This document shows, one piece after another, positions 1 to 64,000 of a stretch of 64,000 nucleotides of DNA. The stretch is from Macrostomum lignano (taxonomy: Eukaryota): positions 310,001 to 374,000 of the forward strand of contig NIVC01000307.1 in the NCBI GenBank assembly GCA_002269645.1. The letters are read 5' to 3'. The notes below the pieces were generated by a model. The model saw only the letters and a list, made by a program, of their open reading frames with translations. It did no database searches and was not told the origin of the DNA. The translations under genes and the position numbers were made by a program. Each line of letters opens with the position of its first letter. Positions within the stretch are counted from its first letter, which is position 1.

Positions 1-160
1 CTCAAACTGGCAGTCCTGACACACTCAAACTGGCAGTCCTGACACACTCAAACTGGCAGTCCTGACACACTCAAACTGGCAGTCCTGACACACTCAAACT
101 GGCAGTCCTGACACACTCAAATTGGCAGTCCTGACACATCAAGTCAGGCCTCCTGACACA
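1..160. repeat. 23-bp tandem repeat CTCAAACTGGCAGTCCTGACACA (6 copies plus a degenerate tail), just past the CCDC149-like stop
   Basis: Units start at 1, 24, 47, 70, 93 and 116; truncated by the window edge. Confidence 0.95.
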
Positions 161-169
161 TCAGAAGCG

Positions 170-4976
<4,807 letters not shown>

Positions 4977-5589
4977 GCGGGGGCTTTGGAGGATCCGACC
5001 TTCTTCAGCTTTCAAAGCTCTCCCTCTAGCCTTGAAGTAGGCATAGCCAGCCAGCAATATGGAATTGAATTGAATTGAAAAAGAAAATCGATCTATTAAT
5101 ATTTTAGCAGGGTGCAGCTCGGCTGGGGAAGGGGGGGTCCCCACACACTTTTGTCTCCTTGAATTGACAAACCGACTGTTCAAAAAGAATTTTCCAGATC
5201 GATACAGGCAAGGGGTGAGACAGGGGGGGGGGGAACTGCACTCAGCAATTCTTCGTACGTTCAAGTGGACTGAAGGGCGTTGCTATTTTTAGAAGCAAGT
5301 TCTATGCGATTTGTTATAACGCGACGAATTTTTAAACAATGAAAAACATTTATTTTATTTTGCGTACTAAAAGTAGCCAGTACCGAAAGTTTATTAAATA
5401 AATTTTCGATATTTTACTAACAGTAGTGTAGAATGAAACGCTTACGAGTAGTTAAAAACATAACAACTTAAATTTCAAGCATACTTTTCTACACACTTTC
5501 CTGTTAAACTTTTCATTTGAAGTCTTAAATCTCAAAAAATACAGGCAGATACAGACAAATACATATAGAAACATCCCAGATACAAAACG

Positions 5590-5985
5590 GCTGATACAGC
5601 CAGATATACAGCCAGATATACAGCCAGATATACAGCCAGATATACAGCCAGATATACAGACAGATATACAGCCAGATACAGACAGATATACAGCCAGATA
5701 TACAGACAGATATACAGACAGATACAGACAGATATACAGACAGATACAGACAGATATACAGACAGATACAGACAGATATACAGACAGATACAGTCAGATA
5801 CACAGCCAGATACAGCCAGATACAGCCAGATATACAGCCAGATTTACAGCCAGATACAGCCAGATACAGCCAGATGTACAGCCAGATATACAGCCAGATA
5901 CAGACAGATATACAGAAAGATATACAGACAGATATACAGCCAGATACAGATAGATATACAGACAGATATACAGCCAGATACAGCC
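5590..5985. repeat. 10-12-bp repeat CAGCCAGATATA/CAGACAGATA(TA)
   Basis: Seen directly; lies between two divergently transcribed genes. Confidence 0.92.
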
Positions 5986-6580
5986 AACAAAAGCCAATAC
6001 AAAGGAAACTACAGACTGTTACACTCGGACACACAATTACTAGTTAAGGGAAAATCCTTTCAGAATATGCGCATCTCACAGTATCAGACAATAATCACTA
6101 AATCGAAAGTCAAGAGCTTTACAAGACATTCATAGAGCTATTTATCAGAATAGGCTATTCTTTAAAAACTGAATTCTACAATCGAAATCGTATAGCATTA
6201 CAGAAATACTCCCCGAGATTCCACCAAAGGGATATTGGACTCCAAAATTTTCAGTTTTTTTGATCGGCCGCCTACTCGGGTTCAGTAAAGATTTCTAGCC
6301 TTTCTCTTCTAGAAGAAAAAGACAATACACAGCCAGACAGCAAGAAAAACACGGGAACAGATTGCGACCAGATGCTGCAGTTGAGCCAGGGACGTTTCTT
6401 GAAGCGAAATTGGACACCAACGGCGACTGCGGAGCAGTCTGTTCCGCTAACAATATGGGAAACATTTCCTACTCTACTTGGGAGCAAAAAATCCCTATTT
6501 GGGAACTTAAAAAGGGAAAGAGTTTTGAGCAGTTTAAGGCACGGTAAGACTCGTATTTTCTGCAACTGACTTTGAGCACG

Positions 6581-8799
6581 ATGCAGCTGAGCCTAGCCAT
6601 TCTAACCGTTGTATTGGTTGCTATGGCAACCGGACAGACCGCCAGCGGGATTGACGTCTGCAGCCAGGCCGAGTGCGGCTGCAGGCCCCCCGTTGAGAAG
6701 TCTCAGGGCCGCAGCTTCACCAAGACTATCGGCAGCAAGATGTGCGTCTGTCTGTGCGGCTCGGTGAGCTTTGATTGGGAGATTGGTTGATGTTGGATCC
6801 AGGGAAGATCGGTGAGATAGATTGGGAGATAAGGTGAGATTAGATCCAGGGAAGATGGTTGAGATTGGATTGTGAGATAAGGTGAGATTAGATTGGAAGA
6901 TCAGGTGAGATTAGATTGGGAGATAAGGTGAGATTAGATTGGAAGATCAGGTGAGATTAGATTGGAAGATCAGGTGAGATTAGATTGGAGGATAAGGTGA
7001 GATTAGATTGGGAGATAAGGTGAGATTAGATTGGGAGATAAGGTGAGATTAGATTGGGAGATAAGGTGAGATTAGATTGGAAGATCAGGTGAGATTAGAT
7101 TGGGAGATAATGCAAGATTAGATTGGGAGATAAGGTGGGATTAGATTGGGAGATGAGGTGAGATTAGATTGGGAGGATCGGCTGAGATTAGATTGGGAGG
7201 TCCGGTGAGATTAGATTGGGAGGTCGGGTGAGATTAGATTGGGAGATCGGGTGAGATTAGATTGGAGTATTGAGTGAGATTCAATCCATGGAAGATCAGA
7301 TGAGATTAGATTGCGAGATCGGGTGCGATTAGATTGGGAGGTTGGGTTAGATTAGTTGGGGCGATCGGGTGAGACTGGACCCAGGGGAGATCAGATGAGA
7401 TTAGTTGAGAGGTCGGGTGAGATAAGATTGGAGGATCATGTTCAGATTATATTTAGAGATCAGGTAAGATTAAGTTAAGATTAGATTGGGAGATCCGATG
7501 AGATAGATTGAGATATTGCTATTAATTGAGATTAGATTGGGAGGCAAGAAAAGATTGGGGTTCAAAACAAAAATAGATGGAACCGGAAGACCAATTAGAA
7601 TGAGCAAAGTTGCCATTGCGGACAAACTAAAACTGCGAGTCAACCAACTTCAAGGAAGTAAACGAGGAGTGCAAAACAGACGGACAGTGCGTGTCCGGGT
7701 CCTACTGCAAATTCGAATATTCCACGGCCGATGCGAGTTTTGCTTCGACAGGAAAATGCAAAAGTGAGTTGCTGATTGTAACAGTTGAGCTTGGCCTATT
7801 TTCGGATGTCCAGTTGTTGTTCGGATTGAGCATGTTTTTCCATTTTCCAACGCCATTTTGCGCCCGTCGAGTTACTAAGCGGGTGCCAAGCCTCCAAATT
7901 TCAACTCCGAGCGAGATTTTTCATCATACATTTAACATTTCTGGAGCTCTCAGAAGTATTTTAAGCTCTTTAAATAGCTCTGAGAAGTCTTGATCAGCGA
8001 AACTAGATAAATCTGCAACAGGGTGTCCATAGTCACCTGATGCCACCTGTTGAAGGTCCAGAAGCTCCGCCTGGGTGAAGGCCAGTGACCAACGAAGTCA
8101 GACCTGTTGCAGACACGTGTGTTCGACGTGCTGATGAAATTTGGAGGCTTGGCAAGGCTGCACTGAGGCGCAGTGCCGATTGGCGCACAGGGATGTACTG
8201 AATACACTAGTGCCTATGGGAAAAATCCGACATTTTGGCAGAATCGTCGAATATCTCGACAGTCCAGAGGGCTGGCGACTTGACTCTTGTTTGATAAGGT
8301 GCGCAACAAAAAGTTAACCCGTGTTCTTGAATTTCGTGTGCCCGAGTTGCTCCCTTCTGGAGCAGCAATAAAAATGGTTTGGGGGAATCCTGTCAGGATG
8401 AAATCATGTTTTATGGCGCCAACTAAACTCGACTAAAATTAAGGCAACTGCGAGCGCAAGGAGTGCCCCCAGTTTCACGAGTGCAGCATCTCCTCAGCCG
8501 ATGGCACAGCGACCTGCGCCTGCAGCAGCTATCCCTGCGATAACAGCGTCGTTGTTCCAATCTGCGCCGCTGCCATCGACGACAGGACAATCCTGCGGTT
8601 CAATAACACGTGAGGTGTACCTGCGATCATTTGGATAATTATGTTAATCCATTTAGATTACATATGTACCCAGATTAACTTGTCGTTTTCATGCCTAGGA
8701 TGCTCGATGAGTGGTGATAACAACTGTAGGTGTGACATCCTGTCTAAAAGGTGTGACTACCATCTGTCTAACAGTCCAGCTGAGAAACCCTCTGTCTAA
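6581..8799 (+). CDS. Secreted Cys-rich protein with a follistatin-N/Kazal module; exons 6581-6763, 7655-7763, 8444-8609, tentative 8730-8799
   Basis: Signal peptide MQLSLAILTVVLVAMATG. Exon 3 reads NCERKECPQFHECSISSADGTATCACSSYPCDNSVVVPICAAAIDDRTILRFNNT, which has FOLN+Kazal Cys spacing. Phases 0, 1 and 2 are compatible. The last exon (CDILSKRC) completes C-x6-C but is uncertain. Confidence 0.6.
6775..7540. repeat. ~23-bp minisatellite GGTGAGATTAGATTGGGAGATAA in intron 1 of the follistatin/Kazal gene
   Basis: Seen directly; degenerate at both ends. Confidence 0.92.
7840..8390. mobile_element. Unclassified interspersed element with inverted modules (copy 1, intronic)
   Basis: Shares blocks with 33668-34500 in both orientations (8237-8370 with 34321-34460; 7989-8060 reverse-complement with 34045-34118). 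Perfect 19-bp inverted repeat at 7885-7903/8135-8153. Confidence 0.6.
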
Positions 8800-9135
8800 C
8801 AGGTGTAACACCCTCTGTCTAGCAGGTGTGATACCCTCTGTCTAAAAGGTGTGATATCCTCTGTCTAAAAGGTGTGACACCCTGTCTAACAGGTGTGATA
8901 CCCTCTGTCTAAAAGGTAGGTGTGGTACCCTCTGTCTAACAGGTGCGACACCCTCTGTCTAAAAGGTGTGACGCCCTCTGTCTAACAGGTGCGACACCCT
9001 CTGTCTAACAGGTGTGATTGTCATCTGTGTAACAGGTTTGACGCCCTCTGTCCAACAGATGTGACACCCTCTATCTATCAGGTGTGATTGTCATCTAACA
9101 AGTGTGATACCCTCTGTCTAACAGGTGTTATTGCT
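8727..9135. repeat. ~23-bp minisatellite AGGTGTGACACCCTCTGTCTAAC
   Basis: Seen directly. Confidence 0.92.
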
Positions 9136-9669
9136 ATCTTTTGCTTCGATGTTACAAAAACATACATGCACTTCATGAAATCAACAACCCCACCAACTCC
9201 AGATGCCTGTTTATCAACGCAAACTGCGAACGAAAGTCCAAAGGTCTCAGCGAGTTGAAATCTTTTGTTTGCATGGGCAGTTAAAAGTACATCGTGTACA
9301 TGTGTACTTCGGAGCCACCAGTCAGTCCAGGAGACGAAGACAATAGAATGAATTGCTGCCCACTTGGAAATATCTTTGACACTGCATACTAAATTTATTG
9401 ATGCCAATGACGGGTATTAATTATCTATTGGTGATCGGTAAAAAAACATTATAATATAATAAACAATTTTCATTGGTCAAGCTAAGAATGCGAATATTTG
9501 TGCATGGCTGACGTAACTAGGCGAACTTGAATTTATAATTTATAAAATTTCATGCTTACTTGTCAACATTTGTCAAGTCTTCTATAGCACAGTTGAATTA
9601 CAAAATAGTCTTTTTACTTTTAGGAAGAAGCTCGTGTGCTTAACGTCTATCATCACATATATGACCCAC

Positions 9670-10050
9670 CAATTAGTGGTCTTTGAAGCTTAACTGTGAC
9701 ACTAGTTAGTCTTTGTAGCTTAACGGTGACACTGATTAGTCTTTGTAGCTCAACTGCGACACCGATTAGTCTTTGTAGCTCAACTTTGACACCAATTAGT
9801 CTTTGTAGCTCAACTTTGACACCAATTAGTCTTTGTAGCTCAACTTTGACACCAATTAGTCTTTGTAGCTCAACTTTGACACCGATTAATCTTCGTTATA
9901 GCTTAACTGCGACACAGATTAGTCTTTGTAGCTCAATTGTGGCACCAATTAGTCATTGTACAGCAAGTGGGACACCAATTAGTCTTTGTAGAGTAAGTGT
10001 GACACCGATTAGTCTTTGTAGCTAAACTTTGACACTGATCAATCTTTGTA
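9670..10050. repeat. 30-bp minisatellite ATTAGTCTTTGTAGCTCAACTTTGACACCA (~12 copies)
   Basis: Period 30 (e.g. 9781/9811/9841). Confidence 0.92.
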
Positions 10051-10221
10051 GCGTCATTAGAGCGCAATAATAATAATATGCTTAGTACATAAAGTTCCAA
10101 GAATACAAAAGGTTGAATAAAACTTTTTATAATTACTACTGTGCCGTTTTTATACAAGGCTAATAGCCAAACATTAATCACGCGATTGGCATACTTTAAG
10201 CTCTGAACCACATAAACTATA

Positions 10222-10366
10222 TGTTGTGGGTTGATGGCTTTGCCATAGACATTTTTGTTACGCGACTGCGTTGATGAATTGAACCATGCTATTGAGTTAT
10301 AAAATAAATAATAGACGCGTCAGAGGTCAGCAGACCGCTAGACTGACAATTGCTAAAAGCACAACA
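10222..10366 (+). repeat. 5' LTR (145 bp)
   Basis: Identical to the 3' LTR except for a 14-bp indel near the end; contains TATAAAATAAA. Confidence 0.95.
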
Positions 10367-10367
10367 G

Positions 10368-10385
10368 TGGCGTCGGCAAGCATAG
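10368..10385 (+). other. Primer binding site (TGGCGTCGGC...), tRNA identity not determined
   Basis: TGG, complementary to tRNA CCA, lies 1 nt after the 5' LTR. Confidence 0.75.
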
Positions 10386-10394
10386 GCTACGAAA

Positions 10395-11543
10395 ATGCCT
10401 GGAAGTACGCCAGCATCGCCAACTAAAGGAGTTGGTAAAACGGTTTCGAGCGACAAAGCACCACCGCTTGCGATCTCGTCGAAATCAGTCCAAGCGACAA
10501 AGTCGGCAACAGCGACAGCGCAGAACCCAAGCGCACAAGTATCGAGAGGACAGCAAGTTGACATCGAAAAACTCGATGAAAGTTCGAACTTCCAGAGGTG
10601 GTTGGACCGATTCACACTGTGCAGTGAACTCAACGGCTGGCAGGACGACACGAAAAACAAGCTGTTGCTGATGAAGCTCAGCACCAAGCTGTACGACGCA
10701 TTGGCAGATCGAGCCGCTCCCAAGAAGCCGGGAGAAAAGAGCTTCGATGAACTGACCAAACTACTGGCCAGCATCCTGGAACCAAAGACGTTCGTCATGG
10801 CTGAGAGATTCAATTTCCAGCATATCACTCGCACGGCATCAATGAGCATTCGTGAGTATGCACAGCAACTCTGCATGCAGGCAGACAAGTGTCAGTTTGG
10901 CCTATCCAGAGATGAGAGACTGAGAGATCAGCTCGTATTCGGTTTGAATGACAAGGTGGCCATCAGCAAGTTATTGGAACAGGACTTCAGCACTCTCACG
11001 TTTGAGACAGCTATCAACATCGCTGAGGCGCACCAGAACATATCACAAACGCAAATACTAAAGGGTTGCACCAGTCAGCCGCAGTCTTCTGAAGTAATGA
11101 AAATTTCAGCATCGGTGGCCAGAGGCTCCCACTCTACAAGCTCCAAGTGTGGCAGATGTGGCACAATGCATGGCTCCAATGGAGGGTGTCCTGCGAAAGG
11201 AAAAACGTGCAACAAATGTGGCATGCAAAACCACTTCGCAACAGTTTGCAAAACGAAATCAACTGGTTTTGGCAAAGGTCGAAAATCGTTCAAAAGCCCG
11301 TCAGCATCTGGTCAATTTAGGCGAGCTGCAGTGTGCCCAAGGACCACAAGCTTTGTAGATGCAAGCGAAGCTGAACAGGAGGATTGTTTTCACATTCGAC
11401 ATCCCGTTGATAGCTACACCGTGCCTGTTAGGCTCAGACACACGAGCGGGTCGATGCTTAGCGTGAACGCACAAATCGATACTGGGGCAGGAGTTTCGGT
11501 ATGTCAAAAACGATCTGGAAACGATTGGGTTGTCCAAAGCTGA
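10395..11543 (+). CDS. gag: Gag with Cys/His zinc knuckles, running into the N-terminal half of the aspartic protease
   Basis: WLDRFTLCSELNGW..KNKLLL capsid-like segment; CGRCGTMH..CPAKGKTCNKCGMQNHFATVC; IDTGAGVSV protease motif. Confidence 0.9.
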   Translation: MPGSTPASPTKGVGKTVSSDKAPPLAISSKSVQATKSATATAQNPSAQVSRGQQVDIEKLDESSNFQRWLDRFTLCSELNGWQDDTKNKLLLMKLSTKLYDALADRAAPKKPGEKSFDELTKLLASILEPKTFVMAERFNFQHITRTASMSIREYAQQLCMQADKCQFGLSRDERLRDQLVFGLNDKVAISKLLEQDFSTLTFETAINIAEAHQNISQTQILKGCTSQPQSSEVMKISASVARGSHSTSSKCGRCGTMHGSNGGCPAKGKTCNKCGMQNHFATVCKTKSTGFGKGRKSFKSPSASGQFRRAAVCPRTTSFVDASEAEQEDCFHIRHPVDSYTVPVRLRHTSGSMLSVNAQIDTGAGVSVCQKRSGNDWVVQS

Positions 11544-14353
11544 CACCTACAGACACTGTTCTGACAACATACGCTGATACGCAGATGAAGGTCTTTGGAA
11601 CACACGACACTGAGTTGGAGTACAATGACGAGTTCATTCCAATCACATTCTTCATTGTGGAATCGCAGAGGAACTTTGTTCTGGTTGGCCGAGACAAGCT
11701 CAATTTCACGCTAAACGCTGTAGACAACAGCTGCACATCGGCAACCCAGTCATGCGAATTTCCACCAGTAACTCTTAAGATCAAGGAAGGAACCACTCCA
11801 ATTCATTGCAAACCCAGGCCGCTACCCTTCGCACTCAGACAGGGAGTCAAGGATGAAATCGATCGGTTGCTTGAAGAAGACACCATCAAGCCCGTCAAGT
11901 TCAGTGAATGGGCCTCACCAATTGTCGTGGTCAAGAAACCTTCTGGAAAGCTCAGACTTTGCGTCGACTACAAGGTGACAATCAATTCTCATCTTATCAA
12001 CGATTCATATCCGATGCCTGCACCTGACGAAGTGATTGCAACTGCTGCTGGCAGCCGGATATACACTCGTCTGGACCTAGAGAAAGCTTATCACCAGATC
12101 CCACTAGATGAAGCTTCCAAAGAGCTGACAGTAATGTCAACACCATTTGGGATGTTCGCTTTCAACAAGCTTCCGTTCGGAGTGAAAACAGCACCTGCGA
12201 TCTTCCAGCGGTACATTAGCCAAGTCCTACAAGGAATTCCTGGCGTCATTGCCTACGTAGACGACATTTTGATATGCGGCAAAGGCGTAGAACAATTGGC
12301 AGTTCGTGAGACGGAAGTATTGCATCGACTAAACCAGCAAGGATTGAAGATCAACACGGCGAAAAATGAATTCCGCAAGACTTCGATCAAGTTTCTAGGC
12401 TACTTATTGGAAGGAGATCAGCTCAAGCCGGACCCAGCCAAAGTGAAGGCAATCCAGGACATGACACCACCGCAGAACGTTGGCGAGCTTGAATCCTTCC
12501 TGGGCCTCGTAAATTTTAGCGGCAAGTTCATCAGAAACCTAGCTGCACTGACCAAGCCTCTCAATCGACTAAGAAAGAAAAATGAGGACTTCGTGTGGAC
12601 AAAGGAGTGTCAAATAGCATTTGACGAAATCAAGGTCACTCTCTCTGATCAATCGAGTCTTCAAATATTTGATCCGGAGAAGCCCATTGAACTGGAATGC
12701 GACAGTTCTCAGCGAGCTCTGGGCGGAGTGTTGACACAAAGCGGTCAAGTCGTGCTGTACATGAGCAAGACTCTGTCTGACGCCGAAACAAAATATTCGC
12801 AAATAGAGCGTGAAGGCCTGGCACTGGTTTGGTGCATTCAAAGATGCCATCGGTTCTTGTATGGCCGGAGGTTCACACTGATAACTGATCACCGGCCCCT
12901 CACATACATATTCGCGCCAGACAAACAGCTGCCCACCAGAGTTTCAGCTCGACTACAACGATGGGCTATCATGCTAGCTGCTTATGACTATGTCATACAG
13001 TATCGACCATCAAAGCTAATGCTGTCGGATGCGCTATCTCGACTGGTGCCCGCTAAGCCGAATGCACAGACAGCATCGATCGGACTCCTCGAAGCTGACA
13101 ACCCGGGAGTAATTCAGCTGGATCGCATTGCACACGCAACCAGAGAGGACCCGGAGTTCAGATGCCTGGGCGCAGCCATAATTAACAATAATCTATTTGA
13201 CGACCCACACCTACTCAGCTACTCGAAGGTTCAAGATGAGCTAACTGTCAATGATGGAATTATTTACAGAATGAACAGAATTGTATTGCCTCGTGTCCTG
13301 AGAGAAACTGCCCTGGCAGCTGTACACTCAACGCACCTTGGGGTGGAAAAGTCAAAGTCTATTTTGAGGGAACAGTTCTGGTGGCCACAGATGGACCGTG
13401 ACATCGCTGACTACATTGGACGATGCAACGTGTGCAACGCGTACAAGTCCAGAAATAAGAACTTTCGGCACTCGTGGCCAGAACCTGACAACCCCTGGGA
13501 GCGAGTGCACATTGATTTTGCTGGTCCGATAGAGGGCAAGTACCTACTCATCATTGTTGATGCGCACTCGAGCTACCCGGAAGTCTTCATCACGAGCGAC
13601 ATGAAGGCCGACACAGTCATTTCCAGACTTAGAAGATTGTTCTCACAACAGGGGGTGCCCAAGTGTCTCGTGTCAGACAACGGCCCTAGTTTTGTGAGCG
13701 AAGCGGTGACCGGCTGGCTCACCCAGATTGGCTGTTCGCACATCACAACGCCCGCCTACCATCCACAGAGCAACGGCATTGCAGAGCGAATGGTGCGAAC
13801 CGTCAAAGAGACAATCAAGACCAATGGTTCATCCCAAAGAAGTATTGACAGATTTCTACTGTTCTACAGAGCTGCCAAAGGGAAGCAGCAAGCATCACCG
13901 TCCGAGTTGTTGAACGGCAGACAAATAAGACTCCCCATCTCGGAGAGCAGCACTCAGTCCAAGTGGATCCCAGGAGAATCACTCATCTACCGTGCATCGA
14001 GTTCTCATGAGCCACGAACTGTGAGATTCGCCAAAATGCTTGGCAGCAACACAGCAGTCGTTACCACAGAGACTGGACGAAATCTAAAGACCCACCTCGA
14101 TCAACTACGAATCGGTGAGGTACCTGAGGCTCACGGAACTACGGAAATGGGGGATTCCAAGCCCGGTGGCAACGGTCCAAGTGACGACGGCCAACAGACG
14201 CGTCCGTCATCGACAGACACTGAGATACTACCGGGAACAGAACAAGCTGAGAGAGCACAACAGCAACAGACTGAGGCCGGAGTTCAATCCAAGCCGTCAC
14301 CCAGGCGAAGCGAACGCTTGGCCAAGAAAACTAGAATTTTTTATCGCACCTGA
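11501..14353 (+). CDS. pol: Pol (protease C-terminal half, RT, RNase H, integrase)
   Basis: LRLCVDY, LDLEKAYHQI, YVDD; DSSQRALG, TDHRPL; HSTH..CNVC; IDFAGP, SDNG, AERMVRTVK. No chromodomain or env is visible. Confidence 0.95.
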   Translation: MSKTIWKRLGCPKLTPTDTVLTTYADTQMKVFGTHDTELEYNDEFIPITFFIVESQRNFVLVGRDKLNFTLNAVDNSCTSATQSCEFPPVTLKIKEGTTPIHCKPRPLPFALRQGVKDEIDRLLEEDTIKPVKFSEWASPIVVVKKPSGKLRLCVDYKVTINSHLINDSYPMPAPDEVIATAAGSRIYTRLDLEKAYHQIPLDEASKELTVMSTPFGMFAFNKLPFGVKTAPAIFQRYISQVLQGIPGVIAYVDDILICGKGVEQLAVRETEVLHRLNQQGLKINTAKNEFRKTSIKFLGYLLEGDQLKPDPAKVKAIQDMTPPQNVGELESFLGLVNFSGKFIRNLAALTKPLNRLRKKNEDFVWTKECQIAFDEIKVTLSDQSSLQIFDPEKPIELECDSSQRALGGVLTQSGQVVLYMSKTLSDAETKYSQIEREGLALVWCIQRCHRFLYGRRFTLITDHRPLTYIFAPDKQLPTRVSARLQRWAIMLAAYDYVIQYRPSKLMLSDALSRLVPAKPNAQTASIGLLEADNPGVIQLDRIAHATREDPEFRCLGAAIINNNLFDDPHLLSYSKVQDELTVNDGIIYRMNRIVLPRVLRETALAAVHSTHLGVEKSKSILREQFWWPQMDRDIADYIGRCNVCNAYKSRNKNFRHSWPEPDNPWERVHIDFAGPIEGKYLLIIVDAHSSYPEVFITSDMKADTVISRLRRLFSQQGVPKCLVSDNGPSFVSEAVTGWLTQIGCSHITTPAYHPQSNGIAERMVRTVKETIKTNGSSQRSIDRFLLFYRAAKGKQQASPSELLNGRQIRLPISESSTQSKWIPGESLIYRASSSHEPRTVRFAKMLGSNTAVVTTETGRNLKTHLDQLRIGEVPEAHGTTEMGDSKPGGNGPSDDGQQTRPSSTDTEILPGTEQAERAQQQQTEAGVQSKPSPRRSERLAKKTRIFYRT

Positions 14354-14376
14354 GTGATAATTGTACACCTACCTAT

Positions 14377-14389
14377 AGAAGAGGGAGGG
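14377..14389 (+). other. Polypurine tract AGAAGAGGGAGGG
   Basis: Directly abuts the 3' LTR. Confidence 0.9.
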
Positions 14390-14548
14390 TGTTGTGGGTT
14401 GATGGCTTTGCCATAGACATTTTTGTTACGCGACTGCGTTGATGAATTGAACCATGCTATTGAGTTATAAAATAAATAATAGACGCGTCAGAGGTCAGCA
14501 GACCGCTAGACTGACAATTGCTAAAGGCTAAAAGCCAAAAGCACAACA
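14390..14548 (+). repeat. 3' LTR (159 bp)
   Basis: Same as the 5' LTR plus a GGCTAAAAGCCAAA insertion. Confidence 0.95.
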
Positions 14549-16498
14549 CTATATTGCGTTCAGTAAAGTAATACATATATTTATAATGAAAGTATATACT
14601 TTATAATTATTAACCACTGAATAAACTGTGGATATGAACAAGAATTCGATCAAGCAAGACACGAATAGACAAGATTAAAATTTGATAATTAGTAGGTTGA
14701 TCAATAATAAACACACCAGTTCTATACGAGCGTATTGATTCCAAACAAAATGAAACCTCAATAGATATTAAGAAACACAAGATGAGCCAGTCTATCGAAT
14801 GCTTAAACTACTTGCAATGGGCATCTGGTAGGAGTTTTATGACTAAATTACGACTTTGCGAGTTAAGTTTGTCTAGATTGTGCGCGATGCTACTCCCATT
14901 TTGTCCTCCGCTAATTTATCGATCGCCTTGGTTAGCTCAACGCCACCGCCCGGGTCTTCCACACGCGAATTCTTCTCTACCCCCCGCCACCTCCATTTTA
15001 TTGCCTTCCTCACCGATGTACATTCTCAGTTAGCGCTAGCCAATGTACATTATAATGCCTACATAGATAAGTTTATTAACGACCATTAAACCCAACTTTA
15101 ACTGCCCTTTTTAGTTCGAAGCGTAATAAATTAAAATTTAGGTGGCCATGCGCACCTATATATGTCTAAAAGAAAGTAGACTAGACGCATTTTGCAAGAA
15201 AAACTAGCGAATGGCCTTGTTTCTGTTTCTTGATATCCAGTGATAAAAACCAGAATATCGAGGCAAAAACACAGAGAAGTGGCACAGAGAAAATAGAATG
15301 CGAACGAAATGCTACTCTGATGATGCGCTACTACTGTTCAGTAGGAAAGTCGGGCATATTAATGTCAAAGAAAATTTAGAAATTTAAAGACTTAAATTTG
15401 CCTGACAGTTCTTCTGGGTCTTTACAGCGTCGATGCTAAATTAACACACAATGCAAGTAACACATCAGAAATCATAATAAAAGCGCATTTGTTTGATTTT
15501 TCTATGATCAGATTCTGAAACAAAGATAGGTTTTTCTTTATTTAAATCAACTCTATCTAAAACATTACCTTTACACAGCACGATGAGTTGGACAGATAAT
15601 GCCAGCTGCAGTTGGAGAGGGAGACAGACGGGGAGTGTGGGGGACATAGGAGGTGAATCACACAAGAAGAAACTGGAAACACAGAAGAGGCAGACATGCA
15701 GAGAAGAAACATACAGTAATAAAACTGATCAGAGAAATAAGCAGTGACGCAGACCAACAATAAAAAATGATTAATTAAAAGCAGCAAAAAGCGGAAAGCG
15801 ACGCAAAAGCAGAAAAAGCAAATACCGTATAAATATTATTGAAATTTCAAACACGGTATCGAGGCAGATGTTTTTTGGCAATAAAAAAGAGCAACAAGTG
15901 AAAGGAATTAAATGACCTTCAAATTTACCGATAGCTAACTAGTGCATCAGTAAGTCAAGCTGTACAATAACACTAAGTGATAAAGCACAAAAATACAATC
16001 CATTTGCAACTGACATTGGAACCCGATTGAAGGAAATTGTGAGAATGTAAGAAACTGTAATATTTTTATAATTGCAATAACCTACGGTACACTTATTATA
16101 CTACTAGTATTAGGCCTGAAAATTAGTAGTATAATTACAATAATGAAGTAAACAGAAATTCGGTATTGTTGATACTTAAATAATGAACATAAATACTACA
16201 ATAATATTAATAGCCTAACGAAATTTGTGATGAAATATTATTCACTACTAGTATCGTACTACCATATTATAATTCTATCAACTTTATTATTATACAATCT
16301 AGCTAGGATTTTTATATTAAAAATTATTAGCTTGAAAAATGTTCCTTTCCTCGATTTCTTTACTAAAACGATCTCCGATACCCTACTAGTAGTAGGCAAG
16401 TCGCGAATATTAGCATTATTTTTTAATAAAAAACCACGTGATTTCTCAATGTTTTACTGTATTGAAAGACTTGCAAGCGCACACGTGCAGAAAAATAT

Positions 16499-19400
16499 TT
16501 ACAGTCTTTGCTCATCTGCAGCCTCGTCTTCGGCATATCCAATTAAATCTTGCAATATTCCAACGCCAGGCGACTGACTGCTGCAGCAGCAGTAGCTCGG
16601 AGCGCCGCTGGAAGATGCGCCGCTGCCGCCGCCCGCGCCGCAGACGCCACAACCGACGCGATTGCAGGCGTGAGGCGCCTGCGACACGGCCTCGGGATCG
16701 AAATTGAGCACGATTAATTTGGCATCCTCGGAGCCGTTTCTGGAGCCGGCGGCGCACACCAGGCGCGTGTCGGAGGCGCAGATGCGCCAGACGACGCCGC
16801 CGTGACCGGCTGACTCCAGGCGGAGCAGGTCGCGCACAAATTGACCAGTGGTGGCGCTCCACATTTTCACCTGAGGCAGATAATTATAATAATAGTAAAT
16901 ATACTTTTTATAAATAATCAGCTTTTTGGCTTTTAGCATACCAACTTTAATAATATGGCAAGTCAGATTTTTGGTTGAAATCTCAGAACCGAAATCCCAG
17001 AATCCAATCCCGGAATCCAAATCCCAGAATCCAATCCCAGAATCCAAATTCCAGAATCCAAATTCCAGAATCCAATCCCAGAATCCAAATCCCAGAATCC
17101 AAATAGCAGAATCCAATCCCAGAATCTAATCCCAGAATCCAAATTCCAGAATCCAAATTCCAGAATCCAAATCCCAGAATCTAATCCCAGAATCCAATCC
17201 CAGAATCCAATCCCAGAATCTAATCTCAGAATCCAAATCCCAGAATCCAATCTCAGAATCCAATCCCAGGATCCAAATCCAGAACTCAAATCTCAGAATC
17301 CAAATTCCAAAGATCTTTAGAAATCCCATTCATAATAAAATCTCAAAATCTAAATCTCAAAGATCTCCAGAAATCCCATCAATAATAAAATCCCTAATCA
17401 GGCAGCTCACCGTCCCATCATCGGATGCGGACACAATAAAATCCTGCACAATCTGCACAGAGGTGATGGCGCTCTGATGCTTGTCCTGGCCGCCAAGACC
17501 CAGCACGTGCTGGCACTGGCCGGTGCTCAGATCCCACACTCGCAGGGTGGTGTCGGCATTGCCGCTGACCAGCCGACCATCCGGTAGCACCAGCATGCCA
17601 GCCGTCAGAGACTGATGCCCCAGCAAAGTTCGAATTAGTTGACCATCCGAACTGCGCCAAACTCGAATCGTAGTATCTAAGGAGCCGGACACAATATACT
17701 GAGGCGTGGCCGCCAGAGTGTACACCCGGTTGATATGCTGATCTAGCACGTACTTGCAGTAGTACGGACCTCGGCTACTGGGCTCGATACACCAGACTCG
17801 GACTGTGCTGTCGTAGCTAGCGGACACCAGCTCGCTGTCCGACAGCCACTGCACCGCCCTGACCGCGGCCCGATGCCCGTGCAGTACAACTTGACAAGCC
17901 CCTGTGTGCAGATCCCACACTCTCAAGCTGGTGTCTCTAGAACCGCTAGTCACGTGACTGCCTCGGCCTGCTAAACAGCGAACTGTGCTCACGTGACCAG
18001 CTAGAGTGTGCCGACAAATGCCAGTCTTCATGCACCAGACCCGGACTGTGCGATCTGTGCTGCCAGAGACCAGCAGGTCGTCGACAATGGCGGTGGACCA
18101 GACGCCGCCAATGTGACCAGTGAGGGTTCGCACCTGCGATGGTTTACGATGCTTTCTCAGAGTTAAGAACACCATTGTCTATCTAATCATTCATATCTAT
18201 CTAATAAACTCGATTGAAGATATTGACCAAATCTAAATATGCCGAGTTTAGTAAAGAAACTCGGTCTCAGTGTGATCACTGAAAGTATCAGATGAGGCTC
18301 TAAGCATCCCCATAAAGCATCAGATGAGGGTGTCAGCATCCCCATGAAGCATCAGATGAGGGTGTCAGCATCCCCATAAAGCATCAGATGAGGGTGTCAG
18401 CATCTCCATAAAGCATCAGATGAGGGTGTCAGCATCTCCATAAAGCATCAGATGAGGGTGTCAGCATCTCCATAAAGCATCAGTTGAGGCTCTAAGCATC
18501 CCCATAAAGCATCAGATGAGGGTGTCAGCATCCCCATGAAGCATCAGATGAGGGTGTCAGCATCTCCATAAAGCATCAGTTGAGGGTGTCAGCATCTCCA
18601 TAAAGCATCAGATGAGGGTGTCAGACAGGCGGTCTCACCAGCTGCCCAGTATCCGCTCTCCACAGCCGTATAGTAGAATCATCGCTAGCAGACACAATCA
18701 AATTGCGCCACATCTCCAAGCAGGTGATCACGTGATTATCGTGAGCAGGCAGCGTCAGCATGGAGGGCAGGGTTGCACCGGGCAGGCGGCAGGGCCCATG
18801 TACCGGTCGAGCGGTTGACACTCCGCGTAGCCAGTTGCAACGCACCTGCCTAGCCCGCTGATAGGCCCGTTTGCCTCCCTGCCGGCGCCACAGATGAGGA
18901 TCTTCCGCTAAGAGGCGCCAACGACGCGAGACTTGAGCGCAGACTAGCAGATCTCTTGGAGATAACTCGCCAAGAATCCTTAACGACAGCTCAGTGGGCA
19001 GGTGAGATACAAAGTCGCGCTTGAGCCGGGGCATCAGTGAGCAATGCAGGTGGATCAACTCCGGATGGGAGCATTTCGCTATCAGATTGGACAGCACGCA
19101 GAGGCGATCCTGAGGCGTCAGGGAGTCGAAAGTGTGCTCCCAGTCCGATCTAGGGGGGGGGGGGGGGTTGGGGAGAATTCAGAACTAATAAATGGCTTTA
19201 ACATTCGATTAATGAACTTAACTCAAAACTCTTTAATGCCAATTTAAATGCCAATATGAGATCCTGAACTGCCACTATAAGATCCTGAACTGCCACTATG
19301 AGATCCTGAATTGCCAATCTGAGATCCTGAACTGCCAATCTGAGATTCTGAACTGCCAATCTGAGATTCTGAACTGCCAATCTGAGATCCTTAACTGTCA

Positions 19401-19643
19401 ATCTGAGATCCTGAACTGTCAATCTGAGATCCTAAACTGTCCACCTGAGATCCTGAACTGCCAATCTGAGATCCTAAACTGTCCACCTGAGATCCTGAAC
19501 TGCCAATCTGAGATCCTGAACTGCCAATCTGAGATCCTAAACTGGCTATCTGAGATCTTGAATTCCCAACCTGAGATTGAAAAATGCACTTACTCAGTCT
19601 CTATCTTGAGCCTTTTCTTTTCAGGCTCATCTTCATCAGCCAT
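16499..19643 (-). CDS. FBXW7: F-box/WD40 protein FBXW7 (archipelago/SEL-10)-like; exons 19643-19594, 19149-18639, 18133-17411, 16870-16499
   Basis: F-box RDFVSHLPTELSLRIL. Eight WD repeats match FBXW7 (HDNHVITCL, GHIGGVWS, GHVSTVRC, GHRAAVR, HINRVY, GHQSLTAGM, KHQSAIT, GGVVWRI..GSRNG). The three phosphodegron-binding Arg positions are retained. Confidence 0.9.
16980..17395. repeat. 13-14-bp repeat CCAGAATCCAA(A)TC in FBXW7 intron 3
   Basis: Seen directly. Confidence 0.92.
18280..18625. repeat. 32-bp minisatellite AAGCATCAGATGAGGGTGTCAGCATCYCCATA in FBXW7 intron 2
   Basis: Period 32 (18361/18393). Confidence 0.92.
19250..19580. repeat. 21-bp minisatellite CTGAGATCCTGAACTGCCAAT in FBXW7 intron 1
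   Basis: Seen directly. Confidence 0.92.
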
Positions 19644-20129
19644 GAATATTGGCTATTGAAATTGAAAATTGCACTGCAAAATGTATATAGAAGTAGGTAC
19701 TATATTAATTTTTACAAATTAATTTCATCATTAATTTCTAATCTTTGTACAACATTACTAAGTTTGATTTAAATATAACATGATAATTAAAATATACAAT
19801 ATATATATATCTATATATATATATATATATATATTTATTTTCCTCTTATACACAATAACTATGGAAAGCACTTGCTTTTATATTAATTTTGAAATCATTA
19901 AGTATCAAAACTTTATAAAAAAGAAATAGAAAGTTTCTGGTTCTTCAATAGTTTCCTAAATTATAAATATAATAATAAATAAATGCTTTCTATGTTGCAA
20001 CAAGCATTTCTATTGTCATCTTGTAAGCTTAGTCAATCTTGCATTGAGCAGTTGTTATAATTGGGCCATATTTTCTTTATTTTTTCTTGGCATTTAAGCT
20101 TGCTTATTTGCCTTGGGCTTGGCATCAAA

Positions 20130-20410
20130 TCTAGCGGCTTAGACTAACTGCAGTAGAGCTAGTATGATAACTAAAGGCTTTTATCTAGACCTTGATAGCT
20201 AGTGGGCTATTTAGGGTCTGCCAAACTTGTTATGCTACTTAGATTAAATTTGTCATCATCTATTTGATAATATGCTCATTGTCTATAATATTGTAGGGAA
20301 AGAAATATTTGGTGCACCAAATATAGAAACTTTTAGAGGCAGCTTAGACTAGGCCCTAGAAGACTTCTACATGCATGTTCAAACATTTAATCTAAATAGG
20401 TTATCTTTAA
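20130..20410 (+). mobile_element. Possible decayed 3' end of a CR1/L2-type LINE ORF2
   Basis: VYNIVGKEIFGAPNIETFRGSLD*AL resembles the LINE C-terminal N.LP.E....P.I..FK..LD pattern. It is stop-interrupted and recognised by eye only. Confidence 0.3.
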
Positions 20411-20754
20411 TTTAATGGTAATCAAATCAACTAGTAGGCAAACTGTCTTAAGCTTTTTAGCAACTTGGAAACATGCAGTCTAAGGAAAAAATGATAAGCC
20501 AACAAACAAAAGGCTAGAAGCCTATAATAGCTAAGGCTCTCCTATCTCTGTTTAATTTTGTGCTTTGTGCATGCTTTGTATGATAAACACTAAACAAGTA
20601 AAACAAAAGAAAAAAACAAGCATAAGATCACTAAGTCAATTAATAGGATAGGCCTATAGTAAGACGTACAAAGAACAAAAATAGGCCCTCTAATGTAGAA
20701 ATAGAGCAAGAACACAAAATAGCCTTCATAAAAGCCTATATACTTTTTGTGCAT

Positions 20755-21003
20755 GACTAAGACCGCCACACACCAAGACTGCCACAGCTATTATTGGCTA
20801 CTGGTATTGAGAGAGAGCTAGGCCTACCAATCTTCTAGCATTGCTATTCCTCTCATAGATTCCTCTCTCGCAGGCTTGTACTGCCGGCTCTCTTACCCAC
20901 TCATCTCCTCTCGAGCACCATCCAATAACACATTCATCGAAATTCCTCCTCCAGCTCCTCAAGTGTGGCGGTCTTGGTGTGTGACTGTGTGACAGTCTTA
21001 GTC
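20755..21003. mobile_element. ~250-bp foldback/MITE-like element
   Basis: The left arm GACTAAGACCGCCACACACCAAGACTGCCACA pairs with the right arm ending TTAGTC; inner imperfect arms (TTATTGG..GAGAG) also pair. No clear TSD. Confidence 0.6.
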
Positions 21004-21576
21004 CTACACCTAAATTATTAGCCAAGATCAAAGAGCTTCACTGCTTCTCAAGCTTTAATCCTATGACCTATGCCATGGTCTTGTGAATATGAATTATGAA
21101 TATTGCTAGGCCTACATGGCTACACACTACACAGTACACCTTATTATATTAAGCCTAATTACAGCAAGCCTAATTAAAATATGAATTAAGTGGACAGAAT
21201 CCATAAGGGCCTATTAAAAATAGTCAAAAGAGTTTTTTTAAACAAAAAATGATTTATTCGCGCAGCTTAACAAATTTTAAGTGTTTTTTTCAACGTAAAT
21301 AAGCTTTTATTGTAAATTGTAATTAAATGTAATTTTATTAATTACTTATATAAGTGGGATACATAGAAAATTACCAAATTGTTTTATCCTAAAAACTTTC
21401 TACAATGCTATATTTTAAACATGAATCAAATCAATTTTTTCATTTCCGCGTATATTCTATACTGTTTTGCTGACATTTGAATTTAGAGAAATAGGTGTTA
21501 TAGAGTTTAGTTGTTTGAAATTGGTATCCTGTTTTAATACAACCATTTTTTTTCTCCTGGTTGTTCGCTAATCAAC

Positions 21577-23565
21577 ATGGCTCAAGTCCAAATGAATCGA
21601 TCACAAGGCTATCCTTCGCAGTCGTTCGGATACCCAACTGCCCCAGTTGGATATGACGCGCGCCAGCCAAGTTACGCAGCAAGTGTCAACAGCTATGGGG
21701 CTCCAGCCGGTTATCCAGGCGTCCCACAGACACCTGGTCGCGGCTCCATGAATCCTTACGCTAGCGGACAATTTACGCGGGCTTCTACAACCGGTCCTGG
21801 ACGTTCGAATTCTCGCAGCAATCTGGCGCGCCAGTCAAAGAGCTTGGGCGCATCAAAAGCGTCACTTGCTGATGAAAAAGGCGGCAAAACAAACATTCGT
21901 CAGGAGTATCACGACAAGAAGTTGCGGACCAACTTTCAATCGCCAAACTACGGTAGAGGCAGGACGCCGTTTCGGATCAGCATAGCTCTGTTCGTGGTAG
22001 GCGGGATTATCATCATGGTTGGAGTCACACTGCTGCTGCTACGCTTCCATAACAACATCATGCTGTCGGTTGATAAGGGAGAAATTATTGGGCCAATTCT
22101 AATAGCAATCGGAGTCGGGGCCATTGCCGGCGGAGTCAAGTTCTGCTATGACGCTTATAAAATCAGCAACTCCGAGCGGCAAAAGATCAAGGTGAGCATT
22201 AATCAGGCGCTTAGACAGGGGAACAGTGAGTGTGCCACAGTTGGCTGATTAAAAGTATATGGCGCCCCTGGTGCTGGCGCCCCTGGTGCTGGCGCCCCTG
22301 GTGCTGGCGCCCCTGATGCTGGCGCCCCTGGTGCTGGCGCCCCTGGTGCTGGCACCCCTGATGCTTGCGCCCCTGGTGCTGGCACCCCTGGTGCTGGCAC
22401 CCCTGGTGCTGGCGCCCCTGGTGCTGGCGCCCCATGTGCTGGCGCCCCTGATGCTGGCGCCCCATGTGCTGGCGCCCCTGATGCTGGCGCCCCTGGTGCT
22501 GGCGCCCCTGATGCTGGCGCCCCTGGTGCTGGCGCCCCTGGTGCTGGCGCCCCTGATGCTGGCGCCCCTGGTGCTGGCGCCCCTGATGCTGGCGCCCCTG
22601 GTGCTGGCGCCCCTGATACTAAAGCCTCTGATATTAAATCCCCCGGCGCTAAATCCCCTGTTGCTAGCTGACTTCTGGCTACATCCATCGAGTAGGAAGT
22701 TTATAAATTTCTTGAGTAACAAACAAGTAAACAATAGGAACAAAAGCTTTGAAATAATTGCTATTGTTTATGAATTTGATTTTTGGTTGTAATGCAAATT
22801 GTGTGCATATTAATATTTATTTGAGATGGCGCAATAAAATTTCAGTTCACCGCCGCCGACCAGTCTCTAATATCGGCCAGGACTATGGATTCCGCTAGGA
22901 AGTTCAAGCAGGCACCTGGGTAAGCCAATTTTGTCCTGACCTGCTCTTGTGGGCACCAAAATTATTGAAAGCTTGATTTGTTTGGCCTTTTCTAGGTTAG
23001 GCGCTTCATTTATCGTAGAAGGCGCCTCATTTATCACAGAAGGCGCCTCATTTATCACAGAAGGCGCCTCATTTATCACAGAAGGCGTCTTATTTATCGT
23101 AGAAGGCGCCTCACTTATCATAAATGGCGCCTCATTTATCACAGAAGGCGCCTAGTTTATCATAAAAGGCGCTTCACTTATCATAGAAGGCGCCTCATTA
23201 TCATAAAAGGCGCTTCACTTATCATAGAAGGCGTCTAGTTTATCATAAAAGGTGCCTCATTTTTCACAGAAGGCGCCTCATGTATCAGAGTAGGCGCTTC
23301 ATTTATCATAGAAGACGCGCCTCAATGATCAGAGTAGGCGCCTGATTTTTCATATTGGGTGGCTCTTGCAATCTGTGCTCAATTCTTCTATATAAACGTA
23401 TTTACTACTCGAACATTTTCATTGTTAAATCTAAAGTACATATACAATAATTAGTGTTTCCCCATCACTCATTCTTCAAGTGAGGTCCTGGTCAGTGGCA
23501 CAGTGACAGCCAACGCCGTTAGCCGGACACCCCACGGTTCGATGGGGTCCTTGAACGACATCTGA
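21577..23565 (+). CDS. Two-transmembrane protein with a Pro/Tyr/Gly-rich N-terminus, PIRT/TMEM100-like topology; exons 21577-22191, 22846-22919, 23481-23565
   Basis: TM1 ISIALFVVGGIIIMVGVTLLLL, TM2 IIGPILIAIGVGAIAGGV. GT-AG introns in phase 0 and 2 give an open frame to TGA at 23563-23565. Confidence 0.7.
22258..22625. repeat. 15-bp minisatellite GGCGCCCCTGGTGCT (intron 1)
   Basis: Seen directly. Confidence 0.95.
22998..23345. repeat. 21-bp minisatellite AGGCGCCTCATTTATCACAGA (intron 2)
   Basis: Seen directly. Confidence 0.92.
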
Positions 23566-24384
23566 GTTTGCAATGACGGCAAATTGACAAAAATATTGTT
23601 TTTTAAAATACGTGCGTTTTTTTCAAATATGTGCCTTCCTTTGTTTACCTGGTGACAATTCTGACCAGCAAACCATTCCAAATAGCGCAGCAATTATTGT
23701 TGCCCCTCCCTCTGATCACGAATATTTCCAAGCACATTTCTTCCTAGTGTTTCTTGGATAGCATTACTTCCGTTGTAACAAATTAATGACGAGTTCTTCT
23801 TTTACAAAAATATTAACAATCTACACATTTTGTATTACAACCCCGCCTTGCATTCCAAGCTAAACTAAATAACTACTGTGCTTAACCTTAATTTACTAAA
23901 CATTCCCAGTTTATATTCTATCAGGTGCTTAATTGTTGTCTTTTTAAAAAATGTCAGTAGGGAAAATATTGTTTTTTTATTGCATGGTTTTACTAAAGTC
24001 GTACAAAGCATTCGTCACGTGTTGCATCTGTGTAAAACAAAACGATTGCTCCAACTTTCAAATTGCCTTTTTGTAAAAAAAATATAGCTGGCACTCCCAT
24101 CCGTTTGTGCTATTCCTGATGTACTTTTGCCTAGGGAGACCTTTTGAATTCCTTATTATTGCTATTTAATTTTTACCTAATACGACGACTGTATTTTAAA
24201 AATAGTTTCAATTTTCCATTTATTGTTGTGTACTACTTAAAGTACTGTTTTGCTGGCATGCGAGGCCAAAACTATTCATTAAATAAACTTTTATTCATAA
24301 TAGCATATATTGACGCAACAAATTAATTTGAGGACTTCCTGAGTTTAGCTGACTTCACAATCATTGCAATCAAAATCATTATCT

Positions 24385-25395
<1,011 letters not shown>

Positions 25396-25829
25396 TTCTT
25401 ATATTTATGTATTGGTTAAAAACTAAAAGTGTTAAACAGTGAAAAGAATAACTAGTATATTGTCAATACCACACTGCGTTAGACTAGGTAGTAATTAATG
25501 ATGGTATTAAGTGCATACTTTAATTATATATTTTACTGTGTCCTCCAATCAATAGTGGTAAGTCATATAGGTTCTCGATCTAAAATCAACGATCAACGAT
25601 CCAATCAAAACACACCAGAAAAGCTTATTAATGCTAGAGATTTTCTAAAGAAATAATTTTAAAAGTAAAAAAATTATCCACGGATACGGGATCATTTTTG
25701 TTGGGTTGGGTTGGGTTGGGTCTTAATTCATATGATCAATATCAAAATCGTCTACCGAAGGAATCAATAGATTCGATTTTCAGACAAAAAATGTCTCATA
25801 ATAAGTTACAGTTAGGTTAAAAATTCCAG

Positions 25830-28800
25830 CTACATTATAGTCTTCTCCGAATAAACTGATCCGAGTCGAGAATTCCAGACTCTCGACCTGGCAGCCAGCA
25901 TCAGACCAAAGCAAGCCGCCAGCAAAAGCAGCATCGAGGATGCTAAACTAATCAGCAGATAGTTTCCTCGATTCTCATGATCAGCCTTATCATTGACTGT
26001 CATTCGACTTTTTGCAGTTTTCATTAGACAGAAAAATGACTTCAATCTGCGAGAAGCCGGCTTCATCGCTTCGTCCATGACAACGGGACTGCACGGATTT
26101 GTGAAGTTAATTAGTGACTTTTTTATTACGGTACCTGTTGAATCTTCGTCCAAAAATGAAAACGATCATGATTTCGATATTAGAACTAAATTATTAACAT
26201 GATAATATGTATGGAGGTTGTAATGTAAGGCATAACTGCAGGAGAACAAGAAACCATTATTAAAGCGAAAAAACGTTCGACTTTTTCAACCATTACAGAC
26301 TCACCTGTCTAAGCCTCGTCTGATGAAAATTTCACCAACGTCGTCGTGCCTCCCTGCTAGAAGTTCCGTGGATCCCGGCTGCAACCTCCTGCGGCACTCC
26401 GCCAGCGCCAGGCGGGGACTGACTGCTCGTACCATCAAAGCGCAGCCTGCTGACGGCTCCGACTTTGACAGCAGTAGCGGTCGGAGCGGCGGTGGGCAGC
26501 GACGATCGCCAGCAGCTTCGAGCGACTCAACGGAATCCACTGGCTGCCGATGTCGTCGCTGAGGCGCCTTGCAAAGGTGAAAGTGTCGCGCCTCTGGTTG
26601 GTACGTCCGCCACACCAGCCTCGGTCGAGCGTCCATCAGGAAGCCGAAGTTCATAGGCGGGTTGCTGGGACCGACCAGCCAGTTTCTGAAAGGGGGAGAT
26701 TCTGCATGTACAGTATTTAATAATGATCTGTTTCAGGTTGTGTCCGTTTTTGTATATTACATAAACTCACACGCTGACATTAACGCTCGTGTTGTCCTTG
26801 AGCCACTTGAACTTCCCTCCGTCTGCCTCGTCTCTGTACAGTCCGGTCCACGCCGCGTCTCCTTGAAACCTGCAGTCTCGGCACTGAGCTCTGTAGTCTT
26901 CTCTGAGTCTCCAGTTCCTTGCTGAGTAGTCAGTAACCCAGTCCATCTCGGCTTGAGAATCGATCCAGAGCAGGTGAGCAGACGGGTCTCGTCTCTGACA
27001 GTCAGACACGGCCTCGGTGAGGTTCCTTCCATTGGATCCCTTGACCAGGAGGTAGCAGAAGCCATTGAATTGCAGCCAGTCCTGTGACGGACAGGCCCCT
27101 TGAAAAGCTGTGGTTGTGGTTGGCATAACGGTGGTTGTTTCAGGTGTCGACTGCAGAGTAGTAAGATCTTGAGTAGTGGGTGGCACAGTAACAATTTCAT
27201 AAGTTGTTGTCGGCTCCCTTGTTGCGATAGTTGTTGTTGCTGTCGCAACAGTGGGTGCCGTTGTGCTGACAAACACAGGCGCTTTGCAGAAGTGATAGTG
27301 CTTGGCTTCAGGCGAGTAGGTTCGGAAGTACAAGTCGTTCGTTGTTTCATAAATATAAGCGTAATTTTTCGGTGGATTTTGAGGATCTATAAAAAACCAT
27401 CGCCTAAAGTGAAAGGAAACTCGTCGAATAGAAACGGGTTGAATCATACCGATTCACCGAAAAACAAGAAGTTTACATTCACTTACCCAATGACATTCAC
27501 TTTGGAGTTGTCCCTGAGCCACTTAAACCTTCCTCTGTCCGTTTCATTTCTGTACAGTCCGGTCCATGCGGCGTCTCCCAGCTGCCGGCAGTCTCGGCAC
27601 TGAGCTCTGTAATCTTCTCTGAGTCTCCAGTTCCTTGTTGAGAAGTCCATCACCCAGTCCATCTCGGCTTGAGAATCGATCCAGAGTAGGTGAGCAGACG
27701 GGTCTCGTCTCTGACAGTCAGACGCGGCCTCGGTGAGGTTCCTTCCGTTGGATCCCTTGACCAGGAGGTAGCAGAAGCCCTTAAACTGTAGCCAGTCCTC
27801 TGACAGACATGAACCTTGAGGGATTTCTGATTTTTTAGTAGTCAACCCCATAGTAATCGAAGTCTGCCGCTCAGAAATCGTAGGTTCTAAAGTGACAGTT
27901 TCAGCAGTTTTTGTCGGCAATGACAAGCTAGACAATGGCGGCATCGTGGAAGATGATGGTGTTGCGCTGACAAGCTTAGGTGCTTTGCAGAAATGATAAA
28001 AGTTTAATCCTGATATAGAGGTTCGAAAGTACAAGTTGTTCAACGATTCATAAATGTAGCCATAGTTTCTGGGTGGATAAGCAGGATCAAAGACGAACCA
28101 TTCTCTGAAATGACGACAGACGACATATTTGGCTTTTGAAAATAGCGAATCCTTTATGCCACTTTGATACAGGCTTCGAAGCTTTTCTGTCGGCATTTAC
28201 ATGAAAAATCAAGCAAAATTTTCTAGAATGCCTCGTAAAAAGACGCTGTCTATATGAAATATTTCTTAAAAGATAGCTAGCTGTAATGTGACATTACAAA
28301 GATTAATATTTCATTGACTGTTTTAGCATCTCCCATTTATCATAAATAGCACTATGGATACATCTTTAAGGACATTTACTGTTTACTCAAATTAAACTCA
28401 AAAGTTTGCAACTGCAAAATAAACAACCTGCAAATATAAACTATATCTAGCCTTAAGACATGCAAATCATGCAAAAATAGGTATTTTTACGATAGAAAAG
28501 CAACGATTATGTTATTTACAGCCGTTTCAATCAAAATTTCCTAGCGAGGTTATTTATGAAAATCATCCGCAAAAAACAGGTAAAATAATAGGTGCAAACA
28601 AGTAAAGCGATCTCACACTGTGACTTCCAAATTTGAGTTGTCCCTGAGCCACTTGAAATTCCCACCATCTGCCTCGTCTCTGTACAGTCCGATCCACGCT
28701 GCATCTCCTTGATGCCTGCAGTCTTGGCACTGAGCTCTGTAGTCTTCTCTGAGTCTCCAGTTCCTTGCTGAGAAGTCCATCAACCAGTCCATCTCGGCTT

Positions 28801-29038
28801 GAGACGTGACCCAGAGCAGGTGAGCAGACGGGTCTCGTCTCTGACAGTCAGACACGGCCTCGGTGAGGTTCCTTCCGTTGGATCCCTTGACCAGGATGTA
28901 GCAGTTGCTCCCGTATGACAACCAGTCGGTAGGGCAGTCAACGGCGTCTGCAGCCTGGTGACACAGCTGTAGGCTCAGCATCATCAGCAGCCACAGTGTG
29001 AATGCATATCCTAAAGCTTTAGCTTGTCCCCTATTCAT
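25830..29038 (-). CDS. Type I membrane multi-C-type-lectin receptor (SP, 3 atypical CTLDs, shortened CTLD-like domain, TM), ~770 aa; exons 29038-28617, 28104-27487, 27403-26771, 26685-26305, 26088-25830
   Basis: Signal peptide; repeated CP..W...FCY..A..DC..HLL..EMDW..W.GL..FKWL..FCK; Thr/Ser linkers; TM YLLISLASSMLLLLAACFGLMLAA. All introns are phase-2 GT-AG and exon lengths keep frame. Confidence 0.8.
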
Positions 29039-29595
29039 ATTCAGAGTTCTTCTGTACAGCAAACTAGACCTTATACTTGTAGCGCACAGTATTTGCCTGC
29101 TTCAGTTAGCCTTGACACCTGATTTAACATTGAGCTATAGCCCGACTTATTAGTTGCTACTTTTTACAGTGCTGCCACCAGTTGCGAATAGTTAAATAAC
29201 TTAAATAATTGAAAGGAGAGATTCTCCTCGCTGATAATATACGGGTATCGTGATTCTGCCCTTCCTAAGGAACATTAAAAGGCTAAATGTGTGTCGTCCT
29301 TGTGCGTAAAGACTGTGCCTTATTACTTACGAGTAATACATGTAGCTAGTTTATCCCAGATTTATTGCGAGGTATAGAAAATCCAATAGCAAAATAGCAT
29401 ATGAAAATCGAACCTCCACCATTGGTTCAGATTCGCTAGAAAAAAGTCAAACAACAAAGTTGAATGGCTAAACAAAAATATACGCCAGTCTATTTTTATG
29501 TGTTTACTTGTTTTGCTTGTTATATATTTACTGCATATGCAATAAAATAATTTATTGCTCATTTTCACGTCATCAATTGGTGTGTACTTAAGTTT

Positions 29596-32500
29596 TTAAA
29601 ATCCTAGCAGAAAAGCCAAAATGACCAGACTGGCCAGCAGACAGCGCACACAACCCGCCTGACATCTCGCTGCAGACCGCGGAAGAGACGCCTCGACGCC
29701 GCAGAAGAAGGTGCGAAGCCGACGCCGCCTCGCCAATTGGTTGCCACGAAAACTGCGGGCAGGCAACGCGGCGGATTCGAGACTCAATGAATCGGTCAGG
29801 CAAATCCGTAACAAAAAATCGCATCGGCTCTTGAAACTCACCTGGCGAAAGGTTTAGCAAAGTCCACGCGCCTCCCCACCAGAAGTGCCGTGGACCCCGG
29901 CTCCAACCTCCTGCGGCACTCCGCCAGCGCCAGGCGGGGGCTGACTGCTCGTACCGTCAAAGCGCAGGCTGCTGACGGCTTCGACTTTGACAGCAGCAAC
30001 GGTCGGAGCGGCGGCAGGCACCGGCGATCGCCAGAAGCTTGGAGTGACTCAACCGAATCCAGTGGTTGTCGATGCCGTCGCTGAGGCGCCTTGCAGAGGT
30101 GAAAGTGTCGCGCCTCTGGTTGGTACGTCCTCCACACCAACCGCGGTCGAGAGTCCATCAGGAAGCCGAAGTTCATAGGCGGGTTGCTGGGACCGACCAG
30201 CCAGTTTCTGTAAGGTCAGAGATTTTATATTAGTGATTCGTTTTAGGGTGTTTCCGTTCATCTTTATGGCAGTAAAGCTCACACGCTGATGTTGACAATG
30301 CCATTTTCCATGAGCCACTTAAACTTCCCTCCGTCTGCCTCGTCTCTGTACAGTCCGGTCTACGCTGCGTCTCCTTGAAACCTGCAGTCTCGGCACTGAG
30401 CTCTGTAGTCTTCTCTGAGTCTCCAGTTCCTAGCCGATGTGTCCATCACCCAGTCCATCTCAGATTGAGACGTGACCCAGAGCAGGTGAGCAGACGGGTC
30501 TCGTCTCTGACAGTCAGACACGGCCTCGGTGAGGTTCCTTCCGTTGGATCCTTTGACCAGGAGGTAGCAGAAGCCCTTAAACTGCAGCCAGTCCTGTGAC
30601 GGACAGGCACGTCGAGGAGCTGTGGTGGTCGTTAGCATAACGGTAGTTGTTTCAGGTGTCGACTGCAGAGTAGTTAGGTTTGGACTAATCGTTGGCAAAG
30701 TAACAATTTCATGAGTTGTTTTCGGCTCCCTTGTTGCAATAGCTGTTGTTGCTGTCGCACCAGTGGGGGCTGTTGTGCTGACAAACACAGGCGCTTTACA
30801 GAAGTGATAGTGCTTGGATTCAGGTGAGTAGGTTCGGAAGTACAAGTTGTTTACTGTTCCATAAATGTAGCCATAGTTTCTTGGTGGATTACCTGGCTCT
30901 AAAAAAACCAATTCCTGAAAGGAATGAAATTTACTTATGTTTGAAATGGAGCTAAAGCCAATTGTAAGAACTATAAGCAAATTTAAATGCATCACTTACA
31001 CGGTAACATCTAGATTGGAGTTATCAATGAGCCACTTGAAATTCCCTCCGTCTGCCTCGTCTCTGTACAGTCCGGTCCAGGCGGCATCTCCCAGGTTCCT
31101 GCAGTCTCGGCACTGAGCTCTGTAGTCTTCTCTGAGTCTCCAGTTCCTTTCTGAGTAGTCGGTAACCCAATCCATCTCGGCTTGAGACGTGACCCAGAGC
31201 AGGTGAGCAGACGGGTCTCGTCTCTGACAGTCAGACACGGCCTCGGTGAGGTTTCGTCCGTTGGATCCCTTGACCAGGAGGTAGCAGAAGCCTTTAAACA
31301 GCTGCCAATCCACTGATGGGCATGAACCCTCGTTCTCGTTGGGCCGTGTTGTTTCCTCTGCAATAAATTATACACAGGTCTAGAAACAAAAAAGTATTTT
31401 CAACTTTCAGTTTTTTAACTTCAAAGCTGAATCTAAATCCTGCTAGTTAATTGCTTTGCCGTAGACTTTTCATTTATGTTATTTTGTCATACGTTTTTAG
31501 TAGGTCTTTCTGTCGTGAATTCTGATAGTGCTCCTGTCGATTGCTCGGTTTGTAGATTCATTCGTCGGTCTGTTGTTGATTCAGTCCAATTGAAAACTGA
31601 AGAAATCGTTGTAAATTTTGTTGTTTGTCGTTCTGTTTTATCTGTTTGTAGTTCTGTCAATATCTTTTTGTTGTTCCATTTATCTTTACTGCTGTTTTTT
31701 CCGTCAATCGTTTTCTTGTTGATTCGGAAGAAATTTCTGTTGTTGGTTGTGTGAAGCGTTCTATTTGTCCTCTCATTGATCGTTTCGTTTGTTGTTCTGT
31801 GTCTTGTTACGAGCTATTCTTTATCCTGTTATCCTGTTATTTTTTTGTCAGTATATTTGTTTTTTATTCCGTAAGTTTGTCTGTTGTGTTGGTTCCGTGA
31901 ATAGTTCTGTTGCTGATTTTGACGATGTGCTGTTGTTTGTTGTGTTGATCGTTCTTGTTGATGTGGTTCTGTCTATCCTTCTGTTATTCATATCGTCAGT
32001 CTCTCTGTTACGAGAGCATTGATTCCGTCAACAGTTCGGCTTTTCGTTCCGTTGACGGTGCTAAAGCTATTGTTGGTCACTTTTTCGATCGTTCTGTTGA
32101 GGGTTTTATCGGTGGCTCCGTATTTTTTCTGTACTCGACACTGTCGTGTATTCGGTCGATTGTTTTGCTGTAGACGCCAGTGCTGTTGTTATTTTTTAGC
32201 CAGCTACTTCTATTATATTTTTGCACAAAAGTGGAGTTATGAGTGGAGTGTAGTGTATGAAGGCTAACTCACTTTTGAGACAAAAAAGGTTAATAATAAC
32301 CCCATTTCGCATTGTAATTTGGCCCCTGTATTTTTGGGTCGTCATGCTCACTTAAGGCGGCATGTTTAGGCATCAACGGCTGTCATTATAATGAGTCTCT
32401 ATGGGGTCCATAGGTGGCGTCATAGAAACGCCATAATCTGAATGAACTACTTCTGACAAACGTTTTGAACGTACCAATATGTCGAGTGCCTAAATAAGTG

Positions 32501-35089
32501 ACAGTGTCCTCAAATCCACCAGGCTTCTGAACGATCACGCTCAGATTGTACTCAAGACCTGTGTGCAAATTTTTGCATGTAGCCATCGGAACCGTCGATT
32601 TGACAACTGTGACATCGCTGCGACACGACTGCAGGTGAGCGCGTAGGTGACTGCTGGAGTGTTGGACTCCGACCAGCTCACTGTAATTCCAGTCTCGTAC
32701 ACCGCGTATTGAACTTTGTTGACATCTATGGGGAATAGTTCTGAAATTTTGTTTTGCAAATACATGTCCACTGAAACAGGTATGGAGGTCATCATGAACG
32801 TAGCAACGAAAGTGCACAAAATTCAAATTGCGGTTTGAACAACATTCGAAAAACACGAATATTGTTTTTCGCAACAACTTTTGCCAAGGCAAAGGTGGCA
32901 GTTCCAATAATTACATTAGGGCTTTAGTGCATTTCTGGCTCGGGAAAACAAAAGTATAGCTACATGGTGCTACAGAATATTCTTACGAAAAAACAAGGCA
33001 TTATAATTATTGAAAGTCAATTAGAAATAAGCTTATAACATGCACTTAAATAAAATCTTTTATATTGAAATTTCTAGAATGTACTTTTAGCGTGATTGCT
33101 TACAAATGTCTCTTTTTCCCCAAAGCATGCAATTTTTACAAAAATAGATTATGGCACCGAAATATTGCTAATAACTGCTTACTGGTAAGCGCCGTGCCTC
33201 GAACATAACTAGACTGAGGAAATCCCGGCTTCACAGTTCGAACTGTCACATCGATGCTGGCGCCAGATTGCAGATTGCTGCACAGGACACTGTCGCCATC
33301 GACAATTCCTGCGCAGCTGACTTCGTAACGGATGCCAACATCGGGCGACGGAACCCAATGGACTCGAAAACTGGTCTCATCAATGTCAGAGAAGTGCAAC
33401 GGCTCTGGTAGATTGCTGAGGGCTGACGATATGAGGCTTCGAGTTAGTACTTATTTGTTAGATATTTATCAATTAAACGAGACTATCATGCAACTGCCGC
33501 GTGAAATCACGCCATCGGTAGCGCGGCGATTCAAGGTCAAATGCTAAATAAGGCAGAACTGCCACGCACAGTGCGCGTGATCTATGGGTAAACAAAACCA
33601 AGGTATCCTCGTTCAGTTACGTGCACATGAATTTGGTGCTTGTGCCTTAACATTACGAGCGTATAACTACCAAGGGGATTCCCCCCCCCCCCCTGACATT
33701 TTTTGCTGCACCGGAACGGAGCAATGCAGGCACACAGAACTCCAGAACGTCGAGATTTTTAACGATTCTACCAGAAGGTCGGATTTATTGATTTTCCTTG
33801 TATTGCATGATTTAATAATGTACGTGCTTTATTCAGTTCGCTATGTACGCTGATTGAGCCCAGGCCCATTACACCCACCCCCTCCGCGCTGGCTGATATT
33901 CTGACTGACTGCAAATAAATATATCATCGAGAGGGCTTGCTAGCCCTATGTACAGTTTACGGTTTACGTTTCGTTTTGTTATCATCTCGCATGAGCCTCA
34001 GCTCCAGATAGTTTGGCGGACCATCGGTCTCTTCATTTCTACAGTACACCTTCAACAGGTGGCAACAGATGACTATGGACACCCTGTTGCAAATTTCTTT
34101 AGTTTCGCTGATCAAGCCTTGATAGTGAGCAAGCCTCAACTGCTGGACATCCTCAGCTAGTCTTTCAAACATTCCGTCATCACCCCGACGCCGTCAGCAC
34201 CTTCAACAGGTGGCACCAGGTGACTATGGACACACTGTTGCAAATGTCTTCGATGTCGCTGACCGAGCATCAGTAATGGGCAAACTTCAACTCCTGGTAC
34301 GAGAATTCTCAACCTGTTGAAGGCAGAATCGTCGAATATCTCGACGGTCCGGAGGGCTGGCGATTTGATTCTTGTTTGAGAAGTTGTGCGCAACAAAAAG
34401 TTTGTCCGTGTTCTGGAGTTTCGTGTGCCTGAGTTGCATCGTTCTGGCGCAGTAAAAACAATTGTGTCCCCCCTTGGTAACTCGACGGGTGGAAAGATGG
34501 TTTGCCATTCCGCTGTTAAAATTGACATTTGGGCAATTCTCGCCTATGAAGGTCAGAGGTCAGGCCCCAAGGCTGACACAAGGTATGTACATTGCCTGAT
34601 GATAAGAAAGTCAGGGCTGCTGAACACCCTGTGTTAGTGCCCGCCTGCGTACACATCTGTCCCCAGTAACAAAAACCCGTGTTCAACTTGCCTTATGCTT
34701 CACTCTGTCTCACCTGTCTTGGCATTCAAAACGTAGGACGGACTCAATTCGCAGTCGCGATGCCCAGCCTGCAGCAACACCACGTATTCCATGGCGGGAA
34801 TCAATCCGGAAAATTTGTACGTGGTACCCGAGGTGGTGATTTGCTGTTCGTGACCTGTACAGCCGGGACAACTGAGCACGTAGTAAAAGTCCCATAGCTC
34901 CGGTACGGTCGATGGCTGCAGCCAATCGACAATGATTTCCGACACAGTTGATCGACGAACAATCGCTAGGGTGATTTTGTCGACTTGGTTTGGGTTGGCA
35001 ACGCCGCACCTGATGTTTGCCTGCACATTTGAGCTAATTAAACAGCAGCTCAGGATTAAAAAGCATGAGAGATTCCAGTTCGAGCTCAT
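29596..35089 (-). pseudogene. Disrupted gene: SP, 3 FN3, decayed Thr-rich exon, 2 atypical CTLDs, shortened domain, hydrophobic tail; exons 35089-34714, 33422-33183, 32740-32475, (32167-31493), 31357-31000, 30914-30283, 30207-29842, 29752-29596
   Basis: FN3 W/Y motifs in three phase-1 exons. Lesions: FN3 exon 3 is 266 nt (1 short); the CTLD exon is 632 nt versus 633 in paralogs (A7 at 30901-30907 versus A8 at 40082-40089); TGG->TAG at 30360-30362; the mucin-like exon has stops in all frames. Confidence 0.75.
33668..34500. mobile_element. Unclassified foldback-like element (copy 2), in intron 1 of the FN3-lectin pseudogene
   Basis: Imperfect inverted arms 33668-33775 and 34321-34479 (TACCAAGGGG...CCCCTTGGTA); internal ~151-bp direct repeat (34049/34200); homologous to 7840-8390. 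Confidence 0.6.
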
Positions 35090-35329
35090 CTCGAGTGGAG
35101 AAAGTTAATTAATCTTTTAAGTATATTAGTCTGAGCACAGTCTGCGCTCGTTTCTCTAAGACCACTCTTGACTCTGAGACCGCAGGCAGATATAGTGTGA
35201 AATTGCACAGCTGGTCAGCTAAGATAAGAGAGAAAAAGAAACTAAGGTTTATGGCCAGATAAAGTAACAATTTTTTCGCAAAAAACTGATGCACTATTTG
35301 GTAAAGTTCGATCTAACTACCACTTCTGT

Positions 35330-35835
35330 TCCACCAGTCTGGATCTAGCTACCGTGCTTCTGCTCAACCAGTCTGGATCTAACTACCACTTCTGCTCTAC
35401 CAGTCTGGATCTAACTACCACTTCAGCTCTACCAGTCTGGATCTAACTACCACTTCCGCTCTACCAGTCTGGATCTAACTACCACTTCCGCTCTACCAGT
35501 CTGGATCTAACTACCACTTCTGCTCTACCAGTCTGGATCTAACTACCACTTCCGCTCTACCAGTCTGGATCTAACTACCACTTCTGCTCTACCAGTCTGG
35601 ATCTAACTACCACTTCCGCTCTACCAGTCTGGATCTAACTACCACTTCTGCTCTACCAGTCTGGATCTAACTACCACTTCCGCTCTACCAGTCTGGATCT
35701 AACTACCACTTCTGCTCTACCAGTCTGGATCTAACTACCACTTCTGCTCTAAAGTCTGGATCTAACTACCACTTCTGTTCTACCAGTCTGGATCTAACTA
35801 CCACTTCTGCTCTACCAGTCTGGATCTAACTACCA
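35330..35835. repeat. 32-bp minisatellite ACCAGTCTGGATCTAACTACCACTTCYGCTCT (~16 copies)
   Basis: Period 32 (35401/35433). Confidence 0.95.
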
Positions 35836-36247
35836 GTAGAGCTAGTGAGTAAAATGCAGCTACGATCATAATTAATCAAGTCGATATGCCCCACTAGCAC
35901 CCAGAAGTCTTCTGACGAGTACATTGCTCATTAAAAAAATAAATAAGGGCTGGAAATTCTCTTCTACACAGTATTTTGTACGCCGTGAATACTTTCGATA
36001 ACAGTCACAGATAATGATCTGTATACGGGTTTGACTTCAGTTTTTTACATTCCAACCTCTACATCACTGGAGTAAAAAATGTCAAAACTATTGCATAACA
36101 TCACATAGGCATTTTTGCAATGGCTTTATCTGACCTAATGAGCAGGAGCAGATACAATTACAAGTGTACTATCAAACATCTCTTGTCCTGTTATTCCTGT
36201 AATGAACTTGGCCTGAAACTGTTACTTGCAACTTTAGGCATTCTACC

Positions 36248-36480
36248 CTGAGCTACTCTGAGCTACTCTGAGCTACTCTGAGCTACTCTGAGCTAGTCTA
36301 AGCTACTCTAAGCTACTCTAAGCTACTCTGAGCTACTCTGAGCTACTCTGAGCTACTCTGGCTACTCAGAGCTACTCTGAGCTACTCTGAGCTACTCTGA
36401 GCTACTCTGGGCTACTCAGAGCTACTCAGAGCTACTCTGAGCTACTCTGATCTACTCTGAGCTACTCAGAGCTGCCTATG
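36248..36480. repeat. 10-bp repeat GAGCTACTCT
   Basis: Seen directly. Confidence 0.93.
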
Positions 36481-37068
36481 GCTAGTATATGCTACTATTC
36501 CTTTTGATTTGAATTCTATACTATCAACCTCATGATACCATCAATCACACATCCAAGTGCCCATTTTAAGGTTTTCCTTATAGTCCTTATAGTTTGCGCT
36601 TAGTTGGAATTTAAATATAGCTTGCTAACAGAAATTAAGCATCCTTTCACGAACGATATCGCGTGAGTAACGTTAAAAACGTATACAAAAAGTTTTTGCT
36701 ACTGATTAGGATAACAGCACACCAAATATGTTGTAAGTTTTTATAGTTTCAATCGTAGTGTTTGGACATCCTTCAATCTCAAGTAACAGTTTACAGTGGT
36801 CTTTATTTAGTTGAAAATCAAGTTCTTTATTAAAAGTTTCAGGATTGTTTCATTTAGAATACGAAAACAGGTACAAAACTTTAAGGCGCGTACATGATAT
36901 AAAGACTCAATCGAAAGACCTTCAATCAGAGATAAACAATATTTGAAATAAAAGTATTTGCAGTCAAAGCTCAAAACTAAACAGGTAGCTCTTTAAGCTA
37001 CCTGTTTCTAAGAAAAGGCAAGCGTGTTTTTTGCAATAAATATTCAAAAAGAACAGAGTAACGCCAAT

Positions 37069-40000
37069 TTAAATGACGCTTGTTTTCATCGCATCGCTAC
37101 CAACTGGTTCCATCGACACAGAGACAGAGGTTGGTGTGTCCAATTGAATATTAGAAATTCCGTTACGCGTCACGTGACTTGCGTCGTCTAAGAATCCGCC
37201 ATTGACGGCCGACTGCGCAGCACCTGCAGCCTGTGCGGAGGCAAAGAATTTGAAGTAGATAACGGCAGCAGCAACTGCTGCAGCTACGACAGAGACCGAG
37301 CTGATCCAGATGATGTGCACGTACAGCATTGGTAAACCGCCCTCTGGCTGAGTCAGATCAGAGCTGGTGACAATTGTGGTGCTGTCTAAACCTGAAGTTG
37401 AAGCCCGGCTCGCTGTTGTTGAATGCCGCATCGTAATTGAAGTATCTTGACTGTCCGAAGTCGTCAGTGTTGACTGTACAAGGGTGGTTTCCATTCTCGA
37501 GGTAATGGGTGATGCTACGGTGGTTTCGGAAGCTGTTTGACTCGATGTAGGTTCCGTTGTTTGAGCAGTGCTAATTTTTTCTGCAGTTGACGGGCTTGTT
37601 GACGTCCTGAGTGTAAAATCTGTCGGTGATGATGTTGTCTGGCTCTGTGTTGCCTCTGGTGTTGTCTGGCTCTGCGTTGCCTCTGGTGTTGTCTGGCTCT
37701 GCGTTGCTTCTGGTGTTGTCTGGCTCTGCGTTGCTTCTGATGTTGTCTGGCTCTGCGTTGCCTCTGGTGTTGTCTGGCTCTGCGTTGCTTCTGATGTTTT
37801 CTGGCTCTGCGTTGCTTCTGGTGTTGTCTGGCTCTGCGTTGCTTCTGATGTTGTCTGGCTCTGCGTTGCTTCTGGTGTTGTCTGGCTCTGTGTTGCCTCT
37901 GGTGTTGTCTGGCTCTGCGTTGCTTCTGGTGTTGTCTGGCTCTGTGTTGCCTCTGATGTTGTCTGGCTCTGCGTTGCTTCTGGTGTTGTCTGGCTCTGCG
38001 TTGCTTCTGGTGTTGTCTGGCTCTGCGTTGCTTCTGGTGTTGTCTGGCTCTGCGTTGCTTCTGGTGTTGTCTGGCTCTGCGTTGCTTCTGGTGTTGTCTG
38101 GCTCTGTGTTGCCTCAATTGTAGATTCAGTCGGTGTTGTGTCTGGTGTCGACTGGCTCTGCGTTGATTCGATTGTAGACTCATTCGGTGTTGTGTCTGGT
38201 GTCGACTGGCTCTGTGTTGTCTCAATTGTAGATTCAGTCGGTGTTGTGTCTGGTGTCGACTGGCTCTGTGTTGCCTCAATTGTAGATTCAGTCTGTGTTG
38301 TGTCTGGTGTCGACTGGCTCTGTGTTGTCTCCATTGTAGATTCAGTCAGTATTGTGTCTGGTGTTGAATGACTCTGTGTTGCCTCAATTGTAGATTCAGT
38401 CGGTGTTGTGTCTGGTGTCGACTGGCTCTGCGTTGATTCGATTGTAGACTCATTCGGTGTTGTGTCTGGTGTCGACTGGCTCTGTGTTGTCTCAATTGTA
38501 GATTCAGTCGGTGTTGTGTCTGGTGTCGACTGGCTCTGTGTTGCCTCAATTGTAGACTCATTCGGTGTTGTGTCTGGTGTCGACTGGCTCTGTGTTGTCT
38601 CAATTGTAGATTCAGTCGGTGTTGCGTCTGGTGTCGACTGGCTCTGTGTTGCCTCTTGTGTCGACTGGCTCTGTGTTGTCTCAATTGTAGATTCAGTCGG
38701 TGTTGTGTCTGGTGTCGACTGGCTCTGTGTTGTCTCAATTGTAGATTCAGTCTGTGTTGTGTCTGGTGTCGACTGGCTCTGTGTTGTCTCAATTGTAGAT
38801 TCAGTTGGTGTTGTGTCTGGTGTCGACTGGCTCTGTGTTGCCTCAATTGTAGATTCAGTCTGTGTTGTGTCTGGTGTCGACTGGCTCTGTGTTGCCTCAA
38901 TTGTAGATTCAGTCTGTGTTGTGTCTGGTGTCGACTGGCTCTGTGTTGCCTCAATCGTAGATTCAGTCGGTGTTGTGTCTGGTGTCGACTGGCTCTGCGT
39001 TGATTCGATTGTAGACTCATTCGGTGTTGTGTCTGGTGTCCACTGGCTCTGTGTTGCCTCAATTGTAGATTCAGTCTGTGTTGTGTCTGGTGTCGACTGG
39101 CTCTGCGTTGATTCGATTGTAGACTCATTCGGTGTTGTGTCTGGTGTCGACTGGCTCTGTGTTGCCTCAATTGTAGATTCAGTCTGTGTTGTGTCTGGTG
39201 TCGACTGGCTCTGTGTTGCCTCAATTGTAGATTCAGTCTGTGTTGTGTCTGGTGTCGACTGGCTCTGTGTTGCCTCAATTGTAGATTCAGTCGGTGTTGT
39301 GTCTGGTGTCGACTGGCTCTGTGTTGCCTCAATCGTAGATTCAGTCGGTGTTGTGTCTGGTGTCGACTGGCTCTGCGTTGATTCGATTGTAGACTCATTC
39401 GGTGTTGTGTCTGGTGTCCACTGGCTCTGTGTTGCCTCAATTGTAGATTCAGTCTGTGTTGTGTCTGGTGTCGACTGGCTCTGCGTTGATTCGATTGTAG
39501 ACTCATTCGGTGTTGTGTCTGGTGTCGACTGGCTCTGTGTTGCCTCAATTGTAGATTCAGTCTGCGTTGTGTCTGGTGTCGACTGGCTCTGTGTTGCCTC
39601 AATTGTAGATTCAGTCTGTGTTGTGTCTGGTGTCGACTGGCCCTGCGTTGATTCGATTGTAGACTCATTCGGTGTTGTGTCTGGTGTCGATTGGCTCTGT
39701 GTTGCCTCAATCGTAGATTCAGTCGGTGTTGTGTCTGGTGTCCACTGGCTCTGTGTTGCCTCAATTGTAGATTCAGTCTGTGTTGTGTCTGGTGTCGACT
39801 TGCTATATGTCGTATAATCAGCTAGTATTGTGGCAGACGTTGTAACACTTGAGCTAGAAGTAGGCCCAGTTTGTGTTGTAGACTCGGATGTCACTAATGT
39901 TGTCGATTCTGTTGTTAGGATATTCGTTGTTGTTGGCGTATGCGTTGGCGCTGTTGTGCTAACAAACACAGGCGCTTTACAGAAGTGATAGTGTTTGGAT

Positions 40001-42131
40001 TCAGGCGAGTAGGTTCGGAAGTACAAGCTGCTCACTGTTTCATAAATGTAGCCATAGTTTCTTGGTGGATTACCAGGCTCTAAAAAAAACCAATTCCTGA
40101 AATGAATGAAATTTACTTATGTTTGAAATAGAGCTAAAGCCAATTGTAAGAACTATAAGCAAATTTAAATGCATCACTTACACGGTAACATCTAGATTGG
40201 AGTTATCAATGAGCCACTTGAAATTCCCTCCGTCTGCCTCGTCTCTGTACAGTCCGGTCCAGGCGGCATCTCCCAGGTTCCTGCAGTCTCGGCACTGAGC
40301 TCTGTAGTCTTCTCTGAGTCTCCAGTTTCTTGCTGAGAAGTCCATCACCCAGTCCATCTCGGCTTGAGACGTGACCCAGAGAAGGTGAGCAGATGGGTCT
40401 CGTCTCTGACAGTCAGACATGGCCTCCGTGAGGTTTCGTCCGTTGGATCCCTTGACCAGGAGATAGCAGAAGCCGCTGAATTGCAGCCAGTTCTGTGACG
40501 GACAGGCACCTTGAGGAGCTGTGTTGGTCGTTGACAAATCGGTAGATGTTTCATGTGTCGATTGCGGAGTAGTCAGGTCTGAACTAGTGGGTGGCGAAGT
40601 AACAGTTTCATGAGTTGATGTCGGCTCCCTTGTTGCAATAGTTGTTGTTGCTGTCACACCAGTGGGCGCCGTTGTGCTGACAAACACAGGCGCTTTGCAG
40701 AAGTGATAGTGCTTGGCTTCAGGCGAGTAGGTTCGGAAGTACAAGTCGTTCGTTGTTCCATAAATGTAAGCATAGTTTCTTGGTGGATTACCGGGATCTA
40801 AGACAAACCATTTCCTGAAATACAAACAAATAATATGGGTATACTGAAAAGAAGCTTATAGTGTTGGAATTGATTTTAGTTAATTAAGCAATCATTAAAT
40901 GCATCACCCACACTGTGACATCTACATTAGAGTTATCTTTGAGCCACTTAAAATTCCCTCCGTCTGCCTCGTCTCTGTACAGTCCGGTCCAGGCGGCATC
41001 TCCTTGAAACCTGCAGTCTCGGCACTGAGCTCTGTAGTCTTCTTTGAGTCTCCAGTTTCTAGCTGAGAAGTCCATCACCCAGTCCATCTCGGCTTGAGAC
41101 GTGACCCAGAGCAGGTGAGCAGATGGGTCTCGTCTCCGACAGTCAGACACGGCCTCGGTGAGATTCCTTCCGTTGGATCCCTTGACCAGAAGGTAGCAGA
41201 AGCCTTCAAACTGCAACCATTCATTGGATGGACAAGGCTCTCGTTCGCTGTTTGAATTCATCTTGCAGATGGGAAACTTCTTGTCCGTCTTTAAATCCGT
41301 CCTAAGCCTGGATGGGCTCGTGGCTTCCGTCAAGGATACGAAGTCGTTGGGACTCAGTTTGGGCTTGCCAAGGTACCACGAGCTGCAAAGTGGTTGAAGT
41401 ATGTAGAGTATCAATCAACTTTATTTAGGCTTCCTTACGAGTATTTTTGTACTAACTCATGGGTGTAAGGGGAAAATTAAGCAGCTCTAATGAGCTATTA
41501 AGAGCAACTAAAAACAAATGAAGAAACCTTATTTATGTACCATCAAGTCGAAAACGATCTATTTCGAATTCAAGTGAGCTTTATTTATTTGCTCACTAAG
41601 TAAGCGGAAGCAGTTGAAAATGATTGTTAAGAATAGCCAAGTTATTGTAGTAGCCTTGTTTTTTCGTTAAATTCGTTAAACCACTAAATCGTTTGTTTGA
41701 ATCAGTGCAACAGCTCAAATAACTCACAATTTGAAGCTAACTGGACTGCCGTCCATCAGCCAGATCAAGTCTGAGCTCTGCTGCGAGTCGCTCAGCGTCG
41801 CTCCCTGCGCGCCGATCCAGCCGGAGTACGTCTGGCTGCAGTTGCCACACTGCCCCCAATGCTCCCGGATGCCGAATCTGCCACCCTGCAGGGCCCAGTC
41901 CAGTTCCTCCTGCGTCTCCGCCCACAGCAGGTCGCCGCCAGAGTCCGCACATGCGGCTCTCGCCTCTTGAAAGGTCCTGCCAGGACCGTAGAGAGCTCGG
42001 TAGCAGTAGCTTCCGTAGGACATCCAGCCAGAAGGACAAACAGCAGCGCCTACGGCCTGGTGACACAGCATCACGGATGATAACAGTACCAGCAGGAAGG
42101 TCGAAAGATTGAAGAAAAAAAACTTTCGCAT
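37069..42131 (-). CDS. Type I membrane lectin-mucin (SP, 3 atypical CTLDs, ~870-aa Thr/Ser/Gln stalk, TM, cytoplasmic tail), ~1511 aa; exons 42131-41728, 41382-40912, 40814-40182, 40096-37069
   Basis: Exon lengths 404/471/633/3028 keep frame across phase-2 GT-AG introns. Signal peptide; TM LYVHIIWISSVSVVAAAVAAAVIYF; ends KTSVI*. Confidence 0.85.
37630..38110 (-). repeat. Coding VNTR, 27-bp unit (TTPEATQSQ), ~18 copies
   Basis: In frame within ORF 37069-40035. Confidence 0.95.
38111..39800 (-). repeat. Coding VNTR, 54-bp unit (TPDTTPTESTIEATQSQS), ~31 copies
   Basis: In frame within ORF 37069-40035. Confidence 0.95.
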
Positions 42132-42999
42132 TGTATTTCGAATATATAGCTCTTTCTGAGGCTATTAAACCATTAAAATTGGCTTTGAATATCGTGCCTG
42201 CATTCGATATTGGCTTTATTCTGGCACCTTATAGCTAGCTATGATATAGCTGTCACGAGTGTTTTTCCTACTTATCTGCCTATCTCGATATGTGCTTCAT
42301 ATGCAAATCAAACCCGAATACCATGCAGGCTAAAGTGAAATTTTTCGCTATCAAATGAGCTCAATTTGTCTCAAGCGCCACTTTTTTTTGATTAACCAAC
42401 TGCGATTGGGCAGCATGACGCCATGAGCATGAGCACGGTCAACTAGCTTATCTAAATAATCGGCCTTATTACTTCATGCATTGCTGAAAAAAAACTGTTT
42501 CTAATTATATCACTAGCTGCTAACAAAAGTGAATCGCATTCTGTTTTTGCTGTGTAGTCAACGTTTTGCAAACCGCTGGCTAAATTTTAACTTAAATAAA
42601 GTTTTCTAATTGCATTCCTAGTTGCATGTCCTTAGTATATATGGACTATCAGGCCATGCGTTTATATCGGTAAAAATGCTTTAATTTTGCGAGGGCGGGA
42701 ACCTTTTCAGTACCTGCTGGTTTGGCTACCATGGTACCACCACGCACCCGACTGATGACGCAGTACACATGGAAGCATATAGATAACCCTGTCAGTCATG
42801 CAGATCGTAAAAGCAACAGTTAGAGGGCAAACCATGCAGTTTAATAAAACCTTAAAAACTTGTATTAGCTAAACGGTTTGCAGAGAATGTTGTTTGTCCT
42901 ATTCTTCAGATTGGATTTTTGCAATGCAGTAAATAGAGTAATGTAAATCATTTACATCTGAATTGTCTACATGAAATTCATAGCGAAAAATCGGATGTT

Positions 43000-43156
43000 T
43001 AGTTAATTAGTTAGTTGTTGGTTAGCTAGTCTAGCAATCCATCTAGTTAGGTAGTTAGTTACGTAGTTAGTTAGTTAGTTAGTTAGTTAGAAAATGAATT
43101 AGTTAGTTAGTTAGTTAGTTAGAAAATGAATTAGTTAGTTGGATAGTTAGTTAGTC

Positions 43157-43234
<78 letters not shown>

Positions 43235-43255
43235 AAAGTTAATTACTTAGTTAGT
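43000..43255. repeat. (TTAG)n microsatellite
   Basis: Same motif as 497-1716, opposite orientation. Confidence 0.92.
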
Positions 43256-44517
43256 TGGTTATTCAGTCCGTTACTTTTCAAGTTTTTTTACTAGGCAGCT
43301 TTGACAATAATATTCGAGTAAGTTTCTTAAAAACTCTTAGTTTTTTAAGTCCGACAATTTGTCGTCCTAAATACGAGCTTATAAATCTACTTTGGGTCCT
43401 ATCCGTGTTGATTATCTTTCGAGTAGTAAGTAGGGGTATGATAGTTATAAAGCCTCAGAATTTTGAAGAATTAGTGAATCCGGTCAGAATGAGAAATATA
43501 TCTAGATTTACTGTAGCAATATAAGAAATCGCATTAAGCAGAACACTTCAGTACATATTTTTAAAATAGGAAGCTGTAACCCTCTGACCCTCAACACTCG
43601 TACTGAGTGAAACTCTCAATAGGAGTGAATGTTAGTAGAGTACAATCTCAGATAAAGGCGTAAGAGACCACTCAGGCCAGAAGCACCTTAATTAATTAGG
43701 AACATAACAGAGAGCAGTTACGACTTTTAATACTTATTGAATTGCAAAGTTTGATTTATCACAAGAATGTACATGTAGCTCGTAGTGGCTACAAATAATT
43801 TTGTTATAATAAATCATGCCAAGTACAGTAGTACTGTTATACCTCTACGACATAGCTACATGCTGATAAGTTTGCAAAGAAAGTTTTCTGTTACTCTTTA
43901 GTACTTTAATATATTTCTTTCTGATAGGCAATAAAGAATTCTAATTTAAGTACACTTTTAAGTACAGCATAGCTAGCTAGCTACATGTAGTTACTCGTAA
44001 ATTCTATTGTGCTAAGCACTTTAATTAACAAAGCAGATAATTTTTTTTACCGACAAGCAAATGCATGTGTGCACCGAATCGAATCGAATGCACGGGGTTT
44101 TCCAGTTTTGTATATTTTGTACGCTTAGCAACACTTAATGCCTATGGCTTGTGGCCATATGTATAAATAAGATCATTAAACAACCGACTGCATACTCCAG
44201 GTTTGTTTGAAAAAAAATGTACTCACAAAAACCGCTTCAATGTCAAACAATATGGCTACTACAGGAAGTCCTATATAGGTGACACCGTAATAACTAAGTT
44301 TTAAATCTTTAGCTATACTCGTATACTTAAAATTAAACTAAAATTTCAATAGTCAGAACCAATTATCTATACTTACAATTGCAGAATGCAGAACATTTTG
44401 TTCCACGCTTCGCTAAAAAGGAGCATGTGCGCAGGCTTGAAAACGTTTAAATTCGTTAACTTAAGCTTCCGATCAGATTATACAGGGTTTAGTGTAGAGT
44501 TGTAGGGGGGTATTAAC

Positions 44518-45282
44518 CTACAAACTGTACACAGCATTGTGACTGATACCGCCGCATCTCTCTTTCACGTTGCCTTCGCACGGGACTGAGCAGTCGAAAT
44601 CGGCACTCATGCCGTATTTGCCGTAGTGATCGCCGCAAGAGCACGTGTCCCCGTCTTGCATGCCCATGTACTTGGTGTTTTTTCCCTTGCACCAATTTGT
44701 GCACTTCTCCAGGGTCATCTCGTACATCCGGGTCCGGTCGGCACCCATGTCCGGGCTTGAATGGTTGTCTTCGAAGCAGCCTTTGTAATTTGAACCGTAG
44801 TCTGCGAAGCGAACGATTAGACGAGTTCAAAGAAGGCATCGTGGTTGGTTGCGTCGTGAAGACCCCCCAACCCCCGATTCTGAAACTGAGTCTACAGGCC
44901 AGGGATGGGCAAACTCCGGCCCACAAAGCCTCTCACAGCCCGCCCAAGGTTTGTCTCTTCTCAGCTCTTTTCTCTCTCCTTTCTCCGATTATCTTCTCTT
45001 CACTCATCTATTCTCTATTTTTCTCTCCTCTATTCCCTCTCGTTCCCTCTCTAATCTCTCTAGTCTGAAAAGTATTCTACCTGAAACTGAAAACTACGCA
45101 TTATTACTCTTATTGAATCAGTTGAGGTTGGGGGTATCGTAAAACGAAATAATGTCATATATTTTCTTACCGTAAGTCTCTTCAACTACTTCGTCTTCAG
45201 CCGCAACATTAGAAGCAAACATAAGACCCACTAGAAGGTACCAGCAGCATAAAATTCGGATGGTGCTGCACAAGCTAATCAT
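44518..45282 (-). CDS. Small secreted single-WSC-domain protein (~131 aa); exons 45282-45171, 44801-44518
   Basis: Signal peptide; YKGCFED..MTLEKCTNWC..YMGMQDGDTCSCG..C..PCEG....CGG...NAVY is the 8-Cys WSC pattern. Phase-1 intron with a CTAAT branch site. Confidence 0.85.
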
Positions 45283-48048
45283 TATTTTGATTGTATTGCG
45301 TTTTTTGGTATGCTTCGAATAGAACACACACTTATTCGTATTAGTGAAAAGTCGAATATGGTAGCTTTTGTCTTGCTATCCCAGCCTAGGGACATTCAAT
45401 CTCAGCTACCATGGCATTTGTAAGTTGGCTTTTTCCAAGCAGCTTTTCCCTGGTTGGGCCATAGACACAGCTTTAAGAGCCGTGCTGTGCTATCTTTGGT
45501 CTTGGACAAGCCAATATTGCTTGTAACTTCATGGCTGAGTTTGCTCGTCCCAGGCTGAAATAGCATGGCTCGAAAAGTCAGTTTTATAGCCACAGCTCAA
45601 CACCTTTTATTCCCCGGACTCAAAACAAAGCAATGCGCGTACATCATGGGGCAATGATTGGCTGAGGTTGAATCACAAAAGCTCTATTTAGGCTTCAATT
45701 ATCTACATGCATGAACTGAAGATCGAAATACATCTAAAATCTTTGATTGAGTTCAATCAATCAATTGAGATTGAGGTTAAGATTGCAGATCTGTGGTCCC
45801 AATTTGGACCATAGACAATCAAAAGCAAGTACCGGTAAGTCTTCACTCTTCAATAGCTTTATTCTCTCAGTAAAGATCAATTGGTTCGTAACGTTACTCC
45901 GTGATGAGTGAGTAACTATTCTAACAAAAAATGGATATTAAACTTTGCAGTTAATTTTTTTACAGATCTATCTAAATAGACTAAGGAAAAATAAAGACAA
46001 TATGGTAAGTAAACAAAAAATATTTTCATTTGACAAATCACGAGTAATAAGTAATTTTCATAAGCCGTATATTTATCATATTCTGAAATTTGGAACGTAA
46101 CAGGGAGGGCAACGCTGATACAATAGAAACGGAATCATGCGCCGACACAGCACTTATTGATGAAAAAAGATGAAAATTACTCACAACTAAGAATTAACTA
46201 GTTAATGCACGAACGGATACTATGCGTAAAATAATAACACAATGTAAACACAATACGGTAGAAATATTATATACTATTCGAGCGCATTGCTCGATTGCAA
46301 TCGAAACAGATTTACGATCGTGTCTTTAAGAAATAATATATTCTACAGATATGATAGTTAGTAAGGGAATGATAAAACAATGACATGGTTAACTTTTTTG
46401 CTGTTGTTTCACGTAAATTATGGTGAAAGAAAGCGCAATAAATAAGTAAATAAAGCAGTTGTCAAATGGATCTTATAGATTTTATTTGGTCACAGTCCCG
46501 CACTGTAAAAAGCGGAGCAGCAATCTACGAGTATAATAATAATGTAATTCATCGCCTTCCTTAGTGATCTATCATTCTACAAGTAACAGAGTATTACTAT
46601 TAGATATAAAATGAAGCTTTGAATTCTATCAACCTATGCCTACTTCAATTGTTTTGTTCACTATCAGGCTGTGTGAAGCATATTAGCTAGCTAAATCGAT
46701 TTTCTAGATGCCCCCGCCGCAAGCCTTCACCCAATCCTCGCTCAGTTTTCTAACGCTTAGTCAGCGAGCGGCCCGTTCTCGTATCGATTTTCTTGCTGGC
46801 TTGGCTACTTGTTTTAGTCTAGACACAGTCAAGTAAGCAAACTTTATTATCGCCATTAAATTAAATTAATTTAGTTAGCGGGGCCGCCTGTGTGTGGAGT
46901 GAAGGGGCTTATCGATTTTTACAGCTGCATTTAACCTACAATCCACTTAATCACCCGGTGAGGGGTATGCGGGGCTGGTGTAAAGTTTATCGTTTTCTTA
47001 GAGTTATCGGCTGACGCCAAAACACAACAAAACCACCGCAAGCGCTTTAACCCACTGTTTTTATATCCATTTTATTAGTTAGCCTTGAATGGTAGCTTTA
47101 AACATACGGGTTGATTATCAACTCTGACTTTTTTAGCCTATATCCTTTCTTAAAAATAATTAAATTTAAATCGTACTGCTACTAACCATATTAATAGTAA
47201 ATGAATAGAGACACAGTAAAATGTACTATTAAATTGGGCCCATCATGACAGACGAAAGCGAATAATAATAACATTCAAATATATAACAATTTGGTCGGTG
47301 TTTTCAAAAGCAAAAAAAAACAAAAGATATTTGACTGCCAAATCGATTACGATTACACAGTTCACACTCCAACTCTTAAGTTTACCTGACATTTGACAAA
47401 AACAACCCGGAGTAACAAAATAAGTAGCATTTAGTTTTGAGTCCTAGAATATAATATAATTACTAGCACTCACAATTTGGTAAATTATTTAGCTAGTAAA
47501 ATAAAGCTTTTCTAACAGACGCATTTGCGAGAATTGAATAATTTATTAAAGAGCGTGGGCCTAGAATACACCAGATAAGAGCTAGTTTGAAAACTGAATT
47601 TGCTTATCAAATTTCTACTTCACAAATAAAAAAACACGAGATAATGCCCTAATAAACATCACATGTGATTTTATAAAACTAAAATAAGGGTAGAGCTCAA
47701 CCTCGTATTTACCTCAGGTCAGAAAATAAAACTGAAAAAAAAACTAGAACTATATATAGTAGCACTAACTATAAACAAAAGTACGCAATGTCATTTTCAA
47801 ACTATTACTACCTGGACAAAAGAATAATAGTAATAGTAGTAATAGTAGTAATGAGTCCCATGGCAGCATTCACACAGTTCAGCAATAGATCTTTAAGAGA
47901 ATCAAGATCTACATATACTAGCTAAATTTGCACATTTTAGGATTAAGTTGTAAAACAGGCAAAGCCGGACAATTGACAGTCCAATGAGCGAGAAAAATTA
48001 ACCTGACAAAAATTAGGACAATTAGTTGAAGTAGGAAGTCATGCCGCC

Positions 48049-51000
48049 TCACTGCGTTCTCAGCTGGTAGTCGCCGTTTTGTGTGATATAACGGACCCAA
48101 GGCAGAGCTTGATAGCCGCTGCGTTCAATGATCTTCAGATAGCGAACCTGGAAATAGGTAGACAATAATGAAAACTTTAACTGTAGGAATGAGTCACAGG
48201 CCCTGCTATCCGACGAAAAATATTTGTCACGTGACTGCTGTTAAATAATAGCAGCGAGTGTTGGGTGATTCCCAATCAGCCAATCTTTCATGGGAATCTC
48301 CCCTGGCATTGGTGCTCTTACCTGAATTCCAGACACGGTGAAGTAAGGAATCTCAAACTTGACAGCAATGGGCGGCCTGCCCTCGGTCTCTTCGGTTTCA
48401 ACTGTTGGCAAGCCGAAGTGGGCGCGCATTAGATACTCTTTGCCGCCCGGGAAGGACTTGATGCTCCAGATAACTGTGCTGCTTTCCGGCTGGTAGTGGC
48501 AGCTGCCTACGGTTGTCTGGAAGACAATAAGCATGTGAATTATTAAATACGTGATTGACTATTAGGGGATGTACATTGGGATAGAGGCAAGCATGCGCGC
48601 TGGAGTGGGGTTGGTGTGAATCGATGAGGCGTGTACATCGGGATAGAGGCAAGCATGCGCGCTGGAGTGGGGTTGGTCTGAATCGATGAGGCGTGTACAT
48701 TGAGATAGAGGCAAGCAAGCACGCGCACTGGAGTGGGGTTGGTCTGAATCGATGAGGCGTGTACATCGGGATAGAGGCAAGCAAGCACGCGCACTAGAGT
48801 GGGGTTGGTCTGAATCGATGAGGCGTGTACATTGAGATAGAGGCAAGCAAGCACGCCGGTAGGGATTCCAATCCCGGGATCCCGGGATCCCGGGATCCCG
48901 GGATTGGGGCCAAAAATCCGGGATTTGAATCCCGGGATTTTTTTGGGAATCGAATCCCGGGATTTCTAATCCCGGGATTGCAAAAGTCCGGGATCGGGAT
49001 CCCGGGATTTCAAGGCCTTAATCCCGGGATTGGTCCGGGATTAGAACAACCTTTCAATGCCTAAATTAGATAATTTAAAGTCTAAACGTTTATTTGAATA
49101 ATAAAACATTTATTTGTTTTTGCTGTTTCTCAATGAAACGTTAAACATTTGCAAAGCTCCTGTCCTAATTGAGCTAAAAATTGTTAATGTGAACTGTAAA
49201 TGATAGATAATTTTAACTTTTTTCGTTTTCCACCACGAGACGAGACTGAGGGCCTTTTCATATTGCTTGCTCTGGTTCCAGAACCAGAACCAATTTGTGA
49301 AGTATAACTTTTTGTCTCCATAACTAGAGGGAGATACGTGCTATAAAGTTTTTATTATTGAATGACAATCGTCAAAAAGAAAGTGAAAAATCGTGCAAAG
49401 TGAGGCTGTTAAGGCAGTCAAATATTAACAGAGTTTAATAGTTATACTGCTGTTTTTCTTGGAATTCCGAACCGATTCTGGTTCTGGAATTGGTAATATG
49501 AAAAGGCCCTGAGACTCTGAGAGTCGCGAGACCATGACTACTGCACGCGGCACGCCGCACAGTCCGTCTTAGGATTCCAATCCCGGGATCCCGGGATTGG
49601 GGCCAAAAATCCGGGATTTGAATCCCGGGATTTTTTTGGGAATCGAATCCCGGGATTTTTAATCCCGGGATTGCAAAAGCACCGGGATTCCGGGATTTTG
49701 AATCCCGGGATTTCAACAGCATCGGGATTTCGGGACTATTCAATCCCGGGATTGTAAAATGTCGGGATTTTGGAATCCCTAAGCACGCGCACTGGAGTGG
49801 GGTTGGTGTGAATCGATGAGAAGCAGGTAGAGATAAGACGCACGTACATTACAGTATAGGCAGAATCAATTAATATACGTATGTAGCAACAAACCTTAAA
49901 TTTTGGCGAATCAACATCCTGTGGCACAGGAATGATGATGTCAACATTATTAGCTGTGCTGCGCTGCTTGAACTGACTCTTAGCCTGCAAATAAATTAAT
50001 GCATAATTAAGAATTAAACAATATATAAACAAATTTTTTATCTAACACAAGTGAAGTGAATTTTTTTCTTCTACTCAGCCTACCTTAATCATGTACTCCA
50101 CGCGGCTATGAGCGTGTCTTTCGATGACCGATTCAACCCAGATCAGCGGCTTCACCTGGTTGATTTTAAGCAAAGGTACGGGAGGCGATGACCGAGGTAA
50201 TACGAGGATGATTTTTTTAGGAAACAGGTATAACAATAATCAAGTACTCACGTGAGTATTGAGCCGGTAGGACATGAGTTCGAACTCTCCATCTGGCGGT
50301 ATAAAAGAGATAGTCCGATCGTTCTCAAAACGTGACAACCTGACGCACTGATGAAATTTCACGTCCTCCAATTCGACAGATTTGCTCTTGCCTCCTGCGG
50401 ATATTGGTGACAGATATTGTGCGAAACAATAAATGAACAAAGACCTGACTTAAACTTTTCTATTCGCGCTCAATCTTACTCTATTCTCATCCTGACTTTC
50501 TATCCTAGCATCTATTTCTCCTCTCTACTCTCTTTTCCACACTACTCTACTCTCCCCTTTTCTTCTCGTTTTCCCTTCCTATTCTGCCTTCGATTCTTTT
50601 CTAGCGGCCTCTTTTACCCCGCTCCTTCTCTTTTACCCTCTCTCAATCTCTTTTACCCCGCTCCTTCTCTTTTACCCTCTCTCAATCTCTTTTACCCTCT
50701 CCCAATCTCTTTTACCCTCTCCCAATCTCTTTTACCCTCTCCCAATCTCTTTTACCCTCTCCCAATCTCTTTTACCCTCTCCCAATCTCTTTGACCCTCT
50801 CCCAATCTCTTTTACCATCTTTCCTTCGTTTTTACCCTCCCCCGCCACAAAAAGCTCAAACAACTAACTCACTTCCAGTAGACTCAAACAGTACTCGATC
50901 ATTGAGTCCCAGTCTGAGTTCGGGCATACCGCTTAGATAGTCTCGCATCTTTATGCAGCCAACGATTTCGCTGCGAAGTACATTGCCAGTAGCGCTAACC

Positions 51001-52722
51001 ATCAGGTTAACGTTTTCGATAACGTCTAGGAATACTTCGTTTTTACGATATTTAACACCCTCGGAGCGCCAGGAGACGGCGTTGGTAACGGCGGGCGGCA
51101 GTTTTGGCGCCAACTCGAGCTTGTGACTCTCCTGCGTGATGAACTCCTGCAGGATTCTGGTGTCAGTTGTCTGGGGATAGCCAAAGTCCATCACTTCGTC
51201 TAGCAGTTCGTAGACTATAACAAAATTATCTCGGATGCTCTCCTCTTCCAGGTCCTAAATTTTGGTTTGAAAAAAACTGCATCTTAAAAGTCTACAAGTA
51301 GTATTGTTACGAGAACGAGTAGTAACGGAAAAACTTACCTTATGTTTTAGCGATAACAAGTGATTCGTAATGGAGTATGGGGCGATTGTTATGGGGTATG
51401 GGGCGATTGTTGATGGGGCATGGGGCGATTGTTATGGGGTATGGGGCGATTGTTATGGGGTATGGGGCGATTGTTATGGGGTATGGGGCGATTGTTGATG
51501 GAGCATGGGGCGATTGTTATGGGGTATGGGGCGATTGTTGATGGAGCATGGGGCGATTGTTATGGGGTATGGGGCGATTGTTGATGGGGCATGGGGCGAT
51601 TGTTATGGGGTATGGGGCGATTGTTGATGATGGGGCATGGGGCGATTGTTGATGGGGCATGGGGCGATTGTTATGGGGTATGGGGCGATTGTTGATGGAG
51701 CATGGGGCGATTGTTATGGGGTATGGGGCGATTGTTGATAATGGGGCATGGGGCGATTGTTGATGGGGTATGGGGCGATTGTTATGGGGTATGGGGGGAT
51801 TGTTGATGGGGCATGGGGCGATTGTTATGGGGTATGGGGCGATTGTTATGGGGTATGGGGCGATTGTTATGGGGTATGGGGCGATTGTTGATGGGGCATG
51901 GGGCGATTGTTATGGGGTATGGGGCGATTGTTGATGGGGCATGGGGCGATTGTTATGGGGTATGGGGCGATTGTTGATGATGGGGCATGGGGCGATTGTT
52001 GATGGAGCATGGGGCGATTGTTATGGGGTATGGGGCGATTGTTGATGGAGCATGGGGCGATTGTTATGGGGTATGGGGCGATTGTTGATGGAGCATGGGG
52101 CGATTGTTATGGGGTATGGGGCGATTGTTGATGGGGCATGGGGCGATTGTTATGGGGTATGGGGCGATTGTTGATGATGGGGCATGGGGCGATTGTTGAT
52201 GGAGCATGGGGCGATTGTTATGGGGTATGGAGCGATTGTTATGGGGTATGGGGCGATTGTTAATGGGGCATGGGGCGATTGTTAATTATGGTATACAGGG
52301 AAATTTTTTTGACTCATGATATTTTATGATGACTTTTTGATAGTAAAAATAGTTGGATGAGCACGTTACTCTACTTATACCGTTAAGCAGTAGTTAGTAG
52401 AGAAAACAAGTATAATTTTTTAGAAAATCCTTGCCTTAAAATACTCGACAAATATATCGGCCACCTTGTAGAGGAAGGAGAACACTAGACCTGCATTAGC
52501 ATTCTTCTTTGTAGTAGCCACAATGTACACATTGCTGTGCTTGATGTACATGAAGAAAACGTCCTCGCAGGGTAGCACCGGCTGCACCGATCCCTCCTCC
52601 TCGCGGTCCATTAACAGTGGCATAAATTTTTCAATGACTGACATGCAAATATCGCCGCGGTAATTGCGACTAATTAGCACCTTGCCCTTGCTGTCCAAGA
52701 TGTAAACTGCCGAGGCAGACAT
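48049..52722 (-). CDS. AP1M1: AP-1 adaptor complex subunit mu; exons 52722-52435, 51254-50873, 50394-50252, 50155-50084, 49984-49895, 48516-48322, 48147-48049
   Basis: [89 protein letters not shown], ends [13 protein letters not shown]. Confidence 0.96.
48570..48857. repeat. 62-66-bp minisatellite in AP1M1 intron 5, resuming at 49782-49820 after the inserted element
   Basis: TGGAGTGGGGTTGGTCTGAATCGATGAGGCGTGTACA core at 48601, 48663 and 48729. Confidence 0.9.
48860..49781. mobile_element. Non-autonomous hAT-like element (922 bp) with many subterminal ATCCCGGGAT palindromes
   Basis: 11-bp TIR TAGGGATTCCA/TGGAATCCCTA; AGCACGC duplicated in the flanks (imperfect ~8-bp TSD); interrupts a repeat unit. 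Confidence 0.8.
49250..49509. mobile_element. Nested PIF/Harbinger (Tourist)-like MITE, 260 bp
   Basis: Perfect 15-bp TIR GGGCCTTTTCATATT, a second inverted block TTCCAGAACCAGAA, and a 3-bp TSD TGA (49247-49249, 49510-49512). Confidence 0.75.
50608..50840. repeat. 20-bp repeat CCCAATCTCTTTTACCCTCT in AP1M1 intron 2
   Basis: Seen directly. Confidence 0.9.
51378..52285. repeat. 21-22-bp G-rich minisatellite ATGGGGCGATTGTTATGGGGT in AP1M1 intron 1
   Basis: Seen directly. Confidence 0.95.
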
Positions 52723-52819
52723 TGCGAAACTGAAGTTAATTAGCAGCATTATTAATAAATAGCGGTGTCAACAAATAATATATTCACTTCTAGTGCTAAT
52801 TATCTTGCTCAAGTTTCTA

Positions 52820-53250
52820 AGCCACTGATCCGTCCTCCCAGATGCTCAGTTGCTGGGCCAGCCCCCCAGATGCTCAGTTGCTGGGCCAGCCTCCCAGCTC
52901 CTCAGTTGCTGGGCCAGCCTCCCAGATCCTCAGTTGCTGGGCCAGCCTCCCTGATCCTCAGTTGCTGGGCCAGCCCCCCAGATCCTCAGTTGCTGGGCCA
53001 GCCCCCCAGATCCTCAGTTGCTGGGCCAGCCCCCCAGATCCTCAGTTGCTGGGCCAGCCCCCCAGATCCTCAGTTGCTGGGCCAGCCCCCCAGATCCTCA
53101 GTTGCTGGGCCAGCCCCCCAGATCCTCAGTTGCTGGGCCAGCCCCCCAGATCCTCAGTTGCTGGGCCAGCCCCCCAGATCCTCAGTTGCTGGGCCAGCCC
53201 CCCAGATCCTCAGTTGCTGGGCCAGCCTCCCAGATCCTCAGTTACTGGGA
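52820..53250. repeat. 28-bp minisatellite CCCAGATCCTCAGTTGCTGGGCCAGCCC upstream of the AP1M1 ATG
   Basis: Period 28 (52981/53009). Confidence 0.95.
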
Positions 53251-54129
53251 GAGCCTCCTAAATTCTAAAATCTGCAGCAATAAAATACTAGAAAAAAAAC
53301 AAAACAAGACGATAAATTCAAAAAGGCAAACGAATCTGTCTGTATATATATGAGCACACATACGCATAGTTACCATAGCATCATAAGCAATATCTATCTG
53401 AATTTGTCTTGAATCTGCCGAAAAATATTGGTCTTTCCCCCAAATATTATTCAAGAACGCAGGACAGTTGAGAGCATTTAACAATAAAGCATAAGGAAAC
53501 AATTTAGATCTGCTACAGGTACAGACAGGTACTGTACGCCTCGGAACACTCGCTCGCGAAAGGAGAATAATTTTCGTTAATTATTAACTACACCAAAACT
53601 TTATGCTATGCAGCTTTTATAACTTGATAAAAAAACATAAACAAAAAGACTTTGTCCCGACATTAAATCTGATGAGAGCAGAATATTTATAACATTATCA
53701 TATATTGATTTAAGTGCGTCGCAGCTCGCTAGGCGTTTGGCATTTTATGGCACCAGAATGCACAATTGTAGCAAGTTAATAAGTAATATAGCGCGACAGG
53801 TGTTGCAACGTGACATCTACACAATAAATAGTGTCATTTTCACCGCATCCAACCAGCCAACCAAAGGTTTCATTGCGGAGTCTGTAACACCGGTGCAATA
53901 CAGAGCTTGACAACCTTGGACAATGCTCTTTTACATTGAAGTTTGTCAGCCGAACTTATATAACCTTCACCGTTTTTTGGTTTTATATGTATGGTTTTAT
54001 ACTCTATGGGGCTTTTGGCAAAATGGGGAATCAATGCGTAGGTGAATCCTTTTTTGGAAATCCCCATAAGGAATTCGTAGGAAGGAGATGTCTTAGAATA
54101 GGGCATTATCATTTAGGAGGCTCCGAATT

Positions 54130-54450
54130 TTAGATTTCTATGTCAGGGAATCTAGTTATGGGAAATCCCTATTTAGGGGAATGGGGGAATACCTAAATAG
54201 GAGAATCCAAACTGAGGAAAACCTACAAGTAGGTACATCCACATGTAGGGGAATTCCTACTTGGGAAACCATATGTCGGGGAAATCCTTATATAGGGGAA
54301 TCCGAATTCAAGGGAAACCCCATGTAGGGGAAATCCTTATATAGGGGAATTCGAATTCAAGGGAAACCCCATGCAGGAAAATCCTGATTGTAAAAATCTC
54401 TATATATGGGAATCCCTATTAGGGAAATCTCTATATAGAGATAAACCGAT
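54130..54450. repeat. Degenerate GGG(G)AA(A/T)TCC-based repeat
   Basis: Recurring GGGAAATCC/GGGAATCC/GGGAAACCCC; direct duplication ~54245-54370. Confidence 0.6.
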
Positions 54451-54668
54451 TGAAGAAAAGATCCACTAGGAGTATTAATTGAATAATTATATAACAATAT
54501 TAAATATTAACCAACAGTAAGCACACAATGTTTTAAAGTAGTTTCAGAGCGCAAGAAGAAAATATCACCTGTTTTCGAAGAATCCTCCCCCCCCCTTAAG
54601 AAAACAATATGACAGCGAGCTTCAGATGGCCTAATAAAATTAAGCAAAGCACAAAGAAGCAAACAGCT

Positions 54669-56628
54669 TCAAGACAAGAAGACCACAAAGATCACAAAGA
54701 ATACGATGAGCACGCCGAATACTTTTAGCATTAGGCGCCGATTAGAAGAGACTGTCTTAAAGAATTTCAATAACTCAGCGTGAGCGCCTTCGACATTGAT
54801 TGTTGTCTGGTCGACGCTGGCATCGATGCGCTGCACCATCTCGTCTTGCTCTCTCACAATGGTGGCTAATTGTTGAAATATTTGGCCAAGATCTACCATT
54901 GTCTGTTCAATGTTGCGCATTGTGTCCGCTCGACTGTTGAGGTAGTCTTCGTTCTGATCAAGTAGTGCCTGCTGTTGTCTGATTAAGGGTTTTCGAAGCT
55001 GCTTTATTAGTTGATTTGTTACTGTTTACTTCTATAGATAAGTTTATATTTACACGGGGGAGAGGGGCTCATAAGGACGGGCGCGTGTGTACATTAGATG
55101 GGGTGAGAGGTGGTTAGAAAGGACGGGAGCGTGTGTACATTGGATGGGGGAAGGGGGCTGATAAGACAGTGTACATTGGATAGGGTGAGAGGGGGTAAGA
55201 AAAGATGGGAGCGTGTGTGTACATTGGATGGGGTGAGTGAGAGGGGGTACAAAAGATAGACCGTGTGTACATTAGATGGGGTGAGAGCGGGTTAGAAAAG
55301 ACGGGAGCGTGTCTATATTGGATGGGGTGAGAGGTGGTTAGAAAGGACGGGAGCGTGTGTACATTGGATGGGGGAAGGGGGCTGATAAGACAGTGTACAT
55401 TGGATAGGGTGAGAGGGGGTAAGAAAAGACGGGAGCGTGTGTGTACATTGGATGGGGTGAGTGAGAGGGGGTACAAAAGATAGACCGTGTGTACATTAGA
55501 TGGGGTGAGAGCGGGTTAGAAAAGACGGGAGCGTGTCTATATTGGATGGGGTGAGAGGTGGTTAGAAAGGACGGGAGCGTGTGTACATTGGATGGGAGAA
55601 GGGAGCTGATAAGACAGTGTACATTGGATGGGGGAAGGGGGCTGATAAGACAGTGTACATTGGATAGGGTGAGGGGGGGTTAGAAAAGACGGGAGCGTGT
55701 GCCCATTGGGTAGAGTGGGAGGAGGCGGGCAGAGACTGGAGAGAGCATATACTCGTAGAATAAATAGACTGAGCTAGAAAACTTGCTGTCACCTTCGCCA
55801 GTTGCCCTCAGCCCCCGACATGTCAATGGCCACATCTGAACTGGTCCTGTGCAGTTCATCGTCCTGAGCTAACAGCGAAGGCTTGGCAAGCAGGTCAACT
55901 GTACTAGACGTGGCCGAGAATTGCTCGCGTCGAGCGGCATTCTGTTTTAAAGTTTCTGTCCGAGTTTCCAATACATTTCTGAATCTATCCGACATGTTAG
56001 CCAGCTGGGTTTGCAAGGCTAGTACAACTGAATTGCTGTGCGTGCGAGACTGCTGCTGCTGCTGCTGTTGGAATTGGCTTTGACCGTTTCTGGAGACTTC
56101 CTGGAGGCCGAAAGCAATTAAGCTGTTTTGATTTTTTAATATTTACTTCTAACCCTTTACATTGCGGAGACTCTCTGACCCACAGAAGTTTAAAAAGTCT
56201 GTAAGAGTAAACTACGTTTTTACAGATTACTCAAATATTATCATTGGTTGTCCAATTTCTGTTGCGTCCTGTCACGAAAGATGGGACAAAGTATTAATGA
56301 AACTAAGAATAAAACAAAGACAATCTTGAAAAGTGAAAATCTAGACACGGAACAGACACTGCCCTAGTTTTACTGTTAGCCCCTAACATAATTGTCCGCT
56401 GCCGAATGTCTTAGACAAATTAGCCAGATACACACAGGAAGCCAGACAGTCACTTAGGACAACAGACAGATGCTGTAAACACAAAAAAGTTGATACAAAC
56501 CATAACAAATATAGACAGAGACAAACAGATTACACAAAAAGACAGACAGACTATGTTCGTCTGTTTTCATATCAATTTGTTCTAGTCTCTGTCTTTGTAT
56601 TTCAATGCGAGCTGTCTGTCTGTTTGTG

Positions 56629-56661
<33 letters not shown>

Positions 56662-56719
56662 GTCTTAGTGTGTCTGTCTGTCTGTCTGTCTTAGTGTGTC
56701 TGTCTTGTATCTGTCTTAG

Positions 56720-56756
<37 letters not shown>

Positions 56757-56855
56757 TAGTGTGTCTGTCTTGTATCTGTCTTAGTGTCTGTCTATCTGTC
56801 TTAGTGTGTCTGTCTGTCTGTCTGTCTTAGTGTGTCTGTCTTGTATCTGTCTTAG

Positions 56856-56896
<41 letters not shown>

Positions 56897-57007
56897 TAGT
56901 GTCTGTCTGTCTGGCTGTCTGTCTGTCTGTATATCTGTCTTAGTGTCTGTCTATCTGTCTTTCTGTCTTAGTGTCTGTCTATCTGTCTTTCTGTCTTAGT
57001 GTGTCGA

Positions 57008-57042
<35 letters not shown>

Positions 57043-57433
57043 GCCTGTCTGACACCAAGGCGCAGCCAGACTACACAATAAAGAAGAGCCGCAGCCGCAC
57101 CTGCAGGGAGCCAATCGCCTGATTGAGCGCATTAAGATCCTGCCGCACAATATAGGTGAGCTCCTGAATCTCCGGTACCCTATCATCAAACAGACTCTGC
57201 CGTTTTGCCAATAGCGCCAGCTTCTCAACCTTGGCGCAGGTGCTTTTCAAATCGGCGCCAACCCGCCTGGCCAGCTGGTTGAACTGGCTGCGCTGGTGCA
57301 GCCGAGCCTTCGCTGGCGAATGCTGCTCCGACGCTGACGCCGCTGCGCCCGATGCGGCACCGTTGCTAAGGCGACCGCGCATCAACTGCACCACAGATTG
57401 AAATTCGTTGGTGCGATCTCTGCTAGCGGTCAT
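54669..57433 (-). CDS. STX5: Syntaxin-5 (Golgi Qa-SNARE); exons 57433-57101, 56100-55793, 54978-54669
   Basis: N-terminal RDRTNEF (Sly1-binding) motif; KVEKLALLAKRQSLFDDRVPEIQELTYIVRQD; SNARE motif MRNIEQTMVDLGQIFQQLATIVREQ; C-terminal TM. Confidence 0.95.
55060..55710. repeat. 224-bp higher-order repeat of GTGTACATTGGATGGGG-core subunits in STX5 intron 2
   Basis: Period 224 (55141/55365/55589). Confidence 0.88.
56610..57050. repeat. (TGTC)n-based microsatellite in STX5 intron 1
   Basis: Seen directly. Confidence 0.93.
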
Positions 57434-57689
57434 GTTCAAGATAATAGCTGCTGATCAAGTGTAGCCTCTGAGTGAGTTGGATTACTGACTGAGTGGGGCA
57501 CTGCCGACTGGATTCTTTTGAGCAAGCAGAAATTGTCAAATTCAAGGCACCTGCAGTAGCACATGATGAAACAGTAATAGAAAAATAAGAGAATATACAA
57601 AAATCAATTAGTCTAATAATGACAATGGCGGAAATCTACGTACAATAGCACTTATTTTCCTACTAAGAGGCGAGTTGCAAAGGAAATAA

Positions 57690-58300
57690 GAGAGAAAAAT
57701 GTGAGAAAATGATACTGTTAAAAAGAGAGAGGGGAGAGAGAGAAGGTGAGTGGAGAGAAAAGGGTGAGAGTAGAGTAGAGGGTGAGAGAAGAGAAGATCG
57801 TGAGAGCCGAAAAGAGGGTGAGAATAGAGGATGAGAGGAAAGGGTGAGAGTAGAGTAGAGGGTGAGAGAAGAGAAGATCGTGAGAGCCGAAAAGAGGGTG
57901 AGAATAGAGGATGAGAGGAAAGGGTGAGAGTAGAGTAGAGGGTGAGAGAAGAGAAAAACGTGAGAGAAGAGACTCGGAGAGTGAGAGTCGAAAAGAGGGT
58001 GAGAATAGAGGATGAGAAGAGAAAGTGAGACTAGAGTAGAGAGTGAGAGAAGAGAGTGAGAGACGAGAAGAGGGTGAGAATAGAGGATGAGAGAAGATGG
58101 TGAAACTGTGAGAAAATGGTGAGAGTAGAGAATGTGAGAAGAGAGTAGGAGCTGAGAGGAGAGGGTGAGAGTACAAGGTGAGAGTAGAGTAGAAAGGGTG
58201 GGAGGAGAGGATGAGAGTAGAGGAGAGTGGAAAGGGTGAGAGGAGAGGAGGGGGAAGGAAAAACGATCAGAGAAGAGGGTGAGGGAAAAGAGAGACAAAG
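57690..58300. repeat. Purine-rich (GA) degenerate repeat upstream of STX5
   Basis: GAGGGTGAGAGTAGAG/AGAAGAG units. Confidence 0.88.
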
Positions 58301-59189
58301 ACTAAGCAAAGTATTGCAAACTATTAATAACCATAATAACAATAAATTTCTAAATCTAATTGCAAAATTTACTCACACAAAACAGTTGTAGGCATTAATT
58401 AAAAAACTACCTGGTATAATTTTCTCAATCAAAGTAGCGCGCAGAGACGCAATTGGATTTAAATTGATCAAACCTTCGCCCTAACTAACTACGTTGAGCG
58501 CCAATATATGCAATAAATATCCGAAAAGGTCAAAGCCACAAATTACAGCTCAAAATAATGATTGAAATGAAACGTAAATTTTGTTTTTATAAAACATAAT
58601 TTCAAAACAAAAAATCACGCTGAGTCAGGGAAAGCATTGCATTTTTCATTTGTTACTGTTGCTGACAAAAATAGCTAGTGACAATTAATATAACGACAAA
58701 ATGCGCACCGATTTAAAATCACTACTGGTATAGCCATTATACTAGGAACATGGTTGCCACATTATTAATTATTAATAATTATCGACACAAAAAAGGGAAA
58801 AAATTCAAGCCAGAGAATAAATTACAGCTCGTAGATTTGCGGCCATCACCCGATCTAAGAGATCGTTGATGAATCATCATAAACTCAGGAATATTGAACT
58901 CACTGGATAAAACTCACTGGAGAATTTATCAATTAAAAATAGCAGGCAGCAACCGCCACTGTCTTGACAATTCGAACTCTCATTTCAAAATAGTTTTTTT
59001 TTTAAATTACAAAAGCATAAGCAGTGACCAGTCTCAGACTGGTCTCAGAGACCAGTGCAACCAAAATGCAGAAATTATAAATATAGCTTAGGCAGGCCAA
59101 CCAGCTGATGTAATTATTTTCTTTCATATTTATACTATAAAAACATTTTAATAACTGACACTATAAACTTATTTATATCTACTAACCTA

Positions 59190-60425
59190 TAGAACTCTGG
59201 GAATATTTGATGTCTTTGGCTTTGGGATTCTGGGAATGTTGTGTGGCTTTGGGATTCTGGGAATATTGTGTGGCTTTGGGATTCTGGGAATATTGTGTGG
59301 CTGTGAGATTCTGGGAATATTGTGTGGCTGTGGGATTCTGGGAATATTGTGTGGCTTTGGGATTCTGGAAATATTGTGTGGCTGTGGGATTCTGGGAATA
59401 TTGTGTGGCTGTGGGATTCTGGGAATATTGTGTGGCTTTGGGATTCTGGGAATATTGTGTGGCTGTGAGATTCTGGGAATATTGTGTGGCTGTGGGATTC
59501 TGGGAATATTGTGTGGCACGGATTCTGGGAATATTGTGTGGCTTTGGGATTCTGGGAATATTGTGTGGCTTTGGGATTCTGGGAATATTGTGTGGCTTTG
59601 GGATTCTGGGAATATTGTGTGGCTGTGGGATTCTGGGAATATTGTGTGGCTGTGGGATTCTGGGAATATTGTGTGGCTGTGGGATTCTGGGAATATTGTG
59701 TGGCTGTGGGATTCTGGGAATATTGCGTGGCTGTGGGATTCTGGGAATATTGTGTGGCACGGATTCTGGGAATATTGTGTGGCTTTGGGATTCTGGGAAT
59801 ATTGTGTGGCTGTGGGATTCTGGGAATATTGTGTGGCTGTGGGATTCTGGGAATATTGTGTGGCTGTGGGATTCTGGGAATATTGTGTGGCCGTGGGATT
59901 CTGGGAATATTGTGTGGCTGTGGGATTCTGGGAATATTGTGTGGCTGTGGGATTCTGGGAATATTGTGTGGCCGTGGGATTCTGGGAATATTGTGTGGCT
60001 GTGGGATTCTGGGAATATTGTGTGGCTGTGGGATTCTGGGAATATTGTGTGGCTGTGGGATTCTGGGAATATTGTGTGGCTGTGGGATTCTGGGAATATT
60101 GTGTGGCTGTGGGATTCTGGGAATATTGTGTAGCCGTGGGATTCTGGGAATATTGTGTAGCTGTGGAATTCTGGGAATATTGTGTGGCCGTGGGATTCTG
60201 GGAATATTGTGTGGCTGTGGGATTCTGGGAATATTGCGTGGCTGTGGGATTCTGGGAATATTGTGTGGCCGTGGGATTCTGGGAATATTGTGTGGCTGTG
60301 GGATTCTGGGAATATTGTGTGGCTGTGGGATTCTGGGAATATTGTGTGGCCGTGGGATTCTGGGAATATTGTGTGGCCGTGGGATTCTGGGAATATTGTG
60401 TGGCCGTGGGATTCTGAGAATATTA
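59190..60425. repeat. 27-bp minisatellite GGGATTCTGGGAATATTGTGTGGCTGT (~45 copies)
   Basis: Seen directly; frame switches in the ORF track mark 1-nt-short units. Confidence 0.96.
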
Positions 60426-61056
60426 GATAGCAGTGGAATTTGAATATCTTGTAATAGTGACAATTTCGGCCGCTTTTTACTATAACCTACTTGCTAATTC
60501 ATTCATCATTTCGTACTACTAAGAGTAAAGCATTCGGCCCTTTTATAAAAACATTAATTCCACAAGCTTTTAATCGGATGAACTACTACCGAAATAAAAA
60601 ATAAACTATTAGATTACAAATTGACATTAAAATATTATTTCTTAAATAGAAATTATTATTCCTTAGAAGAAAACTTTTTGAAGTGGAAAATTGTGGCTTA
60701 ACATAAACGCACAACAGCTTGCATATATCAGATTAAGCAAGGCAGCAAGACAAGACTGTGGTAGTGAAAGCAGTTTAGCATTATGGTAGATTTAATTTAT
60801 TGTACACTTTTTTTTAAAAACCATGCTTTAAACTTCATTTGAACTTATATAGATTTTTATCTAGAAATACATATACCAATTCACAAATAATGCCGATATG
60901 CTACTGCCAGTAGCTAATGTAATGATTTTGTTAGTGTGCATAAATATTGACTACTTGCTCGTTAGTAATAATTTGACCAGGAAAATGTTTTAAATGAACT
61001 GTTTGAAGCTCAATTATTTCACTAGATTTTTAGCCAGGTCGAGTCAAATCAGCTTA

Positions 61057-63255
61057 TCAATCAGTCCCGAAATACTTGGCGCAGAAGTGATACGGCACCA
61101 GATCGTGCAGCTCAGACGTGAGCACTGTCACATTGGGAAAGGCGGACAAGACGGCATCAACGCCGCGTTTAGTTGAGAACAAATTCAGCAAGAAGATGCT
61201 AGACTCGGGTATTGCATAGTCTTGCACTAATAATTGCAAAGCTTTGGCAGCCACGCGACCGTCGCCAAGGACTGGGTACATGAGCAGCACTCGGCGCTGT
61301 TGAATGCCTGGAGGCAGCTTCACGTACACGGGCTCCGGCTGGGCGGACGAGTCAGCGTGTTCATTGTCCAGCTGGATCAGCATCTTGATGGAGGAGTGTT
61401 GAACAATGGGGTTTATACAGATACATAAGCAAGGCCGTCAAAAAGTTGACCAAAAGTGCACTTCAAAGCACTTTTATTGTCTGCGAATCTGAACCGACTC
61501 TGGGACAACGCAAGTGACTCTGGGGCCGTAGAGTCTTATTTGAGGCGTGCTAGAGTCACTATAGAGTCACTGAGATGTGTTCGAAGCGCTTGACAAAGAT
61601 TATCTATACAAATGATAATCTTATGCCTTATCATCCAATATACACCTGTAGCACTAAGATTATCCATGCAAATGAGACAGGATTAGCACCCCATACACCT
61701 GTGACACTAAGATTATCCATGCAAATGAGACATGATTAGCACCCTACATACACCTGTGACACTAAGATTATCCATGCAAATGAGACAGGACTAGCACCCT
61801 ATACACCTGTGACACTAAGATTATCCATGCAAATGAGACAGGACTAGCACCCCATACACCTGTGACACTAAGATTATCCATGCAAATGAGACAGGATTAG
61901 CACCCAAAACACCTGTAGCACTAAGATTATCCATGCAAATGAGACAGGATTAGCACCCTACATACATCTGTGACACTAAGATTATCCATGCAAATGAGAC
62001 ATGATTAGCACCCTACATACACCTGTGACACTAAGATTATCCATGCAAATGAGACAGGATTAGCACCCTACATACATCTGTGACACTAAGATTATCTATG
62101 CAAATGAGACAGGATTAGCACCCCATACACCTGTGACACTAAGATTATCCATGCAAATGAGACATGATTAGCACCCTACATACACCTGTGACACTAAGAT
62201 TATCCATGCAAATGAGACAGGACTAGCACCCTATACACCTGTGACACTAAGATTATCCATGCAAATGAGACAGGACTAGCACCCCATACACCTGTGACAC
62301 TAAGATTATCCATGCAAATGAGACAGGATTAGCACCCAAAACACCTGTAGCACTAAGATTATCCATGCAAATGAGACAGGATTAGCACCCTACATACATC
62401 TGTGACACTAAGATTATCCATGCAAATGAGACATGATTAGCACCCTACATACACCTGTGACACTAAGATTATCCATGCAAATGAGACAGGATTAGCACCC
62501 TACATACATCTGTGACACTAAGATTATCCATGCAAATGAGACATGATTAGCACCCTATATACATCTGTGACACTAAGATTATCTATGCAAATGAGACAGG
62601 ATTAGCACCCTACATACATCTGTGACACTAAGATTATCTATGCAAATGAGACAGGATTAGCACCCCATACACCTGTGACACTAAGATTATCTATGCAAAT
62701 GAGACCACAAATGCCACAGCTCTCACAGCAACGCAAACTCAACAGCAATCCTACATACTAATAAGTATTTCCTACCTTTCCAATTCGAATGGCCCTACAG
62801 CAGTCTCGCAGACCCTTCTCCATCGCTTCGCCAGAACGCATAACGCTGACGCCGCAGTTGCCGCGAGTGTACCTGAGACCATCGTACTTATGACCTCCAG
62901 GTGTCACTACGGACAATGGCTCGTATGGCAAGCAATTAAGCGCCTCTTCTACTACTAATCGGATTAACCTATCGGCGTAAAACACAAAATCCGATCTGCT
63001 GGTGTCTTTATCTCGGAGCAGGGTGTGCAGTTCTTTCAGTTGGCTAGTGGCCCGGAGTACTCGAATATTGCCAACACTGCCAACTGGCTCAAGCGTGCTA
63101 CCGCTGCCATTGATGCTCAAAGCAGTGTCGGGTACATCTGTGGCCGAGTCTCCACTGCCACCATTAGACAGGATTTGCTCATGCTGCTGCCGCTGCTGTA
63201 ACTTTTTAGCCTTGCCTATGCCGCCTAACTGAGTCGTGCTAACTATCTCAGACAT
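61057..63255 (-). CDS. UPRT: Uracil phosphoribosyltransferase homolog (~268 aa); exons 63255-62776, 61383-61057
   Basis: LRDK..SRSDFVFYADRLIRLVVEEALNCLPY, GNCGVSVMRSGEAMEKGLRDCCRAIRIGK|MLIQ, VLLMYP, ends KYFGTD*. The start codon is tentative. Confidence 0.9.
61640..62705. repeat. 53-57-bp minisatellite in the UPRT intron (~20 copies)
   Basis: ACACCTGTGACACTAAGATTATCCATGCAAATGAGACAGGATTAGCACCC core. Confidence 0.95.
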
Positions 63256-64000
63256 TGGGGTGATCAATAAGTTTTAATTATTGTCTGACAGTTGGCCAGT
63301 GCCTTTATAACACTGGTAAGTGTAGAAATAGCAGAAATTTTGATGGCCACAAATTATAAGTGACATATCAACAATTAGTATAAAGGGTTCATATAGAATT
63401 TTATGCATAGTAAGTGCATGTGTTATCTCATATCATGAAATATTCTTACCTAATGTATAGGAATACATGTATAGAGGTTGGACAAGATTAACTTTTTTGG
63501 GATCAAGGCAATATTGAGATCCCAATTATTGCCAAGAATCAAGATTCTAGAATATTAAAGACCACTTAAACATACACAAATCTTTAATTACAAAGGCCAC
63601 CTTCTTGACTGACAATAGGTGCTTATAGATGTAATTAGCATGTTAAAATATCTTGGGGTAGGCTTTTATCTGCATATATGGGAGTTATGGTTTCCTATGC
63701 ATATGGTATGACTTTTTAAGACCTTCTAAAATCTAATAATTTTAACCAAAAATAGCATTTTGAGAGTATATCTGACATAAAAACCCTATTTCCTATACCA
63801 TGGTAGTTGGTTTTAAGTAAAATTATGCTAAAATAAGCTAACATGCTAAAATGAGTTAAAATTTAAGATTTAGAACCTAAGGTTTTAGAAGTCTAAATTT
63901 TGATCTTGCACTTTATATCAATCATATTATGGTATACACTAAAAGAAAAAATAAACTTATAATTTATGGAACCCATTAGGCTAGGGCCTACACCTAGTTG

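What the first reader, a model, noticed from the sequence alone, without database searches (positions are those of the whole stretch)
25830..42131. Candidate novel system: tandem cluster of diversifying atypical C-type lectin surface receptors
Seen: three co-oriented genes reuse the same lectin module with different partners. Architectures are (CTLD)3-mini-domain-TM, (FN3)3-mucin-(CTLD)2-mini-domain-hydrophobic tail (disrupted), and (CTLD)3-long mucin-TM. Together they hold 8 full CTLDs, 7 of them with near-identical N-halves, and a WSC glycan-binding gene lies 2.4 kb upstream. Established: birth-and-death lectin clusters underlie invertebrate immune recognition, allorecognition and mucus or adhesion functions. 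Inference: a lineage-specific recognition or glycocalyx locus evolving by exon shuffling.
Basis: partly seen in the sequence, partly recalled or inferred. Interest (0 to 1): 0.75.

Follow-up and report, generated by a model that had tools for sequence, protein, structure and literature searches.

The report
Flatworm-specific divergent C-type-lectin-domain gene cluster
This stretch of the flatworm Macrostomum lignano genome holds two intact genes and one broken gene for membrane glycoproteins built from an unusual lectin-like module; the cluster is real and restricted to this lineage, it changes by gaining and losing exons, and it is conserved rather than diversifying.

Summary
The observation largely holds. 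Window 25830-42131 (minus strand) carries eight copies of a 2-exon, about 150-aa module in three co-oriented genes, and a WSC-domain gene lies 2.4 kb upstream. The window is Macrostomum lignano. A structure prediction (pLDDT 88) with Foldseek, plus profile searches, place the module in the C-type lectin-like domain (CTLD) superfamily. It is atypical: the C2-C3 disulfide and the EPN/WND calcium-sugar site are absent, and an invariant CxxC insert is present.

Corrections:
- Gene 2's "mucin" is an intron.
- Gene 2's "hydrophobic tail" is unsupported.
- Gene 2 is a pseudogene with three lesions: a 7-bp deletion, a 1-bp deletion and TGG>TAG.
- The "mini-domain" looks like a degenerate CTLD remnant.

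Each internal exon encodes the C-third of one CTLD, a Thr/Pro linker and the N-two-thirds of the next CTLD, with phase-2 introns on both sides. Arrays can therefore grow or shrink by whole exons. A paralogous M. lignano locus has two genes and six modules instead of three genes and eight.

"Diversifying" is not supported: dN/dS is mostly about 0.2. Close relatives occur only in M. lignano and in two metagenome fragments. Function is untested. The most likely role is as surface binding, adhesion or glycocalyx proteins that do not use the canonical calcium site. Interest is modest.

The parts
37069..42131 (-). Gene 3. Exons 42131-41728, 41382-40912, 40814-40182, 40096-37069. Product 1511 aa: signal peptide, three CTLDs, long mucin stalk, TM, 57-aa cytoplasmic tail ending -KTSVI.
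   Evidence: Spliced model with an open frame and GT-AG introns. Pfam Lectin_C scores 48.9 bits on the spliced ectodomain, above the 22.6-bit cut-off. Coding exons are 98.4-100% identical to the paralogous locus L001.
41262..42038 (-). Gene 3 CTLD1, the divergent copy. N-part 42038-41728, 345-nt intron, C-part 41382-41262.
   Evidence: Motif scan, alignment A1, Pfam UL45/Lectin_C-like hits on exon 1.
40694..41234 (-). Gene 3 CTLD2. N-part 41234-40912, C-part 40814-40694.
39976..40504 (-). Gene 3 CTLD3. N-part 40504-40182, C-part 40096-39976.
   Evidence: The best Pfam Lectin_C stretch covers this domain end to end.
37633..39804 (-). Gene 3 mucin tandem repeats. 54-nt/18-aa units (TESTIEATQSQSTPDTTP, about 30 copies), then 27-nt/9-aa units (EATQSQTTP, about 18 copies).
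   Evidence: Tandem Repeats Finder. Composition 54% S/T/P. 30 units here against 24 in L001. No Pfam domain.
37243..37329 (-). Gene 3 transmembrane segment (MLYVHIIWISSVSVVAAAVAAAVIYFKFF).
   Evidence: Sequence and coordinates. Conserved in L001.
29841..35089 (-). Gene 2, a pseudogene in this copy. Signal peptide, three FN3 domains (exons about 35089-34715, about 33422-33181, about 32795-32476), a roughly 1.1-kb intron, CTLD1 (31322-31000 + 30914-30795), CTLD2 (30605-30283 + 30207-30090), and a truncated mini-domain ending at 29841. No TM exon.
   Evidence: FN3 Pfam hits on window ORFs and on the 97%-identical P0004 (59.7 bits, 3 stretches). tblastn of P0002. Homology to gene 1 ends at 29870.
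32611..32630 (-). Gene 2 lesion 1: a 7-bp deletion in the third FN3 exon, causing a frameshift relative to the intact L001 copy.
   Evidence: Alignment of window against L001, coordinates.
30892..30915 (-). Gene 2 lesion 2: a 1-bp deletion in a T run (T7 here, T8 in L001 and in gene 3), just after the acceptor of the CTLD1 C-part. It causes a frameshift and an immediate stop.
30360..30362 (-). Gene 2 lesion 3: TGG>TAG at the invariant Trp of the W[TI]GL strand of CTLD2.
25830..29038 (-). Gene 1. Exons 29038-28617, 28104-27487, 27403-26771, 26685-26305, 26088-25830. Product 770 aa: signal peptide, three CTLDs, mini-domain, TM (25961-25890), 19-aa tail ending -EKTIM.
   Evidence: Spliced model, all introns GT-AG. 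The last splice matches database model P0004. TM from hydropathy.
26568..28936 (-). Gene 1 CTLD1 (28936-28617 + 28104-27984), CTLD2 (27809-27487 + 27403-27283) and CTLD3 (27093-26771 + 26685-26568).
   Evidence: The AlphaFold2 model of CTLD3 has pLDDT 88, and all top Foldseek PDB hits are CTLDs.
26305..26561 (-). Gene 1 'mini-domain', continuing into the first codons of the tail exon. It has four cysteines spaced like C0-C0'-C1...C4 of a long-form CTLD and is probably a degenerate CTLD remnant.
   Evidence: hhalign against the CTLD profile gives E=1.6e-4 for the P0005 version and 0.085 for the P0004 version, in the same register. The structure prediction failed.
28898..29038 (-). 5' part of gene 1 exon 1 (signal peptide and first hairpin). 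It is related to gene 3 exon 1, so the first exon is chimeric.
   Evidence: 70 nt at 78.6% identity, E=1.7e-9. The proteins share LCHQA..A..CP..W.SYGS.CY.
29039..29870 (-). Spacer between the truncated end of gene 2 and the ATG of gene 1. It has no counterpart in L001.
   Evidence: BLAST finds no match in L001.
44518..45282 (-). Small secreted WSC-domain gene. Signal-peptide exon about 45282-45167, WSC exon about 44826-44518.
   Evidence: Pfam WSC 64.8 bits, E=8e-18. ORFs and splice donor.

Best explanation
The region is a Macrostomum-restricted cluster of type-I membrane glycoprotein genes assembled from a divergent, non-canonical C-type lectin-like domain (CTLD).

Shown:
- The module has the CTLD fold.
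- It keeps the C0-C0' and C1-C4 cysteines and the WIGL strand.
- It lacks the C2-C3 disulfide and the EPN/WND calcium-sugar ligands.
- It carries a family-specific 18-residue insert with an invariant CxxC.
- Every CTLD is split by a phase-2 intron just before an invariant Trp. Each internal exon therefore encodes the C-third of domain i, a Thr/Pro linker and the N-two-thirds of domain i+1, and is symmetric in phase.
- The paralogous locus L001 has two genes and six modules: a gene 3 orthologue and one intact FN3x3-(CTLD)3-mini-TM gene.
- The window has three genes and eight modules: gene 3; a broken FN3x3-(CTLD)2 gene; and a signal-peptide-(CTLD)3-mini-TM gene with a chimeric first exon.
- Coding sequence is under purifying selection.

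Inferred:
- Duplicating or deleting whole internal exons adds or removes exactly one CTLD without breaking the reading frame. This also explains why N-parts are homogeneous while the 'terminal' C-part, which lies outside the repeating unit, is very different.
- Gene 3 is a membrane-tethered mucin that holds three CTLDs far above the cell surface. Gene 1 is a shorter three-CTLD receptor.
- Both bind a protein or glycan ligand through a calcium-independent, non-canonical surface. They probably serve in epithelial glycocalyx, adhesion or particle/microbe binding, possibly anchored through C-terminal PDZ-type motifs.
- Gene 2 is non-functional in this copy.
For: - Organism and family: the hits are 34-98% identical and all from M. 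lignano.
- Fold: AlphaFold2 pLDDT 88, pTM 0.84. The top 50 Foldseek PDB hits are all CTLDs (DCIR, CEL-I, Mincle, dectin-2), probability 1.0, TM 0.62-0.82.
- Sequence homology: the family profile matches PDB CTLDs at E=2.7e-10 (DEC-205), 8e-8 (CD302) and 1.3e-6 (DCIR). hhalign to a canonical CTLD gives 96% probability, E=1.1e-9. Pfam Lectin_C scores 48.9 bits on spliced gene 3.
- Atypical features: invariant columns C1, C13, C32, C71, C74, C146 and no C2/C3. The insert with CxxC has no counterpart in CD302 or in a canonical CTLD, and only the proline of the 'EPN' position is conserved.
- Exon logic: phase-2 donors and acceptors at every module. The same intron position occurs in the 34-40%-identical paralogue P0001 and in an environmental contig.
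- Module turnover: L001 architecture; module-level orthology and two window-only modules; a 1.5-kb internal paralogous block at 84.6% identity; the chimeric exon 1; mucin repeat number 30 against 24.
- Pseudogene: three lesions relative to L001.
- Selection: dN/dS 0.17-0.55 between modules and 0.08-0.44 against L001.
- Topology: signal peptides and single TM segments.
Against: - No expression, localisation or binding data were available, so the function is inferred from architecture only.
- Pfam Lectin_C does not reach threshold on spliced gene 1.
- Whether gene 1 exon 1 is a true first exon is untested. One older database model (P0003) joins gene 2 to gene 1.
- Pairwise, whole-segment dN/dS on 40-107 codons cannot exclude positive selection at a few sites.
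- The direction of change, loss in L001 or gain in the window, is unresolved.
- The three gene 2 lesions could in principle be assembly errors. This is unlikely for a 7-bp deletion and a substitution.
Confidence: 0.6

Rival explanations
1. One reading: a diversifying birth-and-death receptor cluster for immune recognition or allorecognition, in which copies are selected to differ in ligand specificity.
For: - Tandem paralogues, a pseudogene, and copy and architecture differences between paralogous loci.
- A lineage-restricted family.
- C-parts fall into three sequence classes.
Against: - dN/dS is mostly about 0.2 in both N- and C-parts and 0.08-0.44 against L001.
- Gene 3's coding exons are 98.4-100% identical to L001's, against about 94-97% for aligned blocks that include non-coding sequence.
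- Only about ten family proteins are present in the databases.
- The canonical sugar site is absent.
- The C-part classes track position in the array (internal or terminal), not gene identity.
Confidence: 0.12
2. Genes 2 and 1 form one transcription unit, FN3x3-(CTLD)n-mini-TM as in L001. The interval 30206-28617 would be an intron holding decayed duplicate exons, so the locus has two genes and the FN3-bearing one is simply broken.
For: L001 has exactly such a single intact gene. Database model P0003 splices gene 2 onto gene 1 exon 3. All donors and acceptors are phase-2 compatible.
Against: - Gene 1 exon 1 has an ATG, a hydrophobic signal peptide related to that of gene 3, an intact in-frame N-part and a good donor.
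- Used as an internal exon, it would place one N-part directly after another.
- The FN3 part carries two frameshifts and a stop, so a long transcript could not encode the fusion.
Confidence: 0.2
3. An assembly artefact: the extra modules are mis-joined haplotigs or collapsed repeats, and no real three-gene cluster exists.
For: The M. lignano genome is repeat-rich and partly polyploid. The two arrangements share flanks about 94-97% identical, or 98-100% in gene 3 exons.
Against: - Modules differ by 7-17% at the nucleotide level, and the two window-only modules are 13-17% from all others, so they are not duplicated reads of one copy.
- An 832-bp unique spacer and a distinct first exon separate the genes.
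- P0003 (UniRef-sourced, 98% identical to the window) contains window-specific sequence from both gene 2's tail region and gene 1. Its assembly of origin was not checked.
Confidence: 0.04
4. The proteins are not surface receptors but secreted or shed components of mucus, adhesive or reproductive secretions, with the predicted TM segment serving only as a cleaved anchor.
For: Flatworm adhesive and mucus proteins often combine lectin-type domains with highly glycosylated repeats (PMC6410801). Gene 3 is mostly mucin.
Against: Single TM segments followed by conserved cytoplasmic tails are kept in both loci. The known M. lignano adhesive proteins are unrelated giant proteins. No cleavage module such as SEA was found.
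Confidence: 0.15

Closest known systems
CD302 and the DEC-205 (LY75) / mannose-receptor group of type-I transmembrane CTLD receptors
   Same: These are the best sequence matches of the family profile in the PDB (E=2.7e-10 and 8e-8). They share the long-form CTLD with an N-terminal hairpin disulfide, type-I topology and tandem CTLD arrays. Their CTLDs largely lack the calcium/sugar site.
   Different: No ricin-type or FNII domains. Three CTLDs rather than 8-10. The C2-C3 disulfide is missing and a CxxC insert is added. There is a mucin stalk or FN3 partners instead. No tyrosine-based endocytic motif occurs in the window genes.
Group XIV CTLD proteins (thrombomodulin, CD93, CD248/endosialin, CLEC14A)
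   Same: An N-terminal CTLD held on a Ser/Thr-rich mucin-like stalk, a single TM and a short cytoplasmic tail. The CTLD does not bind sugar. (Architecture stated from established knowledge.)
   Different: No Sushi or EGF domains, three CTLDs, no detectable specific sequence relationship, and a much longer tandem-repeat mucin.
Membrane-tethered mucins (for example the vertebrate MUC1/MUC4 type)
   Same: Gene 3 has about 970 residues that are 54% Ser/Thr/Pro, arranged in variable-number tandem repeats, then a TM and a cytoplasmic tail.
   Different: No SEA, NIDO or vWD modules. An N-terminal CTLD array caps the stalk.
Lineage-specific invertebrate CTLD expansions (such as the C. elegans clec genes and mollusc or crustacean C-type lectins)
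   Same: Lineage-restricted, tandemly arranged, mosaic architectures with pseudogenes. Many members lack the canonical calcium site.
   Different: A very small repertoire here. Purifying rather than diversifying selection. Membrane-anchored multi-CTLD forms with a distinctive cysteine framework.
Mlig-tuf2, an intestine-enriched M. lignano gene with weak Ig and CLECT domains (PMC12732829)
   Same: Same species, a species-specific gene with a weak CLECT hit, present in several near-identical copies.
   Different: The transcript sequences in File S3 of that paper are unrelated to the window genes. They encode a secreted CLECT + Ig protein with different sequence and composition. It is not the same family.

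Membership tests
C-type lectin-like domain (CTLD) superfamily | CTLD double-loop alpha/beta fold | tested here: met
   AlphaFold2 model of gene 1 CTLD3: pLDDT 88, pTM 0.84. 309 Foldseek PDB hits at E<=1e-3, and the top 50 are all CTLDs with TM 0.62-0.82.
C-type lectin-like domain (CTLD) superfamily | Significant sequence or profile similarity to known CTLDs | tested here: met
   Family profile against the PDB: DEC-205 2.7e-10, CD302 8e-8, DCIR 1.3e-6. hhalign to a canonical CTLD: 96% probability, E=1.1e-9. Pfam Lectin_C 48.9 bits (cut-off 22.6) on spliced gene 3. Below threshold on spliced gene 1 and on unspliced ORFs.
C-type lectin-like domain (CTLD) superfamily | Conserved C1-C4 cysteine pair and the WIGL motif | tested here: met
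   C32 and C146 are invariant, the W82 strand reads W[TI]GL, and the long-form C1/C13 pair is also invariant.
C-type lectin-like domain (CTLD) superfamily | Conserved C2-C3 disulfide in the beta3-to-loop region | tested here: not met
   No cysteine occupies the corresponding C-part positions in any of the 13 aligned modules. Instead there is an invariant CxxC (C71, C74) in an insert that CD302 and canonical CTLDs lack.
Calcium-dependent carbohydrate-recognition domain (true C-type lectin) | EPN or QPD tripeptide plus the WND motif forming calcium site 2 | tested here: not met
   The position aligned with EPN reads GPS, DPQ, EPG, DPA or KPK in the window modules, and QPK or HPR among others in P0001; only Pro is invariant. 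The alignment to a canonical CTLD ends before WND, where the family has [FW]RT.
Membrane-tethered mucin | Long Ser/Thr/Pro-rich tandem repeats followed by a TM segment | tested here: met
   Gene 3: 54% S/T/P over about 970 aa, 54-nt repeats in about 40 copies, TM at 37329-37243. O-glycosylation itself cannot be tested here.
Membrane-tethered mucin | SEA or other juxtamembrane cleavage module | tested here: not met
   No Pfam domain in the 988-aa last-exon product.
Mannose-receptor family (group VI CTLD) | N-terminal ricin-type Cys-rich domain, an FNII domain and 8-10 CTLDs | tested here: not met
   Pfam finds no ricin or FNII domain. There are three CTLDs per gene.
Birth-and-death, diversifying recognition-receptor cluster | Tandem paralogues with pseudogenes and copy-number differences | tested here: met
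   Three genes and eight modules here against two genes and six modules in L001. Gene 2 has three lesions.
Birth-and-death, diversifying recognition-receptor cluster | Excess non-synonymous change (dN/dS > 1) in the binding region | tested here: not met
   Nei-Gojobori dN/dS is 0.17-0.55 for N-parts and 0.07-0.49 for C-parts where dS is not saturated, and 0.08-0.44 against L001. Site-specific models were not run.
Birth-and-death, diversifying recognition-receptor cluster | Large, variable repertoire | tested here: not met
   Only 5 proteins at E<=1e-30 and about 10 with the family signature among 1.84 billion representatives. 7 and 2 hits in the two word-indexed searches.
WSC domain protein | Pfam WSC domain above the gathering score | tested here: met
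   64.8 bits against a 27.8-bit cut-off, covering 1-82 of 82 profile positions.
Fibronectin type III domains (gene 2) | Pfam fn3 match | tested here: met
   Window ORFs score 23.5, 19.6 and 16.2 bits singly. The 97%-identical P0004 scores 59.7 bits with three stretches.

The most novel reading that the evidence does not exclude
The CxxC-bearing, C2-C3-less module may define a new macrostomid-specific CTLD group with its own ligand-binding mode, for example redox- or metal-dependent. The alternative receptor forms found at paralogous loci (FN3-fused against signal-peptide-only, 24 against 30 mucin repeats, intact against null) may form a polymorphic surface-recognition or glycocalyx system used in mating, gamete or microbe recognition, possibly together with the adjacent secreted WSC protein.
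Probability: 0.08. Interest if true: 0.6.

Novelty: new variant of a known kind. Interest (0 to 1): 0.3.

Why it matters
The locus gives a clean, sequence-level example of how multi-domain receptors change domain number. Symmetric phase-2 exons are offset from the domain boundaries, so each exon carries the end of one CTLD and the start of the next, and whole-exon gain or loss keeps both the frame and the fold.

It also documents a CTLD subfamily that has lost the most conserved internal disulfide and the calcium site while gaining an invariant CxxC insert.

For M. lignano biology, it flags two intact, species-restricted surface glycoprotein genes as candidates for epithelial glycocalyx, adhesion or microbe binding. 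It also records a structural difference between duplicated genome regions.

None of this overturns current understanding. These are useful annotation and evolutionary details rather than a new kind of system.

Tried and rejected
- **Pfam on unspliced ORFs and on spliced gene 1.** This gave only sub-threshold UL45/Lectin_C hits. The question was resolved by splicing gene 3, building a family profile and predicting a structure.
- **Alignment A1.** I repeated the runs as A2.
- **Second structure prediction.** CTLD plus mini-domain of P0004 with a 3-row alignment failed (pLDDT 34). The mini-domain fold therefore remains an inference from hhalign.
- **Mlig-tuf2 (PMC12732829).** I considered it as a possible published identity for these genes. 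Its transcripts are unrelated, so I rejected it.
- **Mlig-ap1/ap2 adhesive proteins (PMC6410801).** These are unrelated giant proteins.
- **Literature search by gene and UniProt identifiers.** No papers found. A broader search returned nothing on these genes.
- **Second word-indexed homologue search.** Using gene 3's ectodomain added no new members.
- **Simple unequal-crossover history for the 3-gene and 2-gene arrangements.** No single breakpoint pair fits. I left this open.
- **Gene 2 'mucin' and 'hydrophobic tail'.** Both rejected.

Full report
**Source organism and strand.** The window is eukaryotic. A search with the spliced gene 1 protein returned seven proteins, all from the free-living flatworm Macrostomum lignano, at 34-98% identity. 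All features of the finding lie on the minus strand.

**The repeated module.** A motif scan finds eight N-parts (C..W..CY ... AAW[TI]GLYR) and eight C-parts (W..xP..P.N[YF] ... [FLI]CK) between 26568 and 42038, and none elsewhere in the window.
- Each module is split by a short intron, mostly 75-97 nt.
- In all eight cases the donor lies two bases into a codon (..GT|GTRAGT) and the acceptor supplies the third base, so every intron is phase 2.
- An internal exon therefore encodes the last 40 residues of one domain, a Thr/Pro-rich linker and the first 107 residues of the next domain.

**Gene models.**
- Gene 3 (42131-37069, 4 exons, 1511 aa): signal peptide, three modules, about 970 residues of mucin, a TM segment and a 57-aa tail. 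The mucin is 54% Ser/Thr/Pro, with 30 copies of an 18-aa unit and 18 copies of a 9-aa unit.
- Gene 1 (29038-25830, 5 exons, 770 aa): signal peptide, three modules, a Cys-containing 'mini-domain', a TM segment and a short tail. All introns are GT-AG, and the last splice agrees with database model P0004.
- Gene 2 (35089-29841): signal peptide, three FN3 domains, two modules and a truncated mini-domain.
- The WSC gene is real: Pfam 64.8 bits at 44521-44826, with a signal-peptide exon upstream.

**Corrections to the observation.**
- The supposed mucin of gene 2 (31376-32385) has 14-22 stop codons in every frame. It sits between canonical splice sites and is treated as an intron in database models P0002-P0004.
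- Gene 2's similarity to gene 1's 3' end stops at 29870, inside the mini-domain exon. There is no TM exon, so the 'hydrophobic tail' is unsupported.
- Gene 2 has three lesions relative to the intact copy in the paralogous locus L001: a 7-bp deletion in the third FN3 exon (near 32620), a 1-bp deletion in a T8 run immediately after the acceptor of the CTLD1 C-part (near 30900), and TGG>TAG at the invariant Trp of CTLD2 (30362-30360). In this copy it is a pseudogene.
- The seven similar N-parts are 76-92% identical (mean 84%), with a nearly invariant core.

**Is the module a C-type lectin domain?**
- Pfam on single ORFs or on spliced gene 1 gives only sub-threshold hits. The spliced gene 3 ectodomain passes Lectin_C at 48.9 bits against a 22.6-bit cut-off.
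- A 12-sequence family profile matches solved CTLDs: DEC-205 at 2.7e-10, CD302 at 8e-8 and DCIR at 1.3e-6. hhalign to a canonical CTLD gives 96% probability.
- An AlphaFold2 model of gene 1 CTLD3 is confident (pLDDT 88, pTM 0.84). Its best 50 Foldseek matches in the PDB are all CTLDs.
- The fold assignment is therefore sound.

**In what way it is atypical.**
- The alignment has invariant cysteines at positions 1, 13, 32, 71, 74 and 146. These are the long-form hairpin pair, the C1-C4 pair and a CxxC, with no C2-C3 pair.
- The CxxC sits in an 18-residue insert before the WIGL strand that CD302 and a canonical CTLD lack.
- At the position aligned with EPN, only the proline is conserved. WND is replaced by [FW]RT.
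- A calcium-dependent sugar-binding site is therefore not expected.
- The mini-domain has four cysteines spaced like a CTLD that has lost its long-loop region. It aligns weakly with the first 48 profile positions: E=1.6e-4 for the P0005 version and 0.085 for the P0004 version. A structure prediction with only three sequences failed.

**Distribution of the family.**
- A profile search of 1.84 billion representative proteins found 162 hits at E<=1e-3, but only five at E<=1e-30.
- Proteins carrying the family signature are M. lignano entries plus two short metagenome fragments. Beyond these, the hits checked are ordinary CTLD proteins of a caecilian, a clam and an annelid.
- One metagenome contig encodes a complete 'C-third + linker + N-two-thirds' exon with the same phase-2 donor.
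- The distant M. lignano paralogue P0001 (six modules plus TM) has introns at the identical position in its modules.
- The offset exon structure is therefore ancestral to the family.

**Evolutionary dynamics.**
- L001 (NIVC01000479.1 of assembly GCA_002269645.1) is syntenic with the window and shares its neighbours. Long aligned blocks are about 94-97% identical overall, and gene 3 coding exons are 98.4-100% identical.
- L001 holds only two lectin genes and six modules: the gene 3 orthologue and one intact FN3x3-(CTLD)3-mini-TM gene.
- A neighbour-joining tree of N-parts pairs five window modules with L001 modules. Gene 1's first two modules have no partner and lie 13-17% from everything else.
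- Within the window, 26336-27815 and 29858-31328 form a paralogous block at 84.6% identity.
- Gene 1's first exon is chimeric. 70 nt covering the end of the signal peptide and the first hairpin match gene 3 exon 1 (E=1.7e-9), and the remainder is a standard N-part. The 832-bp spacer upstream has no counterpart in L001.
- The mucin array differs by six 18-aa units between the loci.
- Module and exon shuffling is thus well supported. I could not resolve which arrangement is ancestral.

**Selection.**
- Nei-Gojobori estimates among the seven standard N-parts give dN 0.05-0.14, dS 0.2-0.53 and dN/dS 0.17-0.55, mostly about 0.2.
- Internal C-parts give 0.16-0.49. The two 'terminal' C-parts are nearly identical to each other and saturated against the rest.
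- Against L001, dN/dS is 0.08-0.44 where there are enough changes to estimate it.
- This is purifying selection. The contrast between homogeneous N-parts and a very different terminal C-part follows from the exon structure, because the terminal C-part lies outside the repeating unit. It is not evidence of diversification of a binding site.

**Interpretation.** The best-supported reading is a small, lineage-restricted cluster of type-I surface glycoproteins.
- Gene 3 is a membrane-tethered mucin capped by three CTLDs.
- Gene 1 is a shorter three-CTLD receptor.
- Gene 2 is a dead FN3-bearing paralogue whose intact counterpart exists at L001.
- Ligand binding, if any, must use a non-canonical, calcium-independent surface.
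- Both intact genes end in [ST]-x-hydrophobic C-termini (-KTSVI, -EKTIM), conserved at the other locus. This is compatible with PDZ anchoring, but I only noticed it and did not test it.
- No paper names these genes. The published Mlig-tuf2 CLECT gene is unrelated.
- Function therefore remains an inference from architecture.

**Verdict.** 'Diversifying', 'novel system' and the proposed immune or allorecognition role do not have support. The locus is a new variant within a well-known kind (CTLD membrane glycoproteins) and is of modest interest.

Noticed in passing
window 10395-14353 (+): Gag-like and pol ORFs of an LTR (Ty3/gypsy-type) retroelement, with reverse transcriptase, RNase H, integrase zinc-finger and integrase core domains. 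I did not look for LTRs.
   Followed up: partly
window 2681-3169, 16499-19097, 50856-52749, 57071-57439, 61057-63267 (all -): The neighbours are ordinary housekeeping genes: CCDC149-like, F-box/WD40, adaptor-complex medium subunit, syntaxin-5 and uracil phosphoribosyltransferase. The F-box/WD40 gene and the region of the 223-aa TM protein at 21577-22248(+) are also present next to the lectin genes in L001.
   Followed up: partly
window 35310-35835; L001 8418-9779: A 32-bp tandem array just upstream of gene 2 is about 2.6 times longer at the paralogous locus. A (TCTA)n microsatellite of about 1 kb lies downstream of gene 1 (24391-25394).
   Followed up: no
window 37072-37086 and 25833-25844 (-): Both intact genes end in [ST]-x-hydrophobic C-termini (-KTSVI and -EKTIM) that are kept at the paralogous locus (-KTSVI, -EKTII), which suggests class-I PDZ-binding motifs. 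The distant paralogue P0001 instead has an NPAF motif in its tail.
   Followed up: no
L004 (JGI metagenome 3300040801, contig Ga0450804_1943164), 335-781: An environmental contig encodes one complete family exon (end of a CTLD, Thr/Pro linker, N-part with CxxC) ending at the same phase-2 donor. Relatives therefore exist outside the reference genome.
   Followed up: partly
window 28898-28967 versus 42000-42069 (-): Gene 1's first exon borrows the end of the signal peptide and the first beta-hairpin from a gene 3-like first exon (78.6% over 70 nt). The rest is a standard N-part.
   Followed up: yes
window 30283-30330 (-) versus L001 14708-14790: The N-part of gene 2 CTLD2 is mosaic. Its 5' portion is orthologous to L001's second FN3-gene module (98% over the linker and N-part), but its last 15 codons are of the 'terminal' type seen in gene 1 CTLD3. 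This suggests recombination or conversion inside the exon.
   Followed up: partly
window 22203-22792 and 22867-23354: 15-bp and 21-bp tandem repeats give long open frames on both strands (Ala/Pro/Gly-rich). They lie just downstream of the 223-aa TM-protein ORF and are probably non-coding satellites.
   Followed up: no
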